From a virus (taxonomy: Duplodnaviria; Caudoviricetes): a DNA stretch of 53,138 nucleotides. Location of the stretch: the IMG/VR virus record IMGVR_UViG_3300036792_000197, positions 1-53,138 of that record. The stretch is one strand, 5' to 3'. A program made the translations under genes and the position numbers. How positions within the stretch are numbered: the stretch's first letter is position 1; every line of letters begins with the position of its first letter. Of this stretch, positions 1 to 53,138 are shown one piece after another. The notes under the pieces are model-generated. The model was not told the origin of the DNA. It saw only the letters and a list, made by a program, of their open reading frames with translations, and did not search any database.

Positions 1-127
1 GGTGCTCACCGAGCGCCAGCCGAACATCTGCCCGGTGCGGACCATGGCCGCGATGTGCGGGTGGCTCGCCGGGCAGGCCGAGTGGGTCATGTACCGGGAC
101 TGGGCGGGTGACATGGCCGGCGCGGTC
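1..127 (+). repeat. Terminal direct repeat, copy 1 (identical to 53012-53138); probable assembly k-mer overlap
   Basis: GGTGCTCACC...GGCGCGGTC occurs at both ends; 127 nt is a common assembler k. Confidence 0.95.
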
Positions 128-382
128 ACCTCCGCCACCGGCCGCGCCATCGCGGTCCTCGACCCGATGCCCCGCGCGGAGATCCCGATCCCCGCCGCCG
201 TCAACTGGTGCCCCGCCTGCGACCATGCGGGCGGCCTGTCCGCCGTCGTCAGCCAGGACCCCGCCGACCGGCGGCAGTCCATGGTCACCTGCGCCATGTG
301 CCTGCACGAGTGGGACGCCACGCAGTGGCTCCGGCTCGGCCAGGTCATCACCCGCCACCGCGACACCGGGAAGGCAGCATGA
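2..382 (+). CDS. 3' part of the junction-spanning Zn-finger protein that starts at 52749; possible late regulator
   Basis: In frame with ATG 52749 across the join; CPAC and CAMC...W motifs. Confidence 0.7.
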   Translation: MLTERQPNICPVRTMAAMCGWLAGQAEWVMYRDWAGDMAGAVTSATGRAIAVLDPMPRAEIPIPAAVNWCPACDHAGGLSAVVSQDPADRRQSMVTCAMCLHEWDATQWLRLGQVITRHRDTGKAA

Positions 383-657
383 CCATGGACGATGACCCGC
401 AGGCACGCCAGAGGCAGAGCGAGGCCCGCTGGAGCGCCACCCCGGACACCATCATCCTGAACGGGGTAGAGACGCGGATCGTCAAGCCCCCGCCCCCGTC
501 GATCGTCGTAGCGGCTGACGACGGCACCGAGCTGCTGCGCATCGACTTGACGGAACACGGAACGCTCGACGTGACCGGCGCCGAGGACCGCTGGACTGAA
601 GGCGCGGCGCGGTTTGTCGCCGAGGTGCGCCGCATGCTCACGGAGGCAACACCATGA
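379..657 (+). CDS. Hypothetical protein
   Basis: ATGA overlaps with both neighbours; GC3-rich frame. Confidence 0.7.
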   Translation: MTMDDDPQARQRQSEARWSATPDTIILNGVETRIVKPPPPSIVVAADDGTELLRIDLTEHGTLDVTGAEDRWTEGAARFVAEVRRMLTEATP

Positions 658-1202
658 CCAGCTTGCAAGCGATCCTCCTACCCGGCGACGTGCTCGCCGT
701 CCGGGGCAACAGCACCCCAGACGAGATCATCCGCATCGGCCAGGAACTCAACGGCAAGCCCGGCCTCGACAACCACATCGCGATAATGCACCACTGGGAC
801 GGCGACGTGCCATGGGGGCTGGAGGGCAAGCCCGGCGGCGTCGGATGGGCTGACCTGCGCAGTTACATCGCCAGCCCGTACACCATGGACAACTGCGCGC
901 AGCCCGGCCGCGATGATGCGAGCCGCGCCATGGTCGCGGCGGAAGCGCAGAAGATGCTCGGCACCAGCTACGACTGGGCGGCCATCGCCGACGACACGCT
1001 CCGCGCGTTCCACATGGGCGACCTGTTCAGCCAGACCATCAACGGCACGGTGCCCGGCCACGTGGTGTGCTCGTCCTACGCCGCGTTCCTCTACGAGCGC
1101 GCCGGATGGGAACACCCCATGGTCGCCGACCGGGACTGCGAGCCCGCCGACTGGACGGAACTCGTCATGGCCAAGGGCTGGAACGTGCGACTGGAGGCGT
1201 GA
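654..1202 (+). CDS. Permuted papain-like (NlpC/P60, YiiX/YaeF-type) amidase
   Basis: PGDVL...NHIAI (His first), Y-D-W and C-terminal VVCSSY (Cys): circularly permuted catalytic order. Confidence 0.75.
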   Translation: MTSLQAILLPGDVLAVRGNSTPDEIIRIGQELNGKPGLDNHIAIMHHWDGDVPWGLEGKPGGVGWADLRSYIASPYTMDNCAQPGRDDASRAMVAAEAQKMLGTSYDWAAIADDTLRAFHMGDLFSQTINGTVPGHVVCSSYAAFLYERAGWEHPMVADRDCEPADWTELVMAKGWNVRLEA

Positions 1203-1204
1203 CC

Positions 1205-1537
1205 ATGGACGACCTGATCGCGTTCATCAAGGCGCGGCTCGACGAGGACGAGGCGAACGGCCGTCACGCCCTGGCGCTGTGGCCCAGCACTCACTTCACC
1301 ATCGACCCCGGCTCGCTGGTCATCGTCGAGTTCCACCGGCGCCATGACCCTGACCGCGACCTGCGCGAGATCGCGGCCAAGCGCGCGATCCTGGCCATGG
1401 ATGACGACAGTGAGGGATACGCCTACAGCGTCGCCGTGAGCCGCGCCATCGTCCACCTCGCCGCCGCATGGTCGGACCACCCGGACTACCGCGCCGAGTG
1501 GGCGCCTGATGCCAGCGCCTTACCTGACCATGGCTGA
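1205..1537 (+). CDS. DUF6221-like actinobacterial phage protein
   Basis: MDDLIAFIKARLDEDE...HDPxRxLREIAAKRAIL...LAAAWSDHPDYRAEW signature. Confidence 0.8.
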   Translation: MDDLIAFIKARLDEDEANGRHALALWPSTHFTIDPGSLVIVEFHRRHDPDRDLREIAAKRAILAMDDDSEGYAYSVAVSRAIVHLAAAWSDHPDYRAEWAPDASALPDHG

Positions 1538-1742
1538 CCTTGCGAAGCTCTACCGCGTCCACCTCCGCACCGCGCAGCGGTGGGCAGCCGAGGACAAGTG
1601 GCGGCGCACCATGGGTAAGCCCGTCAAGTACTCGGTGGCTGACGCGCAGCAGAGCTACGAGCAACGGCGCGACCATGGCCGGCAGCGGCGCGCGGCAAGA
1701 CCGGGTAACACGCGACTCGCCACTGCGCTTGAACATCCTTGA
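1509..1742 (+). CDS. Small HTH DNA-binding protein (Xis/MerR-like)
   Basis: YLTMADLAKLYRVHLRTAQRWA helix-turn-helix pattern. Confidence 0.7.
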   Translation: MPAPYLTMADLAKLYRVHLRTAQRWAAEDKWRRTMGKPVKYSVADAQQSYEQRRDHGRQRRAARPGNTRLATALEHP

Positions 1743-1824
1743 CATAACTGCCACCATGGCTGCCATACAGTAGCCGGACGTGTCCCCAGGGAACGCCCGG
1801 CTTTCGCGTTCCCGGAGGCCAGCC

Positions 1825-1998
1825 ATGGTTGACCGCGCGTTCCTCCGCTGGGCCTGCGTCATCGCCGCGCTGCTGTTCGCGCTGCTGTGGCTCGTGTCCG
1901 TCACCGTCACCGGCTTCGCCGCACCATCGTGGATACCGCCCGCCGGACTGCTCGCCATCGTCCTGGCCGTCGCGATACCGCCGTCGCCCGCGCCGTGA
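1825..1998 (+). CDS. Small two-TM membrane protein
   Basis: GGAGG RBS before ATG 1825; two hydrophobic segments. Confidence 0.7.
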   Translation: MVDRAFLRWACVIAALLFALLWLVSVTVTGFAAPSWIPPAGLLAIVLAVAIPPSPAP

Positions 1999-2372
1999 GC
2001 CGCTACACCGGAACGACAGCGCAAAGAGGCTACGGCGCATCTCACCAGGCGCTGCGCAAGCAGCTGCTCGCACGCTGGCGGCCCGGCGACCCGTGCGCAC
2101 GCTGCGGCCAGCCGATGCTCTACCGCTGGATGACCGACGGCAGCGGGCGCCGAACCAGCGCGATCGACCTCGGCCACACCGACGACCGCACCGCCTACAC
2201 TGGCCTCGAGCACAGGTCATGCAACCGCCGCGACGGGCAGCGCAAGACCACCGCCGTACTACGCAGGCGCGGGCCCATGCCAGCACGGCAGCTGGCAGCC
2301 GTACGGATGCGGCAGTGGCAGGCGAGTGCGAAGGCAGTGGCAGGCGCGGCAAGGCAGGCACGGAACTGGTGA
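1995..2372 (+). CDS. Packaging-associated HNH endonuclease
   Basis: RGYGxxHQxLR, CARCG, DLGH...EHRSCNR motifs; directly upstream of the terminase as in HK97-like cos phages. Confidence 0.8.
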   Translation: MSRYTGTTAQRGYGASHQALRKQLLARWRPGDPCARCGQPMLYRWMTDGSGRRTSAIDLGHTDDRTAYTGLEHRSCNRRDGQRKTTAVLRRRGPMPARQLAAVRMRQWQASAKAVAGAARQARNW

Positions 2373-2373
2373 C

Positions 2374-2580
2374 GACCACCCGCCGTGACCAGCCGCGAGG
2401 TCACAGGCAGTGACCACGGTCAGCGCCGACCACCCGCCCGGTCATCAGTGACCACCCGCCGGTTTACCATCCACCGGGCCTGATCGACCATCGCTAGGCC
2501 GCTGACCAGCGGAAATGCGGGGGCGGTCGAATCGCGCCCGGAATGTCCGATTCTGGGCCGACTCCGCAGCCAAACTTCAT
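2374..2580. promoter_or_regulatory. Candidate cos/packaging region with short repeats
   Basis: Non-coding gap between HNH and terS; GACCACCCGCC x3 (2374, 2428, 2450), several TGACC/GGTCA, and a G-run GCGGGGGCGGTCGAATC. Confidence 0.55.
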
Positions 2581-2627
2581 ATGTTGACGGTTCAAGCGTA
2601 ACGTTTCCAGTGACGGAGGGTGACCGG

Positions 2628-2960
2628 GTGGCTGATTCGGGCGCGCTGCGGGTGCGCCGGGCCCGCGCTCACGCGGCCGGCGATCACTCGCTGTGCAAGC
2701 GCTGCGCGGCTGTTCGCGTTGACGCGCCGCCACGCCTGACGGCCCTCCCGCCGGTGCCGCGTGACGCGAGCGCGGCCGAGGTTGACGCGGCGCTTGAGAT
2801 GCGCCGGCTGGCCCTCCGCCTGGTGACCGCGCACGAGAGCGAGCCGGCGAACACGCTCCTGGCGCGCGAGCTGCGGATGACGCTCGCCGAGCTGATGCCG
2901 AAGGGCAAGCAGGACGCTGATGCCGACCTCACGGGGCTCTTCAGCGCTTTGCAAGCCTAG
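2628..2960 (+). CDS. terS: Terminase small subunit
   Basis: GGAGGG RBS; RRARAHAAGDHSLC N-terminus and ARELRMTLAEL helix; position before terL. Confidence 0.7.
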   Translation: MADSGALRVRRARAHAAGDHSLCKRCAAVRVDAPPRLTALPPVPRDASAAEVDAALEMRRLALRLVTAHESEPANTLLARELRMTLAELMPKGKQDADADLTGLFSALQA

Positions 2961-3858
2961 GTTCGCGACCCCGGCGACGCCCGGGCGGGCGAACCTGGCG
3001 GACGGCATCGCGAAGACGGCGCAGGTGCTGAACTTCCGCACGCCGCTGGGCCCGGGCCTGATGCCGTGGCAGCACGAGATGAACCAGGTCGCGACGGAGC
3101 TGGACAGCCGCGGGCGGCTTGTCTACCGCCAGGTGGTCATCGAGGTGATGCGGCAGCAGGGCAAGTCGGTTGACCTGCTGTCGATGATGATCGCGCGGGG
3201 TTTGCGGCGGCCGGGGACGCAGATCTCGTACACGGCGCAGACGCGGCTGGACGCGCGGCACCGGATGATCGACGTGTGGTGGCCGCGTATCCAGGGCTCG
3301 AAGCTGGCGCGGTTCATTGACATCCGCAAGGGGTCGGGCTCGGAGGCGCTGGTGTTCGCGAACGGGTCGATGCTGGGCCTGGTGAGCAACACGCAGACCT
3401 CCGGTCACGGTGACAACCTGGACCTGGGCGTGATCGACGAGGCGTGGGCGCAGCATGATGATCACCTGGAGCAGGCGATGCGCCCGGCGATGATGACGCG
3501 GGACGCGCAGCTGTGGGTGGTGTCGGCGGCGGGTGACGAGCGGTCTGAGTACTTCCGCCGGAAGGTGGAGGACGGCCGGAGCCGCGCGCAGATGGGCGTG
3601 ACGGAGGGCGGCTGCTACGTCGGCTACTCGGCGCCGGATGACGCGGAGCCGGGGGACCCGGCGACGTGGCGGGCGTGCATGCCGGCGCTGGGGATCACGG
3701 TGACCGAGGAGACGGTGGCGACGGACTTCGGGCTGATGGAGCTCAGCGAGTTCCGCCGAGCGTACTTGTGCCAGTGGCCGGAGGTCGCGAAGCCGGGCTG
3801 GGGCGTGATCGGCCAGGACGCGTGGGGCGCGGCGGCCGCGCCGAGCGGGCTGCTGTGA
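2920..3858 (+). CDS. terL: Terminase large subunit, ATPase domain gene
   Basis: LMPWQ, Walker A RQQGKS, Walker B LGVIDEAW, VSAAG motif III, FRRAYLCQW. Confidence 0.9.
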   Translation: MPTSRGSSALCKPRFATPATPGRANLADGIAKTAQVLNFRTPLGPGLMPWQHEMNQVATELDSRGRLVYRQVVIEVMRQQGKSVDLLSMMIARGLRRPGTQISYTAQTRLDARHRMIDVWWPRIQGSKLARFIDIRKGSGSEALVFANGSMLGLVSNTQTSGHGDNLDLGVIDEAWAQHDDHLEQAMRPAMMTRDAQLWVVSAAGDERSEYFRRKVEDGRSRAQMGVTEGGCYVGYSAPDDAEPGDPATWRACMPALGITVTEETVATDFGLMELSEFRRAYLCQWPEVAKPGWGVIGQDAWGAAAAPSGLL

Positions 3859-4364
3859 GCGGCGAGGTCGCGTTCGGGGCGGCGATCAGCGAGGACCGGA
3901 AGCTGGCGTCGGTGGTCGCGGCAGGGCGCAGCGCGGCGTCGGGGAAGGTGCTGGTCGACCTGGCGCCGTACTACGGTCACCCGCGGGCTGTGGTGGCCCG
4001 GCTGGGGGAGCTGTACGAGAAGCATGACCCGGTCGCGGTGGTGGTGAACGCGAAGGCGCAGTCGGGGACGCTGGTGGAGCCGCTGAAGACGGCGGGGATC
4101 ATCGCGGTGCTGCCGTCGGCGGAGGACGTGGCGGTGGCGCACGGGCAGTTCCTGGACCTGGTGAACGACGGGGGCCTGGAGCACCTGGACCAGAAGCCGC
4201 TGACGGACGCGGTGCGGGCGGCGCAGCAGCGGCCGTTGTCGGGTGCGAAGGCGTGGGACCCGAAGGCGCCGGTGGACCAGTCGCCTCTTGTGGCGGCGAC
4301 TTTGGCGGTGTGGGCGTTCCTGCGGTGGGAGGAGCTGGCCGCGCCGGGCGTGTGGAATATCTAG
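3855..4364 (+). CDS. terL: Terminase large subunit, nuclease (RNase H-fold) domain gene, apparently degenerate active site
   Basis: GTGA overlap; VAFGAAISEDR...VAVVVN...LEHLDQxxL...AWD...VDQSPLVAATLAVW matches the actinophage TerL C-terminus. Confidence 0.8.
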   Translation: MSGEVAFGAAISEDRKLASVVAAGRSAASGKVLVDLAPYYGHPRAVVARLGELYEKHDPVAVVVNAKAQSGTLVEPLKTAGIIAVLPSAEDVAVAHGQFLDLVNDGGLEHLDQKPLTDAVRAAQQRPLSGAKAWDPKAPVDQSPLVAATLAVWAFLRWEELAAPGVWNI

Positions 4365-4374
4365 GGAGGTCACG

Positions 4375-4635
4375 ATGCCAACACCGGAAAACGATCCTGC
4401 GGTAGGCGATCCGGTTATCCTGCGTGGCCGTATCAAGGCCATCGACAGTGGCGTCGCGCTTGTCGAGGTGTACCGGACGTACCCGGTCGGCGGCACCGTC
4501 GCAGTCCAGTGCGGAGCGCTGGAACTCAACGAGACGCCAGATGGCCCGGACGAAGCCGAGGCTTCCGACGAGGACCGTATCCGCGAGGCGATGAACGAGG
4601 CGCAGGAGCACCCTGGCCGGACCGTGACGAGGTAA
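4375..4635 (+). CDS. Hypothetical protein
   Basis: GGGAGG RBS; ATG 4375. Confidence 0.65.
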   Translation: MPTPENDPAVGDPVILRGRIKAIDSGVALVEVYRTYPVGGTVAVQCGALELNETPDGPDEAEASDEDRIREAMNEAQEHPGRTVTR

Positions 4636-4638
4636 GCC

Positions 4639-4854
4639 GTGCGCCTGTCCGTAATCCTGCTTGTCGTCGCCCTGGCGGGCGTCCTCGGCGGTGGCGCCCT
4701 GATTGGCCTGCCTGCGCTGGGCGGGTGCCTGATCTTCGACTCGCTGGCGGTGGGCGTGTGGGCTTTGTGGCGTGATGACGGGTCGCGGGCGGTGCCGGGC
4801 GTGCACGAGGTGCCGACGCTGGCGCAGGTGCTTGAGAGGGCCCGCGCGTCGTGA
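4639..4854 (+). CDS. Small two-TM membrane protein between terL and portal
   Basis: Hydrophobic hairpin; common position in actinophages. Confidence 0.7.
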   Translation: MRLSVILLVVALAGVLGGGALIGLPALGGCLIFDSLAVGVWALWRDDGSRAVPGVHEVPTLAQVLERARAS

Positions 4855-5186
4855 GCATCCCGCTGCGCATCGTCGACCGGCCGCCTGCGGGCGAGCCTGA
4901 GCCGGGCATGATGTGGCGCTACCCGGACGGCGACGAGGGCGGCCGCGAGTGCTGGTGGGTCGTGCTGCCGAATACCAAGCCGCAGGGGCCCGGCTATGCC
5001 TCGGAAATCACCTGGCGCACGACTGACCGGGCATCCTCGCCGCCTCACGAGATGTGGCAGGTGAGCGGCACGCCCCCGCTGATCACGGTCACTCCGTCGA
5101 TCGACGTCGAGTGCTGGCTGCCGGACGGCATCCGTGACGGCTCGTACTGGCACGGGTTCATCACCAACGGTGAGCTGGTCGGCTGA
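4851..5186 (+). CDS. DUF6527-like protein
   Basis: WQVSGTPPLITVTPSI...WHGFITNG C-terminal signature. Confidence 0.55.
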   Translation: MSIPLRIVDRPPAGEPEPGMMWRYPDGDEGGRECWWVVLPNTKPQGPGYASEITWRTTDRASSPPHEMWQVSGTPPLITVTPSIDVECWLPDGIRDGSYWHGFITNGELVG

Positions 5187-6625
5187 TGAGGCTGGTTGAC
5201 CGGCTAATCCGCCGTGACGGCTACTGGGAGGGCATGGCGTCGGGCGCCGCGATCCTGACGACGTCCTACGGGTCGCCTGACCGTGAGCCGGTGATGCCGC
5301 AGCTGACAGGATGGGCGCAGCGGGCCAACGGGTCAAACGCCCCTGTGTTCGCCGCGATCCTGGTGCGGATGGCGCTGTTCAGCGAGATCACGTTCCAGTT
5401 CCAGGCCAAGGACGACAAGCACCTGTTCGGCAACCCGGCGCTCGCGAAGCTCGAGCAGCCGTTCGGGCCCGGCAGCACGACGCAGAACCTGCTCGCCCGC
5501 ATGGAGCAGGACGTGTCGCTGGCGGGGAACGCGTTCATCTGGGACGCGCCCGGCGACGGCCCGCTGGTGCGACTGCGGCCGGACTGGGTCACGATCATCT
5601 CCGAGGTCGTCCAGCTCGACGACGACCCTCGCGGCGGCTGGTACAGGCAGCCGGTCGGCTACTGGTTCGAGCCCCCGAAGGGCCTCGGCAACCAGCCGCC
5701 CGGGTTCTTCATCCCCGCGGAGGAAGTAGCGCACTGGGCGCCGGTCCCGGACCCGCAGGCGGACTTCCGCGGCATGTCGTGGCTGACCCCGGTGATGCGC
5801 GACATCCAGGGCGACGACGGGCTGAGCGTCTACAAGATCAAGTACTTGTCGAATAACGCGTCGCCGAACCTGCTGATCAAGTACGCGCAGAAGCTCCAGC
5901 CGGGCACGGTCGACAGCCTCCGGGAGCGGATGCAGGCCCGCTACGGCGGCCCAGACAACGCGTTCAAGACGCTGGTGCTCGACCAGGGCGCCGACGCGAC
6001 GGTGATCGGCAACAACCTCGCGCAGATGAACTTCGACGCGGTGCAGAGCGCCGGCGCCGAGCGGATCCTGGCGGCGGCGAACGTCCCGGCGGTCCTGGTC
6101 GGCCTGGAGCCGCTGCGCGGCGCGGGCCGCGGCTACCAGGAGTCGATGCAGAAGTTCGCCAACCTGTTCGCCCGGCCGCAGTGGCGCTCAGCGTGCGCGA
6201 CGCTGGAGAAGCTGGCGGACGCCCCCGCAGGGAACCGGCTGTGGTTCGACACCTCCGACGTTGCGGCGCTGCAGGACGGGGAGATGGAACGCGGGCAGAC
6301 GGTCCTGGTCAAGTCTCAGGCGGTGCTGGCGCTGAACCAGGCGGCCAGGTACGAGCCGGACTCGATTGTCACCGCGGTCAACTCCGGTGACCTGACGCAG
6401 CTGAAGCCGCTGCCCAATCCCCCGCCGCCGCTGCCCGCCGGCGGCCCGGCCGTGCAGCACATGCTCCCGCAGACGCCGCCGGGGGCGACGGCCGAGCCGC
6501 TGCCGTCGTCGATGCCGCGGTTGCCGGTGGGGTCGACCTCGCCGGGGGACGGCGGGAACGGCACACGGCCGGGTCCGCTGCCGACAAGCGCGCGGCGGGC
6601 ACTGAACGGAGCCAGTCATGACTGA
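5186..6625 (+). CDS. Portal protein (HK97 family) with Pro-rich C-terminal tail
   Basis: DVSLAGNAF, LRPDWV, FRGMSWL, ILAAANVPAVLVG motifs; position after terL. Confidence 0.92.
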   Translation: MRLVDRLIRRDGYWEGMASGAAILTTSYGSPDREPVMPQLTGWAQRANGSNAPVFAAILVRMALFSEITFQFQAKDDKHLFGNPALAKLEQPFGPGSTTQNLLARMEQDVSLAGNAFIWDAPGDGPLVRLRPDWVTIISEVVQLDDDPRGGWYRQPVGYWFEPPKGLGNQPPGFFIPAEEVAHWAPVPDPQADFRGMSWLTPVMRDIQGDDGLSVYKIKYLSNNASPNLLIKYAQKLQPGTVDSLRERMQARYGGPDNAFKTLVLDQGADATVIGNNLAQMNFDAVQSAGAERILAAANVPAVLVGLEPLRGAGRGYQESMQKFANLFARPQWRSACATLEKLADAPAGNRLWFDTSDVAALQDGEMERGQTVLVKSQAVLALNQAARYEPDSIVTAVNSGDLTQLKPLPNPPPPLPAGGPAVQHMLPQTPPGATAEPLPSSMPRLPVGSTSPGDGGNGTRPGPLPTSARRALNGASHD

Positions 6626-7223
6626 CGGATGGGCGGCCCGGTGGGCTGGCGCGTGGGCAGGCGGCGCGCAGAGGTTCAACCACAGCCACGCCCCGGCAGG
6701 GTCACCGACGGGCGGCCAGTTCAGCACCAGCGGCGGCGGCAGCAGCTCGTCCGGGAGCGGCAGCGCCAAGGGCGGCGGCAAGGCCGCGGCGAGGCCGCTG
6801 GACGCGCACCAGAAGCACATGGCGCACCTCGCCCGCGTGCGGAACGTGGCCGCCCACCCGGCCTCGGCCACGGCGGCTGACCGGGCGCACGCGAAGGCCG
6901 CGCTGCTCACCCAGGCCAGAGCCGACCGGCTGAAGATCACGGCCCTGCAGGCGCAGCTGAAAAGCCTGACAGCCCAGGAAGCCAAGGCCGTCGCAACCGC
7001 CAAGCACACGGCAGCGAAGGCGGCGACCGCGAAAGCCGGGCCGAACCTGAAGAAATCCGTCGCGCACGCCGCGGCGGCCAAGAAGCCGGCAACGGCCAAG
7101 AAGACGACGACGACGACGGCTAAGAAGCAGACGCTGAAGCAGCAGATCGCCGCCGTGGAGGCGCAGATCGCCAACCTGACAGCGCAGGCGAAATCGGACG
7201 AGGCCGCGGCGGCGAAACTGTGA
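6618..7223 (+). CDS. Lys/Ala-rich putative internal head protein
   Basis: FNHSHAPAGSPTGGQF motif followed by a basic Ala/Lys-rich coiled region; between portal and protease. Confidence 0.65.
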   Translation: MTDGWAARWAGAWAGGAQRFNHSHAPAGSPTGGQFSTSGGGSSSSGSGSAKGGGKAAARPLDAHQKHMAHLARVRNVAAHPASATAADRAHAKAALLTQARADRLKITALQAQLKSLTAQEAKAVATAKHTAAKAATAKAGPNLKKSVAHAAAAKKPATAKKTTTTTAKKQTLKQQIAAVEAQIANLTAQAKSDEAAAAKL

Positions 7224-7279
7224 CCGGCGACCACCTCGAGCAGCACGCAGCCACGGAAAAGCACGCAGGAAGGGCAGCG

Positions 7280-8296
7280 ATGGCCGACACGAAGGCACCC
7301 GCCAGGCCTTACGGCGACGTGAAGTACGCCGACCCGAAGAACGGCAAGTACCCCATCGACACCGCGGAGCACGCCCGGGCGGCCTGGTCGTACATTAACC
7401 AGCAGAAGAACGCTGGCGAGTACCCGATGAACGGCGTCACCCTGTCCGAGGTGAAGGACGCGATCATGTCGGCGTGCAAGAAGTTCGGCATCGACGTGTC
7501 CAACGACAGCGGCCGCGCCGCCGCGCCGCCGGAGATCGTCCGCTGGTACGCGCTGGAGGACATGCACATCGTGACCCGCGGCGAAGGTGACGGCAGCGGC
7601 CGCGTCGTCGAGGCGTTCGCCGCCGTGTTTGACCAGCCGGCCGAGATCAAGGACTTCGAGGGCCACTACCTGGAGACCATCGACCGCACCGCGTTCAATA
7701 AGCGGCTGGCGGACCTCGAGCGGTCCAGGGGCGGCTTCGCGTCGGTGAAGGTGCTCTACAACCACGGGATGACCTTGCAGGGCACCCCGTCGGAGCGGTT
7801 CTCCATGCCGGTCGGCACGCCGCTGCGCGACGGCGGCATCGTGGCCACCGACCGCGGGCTGCTGACCCGCACCGAGTACAACCGGACGCCGCTGGCCGAG
7901 GAGGTACTGGAGCTGATCCGCTCCGGCTCGGTCACCTCCCAGTCGTTCACCGGCCGGATCGTCCGCTCTGACCCGCAGCTCGGCCGCGGCCGGCAGCACC
8001 GCCCCGCCGGCGGGGAGCTGCCGCACGTGCGCCGCACCGAGCTGGGCCTGCGCGAGTACGGGACTGTCGTGTGGCCCGCGTACGAGGGCGCCGAGATCTT
8101 CGGCGTCCGCATGTCCACTCCCGGTACCTGGGAGCCGGAACAGGTTGACGAGGCACTTCCGCCGGATGCAGAAGCCGCCGCCGGTGAGCCGCCCGCGCCC
8201 CTCGAGGGCGACGAGCACTCGGCCCGGTATCACCAGCACGCGCTCTACGCGCTCCGCTCTAAGGAGCTGCGCGAGAAGCACGGGCTGGCCTGGTAA
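7280..8296 (+). CDS. HK97-type prohead protease with N-terminal DUF6582-like domain
   Basis: PYGDVKYADP..KYPIDTAEHARAAWSYI N-domain; EAFAAVFD, VLYNHG, SQSFTG, EYGTVVWPAYEGA protease motifs. Confidence 0.88.
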   Translation: MADTKAPARPYGDVKYADPKNGKYPIDTAEHARAAWSYINQQKNAGEYPMNGVTLSEVKDAIMSACKKFGIDVSNDSGRAAAPPEIVRWYALEDMHIVTRGEGDGSGRVVEAFAAVFDQPAEIKDFEGHYLETIDRTAFNKRLADLERSRGGFASVKVLYNHGMTLQGTPSERFSMPVGTPLRDGGIVATDRGLLTRTEYNRTPLAEEVLELIRSGSVTSQSFTGRIVRSDPQLGRGRQHRPAGGELPHVRRTELGLREYGTVVWPAYEGAEIFGVRMSTPGTWEPEQVDEALPPDAEAAAGEPPAPLEGDEHSARYHQHALYALRSKELREKHGLAW

Positions 8297-8319
8297 CCAG
8301 ACCGAAGGAGGCGCGGCAG

Positions 8320-9726
8320 ATGGCCACGCTGAAGGAAAAGTCCGAGGAGATGGCCCGCATCAAGGCCGAGCTCCAGCGGATGGAGACCTCCGAGGAGACC
8401 ACCGAGGAGAACGACGGCGACCTGCGCGACACCCTCATCGAGCGGTGGAAGCAGCTCGACGAGGAAACCAAGCCGATCATCGCGCGGATGGAGCAGATCC
8501 GCGCCATTACCCGCTCGTCGGCCGACCCGGCGAACCTTGAAGGCCCGGACGGCGGCAGCTCCGGGGGCTACTACGGCGGCGGCTCCCCGGATCTCGTGAT
8601 CCGCACGAACCGCAGCCCGTACGAGGACCTTGACGCGGTCAGGTCCAGGGTCGTGACCCGCGCCGACCTGCGCGCCCGGGCCCTGGACGCGGTGGAGCTG
8701 GAGGCCAGGCGCGGGAACCTGTCCCACGACTACGCCGAGGCCGCCACGGTCAAGGTGCAGGACAACCCGGGGATCGCCCGGCACCTGCTGCTGACCGGGT
8801 CGGAGGAGTACCAGGAGGCGTTCCGCGCCTACGTCGAGGACCCGCAGGGCATGGCCCAGCGCGCCGCGCTGTCGCTGACCCTGGCGAACGGCGGCTACCT
8901 GCTGCCGTTCGTACTCGACCCGACGATCGTGCTCACGAACACGGGCAGCGCGAACCCGTGGCGGCGCATCTCCAACGTGAAGCAGACCACGTCCAACACG
9001 TGGAACGGCGTCACGTCGGCGGGCGTCAACGCGGCCTGGCTCGCTGAGGGCACCGCCTCAACCGACGGCACCCCGACCGTCGGAAACATCCAGATCACGC
9101 CGGCGAAGGCCGCCGCCTGGGTGTTCGGCTCCTACGAAGTCCTCGAGGACACCGACTTCGGCCAGCAGCTCCCCATGCTGCTCGCCGACGCCAGGGACCG
9201 CCTGGAGGAGAACGCGTTCGCGATCGGCGCCGGCACCGGCGGCGTGCCGCAGGGCGTCATCACCGGCGCGACCACCGTCGTCACCACGGCGACCACCACC
9301 GTCGTCGCGGTCGGCGACGTGTACGGGCTCCAGGGCGCGCTGCCGCCCCGGTTCCGCAACGCGCCGGGCGCGGCCTGGGCGGCGAACGTGTCGATCATCA
9401 ACACGTTCCGGCAGCTCGACACCGCCGGCGGCGCGTCGTTCTGGACGAACCTCGGCAAGGGCGCCCCGGAGACACTGCTCGGCGCCCCGATCTACGAGTC
9501 CTCGTCGATGTCGGGCGCCAAGACGTCCGGGTCCCTTATGGCCGTTTTCGGCGATTTTGGGCAGTTCTACGTGATCGATCGCGTGGGAGTCAGCCTTATC
9601 TATGAGCCTTTGGTCAAGGACCAGTCCACGGCCCTACCGTCAGGGCAAGCTGGCTGGTTCATGTTCTGGCGCGTGGGCTCAAAAGTGGCCGTACCCAACG
9701 CATTTCGGGTCATGAAGGGCCTGTAA
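8320..9726 (+). CDS. Major capsid protein (HK97 fold, N-terminal delta domain)
   Basis: Coiled N-terminus; GGYLLP, GxGTGGVPQG, TLLGAPIYES, VFGDFGQFY, R.G..V..PNAF. Confidence 0.95.
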   Translation: MATLKEKSEEMARIKAELQRMETSEETTEENDGDLRDTLIERWKQLDEETKPIIARMEQIRAITRSSADPANLEGPDGGSSGGYYGGGSPDLVIRTNRSPYEDLDAVRSRVVTRADLRARALDAVELEARRGNLSHDYAEAATVKVQDNPGIARHLLLTGSEEYQEAFRAYVEDPQGMAQRAALSLTLANGGYLLPFVLDPTIVLTNTGSANPWRRISNVKQTTSNTWNGVTSAGVNAAWLAEGTASTDGTPTVGNIQITPAKAAAWVFGSYEVLEDTDFGQQLPMLLADARDRLEENAFAIGAGTGGVPQGVITGATTVVTTATTTVVAVGDVYGLQGALPPRFRNAPGAAWAANVSIINTFRQLDTAGGASFWTNLGKGAPETLLGAPIYESSSMSGAKTSGSLMAVFGDFGQFYVIDRVGVSLIYEPLVKDQSTALPSGQAGWFMFWRVGSKVAVPNAFRVMKGL

Positions 9727-9735
9727 AACCTGATA

Positions 9736-9779
9736 GCATCCTTTCTGGCGGACAGGAAATCTGCCGCCAGAAAGGATGC
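9736..9779 (+). promoter_or_regulatory. 16-bp perfect inverted repeat covering the RBS of the downstream HNH gene
   Basis: GCATCCTTTCTGGCGG / CCGCCAGAAAGGATGC; AGAAAGGA lies in the 3' arm, GTG at 9783. Confidence 0.8.
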
Positions 9780-9782
9780 CCA

Positions 9783-10319
9783 GTGAGACTGCAAGATCAG
9801 AAGTGCCTGGACTGCGACAAGCCGGTCGGCCCGAAGGGCAGCAAGGGCCGCTGCCTAGGCTGCAATCAGCGTCTTCGCCGTGCGGCAACCAAGGCGGCAC
9901 GGAAGCCCTGTACGCGACCTGGCTGTACCAGGTTCATCACGGCACCCAGCTCTCCGGTGTGCGACATGCACCGCAACCGCATGCGCCGCACCGGCGAGTA
10001 CGGGCCAGCGGACCAGCTCATCGCAACCGACGGCGAAGGGTCCATCGACCAGCACGGCTACCGCGTGCTCCGCTTCGGCGGCTACCCGAACCGCACAGAC
10101 ATCTACGAGCACCGCCTCGTGATGGAACAGCATCTCGGCCGTCCGCTGGAGGACTGGGAGCATGTCCACCACAAGAACGGCATGCGCGCGGACAACCGGC
10201 TTGAGAACCTCGAACTGTGGGCTCAGTGGCACCGTCAGCCGTTCGGCCAGCGCGTCGCTGACCTCGTGGCGTTCGTCGTGGGTCACTACCCGGATGAGGT
10301 CCGGGAGGCCCTGTCGTGA
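9783..10319 (+). CDS. Free-standing HNH homing-type endonuclease with N-terminal Zn fingers
   Basis: GYR..., YEHRLVME.HLGRPL...EHVHHKNGMRADNRLENLEL; CxxC and CxxxxC...CxxH. Confidence 0.9.
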   Translation: MRLQDQKCLDCDKPVGPKGSKGRCLGCNQRLRRAATKAARKPCTRPGCTRFITAPSSPVCDMHRNRMRRTGEYGPADQLIATDGEGSIDQHGYRVLRFGGYPNRTDIYEHRLVMEQHLGRPLEDWEHVHHKNGMRADNRLENLELWAQWHRQPFGQRVADLVAFVVGHYPDEVREALS

Positions 10320-10504
10320 GTGCTCTCAACGCGACTGAGCGCGAGGTCTGGCGCGTCTGGGGCCTGCTGTCGGATGACGAGCCGTCGCCGGTCAAGCGCA
10401 TCGCCCGCGCACTGAACATGACGCCGGCGGATGTGGCGTTCATCGTCTACCCGGCCGAGGAGTTCGGCCGGTGGGACGACAACCAGGAGCCTCCCCTCCG
10501 CTAG
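10316..10504 (+). CDS. Small hypothetical protein (possible HTH)
   Basis: GTGA overlap; PVKRIARALNMTPADV. Confidence 0.5.
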   Translation: MSALNATEREVWRVWGLLSDDEPSPVKRIARALNMTPADVAFIVYPAEEFGRWDDNQEPPLR

Positions 10505-10519
10505 AAAGGCGGTCTGACG

Positions 10520-10927
10520 GTGGCGAACAAATACGCATTGCAGCCCTTCGTGATCCAGCTGGCGTCGGGTGCGATGCACTTCGTCGACCAGGGCGCGATG
10601 CGGGACAGCGCGAGCGCGGTGGTGACGGCGGCGCCGTCGATGTTCACGTCGGCGGTCACGCTGGCGGCGACCACGGTCGCGGCGCCGAACCCGAACCCGG
10701 TCCCGGTGTCGGTGACGGTGTCGAGCGGCACGGTGACCGCGATCGCGGTCAACGGGGTGAGCACCGGGCAGACGTCAGGCACGTTCACGGTGCCCGGCTA
10801 CGGGTCGATCACCGTGACGTACAGCGTCGCCCCGACGCTGACGACGGCGGACATCCCGCCGACGGCGTCGGCCGTGATGAGCCCGCTGCTGGCGGGTTAC
10901 CTGGCCGCCTACCCGGTGGGCCCGTGA
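10520..10927 (+). CDS. Thr/Ser/Val-rich putative head decoration protein
   Basis: AGAAAGG RBS; beta-rich VSSGTVTAIAVNGVSTG...SITVTYSVAPT. Confidence 0.65.
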   Translation: MANKYALQPFVIQLASGAMHFVDQGAMRDSASAVVTAAPSMFTSAVTLAATTVAAPNPNPVPVSVTVSSGTVTAIAVNGVSTGQTSGTFTVPGYGSITVTYSVAPTLTTADIPPTASAVMSPLLAGYLAAYPVGP

Positions 10928-10941
10928 GGAGGAGAGGCGCG

Positions 10942-11178
10942 ATGGCGCAGCAGGCGCAGGACACGTTCGTGGCGTTGCTGGATGACGGCTCGGAGCGGCT
11001 GGTGGCGAAGGGCGAGGTGCTGCCCGATTCGCATGAGCTGGTGAAGCGCGACCAGAAGGGTTCCGGGACGCTGTTCCGGCCGCTGAACCTGGAGGGGGAC
11101 GACGCGCCCGCGAAGGCGCGTCCCACCGCCCAGGCTCCGGCTCCGAAGACGCCCCCGAAGGCGGCCGGCAATGGCTGA
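10942..11178 (+). CDS. Small capsid-adjacent structural protein
   Basis: GAGGAGAGG RBS; VAKGEVLPDSHELVK...LF motif typical of post-capsid genes. Confidence 0.7.
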   Translation: MAQQAQDTFVALLDDGSERLVAKGEVLPDSHELVKRDQKGSGTLFRPLNLEGDDAPAKARPTAQAPAPKTPPKAAGNG

Positions 11179-11425
11179 CACCTCGCCGGTCCAGTTCCCC
11201 GGTGACGCCGACGCGGGCGGCCGTGACACCGTCGCCGGTGACGTGGCCGGCGCGCAGGCGAACGCTGAGGCCCGCTACCGCGAGCACCAGTCCGACACCT
11301 ACGCGCAGGGCTCCACGATCGGCGACGTGCTGACACTGCCGCACTCGGACATGAACCCGGCGGTGGGCGTGCTGGACAATCCCCCGTTCGAGGGCCCGTT
11401 CTTCCCCGGTACGAACCAGGCGTGA
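11171..11425 (+). CDS. Acidic hypothetical protein
   Basis: Overlapping start; coding-like GC3. Confidence 0.6.
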   Translation: MADTSPVQFPGDADAGGRDTVAGDVAGAQANAEARYREHQSDTYAQGSTIGDVLTLPHSDMNPAVGVLDNPPFEGPFFPGTNQA

Positions 11426-11435
11426 GGAGCTAGTG

Positions 11436-11678
11436 ATGGCCGACATTCACGGAATCCCCGACGCGTCGATGATGACCCCGGAGCAGTCGTTCGACTCGGT
11501 TCCGCTGCCGGACCTGACGGGGTCGCACCCGTTGCAGGTGAACATCGCGGCGGGGATGGACGACGACGGGGACCACGGGACGGCGATGAACCTCCCGGCG
11601 GAGCTGACCGACGGCGACGGCACGTCGCTGGGCCTGAACCTGGCCTCGTCGCTGACGGACGACGGCAGCCCCGGTTGA
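11436..11678 (+). CDS. Very acidic hypothetical protein
   Basis: GAGGAG RBS; Asp-rich with no Lys or Arg. Confidence 0.6.
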   Translation: MADIHGIPDASMMTPEQSFDSVPLPDLTGSHPLQVNIAAGMDDDGDHGTAMNLPAELTDGDGTSLGLNLASSLTDDGSPG

Positions 11679-12325
11679 CCGGCAGCGCCGTCATCGGCTA
11701 CGTCCACCCCGGCACGGTGCGCGCCGAGTTCTGCGCGTCGCTGCTGGCGGTGTGCATGGAAGGGCAGACGCCGGTCACGCAGGTGCTGGCGGTCGGGTCG
11801 GGCCCGAACATCTCCACGGCGCGGAACGTCGTGTGCCGCCAGTTCCTCGAGCAGGACGCCGCGGACTGGCTGTTCATGTGCGATACCGACATGTGGTTCG
11901 GCCGGGACATGATCGACCGGCTGGTCGCCGCGGCGGACCCTGTGGAGCGGCCGGTGGTCGGGGCGCTGTGCTACTCGCAGAACACCGACAACGGCGGCGG
12001 TGAGCCCTACCCGACGATGTACGAGCTCACCGAGGGACCTGGCGGCGAGCTGCTGTTCATCCGGTACAAGCAGTGGCCGGAGGACGCGGTGGTGCAGGTC
12101 GCGGGGACGGGGGCGGCGTGCCTGCTGATTCACCGCACGGCGCTGGAGCGGGTGGAGAAGGCGGCCGGGGACCGGGCGGCGCCGTGGTTCCGCGAGTCGA
12201 CTAACGGGGCTGCGCTGATCGGGGAAGACCTGACGTTCTGCCTGCGCTGCGCGGCAGCCGGGATCCCGGTGCACGTGGCGACCGGCGTGGCCGCGGGCCA
12301 CATGAAAACGACGATGCTGATCTGA
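11675..12325 (+). CDS. GT-A fold (family 2-like) glycosyltransferase
   Basis: ARNVVCRQFL, WLFMCDTDM (DxD), GTGAACLLIHR, GEDLTFCLR, GHMK. Confidence 0.88.
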   Translation: MTGSAVIGYVHPGTVRAEFCASLLAVCMEGQTPVTQVLAVGSGPNISTARNVVCRQFLEQDAADWLFMCDTDMWFGRDMIDRLVAAADPVERPVVGALCYSQNTDNGGGEPYPTMYELTEGPGGELLFIRYKQWPEDAVVQVAGTGAACLLIHRTALERVEKAAGDRAAPWFRESTNGAALIGEDLTFCLRCAAAGIPVHVATGVAAGHMKTTMLI

Positions 12326-12341
12326 GAGGGCGGGTGGCAGG

Positions 12342-12971
12342 TTGCATCCTTCGGCGATGGCGTTTGCCTGCTCGGCGCTGACCGAGGCTGACGTGCGCGG
12401 GCAGCACGTGCTCGAGGCGGGAGCATTTGACGTCAACGGGTCGGTGCGCGGCCACGTGGAGGGCCTTGGCCCTGCGTCGTACATGGGCACGGACATGCGG
12501 CTCGGGCCCGGCGTTGACGTCCTGTGCACGGCCGAGGAACTTCCGTCCTTGTTCAACGTGGCAATGGTCGGCCCGACAAAAGGCGTGGTCATCTCGACGG
12601 AGATGCTGGAGCACGCGGCGGACTGGCAGGCGGCGATGCACGGCATGATCACCGCACTGCGGCCGGGCGGCGTCCTGGTGCTGACGACCCGGTCGGCGGG
12701 GTTCCCGGTGCACGGCTACCCCGATGACCACTGGCGGTTCCCGGTGGAGTCGATGCGGACGATCCTGGGCGCGGCCGGCCTGACCGTGGAGCGGTGCGAG
12801 CCGGACCCGGACCCGGCATCGCCGGGCGTGTTCGCGAAGGCCCGCAAGCCGGACGGCTGGACGTGGCCGTATGGCCTAGAGGACGCGTGGGCGGCGGTTC
12901 ACGTCGACCCGGTGAATATCAGCGGCTCCGGCGGCCTGACGCTGCCGGCGCCTCAACCTGTGAGCGGGTGA
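12342..12971 (+). CDS. Class I SAM-dependent methyltransferase
   Basis: VLEAGAFDVNGS, GTDMRLGPGVD, ISTEMLEH, LRPGG, HGYPDDHWRF. Confidence 0.88.
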   Translation: MHPSAMAFACSALTEADVRGQHVLEAGAFDVNGSVRGHVEGLGPASYMGTDMRLGPGVDVLCTAEELPSLFNVAMVGPTKGVVISTEMLEHAADWQAAMHGMITALRPGGVLVLTTRSAGFPVHGYPDDHWRFPVESMRTILGAAGLTVERCEPDPDPASPGVFAKARKPDGWTWPYGLEDAWAAVHVDPVNISGSGGLTLPAPQPVSG

Positions 12972-12975
12972 CGGG

Positions 12976-13401
12976 ATGACCGGCTACTTCAACACCGGCG
13001 CTGGCGGTGCCGTCCTGACGCAGCTGGACGCGCTGAAGGCGCTGCTCAACGGCGGCACGCTGAAGATCTACACCGACGCGTCGCCGAAGGATCCCGATGT
13101 GGCGTTCGCGGGGACGCTGCTCGCGACGTTCACGTTCTCGGCGACGGCGTTCGGCGCTGACTCGGTCACCGGCAGCTTCCCGAGCAAGAGCGCAACGGCG
13201 ACCGCGAGCTTCGCGGCCTCTACGGTGGCCGCGGCTGCCACTAACACCGCGGCGTCATTCGGGCTGTTCGACTCGTCGGGGAACCTGCGGGCGACCGGCA
13301 GCGTCGGCACCAGCGGCGCTGACCTCAACTTCAACTCGGTGGCGTTCAGCTCAGGCGCGAACATCACGATTTCCAGCTTCACGCTCAGCCTGCCCGAGTA
13401 A
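12976..13401 (+). CDS. Conserved virion structural protein (fibre/collar-associated)
   Basis: GGTLKIYT...TLLATFTF...GSVGTSGADLNFNS...ITISSFTLS, a widespread phage virion pattern. Confidence 0.7.
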   Translation: MTGYFNTGAGGAVLTQLDALKALLNGGTLKIYTDASPKDPDVAFAGTLLATFTFSATAFGADSVTGSFPSKSATATASFAASTVAAAATNTAASFGLFDSSGNLRATGSVGTSGADLNFNSVAFSSGANITISSFTLSLPE

Positions 13402-13430
13402 GCCGTGCCGCCCTGGCAGGGGGATGACAC

Positions 13431-14675
13431 GTGACCTTCGCCCCCGTCGGCTCGCCGATCAGCGCCTCCGCGTCGACGTTCTCGCTGACCCCGAACGGGG
13501 TCGGCAACATCATCGTCATCGTGGCCATCAGCCTCACCGGCGCGGACACCGTTACCGCGCTGTCGAGCAGCAACGTCACCTGGACGCAGGCGGTGGTCCC
13601 CCAGGTGGTCGGCGGCCCCGCCGCGACGGTCTTCCGCGGCAAGGTCACCAGCACCAGTACCGCGACGGTCACCGTGACCGTCAGCGCCGGGTCTCCCAGC
13701 CTCCGTATCCAGGGGCACGAGTACAGCACGACCGCCGGGTACTCCGCCGTCACGCTGGACACCAGCGGCACGATGAGCGGCACGACCGGCGGCGCGTACG
13801 CGTCACTGACCCCGGGTCACGGCGCCGGGGGGCTTTACTACGGCTACGCGTTCAACTCGGGCAGCGCGATCGCCGGGTCGACGAGCGGCTACAGCTACAA
13901 CGTCGACGGCAACGGCAACGGCGCGTGCTGGAACGCCGCCTGCACGTCCTCGGCGCAGCAGCCGACATGGGGCGACACCGGCGACAACGTCTACGGCGTC
14001 GCGGTCCTGCTCTACGAGGCGACGGGCGCCACCGGTTCAGGCGCCCTGGCGGCCAAGAAGGCCGTAACTGCCGGCGCCGGGTCGGAAACCTTCGCGGGCT
14101 CCGGGTCCGCGGCTCGCAGGAAGCCCGTCGCGGCCGGGACGGGCAGCGAGGCGTTCACCGGCAGCGGCTCGGCCTTGCGGCAGAAGCCGGCGGCCACGGG
14201 GACCGGCGTCCTCGGCGGCGCGGCCGGCGCGGGCGCCCTCGCCGCTAAGAAGCCAGCCGTAGCGGGCACCGGCGCGCAGGCGCTCGCCGGCGCGGGAACC
14301 CTGGCCGCCAAGAAGGTCACGGCCGCCGGCAGCGGGTCGGTTGCCGGGGTGGCCCCTACCGGCTCAGGCGGCATCACCCGCGCCAGGGCATCTGCAACTG
14401 GCAGCGGGTCGGAGACGTTCGCCGGCACAGGTTCAGTCGCCAGACGCAAGCCCGCGGTGGCCGGCGCGGGCGCTTACTCGGTAGCCGGGTCCGGCAGCGT
14501 CACCGCCAGTAAGGCGGCCCTGGCCGGCACGGGCACCGCGGGGACACCGCCGCCGTTCACCGTCGGCGTCCTGACCGCCTCGACGTACGCGCCGTCTGGC
14601 ACGTCCGCAACCGGATCCGGGATCAGCACCACGGCCACCAGTTCCGGCATCAACGCGTCATCGACCAGCCCGTGA
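13431..14675 (+). CDS. Ser/Thr/Gly/Ala-rich fibre-like structural protein with about 8 copies of a ~21-aa repeat
   Basis: N-terminal beta domain, then xGSGxxAxKKxxxAGxG repeats. Confidence 0.75.
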   Translation: MTFAPVGSPISASASTFSLTPNGVGNIIVIVAISLTGADTVTALSSSNVTWTQAVVPQVVGGPAATVFRGKVTSTSTATVTVTVSAGSPSLRIQGHEYSTTAGYSAVTLDTSGTMSGTTGGAYASLTPGHGAGGLYYGYAFNSGSAIAGSTSGYSYNVDGNGNGACWNAACTSSAQQPTWGDTGDNVYGVAVLLYEATGATGSGALAAKKAVTAGAGSETFAGSGSAARRKPVAAGTGSEAFTGSGSALRQKPAATGTGVLGGAAGAGALAAKKPAVAGTGAQALAGAGTLAAKKVTAAGSGSVAGVAPTGSGGITRARASATGSGSETFAGTGSVARRKPAVAGAGAYSVAGSGSVTASKAALAGTGTAGTPPPFTVGVLTASTYAPSGTSATGSGISTTATSSGINASSTSP

Positions 14676-14688
14676 GGAGGCGAGCAGC

Positions 14689-15555
14689 ATTAGGTATCCG
14701 GCAGGACAACCGATCCGCGTGAGTACCACTGTCCGCGGCCTCGATGGCACCCTCGCCACCCCGGCAAGCCTGACCCTGACCGTCCAGAAGCCGGACGGCA
14801 CCCAGGAGTCCTACTCCAGCCCGGCGCTCGACTCGACGGGCAACTACCACCAGGACGTCCCCGCCGCCGACCTGAGCCAGAACGGCCACTACCAGTACGC
14901 GTGGACCGCGGCCGGCACCGGCGCGGGCGTCTCCGCCGGCGACTTCGACGTGTACGACCCGTTCGAGGTCCGCGTCCTGAGCCTGCAGGATGCCAAGCAG
15001 ATGCTGAACATCCCCGCGGCGAGCACCAGCAGCGACGCCGAGATCGACTCGTGGATCGCGTCGATCGAGTCGGGCCTGGAGCGGTTCACCGGCGGCCCGG
15101 TGATCAGCCGGACGGTGACCGAGCGAACCGAGATGCAGGCTGGTCAGACGGTGATCCCGGTGCGGCAGCGGCCCCTGGTGTCGGTTGCCTCCATCACGAG
15201 CGCGTCCGGCGGGGCGATCGACATCAGCGCCGGGCTGGACCTCGACGTGAACGCGGGCCTGATCCGACGCAAGCTCGGGCTGCCGTTCTACGGCCCGTTC
15301 TTCATGTGGCTGCCGCAGGTCACCGTCACCTACACCGCCGGGTGGGGCACCGCGGTCCCCGCGGCGTTCAACTCGTTTGCGCGGATCGTCATTCAGCACC
15401 TGTGGGAAACGAAGCGCGGGCCGATCGCGATGCCGATGGCGGGGGAGATGCCGGTCGCGGTGCCCGGTTTCGGGTTCGCGATCCCGAACCGCGCGGCTGA
15501 GCTGCTCAACGGCTCACAAGATGGCGTGCCCTACGCGATGGAAGCGTACGTCTAG
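14689..15555 (+). CDS. Head-to-tail adaptor (gp6/gp15-like) with N-terminal Ig-like domain; probable ATT start
   Basis: LSLQDAKQMLNI...DAEIDSWI, VTVTYTAGWG..VP, HLWETKRG; GAGGAGG is 8 nt before ATT 14689 (first canonical start is GTG 14719). Confidence 0.8.
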   Translation: MRYPAGQPIRVSTTVRGLDGTLATPASLTLTVQKPDGTQESYSSPALDSTGNYHQDVPAADLSQNGHYQYAWTAAGTGAGVSAGDFDVYDPFEVRVLSLQDAKQMLNIPAASTSSDAEIDSWIASIESGLERFTGGPVISRTVTERTEMQAGQTVIPVRQRPLVSVASITSASGGAIDISAGLDLDVNAGLIRRKLGLPFYGPFFMWLPQVTVTYTAGWGTAVPAAFNSFARIVIQHLWETKRGPIAMPMAGEMPVAVPGFGFAIPNRAAELLNGSQDGVPYAMEAYV

Positions 15556-16034
15556 TGAGCTTCACCCGGTTCTCCGACGCGGTGACGGCGCTGCTCGCCG
15601 CCTACTCCGCGGCCCCGGCGCTGGCGGGGATCCCGGTCTACGACGGGATCGTGCCGCAGTCGTTCTCGGACCCGGTGTGCGTGATCGTCGGGCACGACGG
15701 CACGATCGAGGCGGACGGCACCCTCGTCCCGGACGCGCTCGCCGGGAACTACACGCAGCAGTGGATCGAGATGGGCGCCCGGCAGGAAACCGGCTATGTC
15801 AACTGCGTGCTCGTCTGCCAGTCCGGCGACACCGCGCTGAGCGCCCTGCGCGCCCAGGCGGCGCCGCTGCTCGATGCGCTTGAGGACGCCACGGACGCCA
15901 GCGGCGGCTACGCGGGCGGCCTCACCGACATGACGTTCGACGGCACCGCTAACGGCCGGTGGATCTACCGGCAGTCCGTCGCCGGGGCGGCCGTCCTGGT
16001 CGCCTACCGCGTCTCCTACTCGACGGGCTGGTGA
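15555..16034 (+). CDS. Tail terminator / head-tail joining protein
   Basis: VYDG...VIVGHDG...QETGYVNC..VCQSGD pattern; position. Confidence 0.7.
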   Translation: MSFTRFSDAVTALLAAYSAAPALAGIPVYDGIVPQSFSDPVCVIVGHDGTIEADGTLVPDALAGNYTQQWIEMGARQETGYVNCVLVCQSGDTALSALRAQAAPLLDALEDATDASGGYAGGLTDMTFDGTANGRWIYRQSVAGAAVLVAYRVSYSTGW

Positions 16035-16038
16035 GCTG

Positions 16039-17082
16039 ATGCGCTGGCTGGTGATTCACCCGGGCCCCGGGTTCAGTGTGCACGACGTCTACGTCGGCTG
16101 GGTTGAGGCGCTGCGGGCGCTCGGCGAGGACGTGCTGGAGTACAACCTGGGCGACCGGCTGACGGCGTATGACGTGGCGCTGGTCGAGACCGGGAACGTG
16201 GATGCCGCCGGCCATCCCGAAGTGCGGAAGCTGTTTACCCGCGAGCAGGCGATACACCTGGCGGCCGACCGGATCTTCGCCGACTGCATGAAGTGGTGGC
16301 CGCACGTGGTCCTCGGCGTGTCCGCGTTCTTCATCCCGCCGTGGTACCTGGACGTGCTGCAAGACCGGGGAATGAAGACGGTCCTGCTGCACACCGAGTC
16401 GCCGTACCAGGACGACGAGCAGCTGAAGCGGGCGGCGCACGCCAACCTGAACCTGCTCAACGACCCGCAGAACATCGCCGCTTACCGCGACCTCGGCCCG
16501 GCCGAGTACGTGCCGCACGCCTGGCGGCCATCCGTTCATCATCCCGGCCCCGCGCTGCCTGAGCTGAAGTCGGACTTCGCGTTCGTCGGCACCGGCTTCA
16601 AGTCGCGGGTGGAGTTCTTCGAGCGGATGGACTTCTCCGGCCTGGACGTGCTGCTAGCCGGGACGTGGCCCGACCTCGCCGAGGACTCGCCGCTGCGCAA
16701 GCACATGCCGGGCGGCGAGGTGGTGCAGTGCACCGACAACGAGGAAACCGCGGCGATTTACCGCAGCTCGAAAGCCGGAATTAACTTCTACAGGCGCGAG
16801 TCTGAGCCGGGCCACGCGGGCGAGGGCTGGGCAATCGGCCCGCGCGAGATCGAGATGGCGGCTACTCAGCTGTTCTTCTTGAGGGACAAGCGCCCCGAAG
16901 GCGACGAGCTGTTCCCGATGCTGCCGACCTTCGACGGCCCGGAAGACGCGGGCGAAAAGCTCCGCTGGTGGCTGGCGCACGACAGCCAGCGGGAGAAGGC
17001 TGCCGCCGCGGCGAGGGCCGCCGTGGCTGACAGGACGTTCGAAAACCACGCGCGGCGGCTACTTCAGCTGCTCGACAAGTAA
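16039..17082 (+). CDS. GT-B fold glycosyltransferase (CgeB / Glyco_trans_1_2-like)
   Basis: HTESPYQD, YVPHAW.P..H.P, DFAFVGT, IYRSSKAGINFYR, GPREIEMAA, RTFENHARRLL. Confidence 0.85.
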   Translation: MRWLVIHPGPGFSVHDVYVGWVEALRALGEDVLEYNLGDRLTAYDVALVETGNVDAAGHPEVRKLFTREQAIHLAADRIFADCMKWWPHVVLGVSAFFIPPWYLDVLQDRGMKTVLLHTESPYQDDEQLKRAAHANLNLLNDPQNIAAYRDLGPAEYVPHAWRPSVHHPGPALPELKSDFAFVGTGFKSRVEFFERMDFSGLDVLLAGTWPDLAEDSPLRKHMPGGEVVQCTDNEETAAIYRSSKAGINFYRRESEPGHAGEGWAIGPREIEMAATQLFFLRDKRPEGDELFPMLPTFDGPEDAGEKLRWWLAHDSQREKAAAAARAAVADRTFENHARRLLQLLDK

Positions 17083-17094
17083 GGGAGTGACCGC

Positions 17095-17514
17095 ATGCCA
17101 TCACAGAGAGAACACGGCCGGCAGGGCGTCGTATACCTCGGCATCACCCAGTCCGCCGGGGTGTCCGCCGTCGCGACGCCGGTCACGTTCCTGACCGACT
17201 GGACGATGAACAAGACCACCGCCAAGGTCGACGTCACCGCGTTCGGCGACACCAACCTGACGTACGTCGCGGGCCTGCCCGACGCGTCGGGCGATTTCAG
17301 CGGCTGGTATGACTTCTTCACGCCGCAGACCTACACCGCGGCGGGCGACGGAATTCCGCGGAATTTCTATTTGTACCCAAATTCGCTGAATGCTAGCGAC
17401 TATTTTTACGGCCAGATTCTTCCTGATTTTAGCGCGGCGGGCGGCGTAAGCGCCGCGGTGTCACTCAAGTGCACCTGGAATGCGGCGGGGCCGATCAACC
17501 GCGCAGGCATGTAA
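17095..17514 (+). CDS. Major tail (tube) protein
   Basis: HGRQGVVY, W...VDVTAFGDTN.TYVAGLPDASG.FSGWYD, FYLYPN, YFYG. Confidence 0.85.
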   Translation: MPSQREHGRQGVVYLGITQSAGVSAVATPVTFLTDWTMNKTTAKVDVTAFGDTNLTYVAGLPDASGDFSGWYDFFTPQTYTAAGDGIPRNFYLYPNSLNASDYFYGQILPDFSAAGGVSAAVSLKCTWNAAGPINRAGM

Positions 17515-18184
17515 TTCGGCCGTCATTGGCTGAATTCACGAGGTATTCAATCGCGGTCTGAAGAACGGCGATATCGTCGCGGGCGTAGCCGAGCATGGGG
17601 TTGCAGCGGTCGCAGAGCAGTCCGCGTACGGTGCCCGTGGCGTGGTCGTGGTCGACGTTCATCGCGCGCTTGCCGTTGCGGTTCTTGCAGATGGCGCATA
17701 CGCCGCCCTGGGCGTCGAGCATCGCCAGGAACTCGTCGTGAGTGATGCCGTACTCGCGTTCGTACTTCCGGCGGACTATCTGTGCGTTCTCGCGCTGGGG
17801 CCCCTCAGAGCAGTGCTTTTCGCAGTATTTGTGTCCGCGTCCGCGCAGTTTCGGCTCGCCGCATTCCGGCATCTGGCAGGTATTCTTGCCACTGAGGCAG
17901 CGGGTGCAGGTCAGTTTGGTGCTGTGAAAAGTATGACCGCAGACAATGCACGGCCGGTCGGTTGCCTTGCACTCGTAGCATTCAATGTCGAGCCCGCGAA
18001 ATGTCTTACCGCAGGTCGGGCACTCGCGCTCAGTGGTGCGGCAGGGAGTACACCGGAGGCTGCTGTGATGACGGAACGAGCATCCGCAGTCCTTGCAGGT
18101 GCGATCGGTAGTGCGGCAGGCAGAACACGCGCCCGGGTTGCCGCGGAAGGTGCGCCCGCACTGGGTGCACGTAGTCTGATCCAT
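17495..18184 (-). CDS. Free-standing endonuclease VII-family (His-Me) nuclease with tandem Zn-ribbon repeats
   Basis: YGIT..EF..ML..QGGVCAIC, VDHDHATG.VRGLLC..CN..LG; GAGAGG RBS before ATG 18184. Confidence 0.9.
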   Translation of the reverse strand: MDQTTCTQCGRTFRGNPGACSACRTTDRTCKDCGCSFRHHSSLRCTPCRTTERECPTCGKTFRGLDIECYECKATDRPCIVCGHTFHSTKLTCTRCLSGKNTCQMPECGEPKLRGRGHKYCEKHCSEGPQRENAQIVRRKYEREYGITHDEFLAMLDAQGGVCAICKNRNGKRAMNVDHDHATGTVRGLLCDRCNPMLGYARDDIAVLQTAIEYLVNSANDGRITCLRG

Positions 18185-18252
18185 GTCGGACCTCTCGCAT
18201 AGGTTCGGCCACGCCCCGGGCCTGTTCACAGCAGGCGCCGGGGTCTCGCATG
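18185..18252 (-). promoter_or_regulatory. Structured 5' leader (two hairpins) of the endo VII gene
   Basis: CCCCGGCGCCTG-CTGTGAA-CAGGCCCGGGG, then CCGAACCT...AGGTCCG overlapping the RBS. Confidence 0.6.
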
Positions 18253-18278
18253 TCAGTTTACTGGTGAGAGGTGACGTT

Positions 18279-18779
18279 TTGCCTGGTGTCGACGACCTCG
18301 CGTTCGACCTCAACGCCATCGCCGTGCGGCTGCGTGAGCTCGGCGAGACGGGCCTGGTGAGCGAGCTGCAGCGGGAGATCGGCGCCGCGGTAGCGCCGCT
18401 GCCCGCGCGGATCCGCGCGGGCCTGCCCGCTTACCTGCCCAACCGGTACGCCGACGTGCTCGACGCGGACCTGAGCGTCAGCCGCTACACGTTCCTCGGC
18501 GGCGCCGGCGGGGAGGCGCGCGTCAGCGTCTACGCCAGCGCGCGGGTGAAGAAGCGGAAGCTGCGGCAGTCCGACGCCGGGTTCCTGTGGCATCCGCTGT
18601 TCGGCCGGTTCCCGCGCAGCAGCCCCCGGAACCGCTGGTTCGTGAACGAGGCGCCGGGCGAAGGGATGGAGCGGGGCTGGTTCAGCCGGCCCGTGGAGGA
18701 TTCCGTGCCGCAGGTCCGCGACGCGGTGGAGCGGGCGCTGGACAACGTGGTGGAGAAGGCAGTCGGGAAAGGGCTCTGA
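18279..18779 (+). CDS. HK97 gp10-like neck/tail-completion protein
   Basis: GAGAGG RBS + TTG; LRELG...HPLFG...W...GWFSRPV..SVPQVR.AV. Confidence 0.7.
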   Translation: MPGVDDLAFDLNAIAVRLRELGETGLVSELQREIGAAVAPLPARIRAGLPAYLPNRYADVLDADLSVSRYTFLGGAGGEARVSVYASARVKKRKLRQSDAGFLWHPLFGRFPRSSPRNRWFVNEAPGEGMERGWFSRPVEDSVPQVRDAVERALDNVVEKAVGKGL

Positions 18780-19199
18780 GTGAAGATCACTATCAGTGGC
18801 GAGACGTTCGACTTCGACGAGGAGCGGCGGCCGCTGTCGGAGGCGCTGGCGATCGAGAAGGCGTGGGGCAGGCGCTACGCCGAGTGGGAGAGCGAGCTGA
18901 TGGCCGGGTCCGCCGAGGCGACCGCGGTCTTCGTGTGGACGGTGTGGCGCCGCGACGGGCGGGACGTGACGCTGGAGAGCATCCTCAACGGCCAGGTGGA
19001 CTTCGACTACGCGGAGGTCATGGCCAGCCTCGCCGCTGCGGGGGCCGAGCGGGCGAAGGCGGCCGAGGCTGCGGCGCAGGACCCTACGTCCGGGGCATCG
19101 CCCCTTACGGACCCGGATGGCACGGCTACGACGTCAGCCGCTACCTCGGAGCGTTCGCCGAGGTCTTCGGCATCCGCCCGTGGGAAGTCGAGCGGCTGA
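18780..19199 (+). CDS. Tail assembly chaperone (G)
   Basis: Position before the tape measure; EA.AIEKA.G, DPT followed by a Ser/Thr-rich tail. Confidence 0.8.
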   Translation: MKITISGETFDFDEERRPLSEALAIEKAWGRRYAEWESELMAGSAEATAVFVWTVWRRDGRDVTLESILNGQVDFDYAEVMASLAAAGAERAKAAEAAAQDPTSGASPLTDPDGTATTSAATSERSPRSSASARGKSSG

Positions 19200-19252
19200 G
19201 CACGGACGAGTTCGACGCGCTGGCTGAGTACCTCGAGGCGAAGGGCGGCTAG
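19080..19252 (+). CDS. Tail assembly chaperone GT extension (-1 frame)
   Basis: YLGAFAEVFGIRPWEVERLSTDEFDAL in the -1 frame with no nearby start codon of its own. Confidence 0.65.
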
Positions 19253-19665
19253 CCGGCCGTGAGGCTGACCGGGCCGCTGGCGCTGGTCACCCAGCTAGTC
19301 CCGGTAACCCCGGCGACCTGGAGGCCGTAGCGCGGCTCGGCCGGGACGCCGGAGACGGTGAACGGCATGTCGCAGCGGTAGGCGGTGGTACCGGAGGCCT
19401 TCACGGTGTCGCGGTTCCACTGGCCGAGCGTCCCGGTGCCGATCACCTTCCCGGACGGGTCGGTGACGGTGACCTGCGTGCCGGGCCCCGGGCTGGCCGC
19501 CACGCAGGAGGCGTAGGCGGTGCCGTTGACGCCGGTGCCGAAGACGGACGAGGCGGCCGACGACGGGGTGAGGGTGCCGCGGATCGTGACCGGGGCCGGG
19601 CTTGAGCTGCACGCAGCGGCCAACGGCACGGCGAGCAGGACGGCGATGAACAGGAGCTTGCGCAC
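19249..19665 (-). CDS. Lipoprotein moron inserted antisense in the tail operon
   Basis: MRK + hydrophobic stretch + lipobox LAAAC-SSS; CACACT -10-like hexamer 6 nt upstream. Confidence 0.8.
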   Translation of the reverse strand: MRKLLFIAVLLAVPLAAACSSSPAPVTIRGTLTPSSAASSVFGTGVNGTAYASCVAASPGPGTQVTVTDPSGKVIGTGTLGQWNRDTVKASGTTAYRCDMPFTVSGVPAEPRYGLQVAGVTGTSWVTSASGPVSLTAG

Positions 19666-19712
19666 GGTCTCAGTGTGAACCGGGCGCGGCGCGACATCAA
19701 GGGGAGGGCCGG

Positions 19713-22700
19713 TTGGCCGGGTCGCAGACGCTCGCCTTTAATATCCTCGGAAACGCCTCCTCGGCTACCGGTGCCTTCAAGGACACCGCCGCCACGGCGG
19801 CGCTGGCCGCCAAGGGCGTCACCGCGGCGTCGGACGCCATGAAGCTGCAGGCGAAGTCGGCGGAGGTGTCGGCGGGGGCGACGCTGGCGCTGGCCAGGGC
19901 GGACAAGGTCCTGGCTGACGCGGAACTCGGCCTGGCCCGGGACATCGCGGTCGCGAACGCGGTGCTGGGCAAGCAGAACGTCGCGCTGCTCGGCAACGGC
20001 ACCGCGGGGGCGGTTGGCTCGATGCTGTCGGCCGCCGCGTCGGGGAAGGCCCCGTCGTCGGGCGGGGGCGGCGGCGGCGTCGCGCCGGGCCTGGCGATGG
20101 CGGCCGCGGCGATGGGCATCGCGAGCAAGAACTCGCGGCTGCTGAATGACTCGATCAGCTCGGGTACCCCGGTGTGGGACGGCGCCCGCAAGGGGATCTT
20201 CGGGCTGAACGGGGAGCTGCAGCTGTTCGGCGGGGCGCTGACGAGCGTCGGCATCCCGAAGGTGCTGTCGGCCGCGAGTACCGTTCACCTGCTGACCGAG
20301 GCCGTGATCGAGACGTCCGGGACGCTGATCCCGGCCGCCATCGCGTTCTCCGCCTTCGGCATCGCCGCCGTCCCGACGGCGCAGGCCATCTACACCCAGA
20401 TGAGCAACCTGCACACCGTGACGACGGCGCTCGGGACGCAGATGCCGGGGCTGTCCGGCGGGTTCTCCAAGATGGCCGCCGCCGTGCAGCCGCAGGTATA
20501 CACCCTGTTCGGCGAGGCCCTGGTCTTCGCGAACAGCGGCACGGGGCAGTTCCAGAAGCTGGCGACCGGGGCGGGGAAGGTGCTCGACGACCTGGGCGCC
20601 CGGTTCGTGTTCGCGACCACGCAGGGCAAGGGCTTTTCCACGTTCGCGGACAAGGCGACGTCTGACCTGTCGGCGTGGGGGACCGGGATCGGGAACGTCG
20701 GCGGGATCATCGGGAACCTGCTGAAGGTGCTGCCCGGCTACGCGGAGCAGCTCGCGTCGGTGTTCGACGGGGTCACCCACGCGATCGAGGTGGTGACCGG
20801 GTCGCCGCTGGGGTCCTGGGTCCTGGGGATCGGCCTGGCGGCGCACGGGGCGCTGTTCTACATCGGGCTGCTCGGCACCGGGCTGGCGGTGCTGGCCTCA
20901 CGGGGGCTGGCGCTGGTGGCGACGGGGTCGCTTTCCGCGGCGGGGGCCGTGGAGGGCCTCGGCGTGGCCGGGGAGGCGGCCTCCGGCGGCCTGCTGGCGT
21001 TCGGCGCGGCAGCTGAAGGGGCGGCGGCGCTGCCGTGGGGGTGGATCTCCATCGCCGCGGCCGGGCTCGTGTTCTTCGCCTACCAGATGTCCAAGGCGAA
21101 GGACGCCACGCAGCAGTTTTACGCCGCGACGCAGCAGGCCATAGCGAACTCCTCGCTGCAGAGCCTGCAGGCCACCATCAGCGCGGCGCAGGCGGCCAGC
21201 CTCGCCGAGGTCGCGAAGAACAGCGCCGCGGCCGCCTCCGCGAATAACGCGCTCAACGCCTCCCTCAAGGCCGGCACCCCGATCGTCAACGTGCACACCG
21301 GCGAGCTGAGCAAGCAGGAGCAGGCGCTGGCCGGCTCGGTGCAGCAGCAGCAGGAGGCGGTCGCCGGGAACAACCAGATCAACGCCACCTCGGCGCTCGT
21401 CGCCGGCCGCATGGCGGCCCTCGCCAAGGCGTACGGCGGCACCGGGGGGGCACTGGCGCTGCTGAACGAGGCCGGGATCACCAGCGCGCAGATCACCGAC
21501 ACCAACACGCAGCACTGGGCGCAGTCGCTGATCGAGATCAAGGCGCAGGCCGTCGCGCTGAACGAGATGTCGATCGGCGCGGGCCGCACCGCCGCCGGGA
21601 TGAACGCGCTGGGCAACGCCTTCCTCACCGGGCCGCTCCCGGCGATACAGAAGATGACTCAGGCCGAGGACAGCCTGCTCAGCGTGATCACCGGGGGCGA
21701 GCAGGGGTTCGTCAGCTTCCAGCAGTCGATCGGCCAGATCGGCAGCGACCTGAACTCGGCGGGCACCTCGCTCAAGGGGCTGAGCACGTCCAGCTCGTGG
21801 GACTCGCTCAACCAGGCGGCGGCGACGCTCGGCGTGAATATCAACGGGCTCGGCAAGAGCCAGGCCCTGACCGCGCTTAAAAACGCGGTGGACGCGACGC
21901 GGGGCAGCGTCGGCGGCCTGTCCACGGCGAGCCTCACCCTGTCGGGCGACTTCTACAACTCGGTCATCCCGGCCGCGCAGAAGATGTTCGACGCGCTCCA
22001 GTCCCAGAACATCTCGACGGGCAACCTGAACAAGGTCGTCGCCACCAGCGCCGAGCAGATGCTGACCTACGCGGGCAGCAACACCGCGGCCCGGTCAGTG
22101 ATCGTGGACCTGGTCAACAACGCGCTCGGCCCGGGGACGACCACCCTCAAGAGCCTGAACCAGTGGGTCGGCACCAACTCGGTGTCGCTGGACACGATGA
22201 ACGGCATCGTCGCCCAGTCGACCATCAACGCCGGCAAGCTGGCCGGGGTGCTGTCCAGCACCCTGCAGAGCATGGAAGCCATCGCGCTGTTCCAGGCGCA
22301 CGGCGGCCAGAAGGCGTGGAACGACTTCACGACCGACCTGACCACCGGCCAGACCAAGTCGGCCGACTTCAAGAAGGCCACCCAGGACGTCATCGCCCAG
22401 CTGCTCATCCAGACGAACGGGTCGCTGCCCAACGCCAAGAAGGCGTTCGAGGACTATGTCAAGAACGGGCTGCACCTGAGCCAGCAGGCGGCCGACACGC
22501 TGTGGAAGCAGACCCTCCCGTCGCTGGCGGGGAAGGTCAGCGGGACCGGCACGGCGGCGCTGGCCGCCGGCGCCCTGATTGACAAGCAGTTCACGGGCGC
22601 GCTGCGCGCCATCATCAACGTGTCGCCGGGGCTGAACAAGGACATCGGCACCTTCAGCAACTCCATCATCACCACCGGGGACAGCAGCACCCGGACCCAG

Positions 22701-23786
22701 GGCGCACGGGCGAAGCTCATCGCGGACCTGCGGCAGGCGGGGCTGGACGGGAAGACGGCCGCCGGGCTGGTCCAGGGCCTGCAGGACAAGATCGACGCGA
22801 TGCACGGCAAGACGGTGCCCGTGAATGTCACCATCGGCGGCGAGGGCGCGATCGTGGCGTCCGCCGTCGGGCTTCAGGCGAGGGTCTTCAGGCTGAGCCA
22901 CCTGGCGGAAGGCGGCCAGGTCACCGGGGGCACCCCGGGTAAGGACAGCGTGCCGGGCCTGCTCATGCCGGGCGAGGTCGTCGTGCCGACCGCGATGGTG
23001 AACGCCGGGGCAGTCGATCACCTGCGCGGCAAGCTCCCGGGTTTCGCAGCCGGCGGCCTGGTTGACGCGGCGCCGTTTGCGGGAAGCGCGGCGAGCGACG
23101 CGACCGGCGGCTGGGCCGGGACGTGGGTACAGGGCGAGGTAGCCGCGTTCATCAATGCGACCAAGGCCGCCGCTGCCGCCGCGGCGAAGGCGACAGCATC
23201 CGCGAACGCCTTTACCGCCACGCAGGGGGCATCCGGCGGCTTCATCCAGTCGCTGATGCGCAACATGACCATCGCCCGCGGGTGGGGCGCTTACTGGCCT
23301 CAGCAGGCGGCGCTGGAAACGCGCGAGGCCGGGTGGAGCCTGACCGCCCGCAACCCGACCAGCGGCGCGTACGGGCTCGCGCAGTTCATCAACGGGCCCA
23401 GCGAGTACGCCCAGTACGGCGGTAACTCCACCACCGCGATCGGCCAGATCACCGGGATGCTGAACTACGAGGCCCAGCGGTACGGGAACCCGGCCAACGC
23501 GTGGGCGCACGAGGTCGCGTTCGGCTGGTACGGGAACGGCCTCGACGCGGTGGTCAGCAAGCCGACGCTGATCGGCGTGGGGGAGCGCGGCCGCGAGCAC
23601 GTCCAGGTCACGCCGATGGTTCCCGGGCGCAGCACGGGCAGCGGCGATATCCACCTGCACCTCGACAACCACGGGGTGATCGGGTCGAAGGCCGAGCTGA
23701 ACAGCTGGCTTACGGGCAGCATCAACGACCTCGCCCGCGGCGGTTACCTCCGGTACGCGCTCACCCAGTCGCCGTCGGCGCGCTGA
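19713..23786 (+). CDS. Tape measure protein with C-terminal lytic transglycosylase-like domain
   Basis: 1357 aa, Ala/Gly-rich helical; GGTPGKDSVP.LLMPGE; REAGW...ARNPTSGAYGLAQF...RYG.P..AW.HE. Confidence 0.93.
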   Translation: MAGSQTLAFNILGNASSATGAFKDTAATAALAAKGVTAASDAMKLQAKSAEVSAGATLALARADKVLADAELGLARDIAVANAVLGKQNVALLGNGTAGAVGSMLSAAASGKAPSSGGGGGGVAPGLAMAAAAMGIASKNSRLLNDSISSGTPVWDGARKGIFGLNGELQLFGGALTSVGIPKVLSAASTVHLLTEAVIETSGTLIPAAIAFSAFGIAAVPTAQAIYTQMSNLHTVTTALGTQMPGLSGGFSKMAAAVQPQVYTLFGEALVFANSGTGQFQKLATGAGKVLDDLGARFVFATTQGKGFSTFADKATSDLSAWGTGIGNVGGIIGNLLKVLPGYAEQLASVFDGVTHAIEVVTGSPLGSWVLGIGLAAHGALFYIGLLGTGLAVLASRGLALVATGSLSAAGAVEGLGVAGEAASGGLLAFGAAAEGAAALPWGWISIAAAGLVFFAYQMSKAKDATQQFYAATQQAIANSSLQSLQATISAAQAASLAEVAKNSAAAASANNALNASLKAGTPIVNVHTGELSKQEQALAGSVQQQQEAVAGNNQINATSALVAGRMAALAKAYGGTGGALALLNEAGITSAQITDTNTQHWAQSLIEIKAQAVALNEMSIGAGRTAAGMNALGNAFLTGPLPAIQKMTQAEDSLLSVITGGEQGFVSFQQSIGQIGSDLNSAGTSLKGLSTSSSWDSLNQAAATLGVNINGLGKSQALTALKNAVDATRGSVGGLSTASLTLSGDFYNSVIPAAQKMFDALQSQNISTGNLNKVVATSAEQMLTYAGSNTAARSVIVDLVNNALGPGTTTLKSLNQWVGTNSVSLDTMNGIVAQSTINAGKLAGVLSSTLQSMEAIALFQAHGGQKAWNDFTTDLTTGQTKSADFKKATQDVIAQLLIQTNGSLPNAKKAFEDYVKNGLHLSQQAADTLWKQTLPSLAGKVSGTGTAALAAGALIDKQFTGALRAIINVSPGLNKDIGTFSNSIITTGDSSTRTQGARAKLIADLRQAGLDGKTAAGLVQGLQDKIDAMHGKTVPVNVTIGGEGAIVASAVGLQARVFRLSHLAEGGQVTGGTPGKDSVPGLLMPGEVVVPTAMVNAGAVDHLRGKLPGFAAGGLVDAAPFAGSAASDATGGWAGTWVQGEVAAFINATKAAAAAAAKATASANAFTATQGASGGFIQSLMRNMTIARGWGAYWPQQAALETREAGWSLTARNPTSGAYGLAQFINGPSEYAQYGGNSTTAIGQITGMLNYEAQRYGNPANAWAHEVAFGWYGNGLDAVVSKPTLIGVGERGREHVQVTPMVPGRSTGSGDIHLHLDNHGVIGSKAELNSWLTGSINDLARGGYLRYALTQSPSAR

Positions 23787-23804
23787 CCAGGATAAGGGGC
23801 GGTA

Positions 23805-25040
23805 ATGACCGACTACTCGATCGGCGGCAGCAGCGGCACGACGGGGCTGTCGAACTGGACGAGCCCGACGGCGGCCGGGAAGCTCGCCCTTGTCGACCCC
23901 TCGGACACGACCACGAATCCGCACGGCTCGGCCGGCGCGGACAAGTGGGCGTCGGTCGGGCAGCTGCTCGGCGTCGCCAACTACTACTTCCCGAGCGGCG
24001 ACACGTCGGGCGTCACCGATCCCGGTGCCATCAACACGATCCTGGCGGCAGGCGACCCGGTCGTCCTGCTGCCCAAGGCGGCCGGGAACAACTACTACGT
24101 CAAGACCAAGATCACGCCGGTCACCGGGTCGTTCCTCGGCAGCGAGCAGGCGTGGGCGGGCTCTGAGCACGACAACTACGGGGCTGGCACGGGCCAGCCT
24201 GGCGGCGCGGTCCTGTGGATGGTCAGCGGCTTCAGCGACCCGTACGCCATCGACATGTACAACACGACGACGACGCAGGCGTACGGGGCCGACATCGCCG
24301 GGCTGACGATCTACGGGGAAGCCGTCCCCAACGCCTCCGGGTCAGGCGGCATCCGCATCCACGGGGCGTGGGGCGCGGGCTACATCCGGCACGTGGCCGT
24401 GCTGGGGGTTGTCGGTGACTGCCTGCGCTGCGAGGGAGACGGCACCACCGGGAAGGTCGTGGACGAGTACCGCTTCGAGTGGCTCAAGCTGTCCGGATCC
24501 TACCTGGGCAACGGCTTCTGGGCGGACAACATCCCGGACTCCTCGCTGCTGCACGTCCACACCTCGAACAACCTGCTCGACGGCATCCGCATGGGCTGGT
24601 CGACGAACACGCGGCTGGACCACCCTAAGAGCGAGCAGAACGGGCAGGCGGGCTATCACTTCACCGGCACGGGCGGCACCGGCGACGTGGTGACGATCAC
24701 CGCCGCTACCAGCCACGTGAACAACCAGGACGGGATGCTGTTCGACCACACCACGCCGGGCGAGGGCGGCTCGGGCACCTACCAGCTCGTCAACTGCGCC
24801 ATGGTGAATGACGGCCAGTCTGGCGGCACCACCTACGCCGGGTACCGGAGCAACGGGTGCACCGACCGGATCATGGCGGTCGGCTGCTCATCCCAGCAGG
24901 CGTATTACGGCGCAGCAGAGATCGCCACCTCCTACGGGATGTGCTTCACCGCCTCGTGGCTGACCGGCACGGGCGCGGCCACCTTCGATGACGGCAGCAA
25001 CACGCACGCGCTGGTGAACCAGTCGCCGGTGCCGTGGTGA
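23805..25040 (+). CDS. Right-handed beta-helix tailspike / polysaccharide depolymerase
   Basis: PSGDTSGVTD..AIN pectate-lyase-3-like start; repeated N..DG / NG..G coils. Confidence 0.75.
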   Translation: MTDYSIGGSSGTTGLSNWTSPTAAGKLALVDPSDTTTNPHGSAGADKWASVGQLLGVANYYFPSGDTSGVTDPGAINTILAAGDPVVLLPKAAGNNYYVKTKITPVTGSFLGSEQAWAGSEHDNYGAGTGQPGGAVLWMVSGFSDPYAIDMYNTTTTQAYGADIAGLTIYGEAVPNASGSGGIRIHGAWGAGYIRHVAVLGVVGDCLRCEGDGTTGKVVDEYRFEWLKLSGSYLGNGFWADNIPDSSLLHVHTSNNLLDGIRMGWSTNTRLDHPKSEQNGQAGYHFTGTGGTGDVVTITAATSHVNNQDGMLFDHTTPGEGGSGTYQLVNCAMVNDGQSGGTTYAGYRSNGCTDRIMAVGCSSQQAYYGAAEIATSYGMCFTASWLTGTGAATFDDGSNTHALVNQSPVPW

Positions 25041-25044
25041 GCCT

Positions 25045-28000
25045 GTGGGCGTAATCCGCACCGAGGCCGGCGGCTCGCTGCTGACCGAGGCCGGCGGCGA
25101 CCTGCTCACCGAGGCGACGGGCGGCAGCGCGACCGGCTCGGGCGGCGTGGCGGCCAAGAAGGCCACGCTGGCCGGCAGTGCCACCGGCGGCGGCAGCAGC
25201 GGGTCCGGCGGCCTCGCCGTCAAGAAGGCGGTTCCCGGCGGCAGCGGCACAGCGGCCAGCCTCCCGGGCGCGACCCACTTCCCGTACCACAAGCTCGGCC
25301 TCAAGGTCGAGCTGCTGCTTAACACGACGTGGACCGACGTCACCGCCTACCTCAGGGCCGCCGACCCGGTCACGATCTCGCCGTTCGGCCGGACCAACGA
25401 GTCGTCGAGCATGCAGGCCGCGCAGCTGGCCCTCACGCTCGACAACCGCAGCGGCCGGTTCACCCCGGGCAACGCCAGTGGCGCGTACTACCCGTACGTG
25501 CAGCTGAACACCCGCATCCGCGTCTCGGTCAATGACACCTCCGTCAACAACACGGGCTACAGCGGCTACCGCTTCTGGGGCGAGGTATCCTCCTGGCCCG
25601 CTACCTGGGACGAAAGCGGCCGGGACGTCTACGCCCAGGTCACCGCCTCAGGCATCTGGCGGCGGCTGAGCCAGTCGACGAAGACGCTCGGCTCGCCGTA
25701 CACCCGCTACAACAACATCTCGGTGCGGAACGCCTGGACGCTGGCGTCGTACTGGCCGATGGAAGACGGCCAGAACTCAAAGACCCTGGCTAACCTGGTG
25801 GCCGGGCAGGCGGCGATGACCGTCGTCACCACCCAGCAGCCCAACCTGGCGTCCTGCACCGCCTTCCCCGGCAGCGACGCCATCCCGGTGCTGAACGCCG
25901 CGGAACTGTCCGGGGTCATCTCCACCAGCGCGCACCCGACCAACGTGCTGTGGCGGTTCACCTTGTTCGTGCCGTCAGGCGGCGACACCGGGGTCGCGGC
26001 CGGCCCGGTCGCCCGGATGCACACCTCCGGCACCGTGGCCTCGGTGGACGTCAAGCTCGGCCCGGCGGGCGGCGGCCCGATCACGATCACCGGTGCCAGC
26101 TCGGGCGGCACCACGCTGTTCACCGGGTCCAGCTCGCTGTCCACCTACGGGATCCCGCTGGAGGTCCAGGTCAGCCTCGCCCAGGTGGGCAGCAGCATCA
26201 CCTGGGGCCTGCGCACCATGCTGCCCGGCGGGACAGTCGCCAACAGCACGGTAACCGGCAGCATCAGCGGCACCGTATCGGATTCCACGTCGGTCATCTT
26301 CAGCCCCGGGGCGACGTGGAAGGGCACCGCGGCCGGGCAGAGCGTCGTGATCTACGGCAACCCGAACGTCGTCGACTCGGCGCAGGCGCTGGCCGGGTGG
26401 AGCGGCGAGTACGCCGGGGCGCGGTTCCAGCGGGTATGCGCCGAGCAGGGCATCGCCGCCACGCTGGTCGGCTCGTCGACCTCCGGCACGATGATGGGGC
26501 CGCAGGTCGACGACACGCTGGCGAACGTGCTGGGCATGATCGAGGCGACCGACGGCGGCATCCTGTTCGAGACGCGCACCCAGTTCGGCCTCGGCTACCG
26601 GACCCGGGCGTCACTGACCGACCAGTCATCGGCGCTCACGCTGAACTACGCCGCGCAGCAGCTGTTCACGTCGCTGCAGCCGGTCAACGACGACGCCCTT
26701 GTCCGCAACGACGTCACCCTCACCAACTACGACGGCTACGCGGTGCGCGTCTACCTGGCGGCCGGGGCGCGCAGCATTCAGGACTCCCCGAACGGGGTGG
26801 GCAGCGGCTACGAGGGCACACGCCAGGTGTCGGCCACCAGCCACGCGCAGGTCGACGCGCTGGGCGAGCAGCTGCTCGGCCTCGGCACCGTCGCCGACAA
26901 CCGCTACCCGACGGTCACCGTCAACCTGGCGCGCACGACGACAGCCAGCCTGTTCAGCGTGGTCCCGTCGGCGGGCGCCGGCGACTACCTGACGATCACG
27001 AACCTGCCGGCCTACGGCGGGGCGGCCACGCAGAAGCAGCTCATCTGGGGCTGGACTGAGACGATCACCCTGGAGGCACCCGGGTGGACGTTCACGTTCA
27101 ACACGATCCCTGAGGCGCCGTGGGAGTCCGGGTTCGTTCCCGGGACGACGATGACCGGGCAGGTTCCCGGGTCGCCGACGACGGCCGCGACGGCGAGCTC
27201 TGTCAGCGGCGGGCAGATCGCCGAGAGCGCGATCAGCCTGTTCAACCTGGCGCAGGAAGTGCTGACCTTCAACTTCGGCGGCATCACCAGCACGATCAGC
27301 AGCGCCGCGCCGCCGACTCCTACTGACGGCGCCCTGTGGTTCGACGTCAGCAACGGCTACCAGATCAAGCGCTGGGACGCTGTCAGCACCTCCTGGGTGC
27401 CGGTTGTCTTCGACGGCGCGAACATCCTCGGCGCCGGCACGATCACCGCCGGGCTGATCGCCGCGAACGCGGTCGTCGCCGCGAACATCGCCGCCGGGGC
27501 GGTCACCGCCACCCAGCTCGCCGCCGGGATCGTCAAGGCCGGCATCGTCGACGGCACCCTGATCAGCGGCGCCCAGTTCGTCGCCTACGGGACTACGGGC
27601 GAGATCCTGGTTTACTCGGGCGTCCCCGCATCAGGCAACCTCCTGATGTCAGTGTCGGCCGCCGCGGGCACCGACGCTCACGGCAACGGCTACCTCGGCC
27701 CGGGCGTGTACGTCTACAACTCCAGCGGCGGGTCGATCGGGCTGACTCCCGCGGCTAACACCGCGCTGCAGCTGACGCCCGGTGTCACCCCGGCGGTGGT
27801 GGCGGGCACGGCGCAGGTGTTCGCCAGCACCCCGGGCCACGTCATCGTGCAGGACGGCGGCGACGGCCAGACCTACCAGACGCAGCGGCGCACGCTCTTC
27901 AACCCCACCGCGTCAGGCACGCTGACGACGCTGTCCACGATTTTCACCTCGAGGCTGGGCGCCGGCACCTACCGGGTTCACGCGCAGCTGTACATCAATG

Positions 28001-28293
28001 CGCTGAGCGCGGGATGGGACTTCCAGGCCGAGATAGCCGGGTCCGGCACCCTGACCGGGCAGCTCGGGTACACGGTTCTCCATGGCGGAGGCACTAACGC
28101 AGTCACCCAGAACGGCGGCCCCAACGGCGGGATCGCCGCGGGGGTCAGCCTCGGAGCGGGGAGCTGGGTCGTCATGCTCGACGGGCTGTTCACCCAGACG
28201 GTGGTCAACGGCATGGACCTCCGGGTCGGGTCGACGACCTCTACCGGGTTCATCGTCAACCCGTACAGCTTCTTCGAGGTAATGCCGGTGTGA
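25045..28293 (+). CDS. Large minor tail protein (distal tail/hub with LamG-like and fibre regions)
   Basis: WTDVT.Y..., GRTNE, LTLDN.SGRFTP.N..G.YYP, YWPMEDG, IEATDGG.L.E, ITAGLIAANAV repeats. Confidence 0.85.
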   Translation: MGVIRTEAGGSLLTEAGGDLLTEATGGSATGSGGVAAKKATLAGSATGGGSSGSGGLAVKKAVPGGSGTAASLPGATHFPYHKLGLKVELLLNTTWTDVTAYLRAADPVTISPFGRTNESSSMQAAQLALTLDNRSGRFTPGNASGAYYPYVQLNTRIRVSVNDTSVNNTGYSGYRFWGEVSSWPATWDESGRDVYAQVTASGIWRRLSQSTKTLGSPYTRYNNISVRNAWTLASYWPMEDGQNSKTLANLVAGQAAMTVVTTQQPNLASCTAFPGSDAIPVLNAAELSGVISTSAHPTNVLWRFTLFVPSGGDTGVAAGPVARMHTSGTVASVDVKLGPAGGGPITITGASSGGTTLFTGSSSLSTYGIPLEVQVSLAQVGSSITWGLRTMLPGGTVANSTVTGSISGTVSDSTSVIFSPGATWKGTAAGQSVVIYGNPNVVDSAQALAGWSGEYAGARFQRVCAEQGIAATLVGSSTSGTMMGPQVDDTLANVLGMIEATDGGILFETRTQFGLGYRTRASLTDQSSALTLNYAAQQLFTSLQPVNDDALVRNDVTLTNYDGYAVRVYLAAGARSIQDSPNGVGSGYEGTRQVSATSHAQVDALGEQLLGLGTVADNRYPTVTVNLARTTTASLFSVVPSAGAGDYLTITNLPAYGGAATQKQLIWGWTETITLEAPGWTFTFNTIPEAPWESGFVPGTTMTGQVPGSPTTAATASSVSGGQIAESAISLFNLAQEVLTFNFGGITSTISSAAPPTPTDGALWFDVSNGYQIKRWDAVSTSWVPVVFDGANILGAGTITAGLIAANAVVAANIAAGAVTATQLAAGIVKAGIVDGTLISGAQFVAYGTTGEILVYSGVPASGNLLMSVSAAAGTDAHGNGYLGPGVYVYNSSGGSIGLTPAANTALQLTPGVTPAVVAGTAQVFASTPGHVIVQDGGDGQTYQTQRRTLFNPTASGTLTTLSTIFTSRLGAGTYRVHAQLYINALSAGWDFQAEIAGSGTLTGQLGYTVLHGGGTNAVTQNGGPNGGIAAGVSLGAGSWVVMLDGLFTQTVVNGMDLRVGSTTSTGFIVNPYSFFEVMPV

Positions 28294-28312
28294 CAAAGGA
28301 AGGACGAAACGC

Positions 28313-28693
28313 GTGAGCAACAGCTTCTTCCCGGCACCGCCCGCCAACTGGGAGCTGGCGGCCGTCAGCTACTCGACGGTGCTGCCCACCCCGGTCATGC
28401 AGGCCGGCGCCGCGCTGGACTTCGGCGCGGGCGTCCACGGCCAGCTGACCTACAGCGTCCCGGTGCTGGGGGCGGTGTTCGCGTTCGACACGCCGGGCAG
28501 CTTCGGGGCCTACGACCAGGGCGCCGTCGAGGGCGCCCTGGCGCAGGCGGTTACCGCGGTGTGCCAGGTGCTGGCGTCCATGTCGGGCACGGCGCTGGCC
28601 GACTTGCAGGCGCAGGTCACGGTCACCCGCGCGTGGACCTGGGCGTCCGGCACCAGCAGCGTCGTCACGCAAGACGAGATGGCGTACCCGTGA
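28313..28693 (+). CDS. Hypothetical (tail-associated) protein
   Basis: GAAAGGA RBS; position. Confidence 0.6.
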   Translation: MSNSFFPAPPANWELAAVSYSTVLPTPVMQAGAALDFGAGVHGQLTYSVPVLGAVFAFDTPGSFGAYDQGAVEGALAQAVTAVCQVLASMSGTALADLQAQVTVTRAWTWASGTSSVVTQDEMAYP

Positions 28694-28712
28694 GCTCAGC
28701 CAGGAGGCAAGC

Positions 28713-29690
28713 ATGACGACACTAGGGCGCCCCGTCCCGTTCCGCGCGGGCCGCGACGCGGCCGCACCTCAGGTGCTGCCGCACTTCACTGCGATGACCA
28801 GCCCGTTCGTGCTGCTCGCCGACATCAGCGAGTACGAGCCGAGTATCGCCGACGCCGTCTACCTCAACTGGTCGAAGGCGGTGGTCATCCGCGCCGCGTA
28901 CGGCGACCAGCACGACGACAAGGCGTGGTACGGCGGCCAGCGCCGCACGCTGCTGCACTCGGGCGGCGCTCGGTTCGTGGGTTTGTACCAGTACCTCGTC
29001 GCCGGGCAGGACGGCGGCGCTCAGGCCAATGCGCTGCACGGCCTCGTCGGCGCGCTCCGGCCCGGCGAGGTGCTGATCGCCGACTTCGAGGAAGGCCAGC
29101 ACGCGATGCTGAGCGCCTGGTACAACCGGATGCTCACCCTCGGCTACCCGCGCCAGTACCTGTGGACCTACTCGGGCCTGAACTTCGGGCAGGCTAACGG
29201 CGCGCTGCCGGTGGAGTGGCTCGCCGCCTACGGCCAGGTTGAGCCTAGCTCGCCCCACAAGCTGTGGCAGTTCACCTCGTCGTACAGCGTGCCCGGCGTC
29301 GGCCTCGCCGACTGCTCGATCTTCCACGGCTCGGTTGACCAGCTGGCCGCGCTCGCCTACCAAGGGGCGCAGCCGGCGCCCGCGCCGGTCACGTTCGGGC
29401 CACCGCGCAACCTCACTGTCCGCGCAGGGGGCGGCTCCGTCCTCGTCGAGCGGTGCGACCCGCCGGCGGCCGGCCCGGCCGACCACTACGAGATCTGGGT
29501 GTTCACCGGCTCGTTCCCGTCGGCGGAGACGATCGTCGCGTCCTACCCGCGGTTCATGCACGCCGCCCCGCAGCAGTTCGGCAGCTTGCAGACCGTCCCG
29601 TCCGGCACCCACATGACGCTCCGCGCGGTCGCGGTCGCGGCCGACGGAACCCGCAGCCAGTACGCCGACGCCCGCTTCGAGATGCCCTAG
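28713..29690 (+). CDS. Endolysin: GH25 muramidase + FN3-like C-terminal domain
   Basis: DISEYE, GLYQY, ADFEE (DxE), W.AAYG, LWQFTS; PPRNLTV...DHYEIW...RAVAV. Confidence 0.88.
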   Translation: MTTLGRPVPFRAGRDAAAPQVLPHFTAMTSPFVLLADISEYEPSIADAVYLNWSKAVVIRAAYGDQHDDKAWYGGQRRTLLHSGGARFVGLYQYLVAGQDGGAQANALHGLVGALRPGEVLIADFEEGQHAMLSAWYNRMLTLGYPRQYLWTYSGLNFGQANGALPVEWLAAYGQVEPSSPHKLWQFTSSYSVPGVGLADCSIFHGSVDQLAALAYQGAQPAPAPVTFGPPRNLTVRAGGGSVLVERCDPPAAGPADHYEIWVFTGSFPSAETIVASYPRFMHAAPQQFGSLQTVPSGTHMTLRAVAVAADGTRSQYADARFEMP

Positions 29691-29698
29691 TGAGCCCG

Positions 29699-29884
29699 AT
29701 GACTGCCCTCCGGTACGCCGCCACCGCCGTGCTGGCCGGCCTGACGGCCGCCTACGAGTACTACCCGCACCAGCCGTGGATCCCGATCGCGATCGCCGTG
29801 CTCGGCACCCTCGGCATCCACGTGGTGCCCTCGGCGATCACGCCGAAGCCCCCGGCCGCGCCGCCCGGGGCGCCGCATGCCTGA
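29699..29884 (+). CDS. Holin-like small membrane protein
   Basis: Two short TM segments ending LGIHVVP; directly after the endolysin. Confidence 0.7.
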   Translation: MTALRYAATAVLAGLTAAYEYYPHQPWIPIAIAVLGTLGIHVVPSAITPKPPAAPPGAPHA

Positions 29885-30158
29885 CCGTGATCCGCAAGCG
29901 ACATTACCGGGGGAAAGATTGTCGGCCGCTGACCTGCTGTCCCTGTTCGGCGGGTCCGCCGGGGGGACCGCACTTGCCTTCTGCATCCTGTTCCTCACCG
30001 GCATGATCGTCCCGAAGGGCACCTACGACGAGATGCGGCAGCAGCGCGACGAGTACAAGCGGATCGCCGAGCTGGAACGGGCCCGCGGCGACGCGGGGGT
30101 CGCGGCCGGGCAGATCGTCAAGGACGTCATGATCAGCCTCCGTAAGGAGCTGGAGTGA
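29877..30158 (+). CDS. Lysis-cassette membrane protein (TM + coiled coil)
   Basis: LFLTGMIVPKGTYDEMRQQRDEYK; true start may be TTG 29919. Confidence 0.7.
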   Translation: MPDRDPQATLPGERLSAADLLSLFGGSAGGTALAFCILFLTGMIVPKGTYDEMRQQRDEYKRIAELERARGDAGVAAGQIVKDVMISLRKELE

Positions 30159-30365
30159 ATGAGGTTCCCAGGCAGGAGGCGCCGGAAAGTGAGGGGCGAA
30201 CTGGAACGCGTGCGCAGTGAGCGGCGGCAGTCGGAAGAGCAGCTGCGGCACGACGAGGAGCACGTCATCATCCCGCTGCGCCGGCTCCGCGAGCGGAACC
30301 ACATCGGCCCGCTGATCGACGAGCTGATCCGCCGCAAGGTGGAACGAGAGGGCGGGGGAAGTTGA
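30159..30365 (+). CDS. Small basic lysis-cassette protein
   Basis: GGAG RBS; LRRLRERNHIG motif. Confidence 0.65.
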   Translation: MRFPGRRRRKVRGELERVRSERRQSEEQLRHDEEHVIIPLRRLRERNHIGPLIDELIRRKVEREGGGS

Positions 30366-30685
30366 CGCAACTGCAGCTGCTGACCGACTGGGCTAATGAC
30401 GCCGCGCCGGTCGCGTTCTGGGTGTGCGCCCTGTGGCCCGCCCTTACCTGCTGGTTCTGGCCGTGGTGGCAGCACCAGTGGGGGTGGAACATGGTCATCA
30501 AGACCGAGCTGATCGCGGTGGCGCTGCTGGCTTCCGTGCTGCGCCGGGAGTTCGGCGTGCACAACATGTACGTGCTGGGGTGGACGATCGTGTCGTCACT
30601 GACGCTCATCCCGATCGTCATCGCCTGGCGGACGGTGCTGATCTGGCGGGCCCAGCGGGACGGGGCGCTGCATGACCGGCAGTAA
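30362..30685 (+). CDS. Three-TM membrane protein (second holin-like)
   Basis: PWWQHQWGWNM, three hydrophobic segments, W.AQR end. Confidence 0.7.
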   Translation: MTQLQLLTDWANDAAPVAFWVCALWPALTCWFWPWWQHQWGWNMVIKTELIAVALLASVLRREFGVHNMYVLGWTIVSSLTLIPIVIAWRTVLIWRAQRDGALHDRQ

Positions 30686-30886
30686 GTCCGTGAACCGGGT
30701 TATCCGCTGGCTGCTGGCGCGGCACGACGCCCGCGCCTTGCGCCGGAACCGCAAGTGGGCGGCGAGGGGAAGGCCGTGAGCCTGGCACGGCGGGCAGTCC
30801 GCGCCTACCGTGAGCTGTGGCGGGACATCCTGCACCTGTGCGCCACAGGCGAGCTGCGGCCCGGAAGATAGCCCGTGCAGCACGAA

Positions 30887-30917
30887 GCCCCCGGAGGTTT
30901 TCTCCGGGGGCGTTTTT
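30887..30917 (+). terminator. Rho-independent terminator ending the late operon
   Basis: GCCCCCGGAG-GTTTT-CTCCGGGGGC followed by GTTTTT. Confidence 0.85.
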
Positions 30918-30959
30918 GGCGTCTGGGGAGCTGCGGCGGACGGGCACGTGGAGCTAGGG

Positions 30960-31178
30960 CTATCGCTCCTGCCCCTCGGGGTTCCGGTGGTAGATCTGCT
31001 CCGGCCCGATCGGCTCCCCGTGGTCGGTGCAGCCCCCCACGAACATCCCCTTGCCCCCGCGCGACCGGAACCCCTCGTCGGTCATGTCGAGGTTCCACGC
31101 CACCGACCCGCCCCGCAGTATCCGCCAGCACGCCCGCAGGGCGAGGAACCGGGTGTGCTCGTTGTAACGTCGCCGCAT
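30960..31178 (-). CDS. Small hypothetical protein (paralogue of 31244-31483)
   Basis: GGAAGGA RBS inside the 42-bp repeat; ACWRILRGGSVAW. Confidence 0.6.
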   Translation of the reverse strand: MRRRYNEHTRFLALRACWRILRGGSVAWNLDMTDEGFRSRGGKGMFVGGCTDHGEPIGPEQIYHRNPEGQER

Positions 31179-31217
31179 GTCCTGATCCTTCCAGCACTTT
31201 GGCCAGCGCGTCGACCT
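31176..31217. repeat. 42-bp direct repeat, copy A
   Basis: 40/42 identical to 31481-31522. Confidence 0.9.
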
Positions 31218-31243
31218 CCGCTGCTGCGGACGGGCACGCGGGA

Positions 31244-31483
31244 CTAGAGGGTGAGGCCTACGCCGGCAGTGGGGCCCGGTTCGGTCGGCCCGATGAACGC
31301 GCTCTCCTTGGCGATCCCATGCGCGCCCTCGAAGTAGAGCAGGCACGGGCTGCCGTCCGGCATGCTTCCGAGTCGCGCCCGGTATACCAGCGGGCGCCCG
31401 CGCAGCACGTGCCACGCCAGGCCAGCCCGTGTCAGCGACAGCCGAGTTGGCAGGTCCCGGATCTTGCGTCGCAGCTCATCCAT
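31244..31483 (-). CDS. Small hypothetical protein
   Basis: Same RBS/ATG repeat; LAWHVLRGRPLVY. Confidence 0.6.
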   Translation of the reverse strand: MDELRRKIRDLPTRLSLTRAGLAWHVLRGRPLVYRARLGSMPDGSPCLLYFEGAHGIAKESAFIGPTEPGPTAGVGLTL

Positions 31484-31522
31484 GCCCTGATCCTTCCAGC
31501 ACCTTGGCCAGCGCGTCGACCT
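31481..31522. repeat. 42-bp direct repeat, copy B
   Basis: CATGCCCTGATCCTTCCAGCACCTTGGCCAGCGCGTCGACCT. Confidence 0.9.
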
Positions 31523-31651
31523 GCTCGCACGCGCCCTCGTCCCCGGCCGCGACCCGCTCACCCAGCCACAGCACGGCCGTCGTCACCCGCAGCAGCGCAG
31601 GCAGGCATGACGGGTCCAACAGATCCTCCGGGGGCAGCGGCGAGAGCGCGG

Positions 31652-31867
31652 CTACAGCGTATCGCCCGGCCTCCTGCCGGTATGCACCCAGTCGAACCGC
31701 CCCGGCTGCGGCTTCTCGCGCCGCACCACTTCCCCGCAGATCACGCATATCGCCGTCACCGGGTAATGCCACGGCAGCCGCAGGTTCGCGCGCAGCCCCG
31801 TGTTCCGCCCGATCAGCGAGTACGCCGAGCCGGGCTTGATCAGCAGCTCATGAGGGTCAACCGGCAC
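31652..31867 (-). CDS. Small Zn-ribbon-like protein
   Basis: YPVTAICVICGEVVR...W.H. Confidence 0.6.
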   Translation of the reverse strand: MPVDPHELLIKPGSAYSLIGRNTGLRANLRLPWHYPVTAICVICGEVVRREKPQPGRFDWVHTGRRPGDTL

Positions 31868-32069
31868 CGTCCGCCGCCTCGATCGCGTTCAGCAGCGCTT
31901 CCAGCGTTCGCGCCGTGTGCAGCTCCCGCGACGCCCTGTACTCCAGCCGGTCCGGGTCGAACCGGATCACCCACCCGGCCTGCATCGCCGCGTCGGCCCG
32001 CTGCTGCACGCGCTCCCGCTTCGCGTCGGGCTTCCGTGGCGGCACTTTCTTCGCGAAGTCCGGCCCCAT
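31857..32069 (-). CDS. Small hypothetical protein
   Basis: GGGAG RBS; TGATG coupling. Confidence 0.6.
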   Translation of the reverse strand: MGPDFAKKVPPRKPDAKRERVQQRADAAMQAGWVIRFDPDRLEYRASRELHTARTLEALLNAIEAADGAG

Positions 32070-32559
32070 CACCGCTCCCTCTCTTCCATGCACTCCAGCG
32101 CGCCCGGGTCGAACTCAACCCAGCCCAGCTCCACGGCATCGGCCGTCTCGTCCCAGCCCTTGGCCTGCAGGCACTCCGCCTGAGCCCTCAGCGCCTGCTC
32201 ATTCAGTCCCATCACCGCTCCCCTCGTCCTCGTCGTCGAGCGCCTGCCGCCGCAGCTCCGCGCTTTTCGCGCACGGGTCGGGGAACGCCCGCTCCAGCAG
32301 CCTGCCGGGCGTCTTACTGCCGATCAGTCCCATCAGCCCTGTCCCTTCGTGTGCGCCGGGTGCGGGTCGCACACCAGGCACTTGCCGCACAGCGTGCAGT
32401 GAGCGTGGCCCATGCTCTGGGGGTTGCTGCAGGCCATCGTGATCACCTCGGCCCGTTCGCGCCCTTGTCGTGCTGGTGCGTATTCGCGTCGCTGGCCGGG
32501 ACGGTGCGCATGCACACGTGGCACCAGAAGGCAGCCGGGGCGCTGTCGATGCTGTCCAT
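32069..32559 (-). other. Chain of four tiny, closely packed or overlapping ORFs (32443-32559, 32333-32437, 32199-32333, 32069-32212)
   Basis: Each has an RBS-like element and most overlap the next ORF; two are Cys/His-rich (CHVC..H.H; HCTLCGKCLVCDPH). Confidence 0.5.
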
Positions 32560-32573
32560 TTCTCGTTTCCTCT

Positions 32574-32741
32574 CGGGTTAGTTGGACGATCGGTGGGTTA
32601 GGTTTCCAACCCGCTCCCGTAGCGGGCTAACCGTGGCCCTGACCTGCGTTTTGTTAGCTGAGTTAGGCGTCGGCATGGGGTTAGCCGCAGGCCTTGCGGA
32701 GGGTCCCTGGAGACGGTTCGCGATGGGGGCACGGCTAACTC
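32574..32741. repeat. GTTAG/CTAAC repeat array directly downstream of the traB-like gene (candidate clt)
   Basis: Seven copies in about 170 bp, in both orientations. Confidence 0.65.
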
Positions 32742-34783
32742 ACCTCCCGCTGCCTGATCACCCGGTGCAGGTCGTCCAGGTCGAGCGTCGGGACGTTGCC
32801 CGGGTTCGTCGTCGGCACGCCCGCGGCCATCAGCAGCTTGCGCAGCTGCACGCCCGTCAGCCCCCGGTACTCGCCCCATGACGGCGCGAGGTTGTGCAGC
32901 AGGTCCGGCAGCTCCGACACCCGTACCTTGCCGGTGCGGTGCGCCGTGACCGTGTCCAGGTCTGCCAGCAGGTCCCGCGACACGATCGCCAGCGGGTGCT
33001 CAGTGCCGGGCACCGGAAGGTCCCGTTCCGCCAGTGCCGTTATGGCACGCTGGACGATCGGCGGCACCTGCGGAGTGTCGACGCGGTACGCCTGGATCAT
33101 CTCCGACCGCGCCTCGCCGGCGAATCCCTTGCACAGCGCGATGCCCCGGTCGGTGCCAGGGATCAGCTCGGTTGCCCGGTGGCCGGCCGAGTGCGCGCCC
33201 GGGCCGAGAATCGCGTCATTGGCGTAGATGTCCGCCAGCGCGTACGCCACGCCGACCGTGCAGTTCGTGGTGACGTCCCGCGGCATCGACCCGCGAACCG
33301 GCGCCTGCGTGCTGACCTTGATGTGCACGCCGCGCTTGCGGTCCAGTTTGACGTTTTCGCCGAGCAACTGCGCGAAGTCCTTGCCGAACTTGCGGTGGGT
33401 GATCGGCACGTGTGCCTCTTCGACCAGCACGAACACCGGGTGCAGTCCCACGCCCGCGTGCGCGATCTCCCTGGTGACCTCCTGGACGCCGTAGTCGACG
33501 AGCAGCTGCCCGCGGCGCTGCAGCTCCTCCTTTAGCAGTTCCTGCTCTTCGAGCATCCGCTCGATGACCTCGTCCTCTGCGCCCATCAGGTAGCGCGAGC
33601 AGCGCGGCTTGAAGGCCTCGAAGTCGAAGTTGGTGTCCGGCACGTAGATTCGGACCTCGGTGACGATGTCGAGCGTGTAACCGCAGGCCACGACGCGCGC
33701 GCCGTTGCTCTTGCCCTGCTCGGGCATCCCGCCGTCGATTGAGTTCCGGCCGATGACCGGGATATAAGCCAGGTCGCCTTTCAGTGTGCGGCCGAACGGC
33801 AGCCCCTTGAAGACGTCGGTGAAGCCCTCGGTAAGTAGCGGGTACGGTCCCGCTCCCTCTTCGAGCGCGCCCTTGTCGGCGATCCAGGTCTTGAGGATCG
33901 CGGCCTCGCTGCCGACCGACGGCCACACTTCCTTGGCGGCCCGGTGGACGCCGGCGGCGTAGTCGGCGCGGCGGCGCACTACCTTCTCGGCCGCCAGGCC
34001 CGGCAGCCGGATCTCCGAGTAGGTGCCGCGCCCTTCCTGCCGGCAGGAGACGACGAACTGAAGCGGCGCGCCCGCCTTCAGGTAGTCGGTGATCTGCGGG
34101 AAACGCATGTTCTTCAGGGCGTTCGTCAGCAGCAGCTCGGTGATCTCGTGGTCGACGTCGGCGTCGGCCGCGGTGCGCGCCCACAGCGGCGCGAGGCTGC
34201 CGCCGCGGCGGCCAGCCGTATACAGCACGGCTACGACAATGAACGGCCCGGCGATGACGCCGATATGCGTGATGGTCCTCGCGTCGCGGATCAGCGCGGC
34301 GGCCAGGTCGAAGAGCGCCGCGGGGTTGCCGAGCGCCCAGCCGCCCAGCAGCATCAGGATCACCGCGGCGAACAGCAGCCAGTGAATGTTCCTGGCCACC
34401 TCGATCAGCATGCCGACCCGGCCGCGGGTCCGCTCATGGCGCCGGTGCCGCTCGTCGGCCGCGTTCTTCAGCAGCAAAGCGGCCTTGTCGGCCTCGCCCT
34501 GCGCGGCGTACTGGTGCGCCATCCGCTCGGCGAGGGTGCGCCCCTGGCGCCTGCTGCGGGCCAGCACGACCGCGCCCGCGGCAACGTAGCTGGCGTGGCG
34601 GGCGACCGCCTTCGTGTGCGGGTGCGTGACCACGACCGTGACCGTCTGGAAAACCTGGATGACGACGGGCCGCGGTGCCTCCTGCTCGTCGACGATCTCG
34701 CCGAGCGGCGGCAGCTCGGCGACCACGCCCGTGACCACCTCGGCCACCTCGGCGTCGTCCGGCACGGCGGGCAGCCTGCTCAT
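32735..34783 (-). CDS. FtsK/SpoIIIE-family DNA translocase of the actinomycete TraB/TraSA type
   Basis: Two N-terminal TM segments; Walker A GGMPEQGKS; Walker B VLVEEAH; RKRGV...STQ; AILG...AGHRATEL; C-terminal wHTH-sized domain; ATGA-coupled start at 34783. Confidence 0.85.
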   Translation of the reverse strand: MSRLPAVPDDAEVAEVVTGVVAELPPLGEIVDEQEAPRPVVIQVFQTVTVVVTHPHTKAVARHASYVAAGAVVLARSRRQGRTLAERMAHQYAAQGEADKAALLLKNAADERHRRHERTRGRVGMLIEVARNIHWLLFAAVILMLLGGWALGNPAALFDLAAALIRDARTITHIGVIAGPFIVVAVLYTAGRRGGSLAPLWARTAADADVDHEITELLLTNALKNMRFPQITDYLKAGAPLQFVVSCRQEGRGTYSEIRLPGLAAEKVVRRRADYAAGVHRAAKEVWPSVGSEAAILKTWIADKGALEEGAGPYPLLTEGFTDVFKGLPFGRTLKGDLAYIPVIGRNSIDGGMPEQGKSNGARVVACGYTLDIVTEVRIYVPDTNFDFEAFKPRCSRYLMGAEDEVIERMLEEQELLKEELQRRGQLLVDYGVQEVTREIAHAGVGLHPVFVLVEEAHVPITHRKFGKDFAQLLGENVKLDRKRGVHIKVSTQAPVRGSMPRDVTTNCTVGVAYALADIYANDAILGPGAHSAGHRATELIPGTDRGIALCKGFAGEARSEMIQAYRVDTPQVPPIVQRAITALAERDLPVPGTEHPLAIVSRDLLADLDTVTAHRTGKVRVSELPDLLHNLAPSWGEYRGLTGVQLRKLLMAAGVPTTNPGNVPTLDLDDLHRVIRQREVS

Positions 34784-34941
34784 GTCCACGACAGGACCCC
34801 CTCGCGCTGCAGCCGCTGGCAGCGCTGGTAAACCGCCCCGGCTGCGGCGACGGTGACGACCGCGGCGGCCACCATGGCACCGTGGACGCCAAGCAGCGCC
34901 AGGGCGAAACCGAGGACGGCCAGGACAGTGCGGGCGCTCAT
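34780..34941 (-). CDS. Small membrane protein (Spd-like accessory)
   Basis: 53 aa, hydrophobic, ATGA-coupled to traB-like gene. Confidence 0.65.
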   Translation of the reverse strand: MSARTVLAVLGFALALLGVHGAMVAAAVVTVAAAGAVYQRCQRLQREGVLSWT

Positions 34942-35114
34942 GATGCCGGCCCTCCTGGCGCGCAGGTCCACATGTAGTGCTGGTGGCTCGGCATGCGCTG
35001 CGCTGTCTGCCCGGTGGCGCATTTCGGCTTCGGCGTGCACGAGGTGTCAACCGGCAGGATGCCAAGGGCCGCCAGGACTGCCACGGTGAGCCAGCGGCTG
35101 GCGCGGGCGCTCAT
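34938..35114 (-). CDS. Small secreted/lipoprotein-like Cys protein
   Basis: MSARASRWLTVAVLAALGILPVDTSC...C...C; ATGA overlaps on both sides; absent from the ORF track (58 aa). Confidence 0.55.
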   Translation of the reverse strand: MSARASRWLTVAVLAALGILPVDTSCTPKPKCATGQTAQRMPSHQHYMWTCAPGGPAS

Positions 35115-35800
35115 GCCGACGCCCCGTTCATCGACGCGTAGCGGATCGGCTCGGGCGTCTCGGGCTCGTCCTCGGCGCCATCGTCTGCCACGGCCATGAC
35201 GACCTGGCGGACGATCTCGTTGTGGACGCTGAGCACAAGACCGATTCCCCGGTAGGTTGGGTTACCGCCGAGGCAGTCCTTGGAGTGGAACCAGAGGTCG
35301 CGGATCCGGCCGTCGCGGTCCTCTGCCACCCCGTGCCCGCATCCGACGGTCACGGTGACGGTGTTCGCCACCCGCTCGCCAGCCCGCGCCTTCAGCCACC
35401 GCTCGAACAGGAAGCTCGAGCAGGCGAATACCTGTGCCGCGACCGCGGCTATGACTGCGTCCCTGCGGCCGTAGATGATCCCGGATTCCCAGTTCGCGTA
35501 CAGCGACTCGAGCACGCCGGGCACGACGCCGATCAGCCCGAGCCAGGACTGCCACCCGGTCGCGACCAGGAAGAACACTGAGCCGATGACGATCTGGCCG
35601 TCGATGGCCAGCGGGATGATGTGAGCGGTTTTCCACGACTGGTGCGCTTGCAGCAGCAGTGCGCTGATGTGCGTATAGGAGACGAACCCGGTGCCGCCGA
35701 CCACGACGGCGAAGGCGGCGCCGATCGCCAGCGTGGCGCCTATCCCGGGGTGACTCCGGGTGGCGCTAGCGATGCGGGTGGGGAAATCGGTAAGGTCCAC
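35111..35800 (-). CDS. DUF2637-like membrane protein of actinomycete conjugative elements
   Basis: SYTHI..L.......AHIIPLAIDG motif, four TM segments, HTH-like C-terminus. Confidence 0.8.
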   Translation of the reverse strand: MDLTDFPTRIASATRSHPGIGATLAIGAAFAVVVGGTGFVSYTHISALLLQAHQSWKTAHIIPLAIDGQIVIGSVFFLVATGWQSWLGLIGVVPGVLESLYANWESGIIYGRRDAVIAAVAAQVFACSSFLFERWLKARAGERVANTVTVTVGCGHGVAEDRDGRIRDLWFHSKDCLGGNPTYRGIGLVLSVHNEIVRQVVMAVADDGAEDEPETPEPIRYASMNGASA

Positions 35801-35939
35801 GTGGGCCTCTTCCTGGTTGAGTCAGGTTGTAGGTGAGGGCTCTGCCCCCGGGTCGTCAGGTTGGTTCGCTGCCACCTGGCGGCCCGCCGTCGTTTCTGGC
35901 GGTTCCTGGCACTACCATACGACGCTCTGCCGTGCGTTG

Positions 35940-35959
35940 CATAGCGGTGCACCGCTATG
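35940..35959. promoter_or_regulatory. Perfect 20-bp palindrome in the divergent promoter region (candidate GntR operator)
   Basis: CATAGCGGTG|CACCGCTATG between the transfer operon and gntR1. Confidence 0.7.
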
Positions 35960-36000
35960 GGGATATTTGCTCTGCTGGGGGAAGTGGTTCAGTGCTGCGC

Positions 36001-36222
36001 ATGGCAGAGATCGGCTACGAGTGGCAGCGCGTGGCGGGCGACATCCTGCGGCGCATCGACAGCGGCGAGCTGCCGCCCGGCTCGATGCTCCGCGGCGAGC
36101 GGGCCCTCGCGGAAGAGTACGGCGTGAGCGTCGACACGATCCGCCGCGCTACGAAGTACCTGCGTGAGGAAGGGCGCGTCGTCACCCTGCCGGCCAAGGG
36201 CACGTTCGTGGCCGAGGGCTAA
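36001..36222 (+). CDS. GntR-family wHTH regulator (DNA-binding domain only)
   Basis: I..GELPPG..L..ERALAEEYGVS..TIRRA...L..EG.V......GTFV. Confidence 0.92.
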   Translation: MAEIGYEWQRVAGDILRRIDSGELPPGSMLRGERALAEEYGVSVDTIRRATKYLREEGRVVTLPAKGTFVAEG

Positions 36223-36300
36223 CGACCGCTCCGGGGTGTACCCGGGCGTGCCCGTCACTGCACAGGGACCGCCGGGAGTGCCCGCGTAGCGTCACGCGCC

Positions 36301-36564
36301 ATGGAGGACGACGACGAGGCACCGCGGGCCGTCAGCCGCGGCGCGGCCTACGCCTACCGTCAGGTCGCCGACGACATCGCGGCCCGGGTCCGCGCGGGCG
36401 AGTGGCCGTTCGACGCACGGCTGCCCGGCCGGGAGGAGCTGGCGGCCGAGTACGGCGTCGCCGAGCGGACGGTGCGGCGCGCGATGCAGGTGCTCGAGGC
36501 AGAGGGGATCGTCGTCGTCGTTCCGGCCAAGGGCGTCTATGTAACATGGGCAGTCCACAAGTAG
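36301..36564 (+). CDS. Second GntR-family wHTH regulator (DNA-binding domain only)
   Basis: YRQVADDI..R...GEW....RLP...ELAAEYGVA..TVRRA..VL..EG......KGVYV. Confidence 0.92.
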   Translation: MEDDDEAPRAVSRGAAYAYRQVADDIAARVRAGEWPFDARLPGREELAAEYGVAERTVRRAMQVLEAEGIVVVVPAKGVYVTWAVHK

Positions 36565-36765
36565 TGCACATGAGCACCCCGCGAACCCCCGTATCAGCCC
36601 GTAGCTACCCGTAGTAAAGTGCGCAGGCCGAAGGCAGGAAACGAACGCGCATTCCTGCTGCCAGCACCCCCGCACTGACATGCCGAGACAGTACCATCCG
36701 GCCATCTAGCTGGCAGCACCGCTAAACCGGGCCCGCCTGGTGCACATCGGGTGCACTCGCGGGCG
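36565..36765. promoter_or_regulatory. Candidate attP region
   Basis: Gap at the 3' end of int; CCCGTA x3 at 10-bp period (36588, 36598, 36608); GTGCAC repeats on both sides; core not identified. Confidence 0.5.
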
Positions 36766-38059
36766 CCCCGGAGAAGAACGAGTCGACCGCCGCGCGGCCG
36801 TCGTCGTCGCTTCCGCCCGGCATCATGTGCGCGTAGATACCGACCACCGTCTTGACGCTGTCGCCGATCCACGACGCTACCCGGACCACGTCCCGCCCGG
36901 CCCGCAGCTGCGTGCTCACGAACGTGTGCCGCAGCGCGTGGAGGCCGTCGTCGCGCGGCCGGCCATCCTCCGGCGTCACCCCGGCCCGTTTCGCCGCCCG
37001 CCGCCACAGGTTGTTCAGCGACGTCCCGCGCACCGGCCGCCCGCCCGGCGAGGTGACCAGCAGCCGCACCGTCAGCGGCTTGCCGTGCCGCTCCCGGTCG
37101 GCCGGGTCGTGCCATGGCAGCGTCACCGACGCGGCGGGGAACTCGCCGAGGTGCCGCTGAAGGCGGCGCTTCGTCTCCGGCGACAGCGGGGCACTGTGCG
37201 GCTTGCGGTTCTTCAGCGGGCCGAACCACAGCTTGCCGTCCACGTACTTGAGCTGGCGCACCACCCGTACCCGCGGGTCGTCGCGCTTCAGCCAGTCGAC
37301 GTCATCGATACCCAGGCCGAGCATCTCGCCCTGGCGCATGCCCGTGCCCGCGCCCAGGTCGAGCAGGACGCGGTATCGGTCGGGCAGCTGCCCGCGCATC
37401 GCCTCGAGCTGCTCGAGCGACCACGGGCGCGCGAGGTGCTCGCCGACCTTCGGCCACTCCACCGACGGGACGCGGGTGGGGTCGCGCATCACGATGCCGT
37501 CGCCGATCGCCATCCGGAAGACGTAGGACACGTCGCCCATCACGTGCCGGGCCCGGATCGCCGACAGGGGGATCGCCGTCGCCCACGCCGAGGTGATGCT
37601 CGGCTGCGCGGCGAGCAGGCTCATGGCGTGCTGGCCGATAGACGGCGCCCCCGTAGGCGTCCTCCCGCTGCCAGCCTCGCCCTCGTACACGTGCAGCCGC
37701 AGCCGCAGCTCCAGGTCGGCGGCGGTCTCCGGGTTGGGGATCTTCCGCGCCGCCCGCAGCTGCTCGGCGTACCGCTGCAGGGTGACCTCCCCGGCGCGCG
37801 GGTCGACGTAGGTCCGCGTCAGGATCGCCGCGGCGACGACCTTGTCGTATGCCTCGGCGTGGAGCTCCGGGTCGGCGCCGTCGCGCAGCGCGAAGTTCCG
37901 CGCCCGCTGCTTCCCGGTCGCCGGGTCGCGCCAGCGCACCTGCCAGCGGTCGCCCTTCAGGTGACGGGTGCCCGGGTAGAGCTTGTTCCGGCCGCGGCCG
38001 CACTTGCACGGCTGGTCGCCTGCGTCCGGGTCCTTGTGCCAGCGGTCGTAGACGCCCAT
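36722..38059 (-). CDS. int: Tyrosine integrase
   Basis: RWQVRW arm domain; TGMRQGE (R), LK (K), HALRH, IYAH (Y); AGGAG RBS before ATG 38059. Confidence 0.93.
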   Translation of the reverse strand: MGVYDRWHKDPDAGDQPCKCGRGRNKLYPGTRHLKGDRWQVRWRDPATGKQRARNFALRDGADPELHAEAYDKVVAAAILTRTYVDPRAGEVTLQRYAEQLRAARKIPNPETAADLELRLRLHVYEGEAGSGRTPTGAPSIGQHAMSLLAAQPSITSAWATAIPLSAIRARHVMGDVSYVFRMAIGDGIVMRDPTRVPSVEWPKVGEHLARPWSLEQLEAMRGQLPDRYRVLLDLGAGTGMRQGEMLGLGIDDVDWLKRDDPRVRVVRQLKYVDGKLWFGPLKNRKPHSAPLSPETKRRLQRHLGEFPAASVTLPWHDPADRERHGKPLTVRLLVTSPGGRPVRGTSLNNLWRRAAKRAGVTPEDGRPRDDGLHALRHTFVSTQLRAGRDVVRVASWIGDSVKTVVGIYAHMMPGGSDDDGRAAVDSFFSGAPASAPDVHQAGPV

Positions 38060-38233
38060 GGTGCTCCTGAAGACGATGTGACTGGGGTGTACCCGGGTGC
38101 ACCCGGGAGCTGCGGAAAATCCCACAGGAGAACTATTGCAACAGGCAAGTAACGGGGAGTAGTTTAACGATTCCCGTATAAATCTGTGGGAATTTTCGGT
38201 AAAACCGTAGTTGGACCGTAGGGGGGGCTTGTA

Positions 38234-38545
38234 ATGGCGCAAGTTAAAGTTGTTTCTGTTGTTTCGAGGATTGCTGCTGTTGTCTTCTGGTGTCTTGCAT
38301 TGGTCACCCTGTTTACCCCGTCGATGCAAGGCGGCGGCCGCATGGTCCTCGCCGCGGTCCTGGCGGGAACGGCCACCGTCGTCGCGGCGCTCGCCTGGCT
38401 GGAGCAGCAGCGCGACGACCGCGGCGGCGACACGCTGAAGCAGGTAACCGACGAGTACCGGCGGCGGGAGGCCGCGCTTATCAGGACGTTCGCCTATCTC
38501 GCCGAGGCTCCGGCACAGCCGCAACGTCACCTGCACCGCGCCTAG
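38234..38545 (+). CDS. Two-TM membrane protein in a low-GC patch between int and the repressor
   Basis: GGGGGG RBS; hydrophobic N-terminal half; AT-rich upstream region. Confidence 0.6.
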   Translation: MAQVKVVSVVSRIAAVVFWCLALVTLFTPSMQGGGRMVLAAVLAGTATVVAALAWLEQQRDDRGGDTLKQVTDEYRRREAALIRTFAYLAEAPAQPQRHLHRA

Positions 38546-38906
38546 GCGGCTCCGAAAGGGCCCGGTCCATCGCTTCCTCGAGAGCGCTGGACCGGCCCCG
38601 CAGCACTTCGCGCATATGGTCCTTGAGCCGTTCGAGCTCTTCGGGAGTCGGCATCTCCGGCTCTTCTTCGGGCACTTCTGACGCGATGCGTTCCATCTCG
38701 CCCGACGGCCAGCGGAGCGCCTCTTCGATCTTGGCGCGCGTGACCGCGATCGGCCAGCGGTGCCTGATCTCCAGGTTGTAGACGGTCTTCGGGTCAATCT
38801 TCGCCGCGGCGGCTAGTTCTGCGCGGTCCATGCCCAGTCCGCCGCGCCTCGCGGCTACCGCGAGGGCGGCGCGCTTCCGGCCGTCCGCGCGGCTGTCTGC
38901 TGCCAT
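38481..38906 (-). CDS. Immunity repressor (XRE HTH)
   Basis: RRGGLGMDRAELAAAAKIDPKTVYNLE...KIEEALRWPSG; divergent from cro. Confidence 0.85.
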   Translation of the reverse strand: MAADSRADGRKRAALAVAARRGGLGMDRAELAAAAKIDPKTVYNLEIRHRWPIAVTRAKIEEALRWPSGEMERIASEVPEEEPEMPTPEELERLKDHMREVLRGRSSALEEAMDRALSEPPRRGAGDVAAVPEPRRDRRTS

Positions 38907-39055
38907 GCCAACAGTTTGCGGGAATGTTAGGGCAATGGCAACGTTGCATAAAGTTCCCCTATGTTGCCTACTGGGACAGATGGATACCCGATTGTTCCCT
39001 GAGAAGGGAACGTTTCGCTTGACAGCGTTCCCTAACGTTCCCTAAAGTTCCCGGT
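38907..39055. promoter_or_regulatory. Lysis/lysogeny switch: divergent promoters with GTTCCC operator repeats
   Basis: TTGACA (39019)-18 bp-TAAAGT (39043) before ATG 39056; GTTCCC/GGGAAC repeated, three copies at 10-bp period. Confidence 0.8.
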
Positions 39056-39322
39056 ATGACCGAAGCACGGAACGGCGCGTCAGATCTCGCGGACCTTGTC
39101 CGCGCATCGCGGCTGCCGAGTGTCGCCGAGCGCAAGCGCATCCGCAAGGCGGCAGACGTCTCCCTCCAGCGGATGGCCGATGCCCTCGACGTCACCGCGC
39201 CGACCGTCCATCACTGGGAGAACGACCGCTACGGGCCGTCCCCGGAGAACGCGGTGAAGTACCGGAAGCTCCTCGAAGAGCTGGCCAAGGCTGCCGGGAC
39301 CGAGATCGCGGAGGCGTCCTGA
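39056..39322 (+). CDS. Cro-like XRE HTH protein
   Basis: IRKAADVSLQRMADALDVTAPTVHHWE. Confidence 0.85.
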   Translation: MTEARNGASDLADLVRASRLPSVAERKRIRKAADVSLQRMADALDVTAPTVHHWENDRYGPSPENAVKYRKLLEELAKAAGTEIAEAS

Positions 39323-39594
39323 TGGCCGCCGCCGGGACGTACCTGACGACGAAGGAACTGGCCGATCTCGCCGCCGAGGTGATCCGGCAGGCCCAGGTGC
39401 AGGCGCTTCCGACGAAGCACCTCACGCTGCAGCAGCTGGCCGACCGGCTCGGCATAAAGCTGCGCACCGCCGAGGACTGGCTGCTCGACGGCAAGCTGCC
39501 GCCGTCCATCCGCATCGGCCACACCCGCCGCTGGCGCCTGGTCGACATCGAGGAGTGGGAGGAATCCCACCTCGTCAGGCCGGCCGGAACTTAG
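39322..39594 (+). CDS. xis: Excisionase / AlpA-like HTH
   Basis: LTLQQLADRLGI..RT...W...GKLPPSIRIG..RRW...DIEEW. Confidence 0.75.
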   Translation: MAAAGTYLTTKELADLAAEVIRQAQVQALPTKHLTLQQLADRLGIKLRTAEDWLLDGKLPPSIRIGHTRRWRLVDIEEWEESHLVRPAGT

Positions 39595-39702
39595 CCAGGC
39601 AGCCCCCGCATGCACGCAGGGGCTGCCACGCATGGCAGGCGCAGACCTGCCGCCCGGCGGGAGAACGCCACGCCGGTCACATCAAGGTAACAGGAGAACG
39701 CA

Positions 39703-40119
39703 ATGCGAATCACCCGGCCGAACCCGGAACCGCGCGAAGACGGCGACTACTGCAGCTTCACGAACGGCGTCGCCTACGGCAAGCCGTACGGCTCGATCAA
39801 GCTCGACGACGCCGGTCACCTCCGCCTCGACGACATCACCCTTGACGACGCCCGGCGGCTCGCCAAGGCCGCGATGCGGATCGAGCAGGAACTGACCGCC
39901 GCTCACGCCCGGATGAAGGCCCCGCACGGCGGCGAGCACTTCTACCAGGGCACCTGCCAGCTGTGCGGCAAGCCGGAGGACGACGAGCTGCACGCCGAGC
40001 CCGAGCCGCTCAAGATCAGCGACTCGACGATCGCGGCGGCCGCGTACTTCGCCCAGCCCGGCAACACCGTGGACGACGTGCTCGCTGCCCAGCGCGCGGA
40101 CAAGTCGGTGGCGTCATGA
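39703..40119 (+). CDS. Hypothetical protein
   Basis: AGGAG RBS; H...CQLCG...H motif. Confidence 0.7.
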   Translation: MRITRPNPEPREDGDYCSFTNGVAYGKPYGSIKLDDAGHLRLDDITLDDARRLAKAAMRIEQELTAAHARMKAPHGGEHFYQGTCQLCGKPEDDELHAEPEPLKISDSTIAAAAYFAQPGNTVDDVLAAQRADKSVAS

Positions 40120-40280
40120 CCCGCCCCGCGCAGCTCCCGGTCACCGCGTGCCGCGAGCCGTGGCCGCAGGCCGCCGGCGTCTACTGCACCCGCCCGAAGG
40201 ACCACAGGGGCGGCCACAAGGACGAGAACCAGAACCAGTACTGGCCGGCCGAAGAGACGCTTCCGGCGGTGACCAAGTGA
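40116..40280 (+). CDS. Small Cys/His protein
   Basis: ATGA coupling; C...CTRPKDH.GGH...W. Confidence 0.6.
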   Translation: MTRPAQLPVTACREPWPQAAGVYCTRPKDHRGGHKDENQNQYWPAEETLPAVTK

Positions 40281-40900
40281 CCGCCTATGCCCCGCGCCAC
40301 GCGTTCAGCGTGGCCCGCCAGCTCCCTGAGCTTGAGACCGAGCGTGAGCCGTCCCGCGTCGTCCTGTTCTTCCGCCGCGCGATTGCGGCCGTGCGGTGGA
40401 GGAAGGCCGCCCCTGCCCCTGCTGTCCGGTGTGAGGCAGGGGCGGCCACGGCCCTACTCGGTGACCCCGTGCTCGGCGACCGGATGCTGTCCGACGTCCG
40501 CCGCGACTACGACACCGGCCAGCTCGCCGCGCTCCACCCCGCCGCCCACGGCCCGGAACGGCCCACCGTGCTGGAGCGCCCCGACGGGCAGGTCATCGTC
40601 GACGAGCACCACCACGTGCAGCTCCGCCCCGTCAACGGCAGGTCGCTCGGCACGCAGCCGCGACGCCAGCTCGACCCGGCGTTCCGCGAGGAGGAAGCAG
40701 CCGAGGCGCAGCGCTCCGGCTACGTGCGCTCGCAGATGGCCGGAGCCGTGGCCACGAACGACCCGGCGGTACTCCGCCAGGTGATCGCTGCGCTGAAGCG
40801 GCCCGAGCGCACGCCGACCGAGCCCGTGCCCGTCTACGGCGAGACGTGCGTCGCCAACGTGCTCGAAGCCGAGCGGCTGTCCGGGGAGCTGATCACGTGA
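40277..40900 (+). CDS. Hypothetical protein
   Basis: GTGA coupling at both ends. Confidence 0.6.
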   Translation: MTAYAPRHAFSVARQLPELETEREPSRVVLFFRRAIAAVRWRKAAPAPAVRCEAGAATALLGDPVLGDRMLSDVRRDYDTGQLAALHPAAHGPERPTVLERPDGQVIVDEHHHVQLRPVNGRSLGTQPRRQLDPAFREEEAAEAQRSGYVRSQMAGAVATNDPAVLRQVIAALKRPERTPTEPVPVYGETCVANVLEAERLSGELIT

Positions 40901-41160
40901 AGCTCAGCGACCGGCAGGCATTCGCCCTGCTCGCCCTCGACGGACTCCGTGCACCCGCAGGCGGCGCCGGCCTCGCCGCGCGGATGACGGCCATCGGCCG
41001 CGAGACCAGCGCCGCCGGAGCCCATCAGGCGGCTAACGGGCTCGTGAACAAGAAGCTGGCCATCAAGGGCTACCCGGCGGGCATCGAGTACATCCGCTAC
41101 GAGATCACCAACGAAGGCCGCAAGGTAGCTGCCGCGCTGCGCGAGGGGGCCGCCGAGTGA
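40897..41160 (+). CDS. Winged-helix DNA-binding protein
   Basis: MKLSDRQ...GLVNKKL...YEITNEGR. Confidence 0.7.
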   Translation: MKLSDRQAFALLALDGLRAPAGGAGLAARMTAIGRETSAAGAHQAANGLVNKKLAIKGYPAGIEYIRYEITNEGRKVAAALREGAAE

Positions 41161-41269
41161 ACGGATACAGCGCGATCGTGGCGCTCGCCCTGATCGAGGC
41201 CGCCGCCCGCACATACCAGGTCCACGCGGCCCGCAAGACGACAGAGGCACGCGCGAATGCGAGGCAGCA

Positions 41270-41548
41270 GTGAGCGCCGTCCACCTCGAGCACGACGGGC
41301 GGCCCGCGTGCCACACGCCCGCCCAAGTCACCCTCACCACCGACCGCGACGAGGCCACCTGCCGCAACTGCCTCAGCAGGTACCGGCCAGTCGGCTACCA
41401 GTGGCCCGACGTCAAGCCCTGCGGCACCACCGCCGCCTACCGGCGCCACCTCCGCCGCCACGGCGCACCGGTGCGCTGCGAGACGTGCCTCCAGGCCGAG
41501 CGGCGCCGGTGGGAAGACCGCAAGGCCAGATACGGGAAGGCAGCCTGA
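41270..41548 (+). CDS. Zn-binding protein
   Basis: TCRNC and PCGT.AAYRRH......CETC motif common in actinophages. Confidence 0.7.
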   Translation: MSAVHLEHDGRPACHTPAQVTLTTDRDEATCRNCLSRYRPVGYQWPDVKPCGTTAAYRRHLRRHGAPVRCETCLQAERRRWEDRKARYGKAA

Positions 41549-41874
41549 TGGGCACCGTAACCAGCGCGTCCGCCGTCGTCCTCACAGGCGCCTGGCACGC
41601 GTTCGCCGGCATCTTCTGGGGCGTCTGCAAGTGGACCGGCCTCGCCGTCATCGGCACCTGGTTTGGCCTCTTCGTCTGGGCCTACTTCTTCGGCAGCCGC
41701 AAGCCCGGTGGGCCGCTCCCCGTCCGCAAGCCGCAGGTCGGCGACGACACGCTCGCCATGCTCGCGCAGCGCCGCGAGGTGCGGCCGCGGCACGGGTGCG
41801 ACGAGGACACGTTCATCGGCGACGGGATGACCGAAGCGCTCGACCGGATGCTCAGGGGTGAGGGACGTGGCTAG
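41548..41874 (+). CDS. Membrane protein
   Basis: TGATG coupling; hydrophobic, Trp-rich N-terminus. Confidence 0.6.
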   Translation: MGTVTSASAVVLTGAWHAFAGIFWGVCKWTGLAVIGTWFGLFVWAYFFGSRKPGGPLPVRKPQVGDDTLAMLAQRREVRPRHGCDEDTFIGDGMTEALDRMLRGEGRG

Positions 41875-42751
41875 GCCGGTCATCACCAAGCCAGGACTGT
41901 ACCCGGACATCGACGAGGACTGGTACCACGCGGACTGCGTTGAGGGCGGCTCGCTGTCGGTGTCGGGGGCTAAGCTTCTCCTTCCGCCGTCGTGCCCGGC
42001 CCTGTTCGACCACGCGCGCAGGCACGGCAAGCACAGCAAGTCGATGGACACCGGAACCCGCGTGCACGCCCTCGTGCTCGGCAAGGGCGAAGAGCACCTG
42101 GCCCTGCTGCCCTACGACGAGTACCGGACCGACGAGGCGAAAGCAGCCCGCGACGCGGCCATAGCAGCGGGGAAGATCCCGACGAAGCCGCGCGAGATGG
42201 CCGAGGCCGAGAAGATCGCCGCCGCCGTCTTCAACGACAAGGAAGCGCGACGGCTGCTCGACACCGTCACCGACACGGAGCTTTCCGGCTTCTGGTTCGA
42301 CACCGAGCACAAGATCTGGCTGCGCATGCGCCTCGACGCGCTCGGCTGGGGCGAGCGCCCCGAGATCGTGGACGTCAAGACGACCGCCGACTCATCGCCC
42401 GCCGCTTTCGCCAAGAGCATCGCCGACTGGCGTTATGACATGCAGGACCGCCATTACCGCGAGGGACTCGCCGCGATCCTGTCCGGCACCCCCGGCGAGC
42501 TGGAAGCCGACGACATCCGGTTCACCTTCCTGGTGGTCTGCACCGCCGCGCCCTACCTCGTCATGACCTACGAGCTCGGCAGCGACGACACGGAGCGGGC
42601 CGACGAGTCCAACCGGATCGCCCGCGGCATCTACGCCCGCTGCTCAGAACGGAACGAGTGGCCCAAGTGGTCAGACTCGCCCGTTGAGCTGAGCCTCCCT
42701 TACTACCGCGCCAAGCAGATCGAGAGAGACATCAATGACTACTACAACTGA
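41867..42751 (+). CDS. RecE / exonuclease VIII-like PD-(D/E)XK nuclease (DUF3799-like)
   Basis: YHAD, LSVSGAK.LL, GT.VH, RLD, IVDVKTT, YDMQ..HY. Confidence 0.88.
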   Translation: MARPVITKPGLYPDIDEDWYHADCVEGGSLSVSGAKLLLPPSCPALFDHARRHGKHSKSMDTGTRVHALVLGKGEEHLALLPYDEYRTDEAKAARDAAIAAGKIPTKPREMAEAEKIAAAVFNDKEARRLLDTVTDTELSGFWFDTEHKIWLRMRLDALGWGERPEIVDVKTTADSSPAAFAKSIADWRYDMQDRHYREGLAAILSGTPGELEADDIRFTFLVVCTAAPYLVMTYELGSDDTERADESNRIARGIYARCSERNEWPKWSDSPVELSLPYYRAKQIERDINDYYN

Positions 42752-43772
42752 CGTCGCCGTCCGCGAGGACGCGTCGCCCGCGCTGCACCTGCCCGCGCTG
42801 CCGAACCTGCCCGACACCGACTCGTGGATCCGGGCCATGGCGTCGATTGCCAAGCTGGCCGACCAGATCTGCAACACGTCGTTCGTCCCCAAGGGACTGC
42901 GCGGCGACCCGGCCTCCGTCACCGCCGCGATCCTCACCGGCCGCGAGCTGGACATGGGGCCGATGCAGTCGCTCCGCCACATCCACGTCGTGGAGGGCAC
43001 GCCGTCGCTCGACGCCGAGTACAAGCGCGCCAAGGTGCTGTCGCTCGGCCACGAGTTCCGCATCCTCGAATGGGACGACGACCGCTGCAAGGTGGCCGCG
43101 CGGCGCAAGGGCGACCCGAGCGCGCCGCTCATCGCCGAGTACACCATCCGCGACGCGCGACGCGCCGGGCTCGTCAAGGACCGCGGCAACTACATCACCC
43201 GCCCGAAGGTCATGATGCTCGCCCGCGTCACCACCCTCGTCTGCAACGCGATCTTCGCGGACGTCACCAACGGCCTGGCCACCACGGAGCTGCTCGAAGC
43301 GGGCGACGAGGACGCGGTAGCCGACGCCATCGGCGCATCCGTGGAAATGCCGCAACGCCGGGTGCCCGAGACGGCAGACCTGCGCCAGCGCGCCCGCGCC
43401 CAGACCGTGACCGCGACAGTGGTCACCCCAGAGCCCTCGCCCGCGGGCCCGGAGATCTCCCCCCACTCCGGTGATGCCGCTGCCCGACCCCAGGCGGACG
43501 TGCCGCCCGCGGGCGAGGCCCCAGACCCGGCGTGGCAGCGGGCGCTGAAGGCCGCGCAGGCGCAGTGCAAGAAGGTGCTCGGCGACGACAGCGAAGCGCG
43601 GCACGCCTACGCGGCGCGCATCCTGCGGGTCAGCGAGGTGCGGTCGTTCAACGACCTCAAGGTCGAGGAGCTGCGCGAGGTCGCGACGGTGATGAACAGC
43701 GTCGGCAGCCGCGACGAGCTTGAGGCGCTCCTGACCGCCGGCGAAGTGCGCGGCGAGGTGCCCAGTGCCTGA
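42735..43772 (+). CDS. RecT-like single-strand annealing protein
   Basis: SFVPK...G.P....AAILTG.EL..GPMQSL..IHVVEG.P; A.RAGL; PK.ML.AR; follows the exonuclease. Confidence 0.8.
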   Translation: MTTTTDVAVREDASPALHLPALPNLPDTDSWIRAMASIAKLADQICNTSFVPKGLRGDPASVTAAILTGRELDMGPMQSLRHIHVVEGTPSLDAEYKRAKVLSLGHEFRILEWDDDRCKVAARRKGDPSAPLIAEYTIRDARRAGLVKDRGNYITRPKVMMLARVTTLVCNAIFADVTNGLATTELLEAGDEDAVADAIGASVEMPQRRVPETADLRQRARAQTVTATVVTPEPSPAGPEISPHSGDAAARPQADVPPAGEAPDPAWQRALKAAQAQCKKVLGDDSEARHAYAARILRVSEVRSFNDLKVEELREVATVMNSVGSRDELEALLTAGEVRGEVPSA

Positions 43773-43980
43773 CGCACCTGTCCGCACCCTCGGCACCGTG
43801 GAGACCGTCCACGGCCAGGAGCTCGCCGTCGGCGTCGACCACGACGCGATCACGATCGACGGCAAGCAGCTCGGCCCGCAGGCGGCCGAGGACTTCGCCC
43901 GGCTGTACTTCGCCGCCGACGAGGCGGCGCACTGGTGGGCCGCCACGCAGCAGGACGACGAGACGGTGAGCGCCCCGTGA
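43765..43980 (+). CDS. Hypothetical protein
   Basis: GAGG RBS; overlapping start. Confidence 0.6.
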   Translation: MPDAPVRTLGTVETVHGQELAVGVDHDAITIDGKQLGPQAAEDFARLYFAADEAAHWWAATQQDDETVSAP

Positions 43981-44291
43981 ACGTCTCCGAGGGCCAGCTA
44001 GCCGACGCACTGGACGGCTTCTACAGCAACGTCAGCGTCTCCGGCGCCGTCGTCCAGGGGCAGATTGTCGAGCCCGACAAGATGGCCCGTGCGCTGTTCG
44101 CCGCGCTCAGCCGCATAGCCGCGCTCAGCGAGCCGGAGGGCGTGCCGGACACCGAGCCGGACGCCGCCCCGTTCAACGGCGACCACGAGCTGACCCTGCT
44201 CGCCATGGTCATCGAGGCATTCGACGAGATGGGCGAGTTCGCCGTCGCCAGGTGCATGAGCTACCTGTCCGACCGCTACCCGCCCGAGTAG
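43977..44291 (+). CDS. Hypothetical protein
   Basis: GTGA coupling; GC3-rich. Confidence 0.6.
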   Translation: MNVSEGQLADALDGFYSNVSVSGAVVQGQIVEPDKMARALFAALSRIAALSEPEGVPDTEPDAAPFNGDHELTLLAMVIEAFDEMGEFAVARCMSYLSDRYPPE

Positions 44292-44305
44292 CACCCCCTA
44301 GAGCC

Positions 44306-44337
44306 GCCCGCCCGCGCACCCGTCCGCGCGGGCGGGC
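44306..44337 (+). terminator. GC-rich hairpin, possible terminator
   Basis: GCCCGCCCGCGC / GCGCGGGCGGGC 12-bp stem; no U-tract. Confidence 0.45.
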
Positions 44338-44352
44338 TCAGATCGGAGAGAC

Positions 44353-44589
44353 ATGAGCAAGTACCTGCGGGTTACCCGCGACTCGGTCATGTGGGGCAGG
44401 CACCGGGAGAACGGCGTCTGGCTTGCCTTCACCCCGCGCCGTCGCCTGATGCTGCCGTGGTTGCCACCAGGGCACGACGCGGTGTTCATTGCGCTCGGCC
44501 GCCTGCGCGTCCGCATCATGACGCGCCACCTCGACTACCGCCAGTGCGAGCGCAACCGCCAGGACGAGCAGACGGTGCTCGGTGGTTAA
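44353..44589 (+). CDS. Hypothetical protein
   Basis: GGAG RBS. Confidence 0.55.
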   Translation: MSKYLRVTRDSVMWGRHRENGVWLAFTPRRRLMLPWLPPGHDAVFIALGRLRVRIMTRHLDYRQCERNRQDEQTVLGG

Positions 44590-45128
44590 GACCGTCACCA
44601 CCGCGCACTGCATGCGCTGCGACTGGGTGCCCGAGGGTGACCCGGACAAGGCGGCGGAGCGGCATACGAAGACCGCCGGGCACCCGACGGCGACCGTGAC
44701 GAGGCCGGTGTGAGCGTCGTCGTCGCCTGCGGGTACTGCTGGGCCGAAGCCGGATCGGCGAAGGCCCTCGTCCACGCCGACGACTGCTCGCGGAACGGCC
44801 GCCCGCAGCCCGCAGGGGACAAGCCGTGCCAGGCGGCGACGGTCGGGTTCTGCGACTGCCCACGGTGCACTACGGAGGCGCCGTGAGCCTGTACCAGCGG
44901 ATCATGGCGCGCGGCGAGTACCCCTACCGCCCCGCCGCGTCGCCGCCCGACCTGCTCGCCGAGAGTGAGCAGCGCGACGCCACGGGCCGCCTGACCGCGC
45001 GCGAGCAGCTCGGGCCCGTCCTCACCGGCGGCCTGTGGCGCGAGCTGCCCGGGACGTGGCACCTGCCCGACCCGTACGGGCCGGACCCGGTGGTCTTCGG
45101 GGACGTGCCGAGGGTGGGGGCCGGATGA
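44582..45128 (+). other. Three small coupled ORFs (44582-44713, 44710-44886, 44883-45128); the first two are Zn-finger-like
   Basis: CMRCDW...H....H and CGYC...C...CDCPRC; GTGA overlaps. Confidence 0.55.
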
Positions 45129-45133
45129 GCGGG

Positions 45134-45385
45134 CTACTCGGCGGCGTACAGGTCGGGGTTGGCTGCCTTGTCCTCGCGGACGAGCTTGGCCGTGAAGTCG
45201 TAGGTATGGGCGTAGCCGATCGCCCGTGCGATGTCCGCGGGCTTATTGCCCTTCCGGCCGGCGGCGACGATGGCGGCCTTGAGCCGGTCCGGGCCGTTCA
45301 CGTAGTTGTCGGCAGCCTGCTCGAGCTGCGCGCGCGTCTCAGGGTCCACCTGCGGAAGTGTCTCACGATCAATGTCGGTGGTCAC
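45134..45385 (-). CDS. Small HTH-like regulator, antisense to the early operon
   Basis: AAIVAAGRKG.KPADIARAIG; TACAGT 6 nt before GTG 45385 suggests a leaderless start (alternative ATG 45403). Confidence 0.65.
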   Translation of the reverse strand: MTTDIDRETLPQVDPETRAQLEQAADNYVNGPDRLKAAIVAAGRKGNKPADIARAIGYAHTYDFTAKLVREDKAANPDLYAAE

Positions 45386-45510
45386 GATCCAACTGTACGA
45401 CATACCATCCTGGTCTGACACCTTGATCTGTGACAGTGTTTTGCGATAGTGATTAAGCGTCCAGAGAATGCACTCTGGGAACCATGTGACGTTTTGAGAG
45501 GCAGGCCGCA

Positions 45511-46083
45511 TTGGCTCGCAGCGGGCTACCCGGCTCGTACGACGGGACGCTCTACAGGTCCCACCTAGAGGCCAGGTGGGCGATATTTTTCAAGCACCTT
45601 GACGTCAAGGCCCGGTATGAGCCGCAGGGCTTCGACCTGGGCGACGGCATGCTGTACCTGCCCGACTTCGCCGTCTTCGCCGCGGGCGGCACGCTGTGGG
45701 CCGAGGTCAAGCCCGAGTGGGACGCCGACCCGGAAGGCGTCGAGAAGTGGCGGCGGTTCGCCGCGACCCGCCCGCAGCCATCACGCGCCGTGCTGCTGAT
45801 CGGGCCGCCGTCAGAAGACGGCGAGCACGTCGTCATCGGCGGCGACGACACCGCGGACGACCCGCTGAAGGGACCGTGGGAGGACAACGGCCAGGTCTGG
45901 CGCCCGTGCACCGACGGCCGTCACTTCGACCTGGCATGGCCAGGCAAGAGCTGGACCAAGTTCGCCGCCGACGACTGCCCGGACCACTTCGGCGCCGACG
46001 GGGTTGAACGGATCAAGGCCGCGGTCGAGGCCGCGCTGTCGCACAGGTTCGGCAAGTTCGGCCCGACGCCAGGGCAGACGTAA
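45511..46083 (+). CDS. PD-(D/E)XK nuclease-family protein
   Basis: YRSHLEARWAIFF..L...YEPQGF....YLPDF...WAEVK. Confidence 0.85.
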   Translation: MARSGLPGSYDGTLYRSHLEARWAIFFKHLDVKARYEPQGFDLGDGMLYLPDFAVFAAGGTLWAEVKPEWDADPEGVEKWRRFAATRPQPSRAVLLIGPPSEDGEHVVIGGDDTADDPLKGPWEDNGQVWRPCTDGRHFDLAWPGKSWTKFAADDCPDHFGADGVERIKAAVEAALSHRFGKFGPTPGQT

Positions 46084-46929
46084 ATGCGCCGCAGCGAGAT
46101 CTTCGTACCGCTGACGACCGACTTCCCGGACAACCGGAAGGTGCGGGCGCTCAGCCGCTACGGCCGCGACGCCCGCCCGGCGCGCGACCTCTACGTGCAG
46201 ATGCTGCTCTACTGCAAGCGCACCAAGTCCGACGGGTTCGTGCCAGAGGAGCAGCTCGGCCTGCTCGCCTACCCGGACCCGGTCAAGTACGGCCGCCGCG
46301 ACGCCGACCACCTGGCCGACGTGGGACTGATCGAGCGCGGCACCGGGGGATGGCTGCTGCCGGGCTGGCTCGAGCGCAACCCGTCACGCGCGTCGATCGA
46401 CGCCAAGTCGGAGGCCAAGTCCCGCGGGGCGCGGCACGCCAATCACAAGCGGTGGCACTCCGAGACGGCAGACCCGGACTGTGAATGGTGTCGGACTACT
46501 GATCAGACCAGTGATCAGATATCTGATCAGACCACTGATGATGTTCCGAACATCCACCGATCACAGTCCGAATCCACAGAGACAGAGACAGAGACAGAGA
46601 CAGAAGTAAAGACACTTGCCCGGCAAGCCGGGCGACCGCCAGAGCCCGGCTCCGACGACGACCCCGACTGGGTCGCGTTCTGGGACGCCTACCCGCGGAA
46701 AGTCTCCAAGGCCGAAGCCCGCAAAGCCTGGAAATCCGCCGTCGCCAAGCGCAAGGCCGACCCCGCGGCCATCATCGCGGCCGCGGCACGCTACGACGCC
46801 GACCGCACCCGGACCGACGAGTTCACCGCGTACCCGGCGACCTGGCTCAACGGCGACCGCTGGCACGACTACGGGCCGCGGACGACAGAAACCGCCGGCG
46901 CACGCCAGGCGTTCCCGTGGGAGAACTGA
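46084..46929 (+). CDS. Replication initiator (lambda O / DnaD-like C-terminus)
   Basis: N-terminal wHTH (YCK...SDG.VP), ETETET linker, FWDAYPRKV.K..A.KAW, YPATWLNG.RW.D. Confidence 0.85.
   Translation: MRRSEIFVPLTTDFPDNRKVRALSRYGRDARPARDLYVQMLLYCKRTKSDGFVPEEQLGLLAYPDPVKYGRRDADHLADVGLIERGTGGWLLPGWLERNPSRASIDAKSEAKSRGARHANHKRWHSETADPDCEWCRTTDQTSDQISDQTTDDVPNIHRSQSESTETETETETEVKTLARQAGRPPEPGSDDDPDWVAFWDAYPRKVSKAEARKAWKSAVAKRKADPAAIIAAAARYDADRTRTDEFTAYPATWLNGDRWHDYGPRTTETAGARQAFPWEN
46498..46604. repeat. Candidate replication origin inside the initiator gene
   Basis: TGATCAGA at 46500, 46512, 46524 (12-bp period), then an ACAGAG run at 46576-46604; locally AT-richer. Confidence 0.7.
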
Positions 46930-48521
46930 TGGACGTCCTCCGCGAGATCCTGCTGCCCAAGCTCGAGGGAATCCGGCCGTCCGCCGGCGCGTACATGGCC
47001 CAGTGCCCCGCCCACGAAGACGGTCGGGCCAGCCTGTCCATCGCCGAAGGCAAAGACCAGCCGGTCGTGATCAACTGCCACGCCGGGTGCGACCCCGTCG
47101 ACATCCTCGCCAAGCTCGGCCTCACCTGGGAAACCCTCTGCAGCCCACGCGAGCAGGACAGAACCGCGAAAGGCGAGTGGACCCCGTTCGGCGAGGCCGT
47201 CGCCGTCTACGACTACACCGACGAGCAGGGCACGCTCCTGTTCCAGGTGTGCCGCACCGCGGACAAGCAGTTCCCGCAGCGCGTACCCGACCGCGCCAAG
47301 AAATCCGGCTGGCGATGGAGCATCGGCGACACCCGCCGCGTCCCCTACCGGCTGCCCAAGGTCATCGCAGCCGTCGCCGACGGCGAGCCAGTCTGGATAT
47401 GCGAGGGCGAGAAAGACGTCCACGCCCTCGAGCTGGCCGGCGTCACCGCCACGTGCAACCCCGGCGGCGCCGGCAAGTGGCGGCCGGAGTACGCCGGGTT
47501 CTTCCGCGACGTCATCGTGCACGTCGTCGCCGACAAGGACAAGCCCGGTCAGGCCCACGCCCGCCAGGTCGCCGCGAGCCTCGAGGGCATCGCGTCCATC
47601 GTCGAGATCGTCGAGGCCGCGGGCACGCACAAGGACGCCGCCGCGCACCTCGCCGCGGGACTGGCCATCGGCGACTTCGAGACGACCTGGGAGGAAGGCG
47701 AGCCGGCCGCAGACCTCGCACCGGACCTTTACGAGTTCCTGTCCATCGAGGACGCCGGGCACGACTGGGTGATACCCGGACTGCTCGAGCGCGGCGACCG
47801 GCTGATCTGGACTGGCTTCGAGGGACTCGGCAAGTCGATGATCACGCGGCAGCTCGCCATCTGCGCGGCCGCCGGCATCCACCCGTTCGAAGACCGCCGC
47901 ATCGACCCGAAGCGCGTCCTGTTCATCGACTGCGAGAACCCCGACCGCAAGAACAGGCGCCACTTCCGCGACCTCGAGCGCAAGGCGCGCGCCAACGGCT
48001 TCCCGGTCCCGCCGGGCGCGTTCCGCATCCTCCAGCGACCCGAGGGCGTCGACCTCACCCGGGCGGAAGACGCCGCGTGGCTGCTCGAGCGCGTCACGGC
48101 CCACAAGCCCGACCTGCTTGTCGTCGGCCCGTTCTACCGGCTCCACGCCGCGGACGCCAACGAGGAACAGGCCGCCCGCACAGTCGTCGCCGCCCTGGAT
48201 GCCGCACGCCTCAAGGCCGACTGCGCGCTGATCACCGAGGCGCACGCTGGCCACGGCCAGGGCACCGGGCACGCCCGCAGCGTCCGCCCGATTGGCTCCA
48301 GCCTGCTCATGCGCTGGCCTGAGTTCGGCTACGGCATCGCACCGCACCCGGACGCCGAGAGAGACGACAGCGGCCGGTGCCGCCACGTCGAAGTCCTGGC
48401 ATGGCGCGGGCCGCGTGAAGAGCGGTATTGGCCGCGCGAGCTGATGTGGGGCACGCACGAAAACGACTGGCCGTGGGTGCCCGCCAACGCCTTCCACCGT
48501 CCCGCCGTGAGGTCCGCGTGA
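46929..48521 (+). CDS. Primase-helicase (Zn finger + TOPRIM + AAA_25/RecA-type helicase)
   Basis: CPAHED...CHAGC; ICEGEKD, ADKDKPG, KD; Walker A GFEGLGKS; FIDCEN; RPIGSS. Confidence 0.9.
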   Translation: MDVLREILLPKLEGIRPSAGAYMAQCPAHEDGRASLSIAEGKDQPVVINCHAGCDPVDILAKLGLTWETLCSPREQDRTAKGEWTPFGEAVAVYDYTDEQGTLLFQVCRTADKQFPQRVPDRAKKSGWRWSIGDTRRVPYRLPKVIAAVADGEPVWICEGEKDVHALELAGVTATCNPGGAGKWRPEYAGFFRDVIVHVVADKDKPGQAHARQVAASLEGIASIVEIVEAAGTHKDAAAHLAAGLAIGDFETTWEEGEPAADLAPDLYEFLSIEDAGHDWVIPGLLERGDRLIWTGFEGLGKSMITRQLAICAAAGIHPFEDRRIDPKRVLFIDCENPDRKNRRHFRDLERKARANGFPVPPGAFRILQRPEGVDLTRAEDAAWLLERVTAHKPDLLVVGPFYRLHAADANEEQAARTVVAALDAARLKADCALITEAHAGHGQGTGHARSVRPIGSSLLMRWPEFGYGIAPHPDAERDDSGRCRHVEVLAWRGPREERYWPRELMWGTHENDWPWVPANAFHRPAVRSA

Positions 48522-48781
48522 ACGTGCTAACCGACGCCTGCATGGCCTGCTTTCCCGGCGACGCACCCGCCGCGGTACCGGCGGAAGCACTGGCGAACGC
48601 GGACGGCACCGTGACCGCGGACTACTGCTGCCCGCTGTGCGGCCTGGCATGGCGAACCAAGTGGGAGATCGCGGCCGCGTGGCCCGCGGTGCGCGTCTAC
48701 CGCCAGCCGTTCCCGCTGCTCGACGAGGCGATCAGGCTGCTGTCCGACCTGCTCGACGGAGAGGAACTTGAGCCCGTATGA
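48518..48781 (+). CDS. Zn-ribbon protein
   Basis: DACMAC...YCCPLCG..W.T.W. Confidence 0.65.
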   Translation: MNVLTDACMACFPGDAPAAVPAEALANADGTVTADYCCPLCGLAWRTKWEIAAAWPAVRVYRQPFPLLDEAIRLLSDLLDGEELEPV

Positions 48782-48888
48782 AACCGCCGCAGCCCTGCCA
48801 CGTGCCCGGTTGCGGCAAGGAAGCGCAGCTCTACCCGGCCGGGTGGCTGTGCGAAGACCACAAACCGCGAAACGGAGAAGCCAAATGA
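48778..48888 (+). CDS. Tiny Zn-finger protein
   Basis: CHVPGCG...LYPAGWLCEDH; ATGA coupling at both ends. Confidence 0.55.
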   Translation: MKPPQPCHVPGCGKEAQLYPAGWLCEDHKPRNGEAK

Positions 48889-49015
48889 GCGAGCGATTCG
48901 CCGACCGCACCGCAGTGCGCGAAAAGGTTGAGTACGAGGGCGGCATCATGGAAGCCCTCGACTACGGCATCAGGTCCACCGACATGCCGCTCGGCGCCGA
49001 CGACGAGGCCAGCCA

Positions 49016-50038
49016 GTGACCGCCCCCGGGACGCCCGCCAGCACCCTGGAGTGCACCGTCTGCGCCCCCGGCAGCCCGCACGGCGTGACCGCGCCCGGCG
49101 AGACGGCGGCCGCGACGCCAGGGCAGGCTCAGCTCGCTGCCCTCGTCGATGGTCACTTCTTCAGCGACGGGCCGAACCCGATGCAACTCGTCTGCATGAC
49201 CGAAGACGATTCCGACGTTGAGTGCGACACCTGGGTTTCGGATGTCGAGCCTGGCATCACGTGGAACGAGCTTGAGCGCCGGATGGCCGAGCACGCCCGA
49301 GAGCACCACTTCACGGCCGCTATCGTCGCAGCGCCAGCCGCGCCGCAGCCCGCACCCGACCTCGACGCCGCGTTTGCCGGCGGGATGCGCGTCCGCACCG
49401 CCCCGTGCACAGCCGACGCCCACGACGGCGAGCACTTCCAGGTCCGCACCAACGGGCACTGGCTGTGCGCCCACCTGCTCGCCAGCATGCTCATCGCCCA
49501 GGGCATCGTCGCCGACCCCGAGGCGCAGCCCGCGCCCGAGCTGGAGCCCATCATCGTCAGCCCCGGCGACGGCACCCCGATCGGCGGCCTGCTGGCTCAC
49601 GTCATGGGACCGCAGTCCGCGCCCGAGCCCGGCCCCGACGTCTGCGAGTGCGGCCACTACTGGGCGCACCACGCGTTCGGCGATGACGTCTGCGCGGTCG
49701 TCGACTGCCCGTGCACCCGGCCTCGTCCAGCGCAGCCCGCGCCCGAGCTGGCCGCCGCCATGCGCGAGACCCGCGAGCTGCGCCAGGAGATCGCCAGGGT
49801 CGCCGTCAGCCTCAGGGTCAGCGGATTCCTCTCGCCAGGCGACTGCGACAAGATCCGCAAGCGGCTCGAAGCGCTGGCAGGACCCGAACCGCACGTCCGC
49901 GCGGCCGGCCTCCGCGACGGCATCGAGCAGCTCGCCAACGACCTCGGCATCAGCGCCAACGCCACCCGGCCAAGCCGCAAGTCGAGCATCGAGGACGAGA
50001 TCGCCATCGCGCTCCGCAAGCTGCTGGAGACGCCGTGA
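49016..50038 (+). CDS. Mosaic hypothetical protein with QPAPEL linkers
   Basis: Cys/His modules separated by four near-identical DNA repeats. Confidence 0.65.
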   Translation: MTAPGTPASTLECTVCAPGSPHGVTAPGETAAATPGQAQLAALVDGHFFSDGPNPMQLVCMTEDDSDVECDTWVSDVEPGITWNELERRMAEHAREHHFTAAIVAAPAAPQPAPDLDAAFAGGMRVRTAPCTADAHDGEHFQVRTNGHWLCAHLLASMLIAQGIVADPEAQPAPELEPIIVSPGDGTPIGGLLAHVMGPQSAPEPGPDVCECGHYWAHHAFGDDVCAVVDCPCTRPRPAQPAPELAAAMRETRELRQEIARVAVSLRVSGFLSPGDCDKIRKRLEALAGPEPHVRAAGLRDGIEQLANDLGISANATRPSRKSSIEDEIAIALRKLLETP

Positions 50039-50295
50039 CCGACGGCCAGGTGTACGACGCGGCCGAACGCGAGATGGATCTCTACCGCGCCGAGGTCACC
50101 CGGATCACGGCCGAGCGCAACGACCTCGCCGAGCAGTACGACAAGCTCCGCGCCCAGCACAAGGAACTGCTCGACATGTTCCACGGCACCGACTCCGGCC
50201 AGACCCTGCGCCTGTCTGGCGTGCGCCTCACCCGCATGTACGCCTCCGCCGGCATGCCCGTACCTGACCGGCTCAGCCACCTGGCGGGACAGTGA
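50035..50295 (+). CDS. Coiled-coil hypothetical protein
   Basis: GGAG RBS; GTGA coupling. Confidence 0.65.
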   Translation: MTDGQVYDAAEREMDLYRAEVTRITAERNDLAEQYDKLRAQHKELLDMFHGTDSGQTLRLSGVRLTRMYASAGMPVPDRLSHLAGQ

Positions 50296-50624
50296 CCGCC
50301 AAGACGCCGGCTCAGCTGGCCTGCGAGTCGTTCTGGGCAGCCGTCCGCCGCCAGAACGGCGGGCAGGACGCCGGCGACTGGCCGGGCAACGCCTGGGACT
50401 GGGCCCACGAGCGCAACAGCCGCGAAGCCTGGGCAGAAGCCGCGCAGGCCGTCCTCAACGACGCGTTCCCCGGCCTACGCGAGCAGGTGCGCCTCGCCCG
50501 CACCGACCGCGACCAGCTCCGCAAGCGAATGCTCGACCTCGCCGACGAGATCGACGAGTCAGCGCGCGGCGACGACGCGCTGACCGACGCTGCCGCCAAG
50601 ATCCGGAAGGGGCTCGACCTGTGA
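50292..50624 (+). CDS. Hypothetical protein
   Basis: GTGA coupling; helical. Confidence 0.65.
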   Translation: MTAKTPAQLACESFWAAVRRQNGGQDAGDWPGNAWDWAHERNSREAWAEAAQAVLNDAFPGLREQVRLARTDRDQLRKRMLDLADEIDESARGDDALTDAAAKIRKGLDL

Positions 50625-50783
50625 CCCGCATCCGCCGCGCCGTCGCCGCACTGAGGCGCCTGTTCCGCTGGCCAGAGCACATCACCCTGGAGGACTGGTG
50701 ACCTGCGACATGTGCGGCCGTGCGACCAGCGGCACCCGCTGCGAGCAGTGCAAGAAGCTCGCCGAAGACCTGAAGGAGACCAA

Positions 50784-51098
50784 GTGACCCGGCCGCTGAA
50801 GCTGTACCTCGCCGGCCCCATGCGGGGATACCCGAACCTCAACTTTCCCGCATTCGCCGATGCTGCCGCGAAGCTCCGGGCAGACGGCCACCTGGTCTAC
50901 AACCCCGCCGAGAACGCCGCGCCGAACCTCCGCGCCAACCTCGCTTCGGACATGACCTGGATAAGCCTGGTCGCCGACGGGGTCGTGTTCCTACCCGGCT
51001 GGACTGAGTCGCTGGGCGCGACAGCGGAGAACGCCCTGCGCATCGCCATCGGACTGCCCGGCTGGGAGCTGGACTCGTTCCCCGCCGCCACGATCTGA
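50784..51098 (+). CDS. DUF4406 / nucleoside 2-deoxyribosyltransferase-like protein
   Basis: KLYLAGPMRG....NFPAF..AA..LR..GH.VYNPAE...LPGW..S.GA..E. Confidence 0.85.
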   Translation: MTRPLKLYLAGPMRGYPNLNFPAFADAAAKLRADGHLVYNPAENAAPNLRANLASDMTWISLVADGVVFLPGWTESLGATAENALRIAIGLPGWELDSFPAATI

Positions 51099-51135
51099 CC
51101 TTCACCGAACCAACCACCATCACCGAGGAGAACGA

Positions 51136-51858
51136 ATGAAGATCACCCGCAAGCCCGCCGCCCTCGCCGCCATGACCGCCGCGGCGTGCCTCGCGCTCGC
51201 CGCCGGCAGCCTGGGCGTCGCGAACGCCGTCACCGCCACCTCGCCCGTGCACCACGCCGCCTTGTTCGGCTGCGTGAGCCACAACGGCAGCGGCACGTTC
51301 GGCCCGGAGACCGGCTACCCGGTCACCTGCCCGGCCGGCAGCATCCTCGCCGAGGTCGGGCCCGGCACCACGGGCCCGGCAGGGCCAGCGGGCGCGCAGG
51401 GCCCCGCAGGGCCGTCCGGCGTCACCGCCGTCACCACCGAGACCGGCACCGCGGTACTGCCCGCCATCGGCGGCTCCTGGACCGCAGGGCACGCCGCGGT
51501 GAAGTCGTTCACCGTCCCGGCGGGCACCTACCTGGTGACGGTCACCGGCGACTTCTACAAGGCGGTCACCACCACCGCAACGCCCGTGCTGCAGGTGCAG
51601 CTCAACGGCGCCAGCAGCCAGCTCACCGGGTACACCGGGGCGTTCCCGTACAACGCGGCCGAGGCCGTGGGCGCGACCGCTGGCGTGCCGAACGGGCTCG
51701 AGCAGACCGCTGTCGCTGAGGGGATCGTGACGGTGACGGCGGGCGCCACGCTCGAGGTCGACTCGTTCGGTTACAACCCCGACCGCAGCGGCACTGGTGG
51801 TGGCGACTTCGGCGTCAACGCGACGGTGAGCCTGGTGCGGGTTACGGCGGCATCGTGA
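51136..51858 (+). CDS. Secreted protein with short collagen-like repeat and beta-sandwich C-terminus
   Basis: GAGGAG RBS; Sec signal ending ANA; GPAGPAGAQGPAGPSG; VPAGTYLV. Confidence 0.75.
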   Translation: MKITRKPAALAAMTAAACLALAAGSLGVANAVTATSPVHHAALFGCVSHNGSGTFGPETGYPVTCPAGSILAEVGPGTTGPAGPAGAQGPAGPSGVTAVTTETGTAVLPAIGGSWTAGHAAVKSFTVPAGTYLVTVTGDFYKAVTTTATPVLQVQLNGASSQLTGYTGAFPYNAAEAVGATAGVPNGLEQTAVAEGIVTVTAGATLEVDSFGYNPDRSGTGGGDFGVNATVSLVRVTAAS

Positions 51859-52148
51859 GCAGGGCCGAGCCGATGGGCCACATGCGCCGGCGGCAGCTGT
51901 ACCGCTACCCGTTCATGACCGTTGGCCAGGGGCGCCGCTACCGCCACAAGCTCCGCCGCGAGCTGGGCACGTTCCTCGCCGGAGACGGCCACTACGCGGG
52001 CGACGCGGTGTCCCGGACGGAGCGCAACAAGGGCCATGCCACGCCTCGCCGCGCGGACGCGCTCCGGTTCCGGCTGGCCGGGCGGCGGTTCCTCGAGGCG
52101 CAGGCAGATCGTCGCAAGTCCGAGGCTGAGCTGCTGGAGGCATCATGA
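51855..52148 (+). CDS. Arg-rich hypothetical protein
   Basis: GTGA/ATGA coupling. Confidence 0.55.
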   Translation: MSRAEPMGHMRRRQLYRYPFMTVGQGRRYRHKLRRELGTFLAGDGHYAGDAVSRTERNKGHATPRRADALRFRLAGRRFLEAQADRRKSEAELLEAS

Positions 52149-52579
52149 CCGGCACCGGCTTCCGCGAGAAGCTCGACGACGAGTGGCACGAGTTCTGGTC
52201 CAGCCTGCCCGGCCGCCATGACGAGCCCGAGCCGCGCCCGCGCCTGCGGCCGCCGCAGCCGTCGTTCACGCCGCACGACGTGTCGACGCCCGCACCATCC
52301 GAACCGCCCGTACCATCCCAGCAAGGCCAGCCGGAACCCCCGGCGCAGCCGGAACCCACCCAGGAGGAACCCATGTCACAGCTGTCCGACGAGCTCAACG
52401 CCCTCGCCACCCGCCTCGCCCCCATCGACGACGACTCCGTCACCAAGCTGGAGCAGGTCAAGGCGGACCCGGACAAGTCCCGCGCGTTCGACGCCGTCGC
52501 CGCGCTGCCGGCGCCGCTGTCGCCCGCCGCGTCAGCCATGGTGATGGCGCTCGAAGCGCTCGCCCAGCAGCCGCAGTGA
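52145..52579 (+). CDS. Pro-rich hypothetical protein (possible internal start at 52373)
   Basis: GGAGG RBS; a second AGGAGG precedes MSQLSDEL. Confidence 0.6.
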   Translation: MTGTGFREKLDDEWHEFWSSLPGRHDEPEPRPRLRPPQPSFTPHDVSTPAPSEPPVPSQQGQPEPPAQPEPTQEEPMSQLSDELNALATRLAPIDDDSVTKLEQVKADPDKSRAFDAVAALPAPLSPAASAMVMALEALAQQPQ

Positions 52580-52752
52580 GCGCCCCGGTGCGAGAGCAGG
52601 CGGCGTACGGGCTGGCCGACGACGAGGCGAAGCTCCGCGAGCTCGTCGCCGAGATCCTCGGTCACTTCGGGCCGTCCGGCAGCGGCTGCACCGCCCGCGT
52701 CGGCCAGGTCCAGATCGCCAAGTGGCGCACCCGCGCAGGGCTGACGCGATGA
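52576..52752 (+). CDS. Small hypothetical protein
   Basis: GTGA/ATGA coupling; 58 aa; absent from the ORF track. Confidence 0.55.
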   Translation: MSAPVREQAAYGLADDEAKLRELVAEILGHFGPSGSGCTARVGQVQIAKWRTRAGLTR

Positions 52753-53138
52753 CCGCCGCCTGCCTCGCACCGCGGCACGACCGGCCGGAACCCGCCGCAC
52801 CTCATGCGTTTCTCTGTCGCCCGTGCACGTCGGGCCTGCGCCGCGACCTGCGCCGCCTCCCGCTGCTGCACGCCGGCCTCGCCGAGCTGCTGGACCCGCG
52901 CCGCGCCAGCGGCCCGGGAACCGGCAGCGGCGGCGGCGGCCTGCCCTACCATGAGCCCGCCGCCGAGGCCATGAGCCAGATCGCCCACGACGTCGAGCAC
53001 TGGACGCTGCGGGTGCTCACCGAGCGCCAGCCGAACATCTGCCCGGTGCGGACCATGGCCGCGATGTGCGGGTGGCTCGCCGGGCAGGCCGAGTGGGTCA
53101 TGTACCGGGACTGGGCGGGTGACATGGCCGGCGCGGTC
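52749..53138 (+). CDS. 5' part of the junction-spanning Zn-finger protein (continues to 382)
   Basis: ATG 52749; LCRPC...LRRDL..LP; in frame with 2-382. Confidence 0.7.
   Translation, partial: MTAACLAPRHDRPEPAAPHAFLCRPCTSGLRRDLRRLPLLHAGLAELLDPRRASGPGTGSGGGGLPYHEPAAEAMSQIAHDVEHWTLRVLTERQPNICPVRTMAAMCGWLAGQAEWVMYRDWAGDMAGAV
53012..53138 (+). repeat. Terminal direct repeat, copy 2
   Basis: Identical to 1-127. Confidence 0.95.

Follow-up and report, generated by a model that had tools for sequence, protein, structure and literature searches.

Recoded 3′ end of a soil-phage capsid gene beside an optional HNH endonuclease gene: a probable homing-endonuclease conversion tract

Why should the last 63 codons of a major capsid gene differ so sharply in synonymous codon choice from the rest of the gene, while the protein that they encode keeps its capsid motifs? 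The question is raised by a soil phage with a complete-looking virus record of 53,138 bases – analysed over its whole length and called the window here – which has direct terminal repeats, a high G+C content and an integrase gene, and whose relatives are of Actinomycetota type. An earlier note on this DNA had read the patch, which abuts a free-standing HNH endonuclease gene, as the immunised target of such an enzyme, visible as a codon-usage scar. The reading that we favour, and hold to be probable though by no means secure, is that the patch is a homing-endonuclease conversion tract that may well carry the resistant target, and not simply a point-mutated site.

The patch itself (Table 1) is as described: both its coordinates (9535..9726, base 9535 being the first base of capsid codon 406) and its counts proved exact on recount, with A or T at the third position (A/T3) in 18 of the last 63 codons, in 1 of the 63 codons before them and in 31 of the 468 codons of the whole gene. 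Set against the remainder of the gene (13/405), this gives a Fisher p of 1.1e-9, and against the genome-wide rate of 9.2% (1320/14296 codons, taken from 60 heuristically called genes) a binomial p of 1.0e-5. A two-rate model over codons 200–468 places the change-point at codon 406, base 9535, with A/T3 of 0.02 before it and 0.29 after it (likelihood-ratio statistic 34.7), and total G+C falls from 0.74–0.77 at 9150–9400 to 0.55–0.59 at 9500–9850. The genome does have other patches as rich in A/T3: a count of 18 or higher is attained by 333 of the 10,576 sliding 63-codon windows, and nine other ORFs contain such windows – seven at 30960 onward, beyond the lysis genes, and two at 1887–2372 and 17095–17514. 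The retention of capsid motifs is borne out by the match to the Phage_capsid family PF05065 (E 4.4e-38), which runs from residue 191 to residue 466 over model positions 1–279 of 280, a full-length profile match that takes in the recoded C-terminus and places the protein among HK97-fold capsid proteins. Within the patch, the A/T3 codons concentrate on the best-conserved residues, D420–P430 and P440–R451.

Table 1. Features at and around the capsid gene of the window, with the basis or remarks for each
Feature	Position	Strand	Basis or remarks
Prohead protease gene	7220..8296	+	Upstream of capsid gene; PF04586 and PF20223
Major capsid protein gene (HK97-type)	8320..9726	+	Uninterrupted ORF, 468 codons + TAA, 468 aa; PF05065
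A/T3-rich synonymous patch, codons 406–468	9535..9723	+	18/63 versus 1/63; change-point; L083 comparison
Homologue of group I intron site 422/423	9585..9586	+	Occupied in L082, 293-nt insert
Homologue of group I intron site 445/446	9654..9655	+	Occupied in L011, L032, L035, L041, L079, L082, L151
Nearly invariant 15-mer, W-F-M-F-W, codons 446–450	9655..9669	+	Codon table, motif scans
Strong hairpin between capsid and HNH genes	9736..9779	+	Inverted repeat, 16+3 bp
Free-standing HNH endonuclease gene, 178 aa	9783..10319	+	Cys-rich N-terminal half, HNH_3 core
Small ORF, 62 aa, companion of this HNH type	10316..10504	+	No Pfam family
Conserved structural-module gene, 135 aa	10520..10927	+	tblastn; GC3 0.96

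The neighbour, too, is what the earlier note had taken it for: the next gene, on the same strand, encodes a free-standing protein whose residues 108–145 match HNH_3 (PF13392; E 4.4e-10, 39.5 bits against a cutoff of 24.8), with a core – H-H-x-N-G ... N-x3-N-L-E-L-W – that is invariant across 8 aligned homologues. Its closest homologues among post-capsid HNH proteins are those of the related loci L022 (81% amino acid identity), L080 (78%) and L157 (78%). A PDB sequence search with the protein returned nothing relevant (best E 0.78, to an unrelated JetC chain), and the structure predicted from the 8-row alignment has a pLDDT of 66 and a pTM of 0.37, with the catalytic stretch below 50. Terminase-assisting HNH proteins occur in HK97-like phages, and the protein might be such a DNA-packaging accessory, its adjacency to the patch being coincidental; that no further HNH gene was found among the 59 other window ORFs scanned would agree with this. 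Such a role is nevertheless highly improbable for a gene that lies between the capsid and structural-module genes, adjoining the capsid gene and away from the terminase ATPase ORF (2920–3858), that is absent in 58 of 107 classified relatives, that is replaced in its slot by unrelated nucleases and that survives in L016 as a truncated remnant.

These relatives come from protein-guided scans, which yielded 1 related locus in genomes (L001, an Actinomycetota MAG and the sole relative in that collection), 79 in viral contigs and 80 in metagenome contigs; the 145 loci with enough coverage were reduced, by merging those 99% or more identical, to 116 non-redundant relatives. A cultured-phage collection has no close relative: of 48 records, none covers 80% of 8320–10520, the best being Gordonia phage Eyre with 12% of the query at 71%. 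By Pfam, the slot that follows the capsid gene in the relatives holds HNH_3 with Cys-rich N-terminal modules (L004, L013, L014, L051), Endonuclease_7 (Endonuclease VII, or Endo VII; L010, L015, L019, L024) or GIY-YIG (L021, L026, L046). Across the 116, an endonuclease is present in 49 and absent in 58, with 9 unclassified, the metagenome loci having been classed as endonuclease-less by tblastn with 11 nuclease queries, with Pfam applied to a few. The capsid genes of L014 and L015 are 93.6% identical, the slot holding HNH in the one and Endo VII in the other, and in L080, whose HNH gene is of the window's type, 609 nt replace the 76-nt spacer of L062, with homology on both sides. Because of this swap and this replacement, the endonuclease gene can be regarded as optional and exchangeable, as would be expected of a free-standing homing endonuclease.

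The recoding follows the content of the slot. Expressed as an excess – A/T3 in codons 406–468 minus that in codons 100–405 – it amounts to 0.185 with an HNH gene (n=37), 0.145 with Endo VII (n=9), 0.136 with GIY-YIG (n=3) and 0.048 with none (n=58), the 9 unclassified loci being left out; for any endonuclease versus none, the Mann–Whitney p is 5e-10. Under greedy pairing of carriers with the nearest relatives that have no endonuclease, at a body identity of 0.80 or more and with each sequence used once, 27 of 30 carriers had the larger excess of their pair (sign test p = 8e-6); the pairs are not strictly phylogenetically independent. The A/T3 patch beside a slot endonuclease is real and general across the relatives.

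A cause other than homing would be a role of the region at the nucleotide level – as a promoter or an RNA structure serving downstream genes, or in slowing translation – or else some peculiarity of mutation at this place. It could account for the mild excess (0.048) that is present even without an endonuclease, strong in 8 of the 58 loci, and the region is indeed tied to a conserved hairpin, with copies of codons 446–450 recurring in the spacer. The strong association with endonuclease presence argues against such a cause, as does the absence of the patch from the closest endonuclease-less relatives (A/T3 in 3/62 codons in L083, 6/63 in L008 and 2/62 in L144); a scan of 8300–10600, patch included, gave 0 promoter-like sites, and the A/T3 positions vary from phage to phage, no other phage sharing more than 8 of the window's 18. 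We consider it improbable.

The same patch in HNH-less relatives, which the earlier note had named as evidence against its reading, is indeed found, in a minority: the excess is at least 0.15 in 8 of the 58 loci without an endonuclease (L005, L027, L054, L055, L093, L102, L105, L115). Pfam identified no nuclease domains in the downstream ORFs of these eight, and among carriers 6 of 49 have an excess below 0.08. A decay series in which the patch is retained offers a possible account of endonuclease-less loci that bear it: L022 has an intact HNH gene and 12/63 A/T3 codons in the patch, L016 a 72-aa HNH remnant and 16/63, and L027 no HNH gene, the companion small ORF and 22/63.

Comparison with the closest relative, L083 (90% amino acid identity, no endonuclease match downstream), separates synonymous change from change in the protein. 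In the patch, 56 of 62 residues are identical and 29 of the 56 identical-residue codons differ, against 79 of 364 in codons 13–405; L008 (no endonuclease, 83% amino acid identity) gives the same picture. Since synonymous differences in the patch exceed the upstream rate in these comparisons, the dS spike against HNH-less relatives that the earlier note had proposed as a check is present. The 29 differences comprise 15 with A/T in the window and G/C in L083, 2 of the reverse kind and 11 of G/C against G/C, and G/C-to-G/C differences rise only from 49/265 outside the patch to 12/35 within it.

This mostly directional excess of G/C-to-A/T changes (15 against 2), in a protein whose identity is unchanged at 56/62, also fits change in place: selected synonymous escape mutations across the recognition region or regions of one or several endonucleases, with an A/T bias supplied by A/T-biased mutation in high-G+C genomes. 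An immunised target of this sort would sit well with A/T3 codons placed on the best-conserved residues, and three nuclease families together with two intron sites at the capsid end could explain its breadth. We find it rather unlikely all the same: the patch extends over 190 nt, begins sharply on its 5′ side and, in the window, is mosaic; its W-F-M-F-W core leaves almost no synonymous freedom; and closer pairs of phages have abrupt tracts with many G/C-to-G/C changes, as imported sequence would show.

The shape of the divergent tract can be followed across the family. In the 49 carriers, mean A/T3 is 0.02–0.12 at codons 300–416 and then, in four 13-codon bins from codon 417 to the gene end, 0.34, 0.30, 0.31 and 0.23; for the 58 non-carriers, these four bins give 0.15, 0.16, 0.21 and 0.08. 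A strong change-point with an A/T-richer 3′ side is present in 30 of 49 carriers – at codons 415–424 in 18 of those 30 – and in 12 of 58 non-carriers. Five close pairs (L080/L062 and four others) show the pattern most directly, the upstream capsid gene being nearly identical and the onset of divergence abrupt: in L080/L062, codons differ at 18/40 in 428–468 versus 14/120 in 200–427, with cut-offs picked by eye, so that p-values for tracts are descriptive. In 30-nt bins of this pair, identity is 0.83–0.87 over the final 120 nt of the capsid gene and 0.97–1.00 in the next bins; the flank beyond the HNH gene, at 0.93–1.00, is not diverged, which makes the tract one-sided, towards the capsid gene. 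Many G/C-to-G/C changes occur in the tracts of close pairs, and these are apparently the mark of sequence of different ancestry. The codon table, on viewing, gave no clear strand asymmetry of C-to-T versus G-to-A around the presumed break, and in the first 15 codons of the 135-aa gene downstream AT3 is 0.16 in 8 carriers versus 0.08 in 7 non-carriers, small numbers with no clear effect.

In composition, the patch leans towards the endonuclease genes. For 46 carriers, the mean AT3 values of patch, endonuclease ORF and capsid body are 0.259, 0.211 and 0.086 (0.29, 0.17 and 0.02 in the window), and patch and endonuclease values are weakly correlated (rho 0.33, p 0.03); shared composition is not the whole story, because the AT3 of the patch (0.26) is above that of the endonuclease ORFs (0.21). 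Import from a family member of lower G+C was considered as a source and is insufficient, the patch AT3 of 0.29 exceeding the body AT3 of every relative (maximum 0.23).

No close copy of the window's patch was found among the relatives, the best overall being L083 (0.78) and L013 (0.767), and the patch is mosaic: against L095, which has a different HNH subtype, codons 439–467 are 86% identical and codons 406–438 71%, whereas L083 is 78% identical in both halves. Nor is the patch closer to those of L022 (nucleotide identity 0.70–0.71) and L080 (0.65–0.75) than to the patches of other phages, and since these two have the most similar HNH genes, tract and enzyme appear to reassort rather than to be strictly co-inherited. 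Strict co-transfer of the patch with the present HNH gene is ruled out, identity to L022/L080 being 0.67–0.72 in the patch, below that of the HNH gene (0.67–0.90) and of the capsid body.

It is because of its abruptness, its one-sidedness and its endonuclease-like composition that the patch looks like a conversion tract travelling with an endonuclease and not like a target mutated in place. The original claim of an immunised-target scar is supported in part, by the synonymous nature of the patch, by the adjoining optional free-standing endonuclease and by the A/T excess that follows the endonuclease (27/30 pairs). A scar in the strict sense is not supported, since a recognition site is much shorter than the patch of about 190 nt, in which G/C-to-G/C changes occur besides.

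On the conversion-tract reading, the patch would be the flank copied along with the optional HNH gene that separates the capsid gene from the structural gene after it. The HNH enzyme would cut the genome of a rival that lacks the endonuclease, at or close to the 3′ end of its capsid gene; repair of the break would draw on the carrier genome, and the stretch from the cut to the endonuclease gene would be overwritten with the carrier's version, which is presumably uncut. Through repeated events, this stretch would join the endonuclease compartment: with the protein held constant, its synonymous sites would drift to the lower G+C3 of endonuclease genes and turn mosaic. If break repair holds, we infer that this HNH type cuts between codon 428 and the start of its own gene, that is, within 9601–9782; the variants common to the four carriers of this type, at codons 412, 420, 428, 431, 443, 444 and 461, are candidates for resistance.

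The proposed process is of a known kind, to which intronless homing with co-conversion, collaborative homing and capsid-adjacent endonucleases all belong; what is new is where it is met, its read-out from composition and the statistics across the family. In intronless homing, conserved genes flank a nuclease gene that may be present or absent, and the flanks are overwritten along with it (PMC2988022; PMC2790892). The present locus resembles such systems in its clean presence/absence polymorphism and one-sided diverged tract, and differs from them in that its phage is rich in G+C, has an integrase gene and has relatives of Actinomycetota type, in having the major capsid gene as putative target and in that the tract is visible as a G+C3 drop and known from sequence alone. 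Endonuclease genes near capsid genes have also been described already (PMC10448857), and a limited literature search found no paper on a scar in third-position composition next to a homing endonuclease of a phage.

The capsid gene of this family is also a home of introns. Inserts are present in 12 of the 116 non-redundant relatives, about 265–295 nt long and in one case 975 nt, at about codons 195–210, 268–275, 380, 422 and 445 – at least five sites. The insert of L081 matches the group I intron model RF00028 above the gathering score (72 bits), and those of L064, L073, L082, L032, L079 and L061 match it below that score (E 1.4e-8 to 2.6e-3). Two of the insertion sites, 422/423 and 445/446, lie inside codons 406–468: the L082 insert at the first gave no Rfam match, and the inserts of L032 and L082 at the second match RF00028 below the gathering score (E 1.5e-5 and 1.2e-6). 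At the six loci whose 445/446 junctions were read, T is the last base of the exon before the insert, and the exon after it opens with the W446 codon. The window itself has no intron: its capsid ORF is uninterrupted, and the whole stretch gave no Rfam match, RF00028 included, at the gathering score or at E ≤ 0.1. Intron 445 and the endonuclease are not significantly associated: 4 of 6 intron loci have an endonuclease, versus 45 of 101 others (p 0.41), or 5 of 7 once L035, mis-mapped in the intron script, is added by eye.

An obvious comparison is F-CphI of cyanophage S-PM2, a free-standing Endo VII-type enzyme beside the intron-containing psbA; in collaborative homing, a free-standing nuclease cuts the intron insertion site of a neighbouring gene, and the intron protects the carrier (PMC6083498). 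Here, likewise, five relatives (L011, L032, L035, L079, L082) have the intron at 445/446 together with a downstream HNH gene, Endo VII-type genes occupy the slot of others, and the intron sites 422/423 and 445/446 fall within the endonuclease-linked stretch; unlike the F-CphI case, the window lacks an intron, and the relatives show no significant association of intron and endonuclease. Cluster J mycobacteriophages, which are actinobacteriophages, reportedly have group I introns in their capsid genes. The capsid inserts of the relatives, at about 265–295 nt and with seven RF00028 matches, are similar; the difference lies in the number of insertion sites, at least five in one gene family, and in the window being intron-free. 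In the hybrid atp6 gene of Allomyces mitochondria, a mobile endonuclease ORF brings a replacement 3′ end for its target gene. The window resembles it in that an essential gene, next to a nuclease ORF, has synonymous sites of foreign character at its 3′ end, but no displaced old 3′ end was found downstream of its capsid gene, some relatives having a copy of a 15-mer and no more.

That 15-mer, which encodes the W-F-M-F-W core, has a further copy, with at most 2 mismatches and on either strand, in the first 200 nt beyond the capsid stop of 13 of 115 relatives, where about 0.03 loci are estimated to be expected by chance. The post-stop copies form arms of the post-capsid hairpin; the window's hairpin retains only an 8-base core. 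A more daring reading, which we hold to be doubtful, casts the capsid 3′ end as a contested homing arena, in which nucleases of three unrelated families would compete with one another, and with two or more self-splicing introns, for one conserved 60-codon stretch, the A/T3 recoding would be adaptive, selected synonymous armour and the post-stop 15-mers would be functional – as an empty homing site, as a decoy or operator for the endonuclease or as an arm of a translation-sensitive hairpin gating endonuclease expression. If this were true, G+C3 drops could map endonuclease targets straight from metagenomes.

Phages exchange genes locally in a process whose driving force is seen in free-standing homing endonucleases, and to our knowledge targets are known for very few of these enzymes, mostly T4-like. 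Here, an endonuclease-linked stretch can be read from sequence alone in a high-G+C family, and the signal recurs in about a hundred uncultured relatives; if the conversion-tract reading holds, this would be a cheap way to find such tracts, to bracket cleavage sites and to choose substrates for enzymology. In soil phages whose relatives are of Actinomycetota type, the major capsid gene emerges as a hotspot of introns and nucleases, and, because capsid 3′ ends are mosaic, caution is needed when capsid genes serve as phylogenetic markers.

Some features of the spacer and of the genes that follow remain to be described. The hairpin between the capsid and HNH genes folds, as RNA, at -39.3 kcal/mol (z = -5.2; 0 of 200 shuffles as stable), and its 3′ arm contains the purine-rich ribosome-binding stretch of the HNH gene, 5–12 nt before the HNH start, a placement that suggests restrained translation of the HNH gene, for which there are precedents in T4. 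A scan for T-tailed terminators gave 0 sites, with none at the hairpin. In endonuclease-less relatives such as L008, the 135-aa gene stands directly 3′ of the capsid hairpin, and window positions 10554–11000 align with L008 positions 5526–5982. Between the HNH gene and this gene, positions 10317–10492 match the opposite strand of L022, L157, L016 and L027 at 76–87%, and the segment is thus inverted in the window.

The stretch of A/T-ending codons at the 3′ end of the capsid gene (codons 406-468) is equalled or exceeded in its content of such codons by stretches in other ORFs of the window, and a nuclease domain was found in none of the ORFs scanned (see the table).

Table. Coordinates of stretches rich in A/T-ending codons, of post-stop copies of the 15-mer and of capsid intron sites; L-numbers are loci of related phages with a homologous capsid gene
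Feature	Position	Loci or counterpart
A/T-rich third positions, ORFs	17095-17514, 30960-31415, 32735-35065, 40148-40900, 45134-45511, 46084-46929	window
A/T-rich third positions, integrase gene	36722-38797	window
Post-stop 15-mer copy	1389-1403	L083; counterpart within the window's capsid gene 9655-9669
Post-stop 15-mer copy, further loci		L011, L012, L018, L032, L048, L057, L066, L096, L116, L120, L144, L158
Capsid intron site	codon 445/446	L011, L032, L035, L041, L079, L082, L151
Capsid intron site	codon 422/423	L082
Capsid intron site	codon 380/381	L071
Capsid intron site	codon about 268-275	L076, L079, L082
Capsid intron site	codon about 195-210	L061, L064, L073, L076, L079, L081

The 15-mer that encodes W-F-M-F-W (capsid codons 446-450) recurs, with at most two mismatches, 4-48 nt 3′ of the capsid stop in 13 of the 115 relatives. 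These second copies – which lie on either the + or the - strand and form the arms of a post-capsid hairpin – may represent an empty homing site, an operator or an RNA switch.

Group I introns occupy at least five different insertion sites across the capsid genes of relatives, with three introns apiece in L079 and L082; among the relatives’ capsid inserts, only that of L081 exceeds the Rfam gathering score. The 975-nt insert of L061 (3034-4001), at capsid codon 200/201, gives intron-like matches at both ends (3012-3237 and 3911-3943); it may be an intron that contains an ORF of its own.

The HNH gene of L016 is reduced to a 72-aa remnant (5499-5714) covering positions 20-38 of the HNH_3 model, and L027, which has no HNH gene, retains the companion small ORF right after the capsid stop (4319-4465); these two loci and L022 together look like stages of endonuclease decay. 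The companion itself is the 62-aa ORF that follows the HNH gene in the window (10317-10492). In L022, L157, L016 and L027 it is encoded on the strand opposite to that of capsid and HNH; nucleotide identity between the window and these loci is 76-87% here, and the segment is a small inversion.

Elsewhere in the window, a 312-aa ORF (2920-3858) matches the terminase large-subunit ATPase; the next ORF (3666-4364), which overlaps it, showed no recognisable nuclease half. The gene for the terminase may have been split or carry a frameshift; Rfam detected no intron. Interspersed with the structural genes are a gene with a methyltransferase domain (12342-12971) and one resembling glycosyltransferases (16039-17082); in L049 and L050, weak glycosyltransferase matches are also found 3′ of the capsid gene.

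Follow-up and report, generated by a model that had tools for sequence, protein, structure and literature searches.

In the phage genome analysed here, a free-standing nuclease gene has been inserted after the gene for the major tail (tail tube) protein, ahead of the structural gene that follows, and the part of the tail-tube gene that faces it is written with synonymous A/T-ending codons, an arrangement that recurs in all eight of the loci found to carry a nuclease of this kind at the junction. With moderate confidence, we interpret the gene, from its sequence and that of its surroundings, as a homing endonuclease resembling F-CphI (DHHRN family), and the recoded tract linked to it as a probable means of self-immunity. 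The window, meaning the whole stretch of DNA that was analysed, is 53,138 bp long (positions 1-53,138 of IMGVR_UViG_3300036792_000197); it constitutes a complete viral record, carries direct terminal repeats and has a GC content of 70%.

The closest relatives of this phage were viral contigs from soil metagenomes together with one contig of a Trebonia MAG; among cultured phages there was neither a DNA match to the locus nor a tblastn match to the tail-tube protein. Matches to the nuclease protein came from 1,626 phage records and were all below 60% identity, and this gene context was found in none of the 25 matches listed. A scan of genome contigs with the nuclease returned no relative. A total of 58 tail-tube loci (numbered with L) were gathered, their nuclease state was assigned by tblastn and Pfam, and 10 duplicates were removed for the tests. 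Three relatives were compared as genomes (G001, G002 and G003, which correspond to loci L020, L022 and L025, respectively), and contigs from two runs, X1 and X3, were also used. The tail-tube orthologues of L001-L005, L012 and L014 share 81-86% amino-acid identity with that of our phage.

The nuclease gene and its insertion after the tail-tube gene

The nuclease gene (17495..18184, minus strand) encodes 229 amino acids, starting from an ATG at 18184 that follows GAGAGG. Its product matches PF02945 (E 7e-26; 90.4 bits against a cut-off of 23.6), with the Endonuclease_7 domain of Pfam occupying residues 139-215, as well as phrog_2914, endonuclease VII (E 3e-34). The catalytic motif of the Endo VII (DHHRN) type is C-terminal (17537..17770, minus strand; 93.9 bits) and intact, comprising CxxC, DHDH, R and CxxC-N, and it aligns with residues 12-68 of T4 Endo VII (E 1e-4) and with Hpy99I (E 1e-5), the same residues being kept in both cases. 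In front of it, residues 6-125 (17810..18169, minus strand) hold four units of about 24 amino acids with the pattern CxxC-X10-11-CxxC and one CX4C...CX3C unit, as read from the translation, and these N-terminal units are presumed to be DNA-binding zinc ribbons.

A similar zinc-ribbon array with an HNH head (PF01844) occupies the same junction in L053 (1887-2708, minus strand). The tail tubes of L048 and L053 are 94% and 90% identical, whereas their nucleases share only 43% identity and differ in their catalytic domains, a contrast which suggests that catalytic heads may have been swapped. A Holliday-junction resolvase of the T4 gp49 type was also considered and rejected, given that the motif is C-terminal here and that the alignment with gp49 is confined to the residues mentioned above. 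The PF02945 match is absent from G002 and G003, meaning that the gene is dispensable, which argues against a core gene of the gp49 type. No methylase partner was seen adjoining the nuclease gene.

As the earlier note had observed, the nuclease gene converges on the tail-tube gene and overlaps its stop codon; it ends at 17495, with a coding overlap of 20 nt. Its location is intergenic, between the tail-tube stop and the start of the next gene, and involves neither an intron nor an intein. That next gene is a structural one (phrog_11991; 18279..18779, plus strand, with a TTG start at 18279), which in nuclease-less relatives directly follows the tail tube. Directly upstream of the tail tube, in a position kept in relatives, lies a glycosyltransferase-like gene (16039-17082; PF13524, E 5e-13), the product of which possibly glycosylates virion proteins.

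Since close relatives join the tail-tube stop straight to the next gene, the nuclease gene is an insertion. The nuclease is absent from the junction in L001-L005 and L014: the 18279-18779 homologue of L003 and L004 starts in overlap with the tail-tube stop, and in L014 the tail-tube TAG is followed by the ATG of the next gene with nothing between them. The flanks of the carrier L012 and of nuclease-less L014 are about 90-95% identical, and the downstream flank of L033, which has the nuclease, is 97% identical to that of L034, from which it is cleanly absent. Moreover, contigs from both X1 and X3 bridge 17513 to 18288, skipping 774 nt, so that the segment 17514..18287 is replaced by 10 nt in these nuclease-less variants. 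In run X1, for which 17388-17448 is uncovered among the contigs listed, the nuclease-less form had a depth of 13.9 and the nuclease contig one of 24.4. The nuclease-less form of X3 comes from a related phage, which shows 21 differences over 149 nt, and has C at 17403, 17406, 17427, 17430, 17448 and 17481, where the third positions of our phage are T or A. Presence and absence in relatives therefore bear out the view, implied in the earlier note, of a nuclease-gene insertion beside the tail tube.

Over the last 190 bp or so before the insertion, L012 and L014 are identical at 44-50/60 positions, down from 52-59/60, and just after it at 49/58. This drop is compatible with co-conversion, though gain and loss of the nuclease look alike in such a comparison.

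Synonymous A/T-ending codons and their link with the nuclease

The tail-tube gene (17095..17514, plus strand) consists of 139 codons, and its identity is confirmed by a match to phrog_10528 ('major tail protein', E 5e-9). Codons 86-112 (17350..17430, plus strand) form a dense patch in which 15 of 27 codons end in A or T, as compared with 2 of 63 in codons 23-85; both counts, first given in the earlier note, proved exact, and the conserved motifs that it placed inside the patch are indeed there (NFYLYPN, codons 90-96, and DYFYG, codons 102-106). With the amino acids of the patch and the codon usage of the phage, 2.3 A/T-ending codons would be expected (P(>=15) = 3e-10), the baseline being 30 confident genes with 11,146 codons, of which 9.8% overall have A or T in the third position (AT3). 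The 81 bp at 17351-17431 have a GC content of 0.395, the lowest of 53,058 windows of that size (genome mean 0.70, sd 0.055); the next-lowest (38116-38196) is intergenic and lies beside an integrase gene. A stop-to-stop ORF scan for windows rich in AT3 was contaminated by out-of-frame 5' extensions and was left unused for ranking patches. The patch is dense up to 17430, as had been claimed, but the A/T enrichment does not end there and continues more thinly to the stop codon, so the whole enriched tract extends from codon 86 to the stop (17350..17514, plus strand; 19 of 54 codons), a putative co-conversion and immunity tract.

The A/T-ending codons are synonymous replacements of the GC3 consensus. 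In nuclease-less relatives, 0-6 of the same 27 codons end in A or T, while in relatives with the nuclease the enrichment occupies the entire 3' end of the tail-tube gene, its 5' edge falling at Gly86 in both diverged tail-tube types, the diverged carriers L031, L033, L048, L049, L053 and L082 included. The candidate core of a recognition site is the block that encodes NFYLYP (17362..17379, plus strand), spelled AAT TTC TAT TTG TAC CCA in our phage; the codons AAC TTC TAC CTG TAC CCG are used at these positions by 28, 25, 27, 25, 29 and 19 of 31 nuclease-less sequences, respectively, and each of the 8/8 carriers has at least two changes in the block. In the patch, 14/27 codons either code for Ile or belong to a two-fold C/T pair, so that a silent change in them must give T. 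At four-fold sites in the tract, A/T rises from 9% to 40%, chiefly replacing G.

Pairs of loci show how the change is distributed along the gene. Between L012 and L014, the share of codons that differ synonymously rises from 19/85 in the 5' part to 27/54 in the 3' part, and the non-synonymous differences number 6/85 and 6/54, respectively; between L048 and L057, the synonymous differences are 23/80 in the 5' part and 32/60 in the 3' part.

A convergent zinc-ribbon nuclease directly after the tail tube was found in 8 loci of 58, with an Endo VII domain in our phage and in L012, L031, L033, L048, L049 and L082, and with the HNH (PF01844) domain in L053. The comparison of relatives with and without Endo VII that the earlier note had proposed came out in favour of a link: AT3 is at least 30% in 8/8 carriers and in 4/40 non-redundant non-carriers. 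From codon 86 on, the carriers have AT3 values of 35-50% (ranks 2, 3 and 5-10 of 58), and they differ from non-carriers with p-values of 1.3e-6 (Fisher) and 2.8e-5 (Mann-Whitney) in tests that ignore relatedness, whereas the 5' parts of the gene show no AT3 difference between carriers and the others (p = 0.38). When the nuclease state is mapped onto a tree built from the 5' part, it has to change 7 times, and well-supported branches account for at least 5 of these forced changes. Phylogenetically independent pairs gave three differences in the same direction, none in the opposite one and two ties, L033/L034 and L031/L054 (p = 0.25). The tract is thus linked to the nuclease gene, and the distribution of the nuclease is sporadic.

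The patch can also stand without the nuclease, which the earlier note had named as grounds for giving up the link: it does so in L034 (AT3 of 56%), L036 (43%) and L054 (31%). All three are sisters of carriers, and this fits loss of the nuclease. A part of the patch (6/27) is present in nuclease-less L003, and L075 is AT3-rich across the whole tail-tube gene. Separately, L028 has a second, diverged tail-tube paralogue (4574-5029, minus strand) upstream of its glycosyltransferase gene, with a GC3 of 0.95 and no patch.

Proposed mechanism and alternative explanations

In the mechanism that we propose, the zinc-ribbon array would aim the C-terminal beta-beta-alpha-metal nuclease, which would cut nuclease-less relatives during co-infection. 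The cut would fall within the nucleotide-invariant stretch that encodes DG(I/L)xRNFYLYP...LPDF, about 85-165 bp from the insertion point, and, with the carrier genome as the template for repair, the nuclease gene would be copied in along with whatever DNA separates it from the cut; being copied along in this way, the tract from codon 86 to the stop would travel and evolve with the nuclease. At a GC3 of about 90%, the codon-optimal spelling of a conserved peptide is nearly unique and could serve as the word that the nuclease recognises, in which case a carrier would stay uncut only by using non-optimal synonymous codons. The GC3 dip would then be the visible footprint of this recoding.

Several observations speak against such a mechanism. 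The A/T-rich tract is about 55 codons long, and the usual homing site is shorter than this. Nuclease-less L034, L036 and L054 bear the tract and L003 a part of it, and the independent-pair test reached only the p-value of 0.25 given above. Nuclease identity roughly follows tail-tube identity (55% against 64% and 51% between our phage and L033), so that much of the distribution could reflect old inheritance and losses rather than repeated homing. Finally, the gain of A/T at four-fold sites comes mainly from G, which fits a general drift from GC to AT as well as it does selection.

The main rival is pure hitchhiking with AT-biased mutation, which we consider unlikely. It holds that the tract is co-inherited with a selfish nuclease without conferring immunity, and that AT-biased mutations accumulate in it because drive and repeated break repair raise mutation or relax selection on codon usage, truly protective changes being, if there are any, few or located elsewhere. 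The shape of the enrichment agrees with this, as it fills everything between a fixed edge and the nuclease gene and is not limited to a site of 20-40 bp, and so do the A/T gains at two-fold and four-fold sites alike, which have no strand-specific signature, and the GC3 of the nuclease genes (0.74-0.82), which is lower than that of the phage genes (about 0.9). Simple accumulation fits less well with the fact that the tract has a higher AT3 (196/473, 41%) than the nuclease genes (18-26%), even though the tail tube is a major structural gene. It also leaves aside the changes, at least two per carrier, that fall in the 18-nt NFYLYP block, near-invariant in the 31 non-carriers, and there is no comparable dip on the insertion side toward the next gene. 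Strand-specific deamination was rejected as a source of the A/T-ending codons: its signature was not seen, and four-fold sites lose G rather than C.

Import of the nuclease together with the 3' end of the tail-tube gene from a relative with lower GC, the dip being the composition of the donor, appears to us improbable. The 5' edge at codon 86 is sharp, the GC of the nuclease region (0.57-0.67) is below that of the genome (0.70), and the 3' residues A100, C126 and M139 of our phage are common to L012 and L014 while its 5' part has residues of its own, all of which a mosaic origin would produce. Both tail-tube types, however, retain their own amino acids inside the tract, and hence no donor tract common to both was exchanged. 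L014 shows the 3' residues just named but not the A/T codons, and the sister alleles of L033 and L034, each of them rich in A/T3, have 21/61 codons that differ synonymously, which points to change in place. In addition, the 58 loci include no relative with lower GC except L075, in which the whole gene is AT3-rich.

It is very improbable that the tail-tube 3' end contains a cis-acting signal required by nuclease carriers alone, whether one that slows translation or acts as an RNA element, or a promoter, or else a terminator or 3' end serving the convergent transcript. Although the convergent nuclease transcript must end inside the tail-tube gene and one weak terminator-like hairpin is present (17383-17409, plus strand), this hairpin was rejected because it is not conserved in L012, terminator-like sites in 16900-18500 number 3 where 1.1 are expected, no Rfam match was obtained at E <= 1, the folding energy is no better than that of shuffled sequences on either strand (z = 0.04 and 0.01), and the positions of the A/T codons vary between lineages, unlike those of a fixed motif. 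An internal promoter, which the earlier note had set against its own reading, does not appear to explain the patch either, as 16900-18500 contains no sigma-70-like promoter, the only type covered.

Other patches and comparison with known systems

The earlier note had argued for a general rule and expected that GC3 dips would predict homing targets in high-GC phages. The first of these ideas holds in part: similar patches occur beside HNH_3, HNH and Endo VII genes at two other junctions, but the dips are unspecific. In a comparative scan of four genomes, which covered three nuclease Pfam families and used thresholds chosen after the finding had been seen, 6 patches emerged, 3 of which had a listed nuclease gene no more than 600 bp away (P = 0.003); without the tail-tube patch the proportion was 2/5 (P = 0.026), with 5.4% of comparable codons being that close. 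Dips are consequently enriched near nucleases, and with three of the six patches that close they are not specific enough to serve as the predictor that had been hoped for.

At the capsid 3' junction, an HNH_3 gene is present in our phage and in G003 and an Endo VII gene in G001, and the junction is empty in G002. In our phage, the HNH_3 gene (9783-10319) follows the major capsid gene (8320-9726), the 3' end of which (9523-9726) has 8-9 A/T-ending codons per 27; the corresponding values at the capsid 3' end are 8, 11 and 5 per 27 codons in the genomes with a nuclease (our phage, G003 and G001, respectively) as against 0-3 in G002. Where HNH_3 genes on the plus strand occupy the tail-tube junction (L038, L042/43 and L044), the patch lies in the last 20 codons or so, and in L074 the 5' part of the tail tube has 24/79 A/T3 codons, mostly within the first 35 or so. 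That the position of the patch follows the position of the nuclease, in the cases with HNH_3 downstream as in those with Endo VII upstream, is counted in favour of a link. Similarly, in G002 (L022) a PLD-like nuclease-fold gene stands beside a divergent HNH_3 gene (2641-3189 and 3176-3730) and has 16/27 A/T3 codons at its 5' end, within the first 60 codons or so; in its G003 orthologue (26408-26935) there is neither a patch nor, in the vicinity, a listed nuclease. The Endo VII genes located upstream of the tail tube are at 877-1278 in L074 and at 564-1139 in L068/L069.

A number of other patches and low-GC regions were recorded. In L045-L047 (tail tube at 1501-1920), the last 20 codons have a patch as in the HNH_3 carriers but are followed by a small membrane-protein gene, the nuclease having possibly been lost. 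Mid-capsid A/T3 patches occur in G003 (6998-7129, 13/27) and G001 (9715-9831, 9/27), approximately 0.9-1.2 kb from the nearest listed nuclease gene, and are absent from our phage and from G002; they may be the footprint of a lost element. In our phage, 10/27 codons at 8105-8185, near the 3' end of the pre-capsid gene (7220-8296), are A/T3 in comparison with G003, and no listed nuclease gene lies within 1.6 kb of them. Two intergenic regions of very low GC, 38116-38196 and 38890-38992, extend between the integrase gene and a helix-turn-helix-like gene and contain recurring words similar to GGAACGTTAGGGAAC; their appearance is that of regulatory or attachment regions. Low GC is also found in the N-terminal half of a small gene (45134-45511, minus strand) and in a low-complexity TDQ/TE-repeat linker (46476-46556, within the gene 46084-46929), both unrelated to any nuclease.

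A wider reading, which we put forward only tentatively and hold to be doubtful as it stands, is that in phages with extreme GC3 several nuclease families, namely HNH_3 and the zinc-ribbon arrays with either an Endo VII or an HNH head, compete at shared gene junctions for near-invariant GC3 words, the codon-optimal spellings of conserved peptide motifs, and that carriers must keep their A/T-ending codons while the nuclease is in place. If this were true, the codons would drift back only after loss of the nuclease, and maps of synonymous A/T3 would show both present targets and 'ghost' footprints of lost nucleases, candidates being L034, L036, L054, L045-47 and perhaps the mid-capsid patches of G001 and G003; the targets of nucleases could then be predicted without biochemistry. 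Our data suggest that A/T3 patches in high-GC phage genomes can flag nuclease targets and past occupancy. For the locus itself, the tract in 8/8 carriers offers a cheap and concrete hypothesis as to where the enzyme binds and how its carriers protect themselves, and should the mechanism fail, a clean example of a known phenomenon would still be left.

In intronless homing by SegF and SegG, an intergenic nuclease acts on a neighbouring conserved gene, with co-conversion of the flanks. Intronless homing by these two enzymes is cited in PMC2988022. A parallel for the carrier's protection is the HNH enzyme MobE of T4: polymorphisms at its nicking site, which adjoins a conserved peptide block, are held in PMC2790892 to be the likely protection of the carrier genome. 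As with MobE in that account, our nuclease gene is intergenic, its putative target is the neighbouring conserved gene of relatives that are without it, and co-conversion of the flank would accompany its transfer. It differs from MobE in nuclease family and in host group, and polymorphisms of the kind described here are dense enough to produce a compositional dip and recur in 8/8 diverged carriers.

In ICP1 phages, nuclease genes lie at recombination boundaries, as reported in the part of PMC10448857 that we could consult; there, as here, given junctions between conserved genes are occupied by varied nucleases in which DNA-binding and catalytic modules have been swapped. The words 'synonymous' and 'polymorphism' do not occur in that text, and the part consulted describes no codon-level footprint. 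By title and abstract, no description of a GC3 or synonymous footprint of phage homing endonucleases was found in the literature.

With T4 endonuclease VII (gp49) and Hpy99I the nuclease has its catalytic motif in common by sequence, but in gp49 the motif is N-terminal and here it is C-terminal, in a gene that is dispensable. The nearest characterised enzyme is F-CphI of cyanophage S-PM2, a homing endonuclease of the DHHRN family and, in the portion of PMC6083498 available, the only homing endonuclease with an Endo VII motif named as characterised. That text defines the F-CphI family by the DHHRN residue set and has the motif at the C-terminus in its endonuclease clade, and in our nuclease the residues are present and the motif is C-terminal behind another domain. 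Like F-CphI as described there, it is a free-standing phage nuclease with a C-terminal T4 Endo VII motif and a separate N-terminal part, and its gene adjoins a conserved gene. Unlike F-CphI, it has five zinc-ribbon units at its N-terminus and, as putative target, the tail tube of a high-GC soil phage; self-protection, which in the S-PM2 system described in that source is provided by an intron interrupting the site, would here be achieved by synonymous recoding. The locus adds zinc-ribbon-armed relatives with the Endo VII motif from high-GC soil phages, as well as one with an HNH head on the same arm. The homing endonuclease family is known and the mechanism has a precedent in MobE (PMC2790892); the recurrent compositional footprint is the new element.
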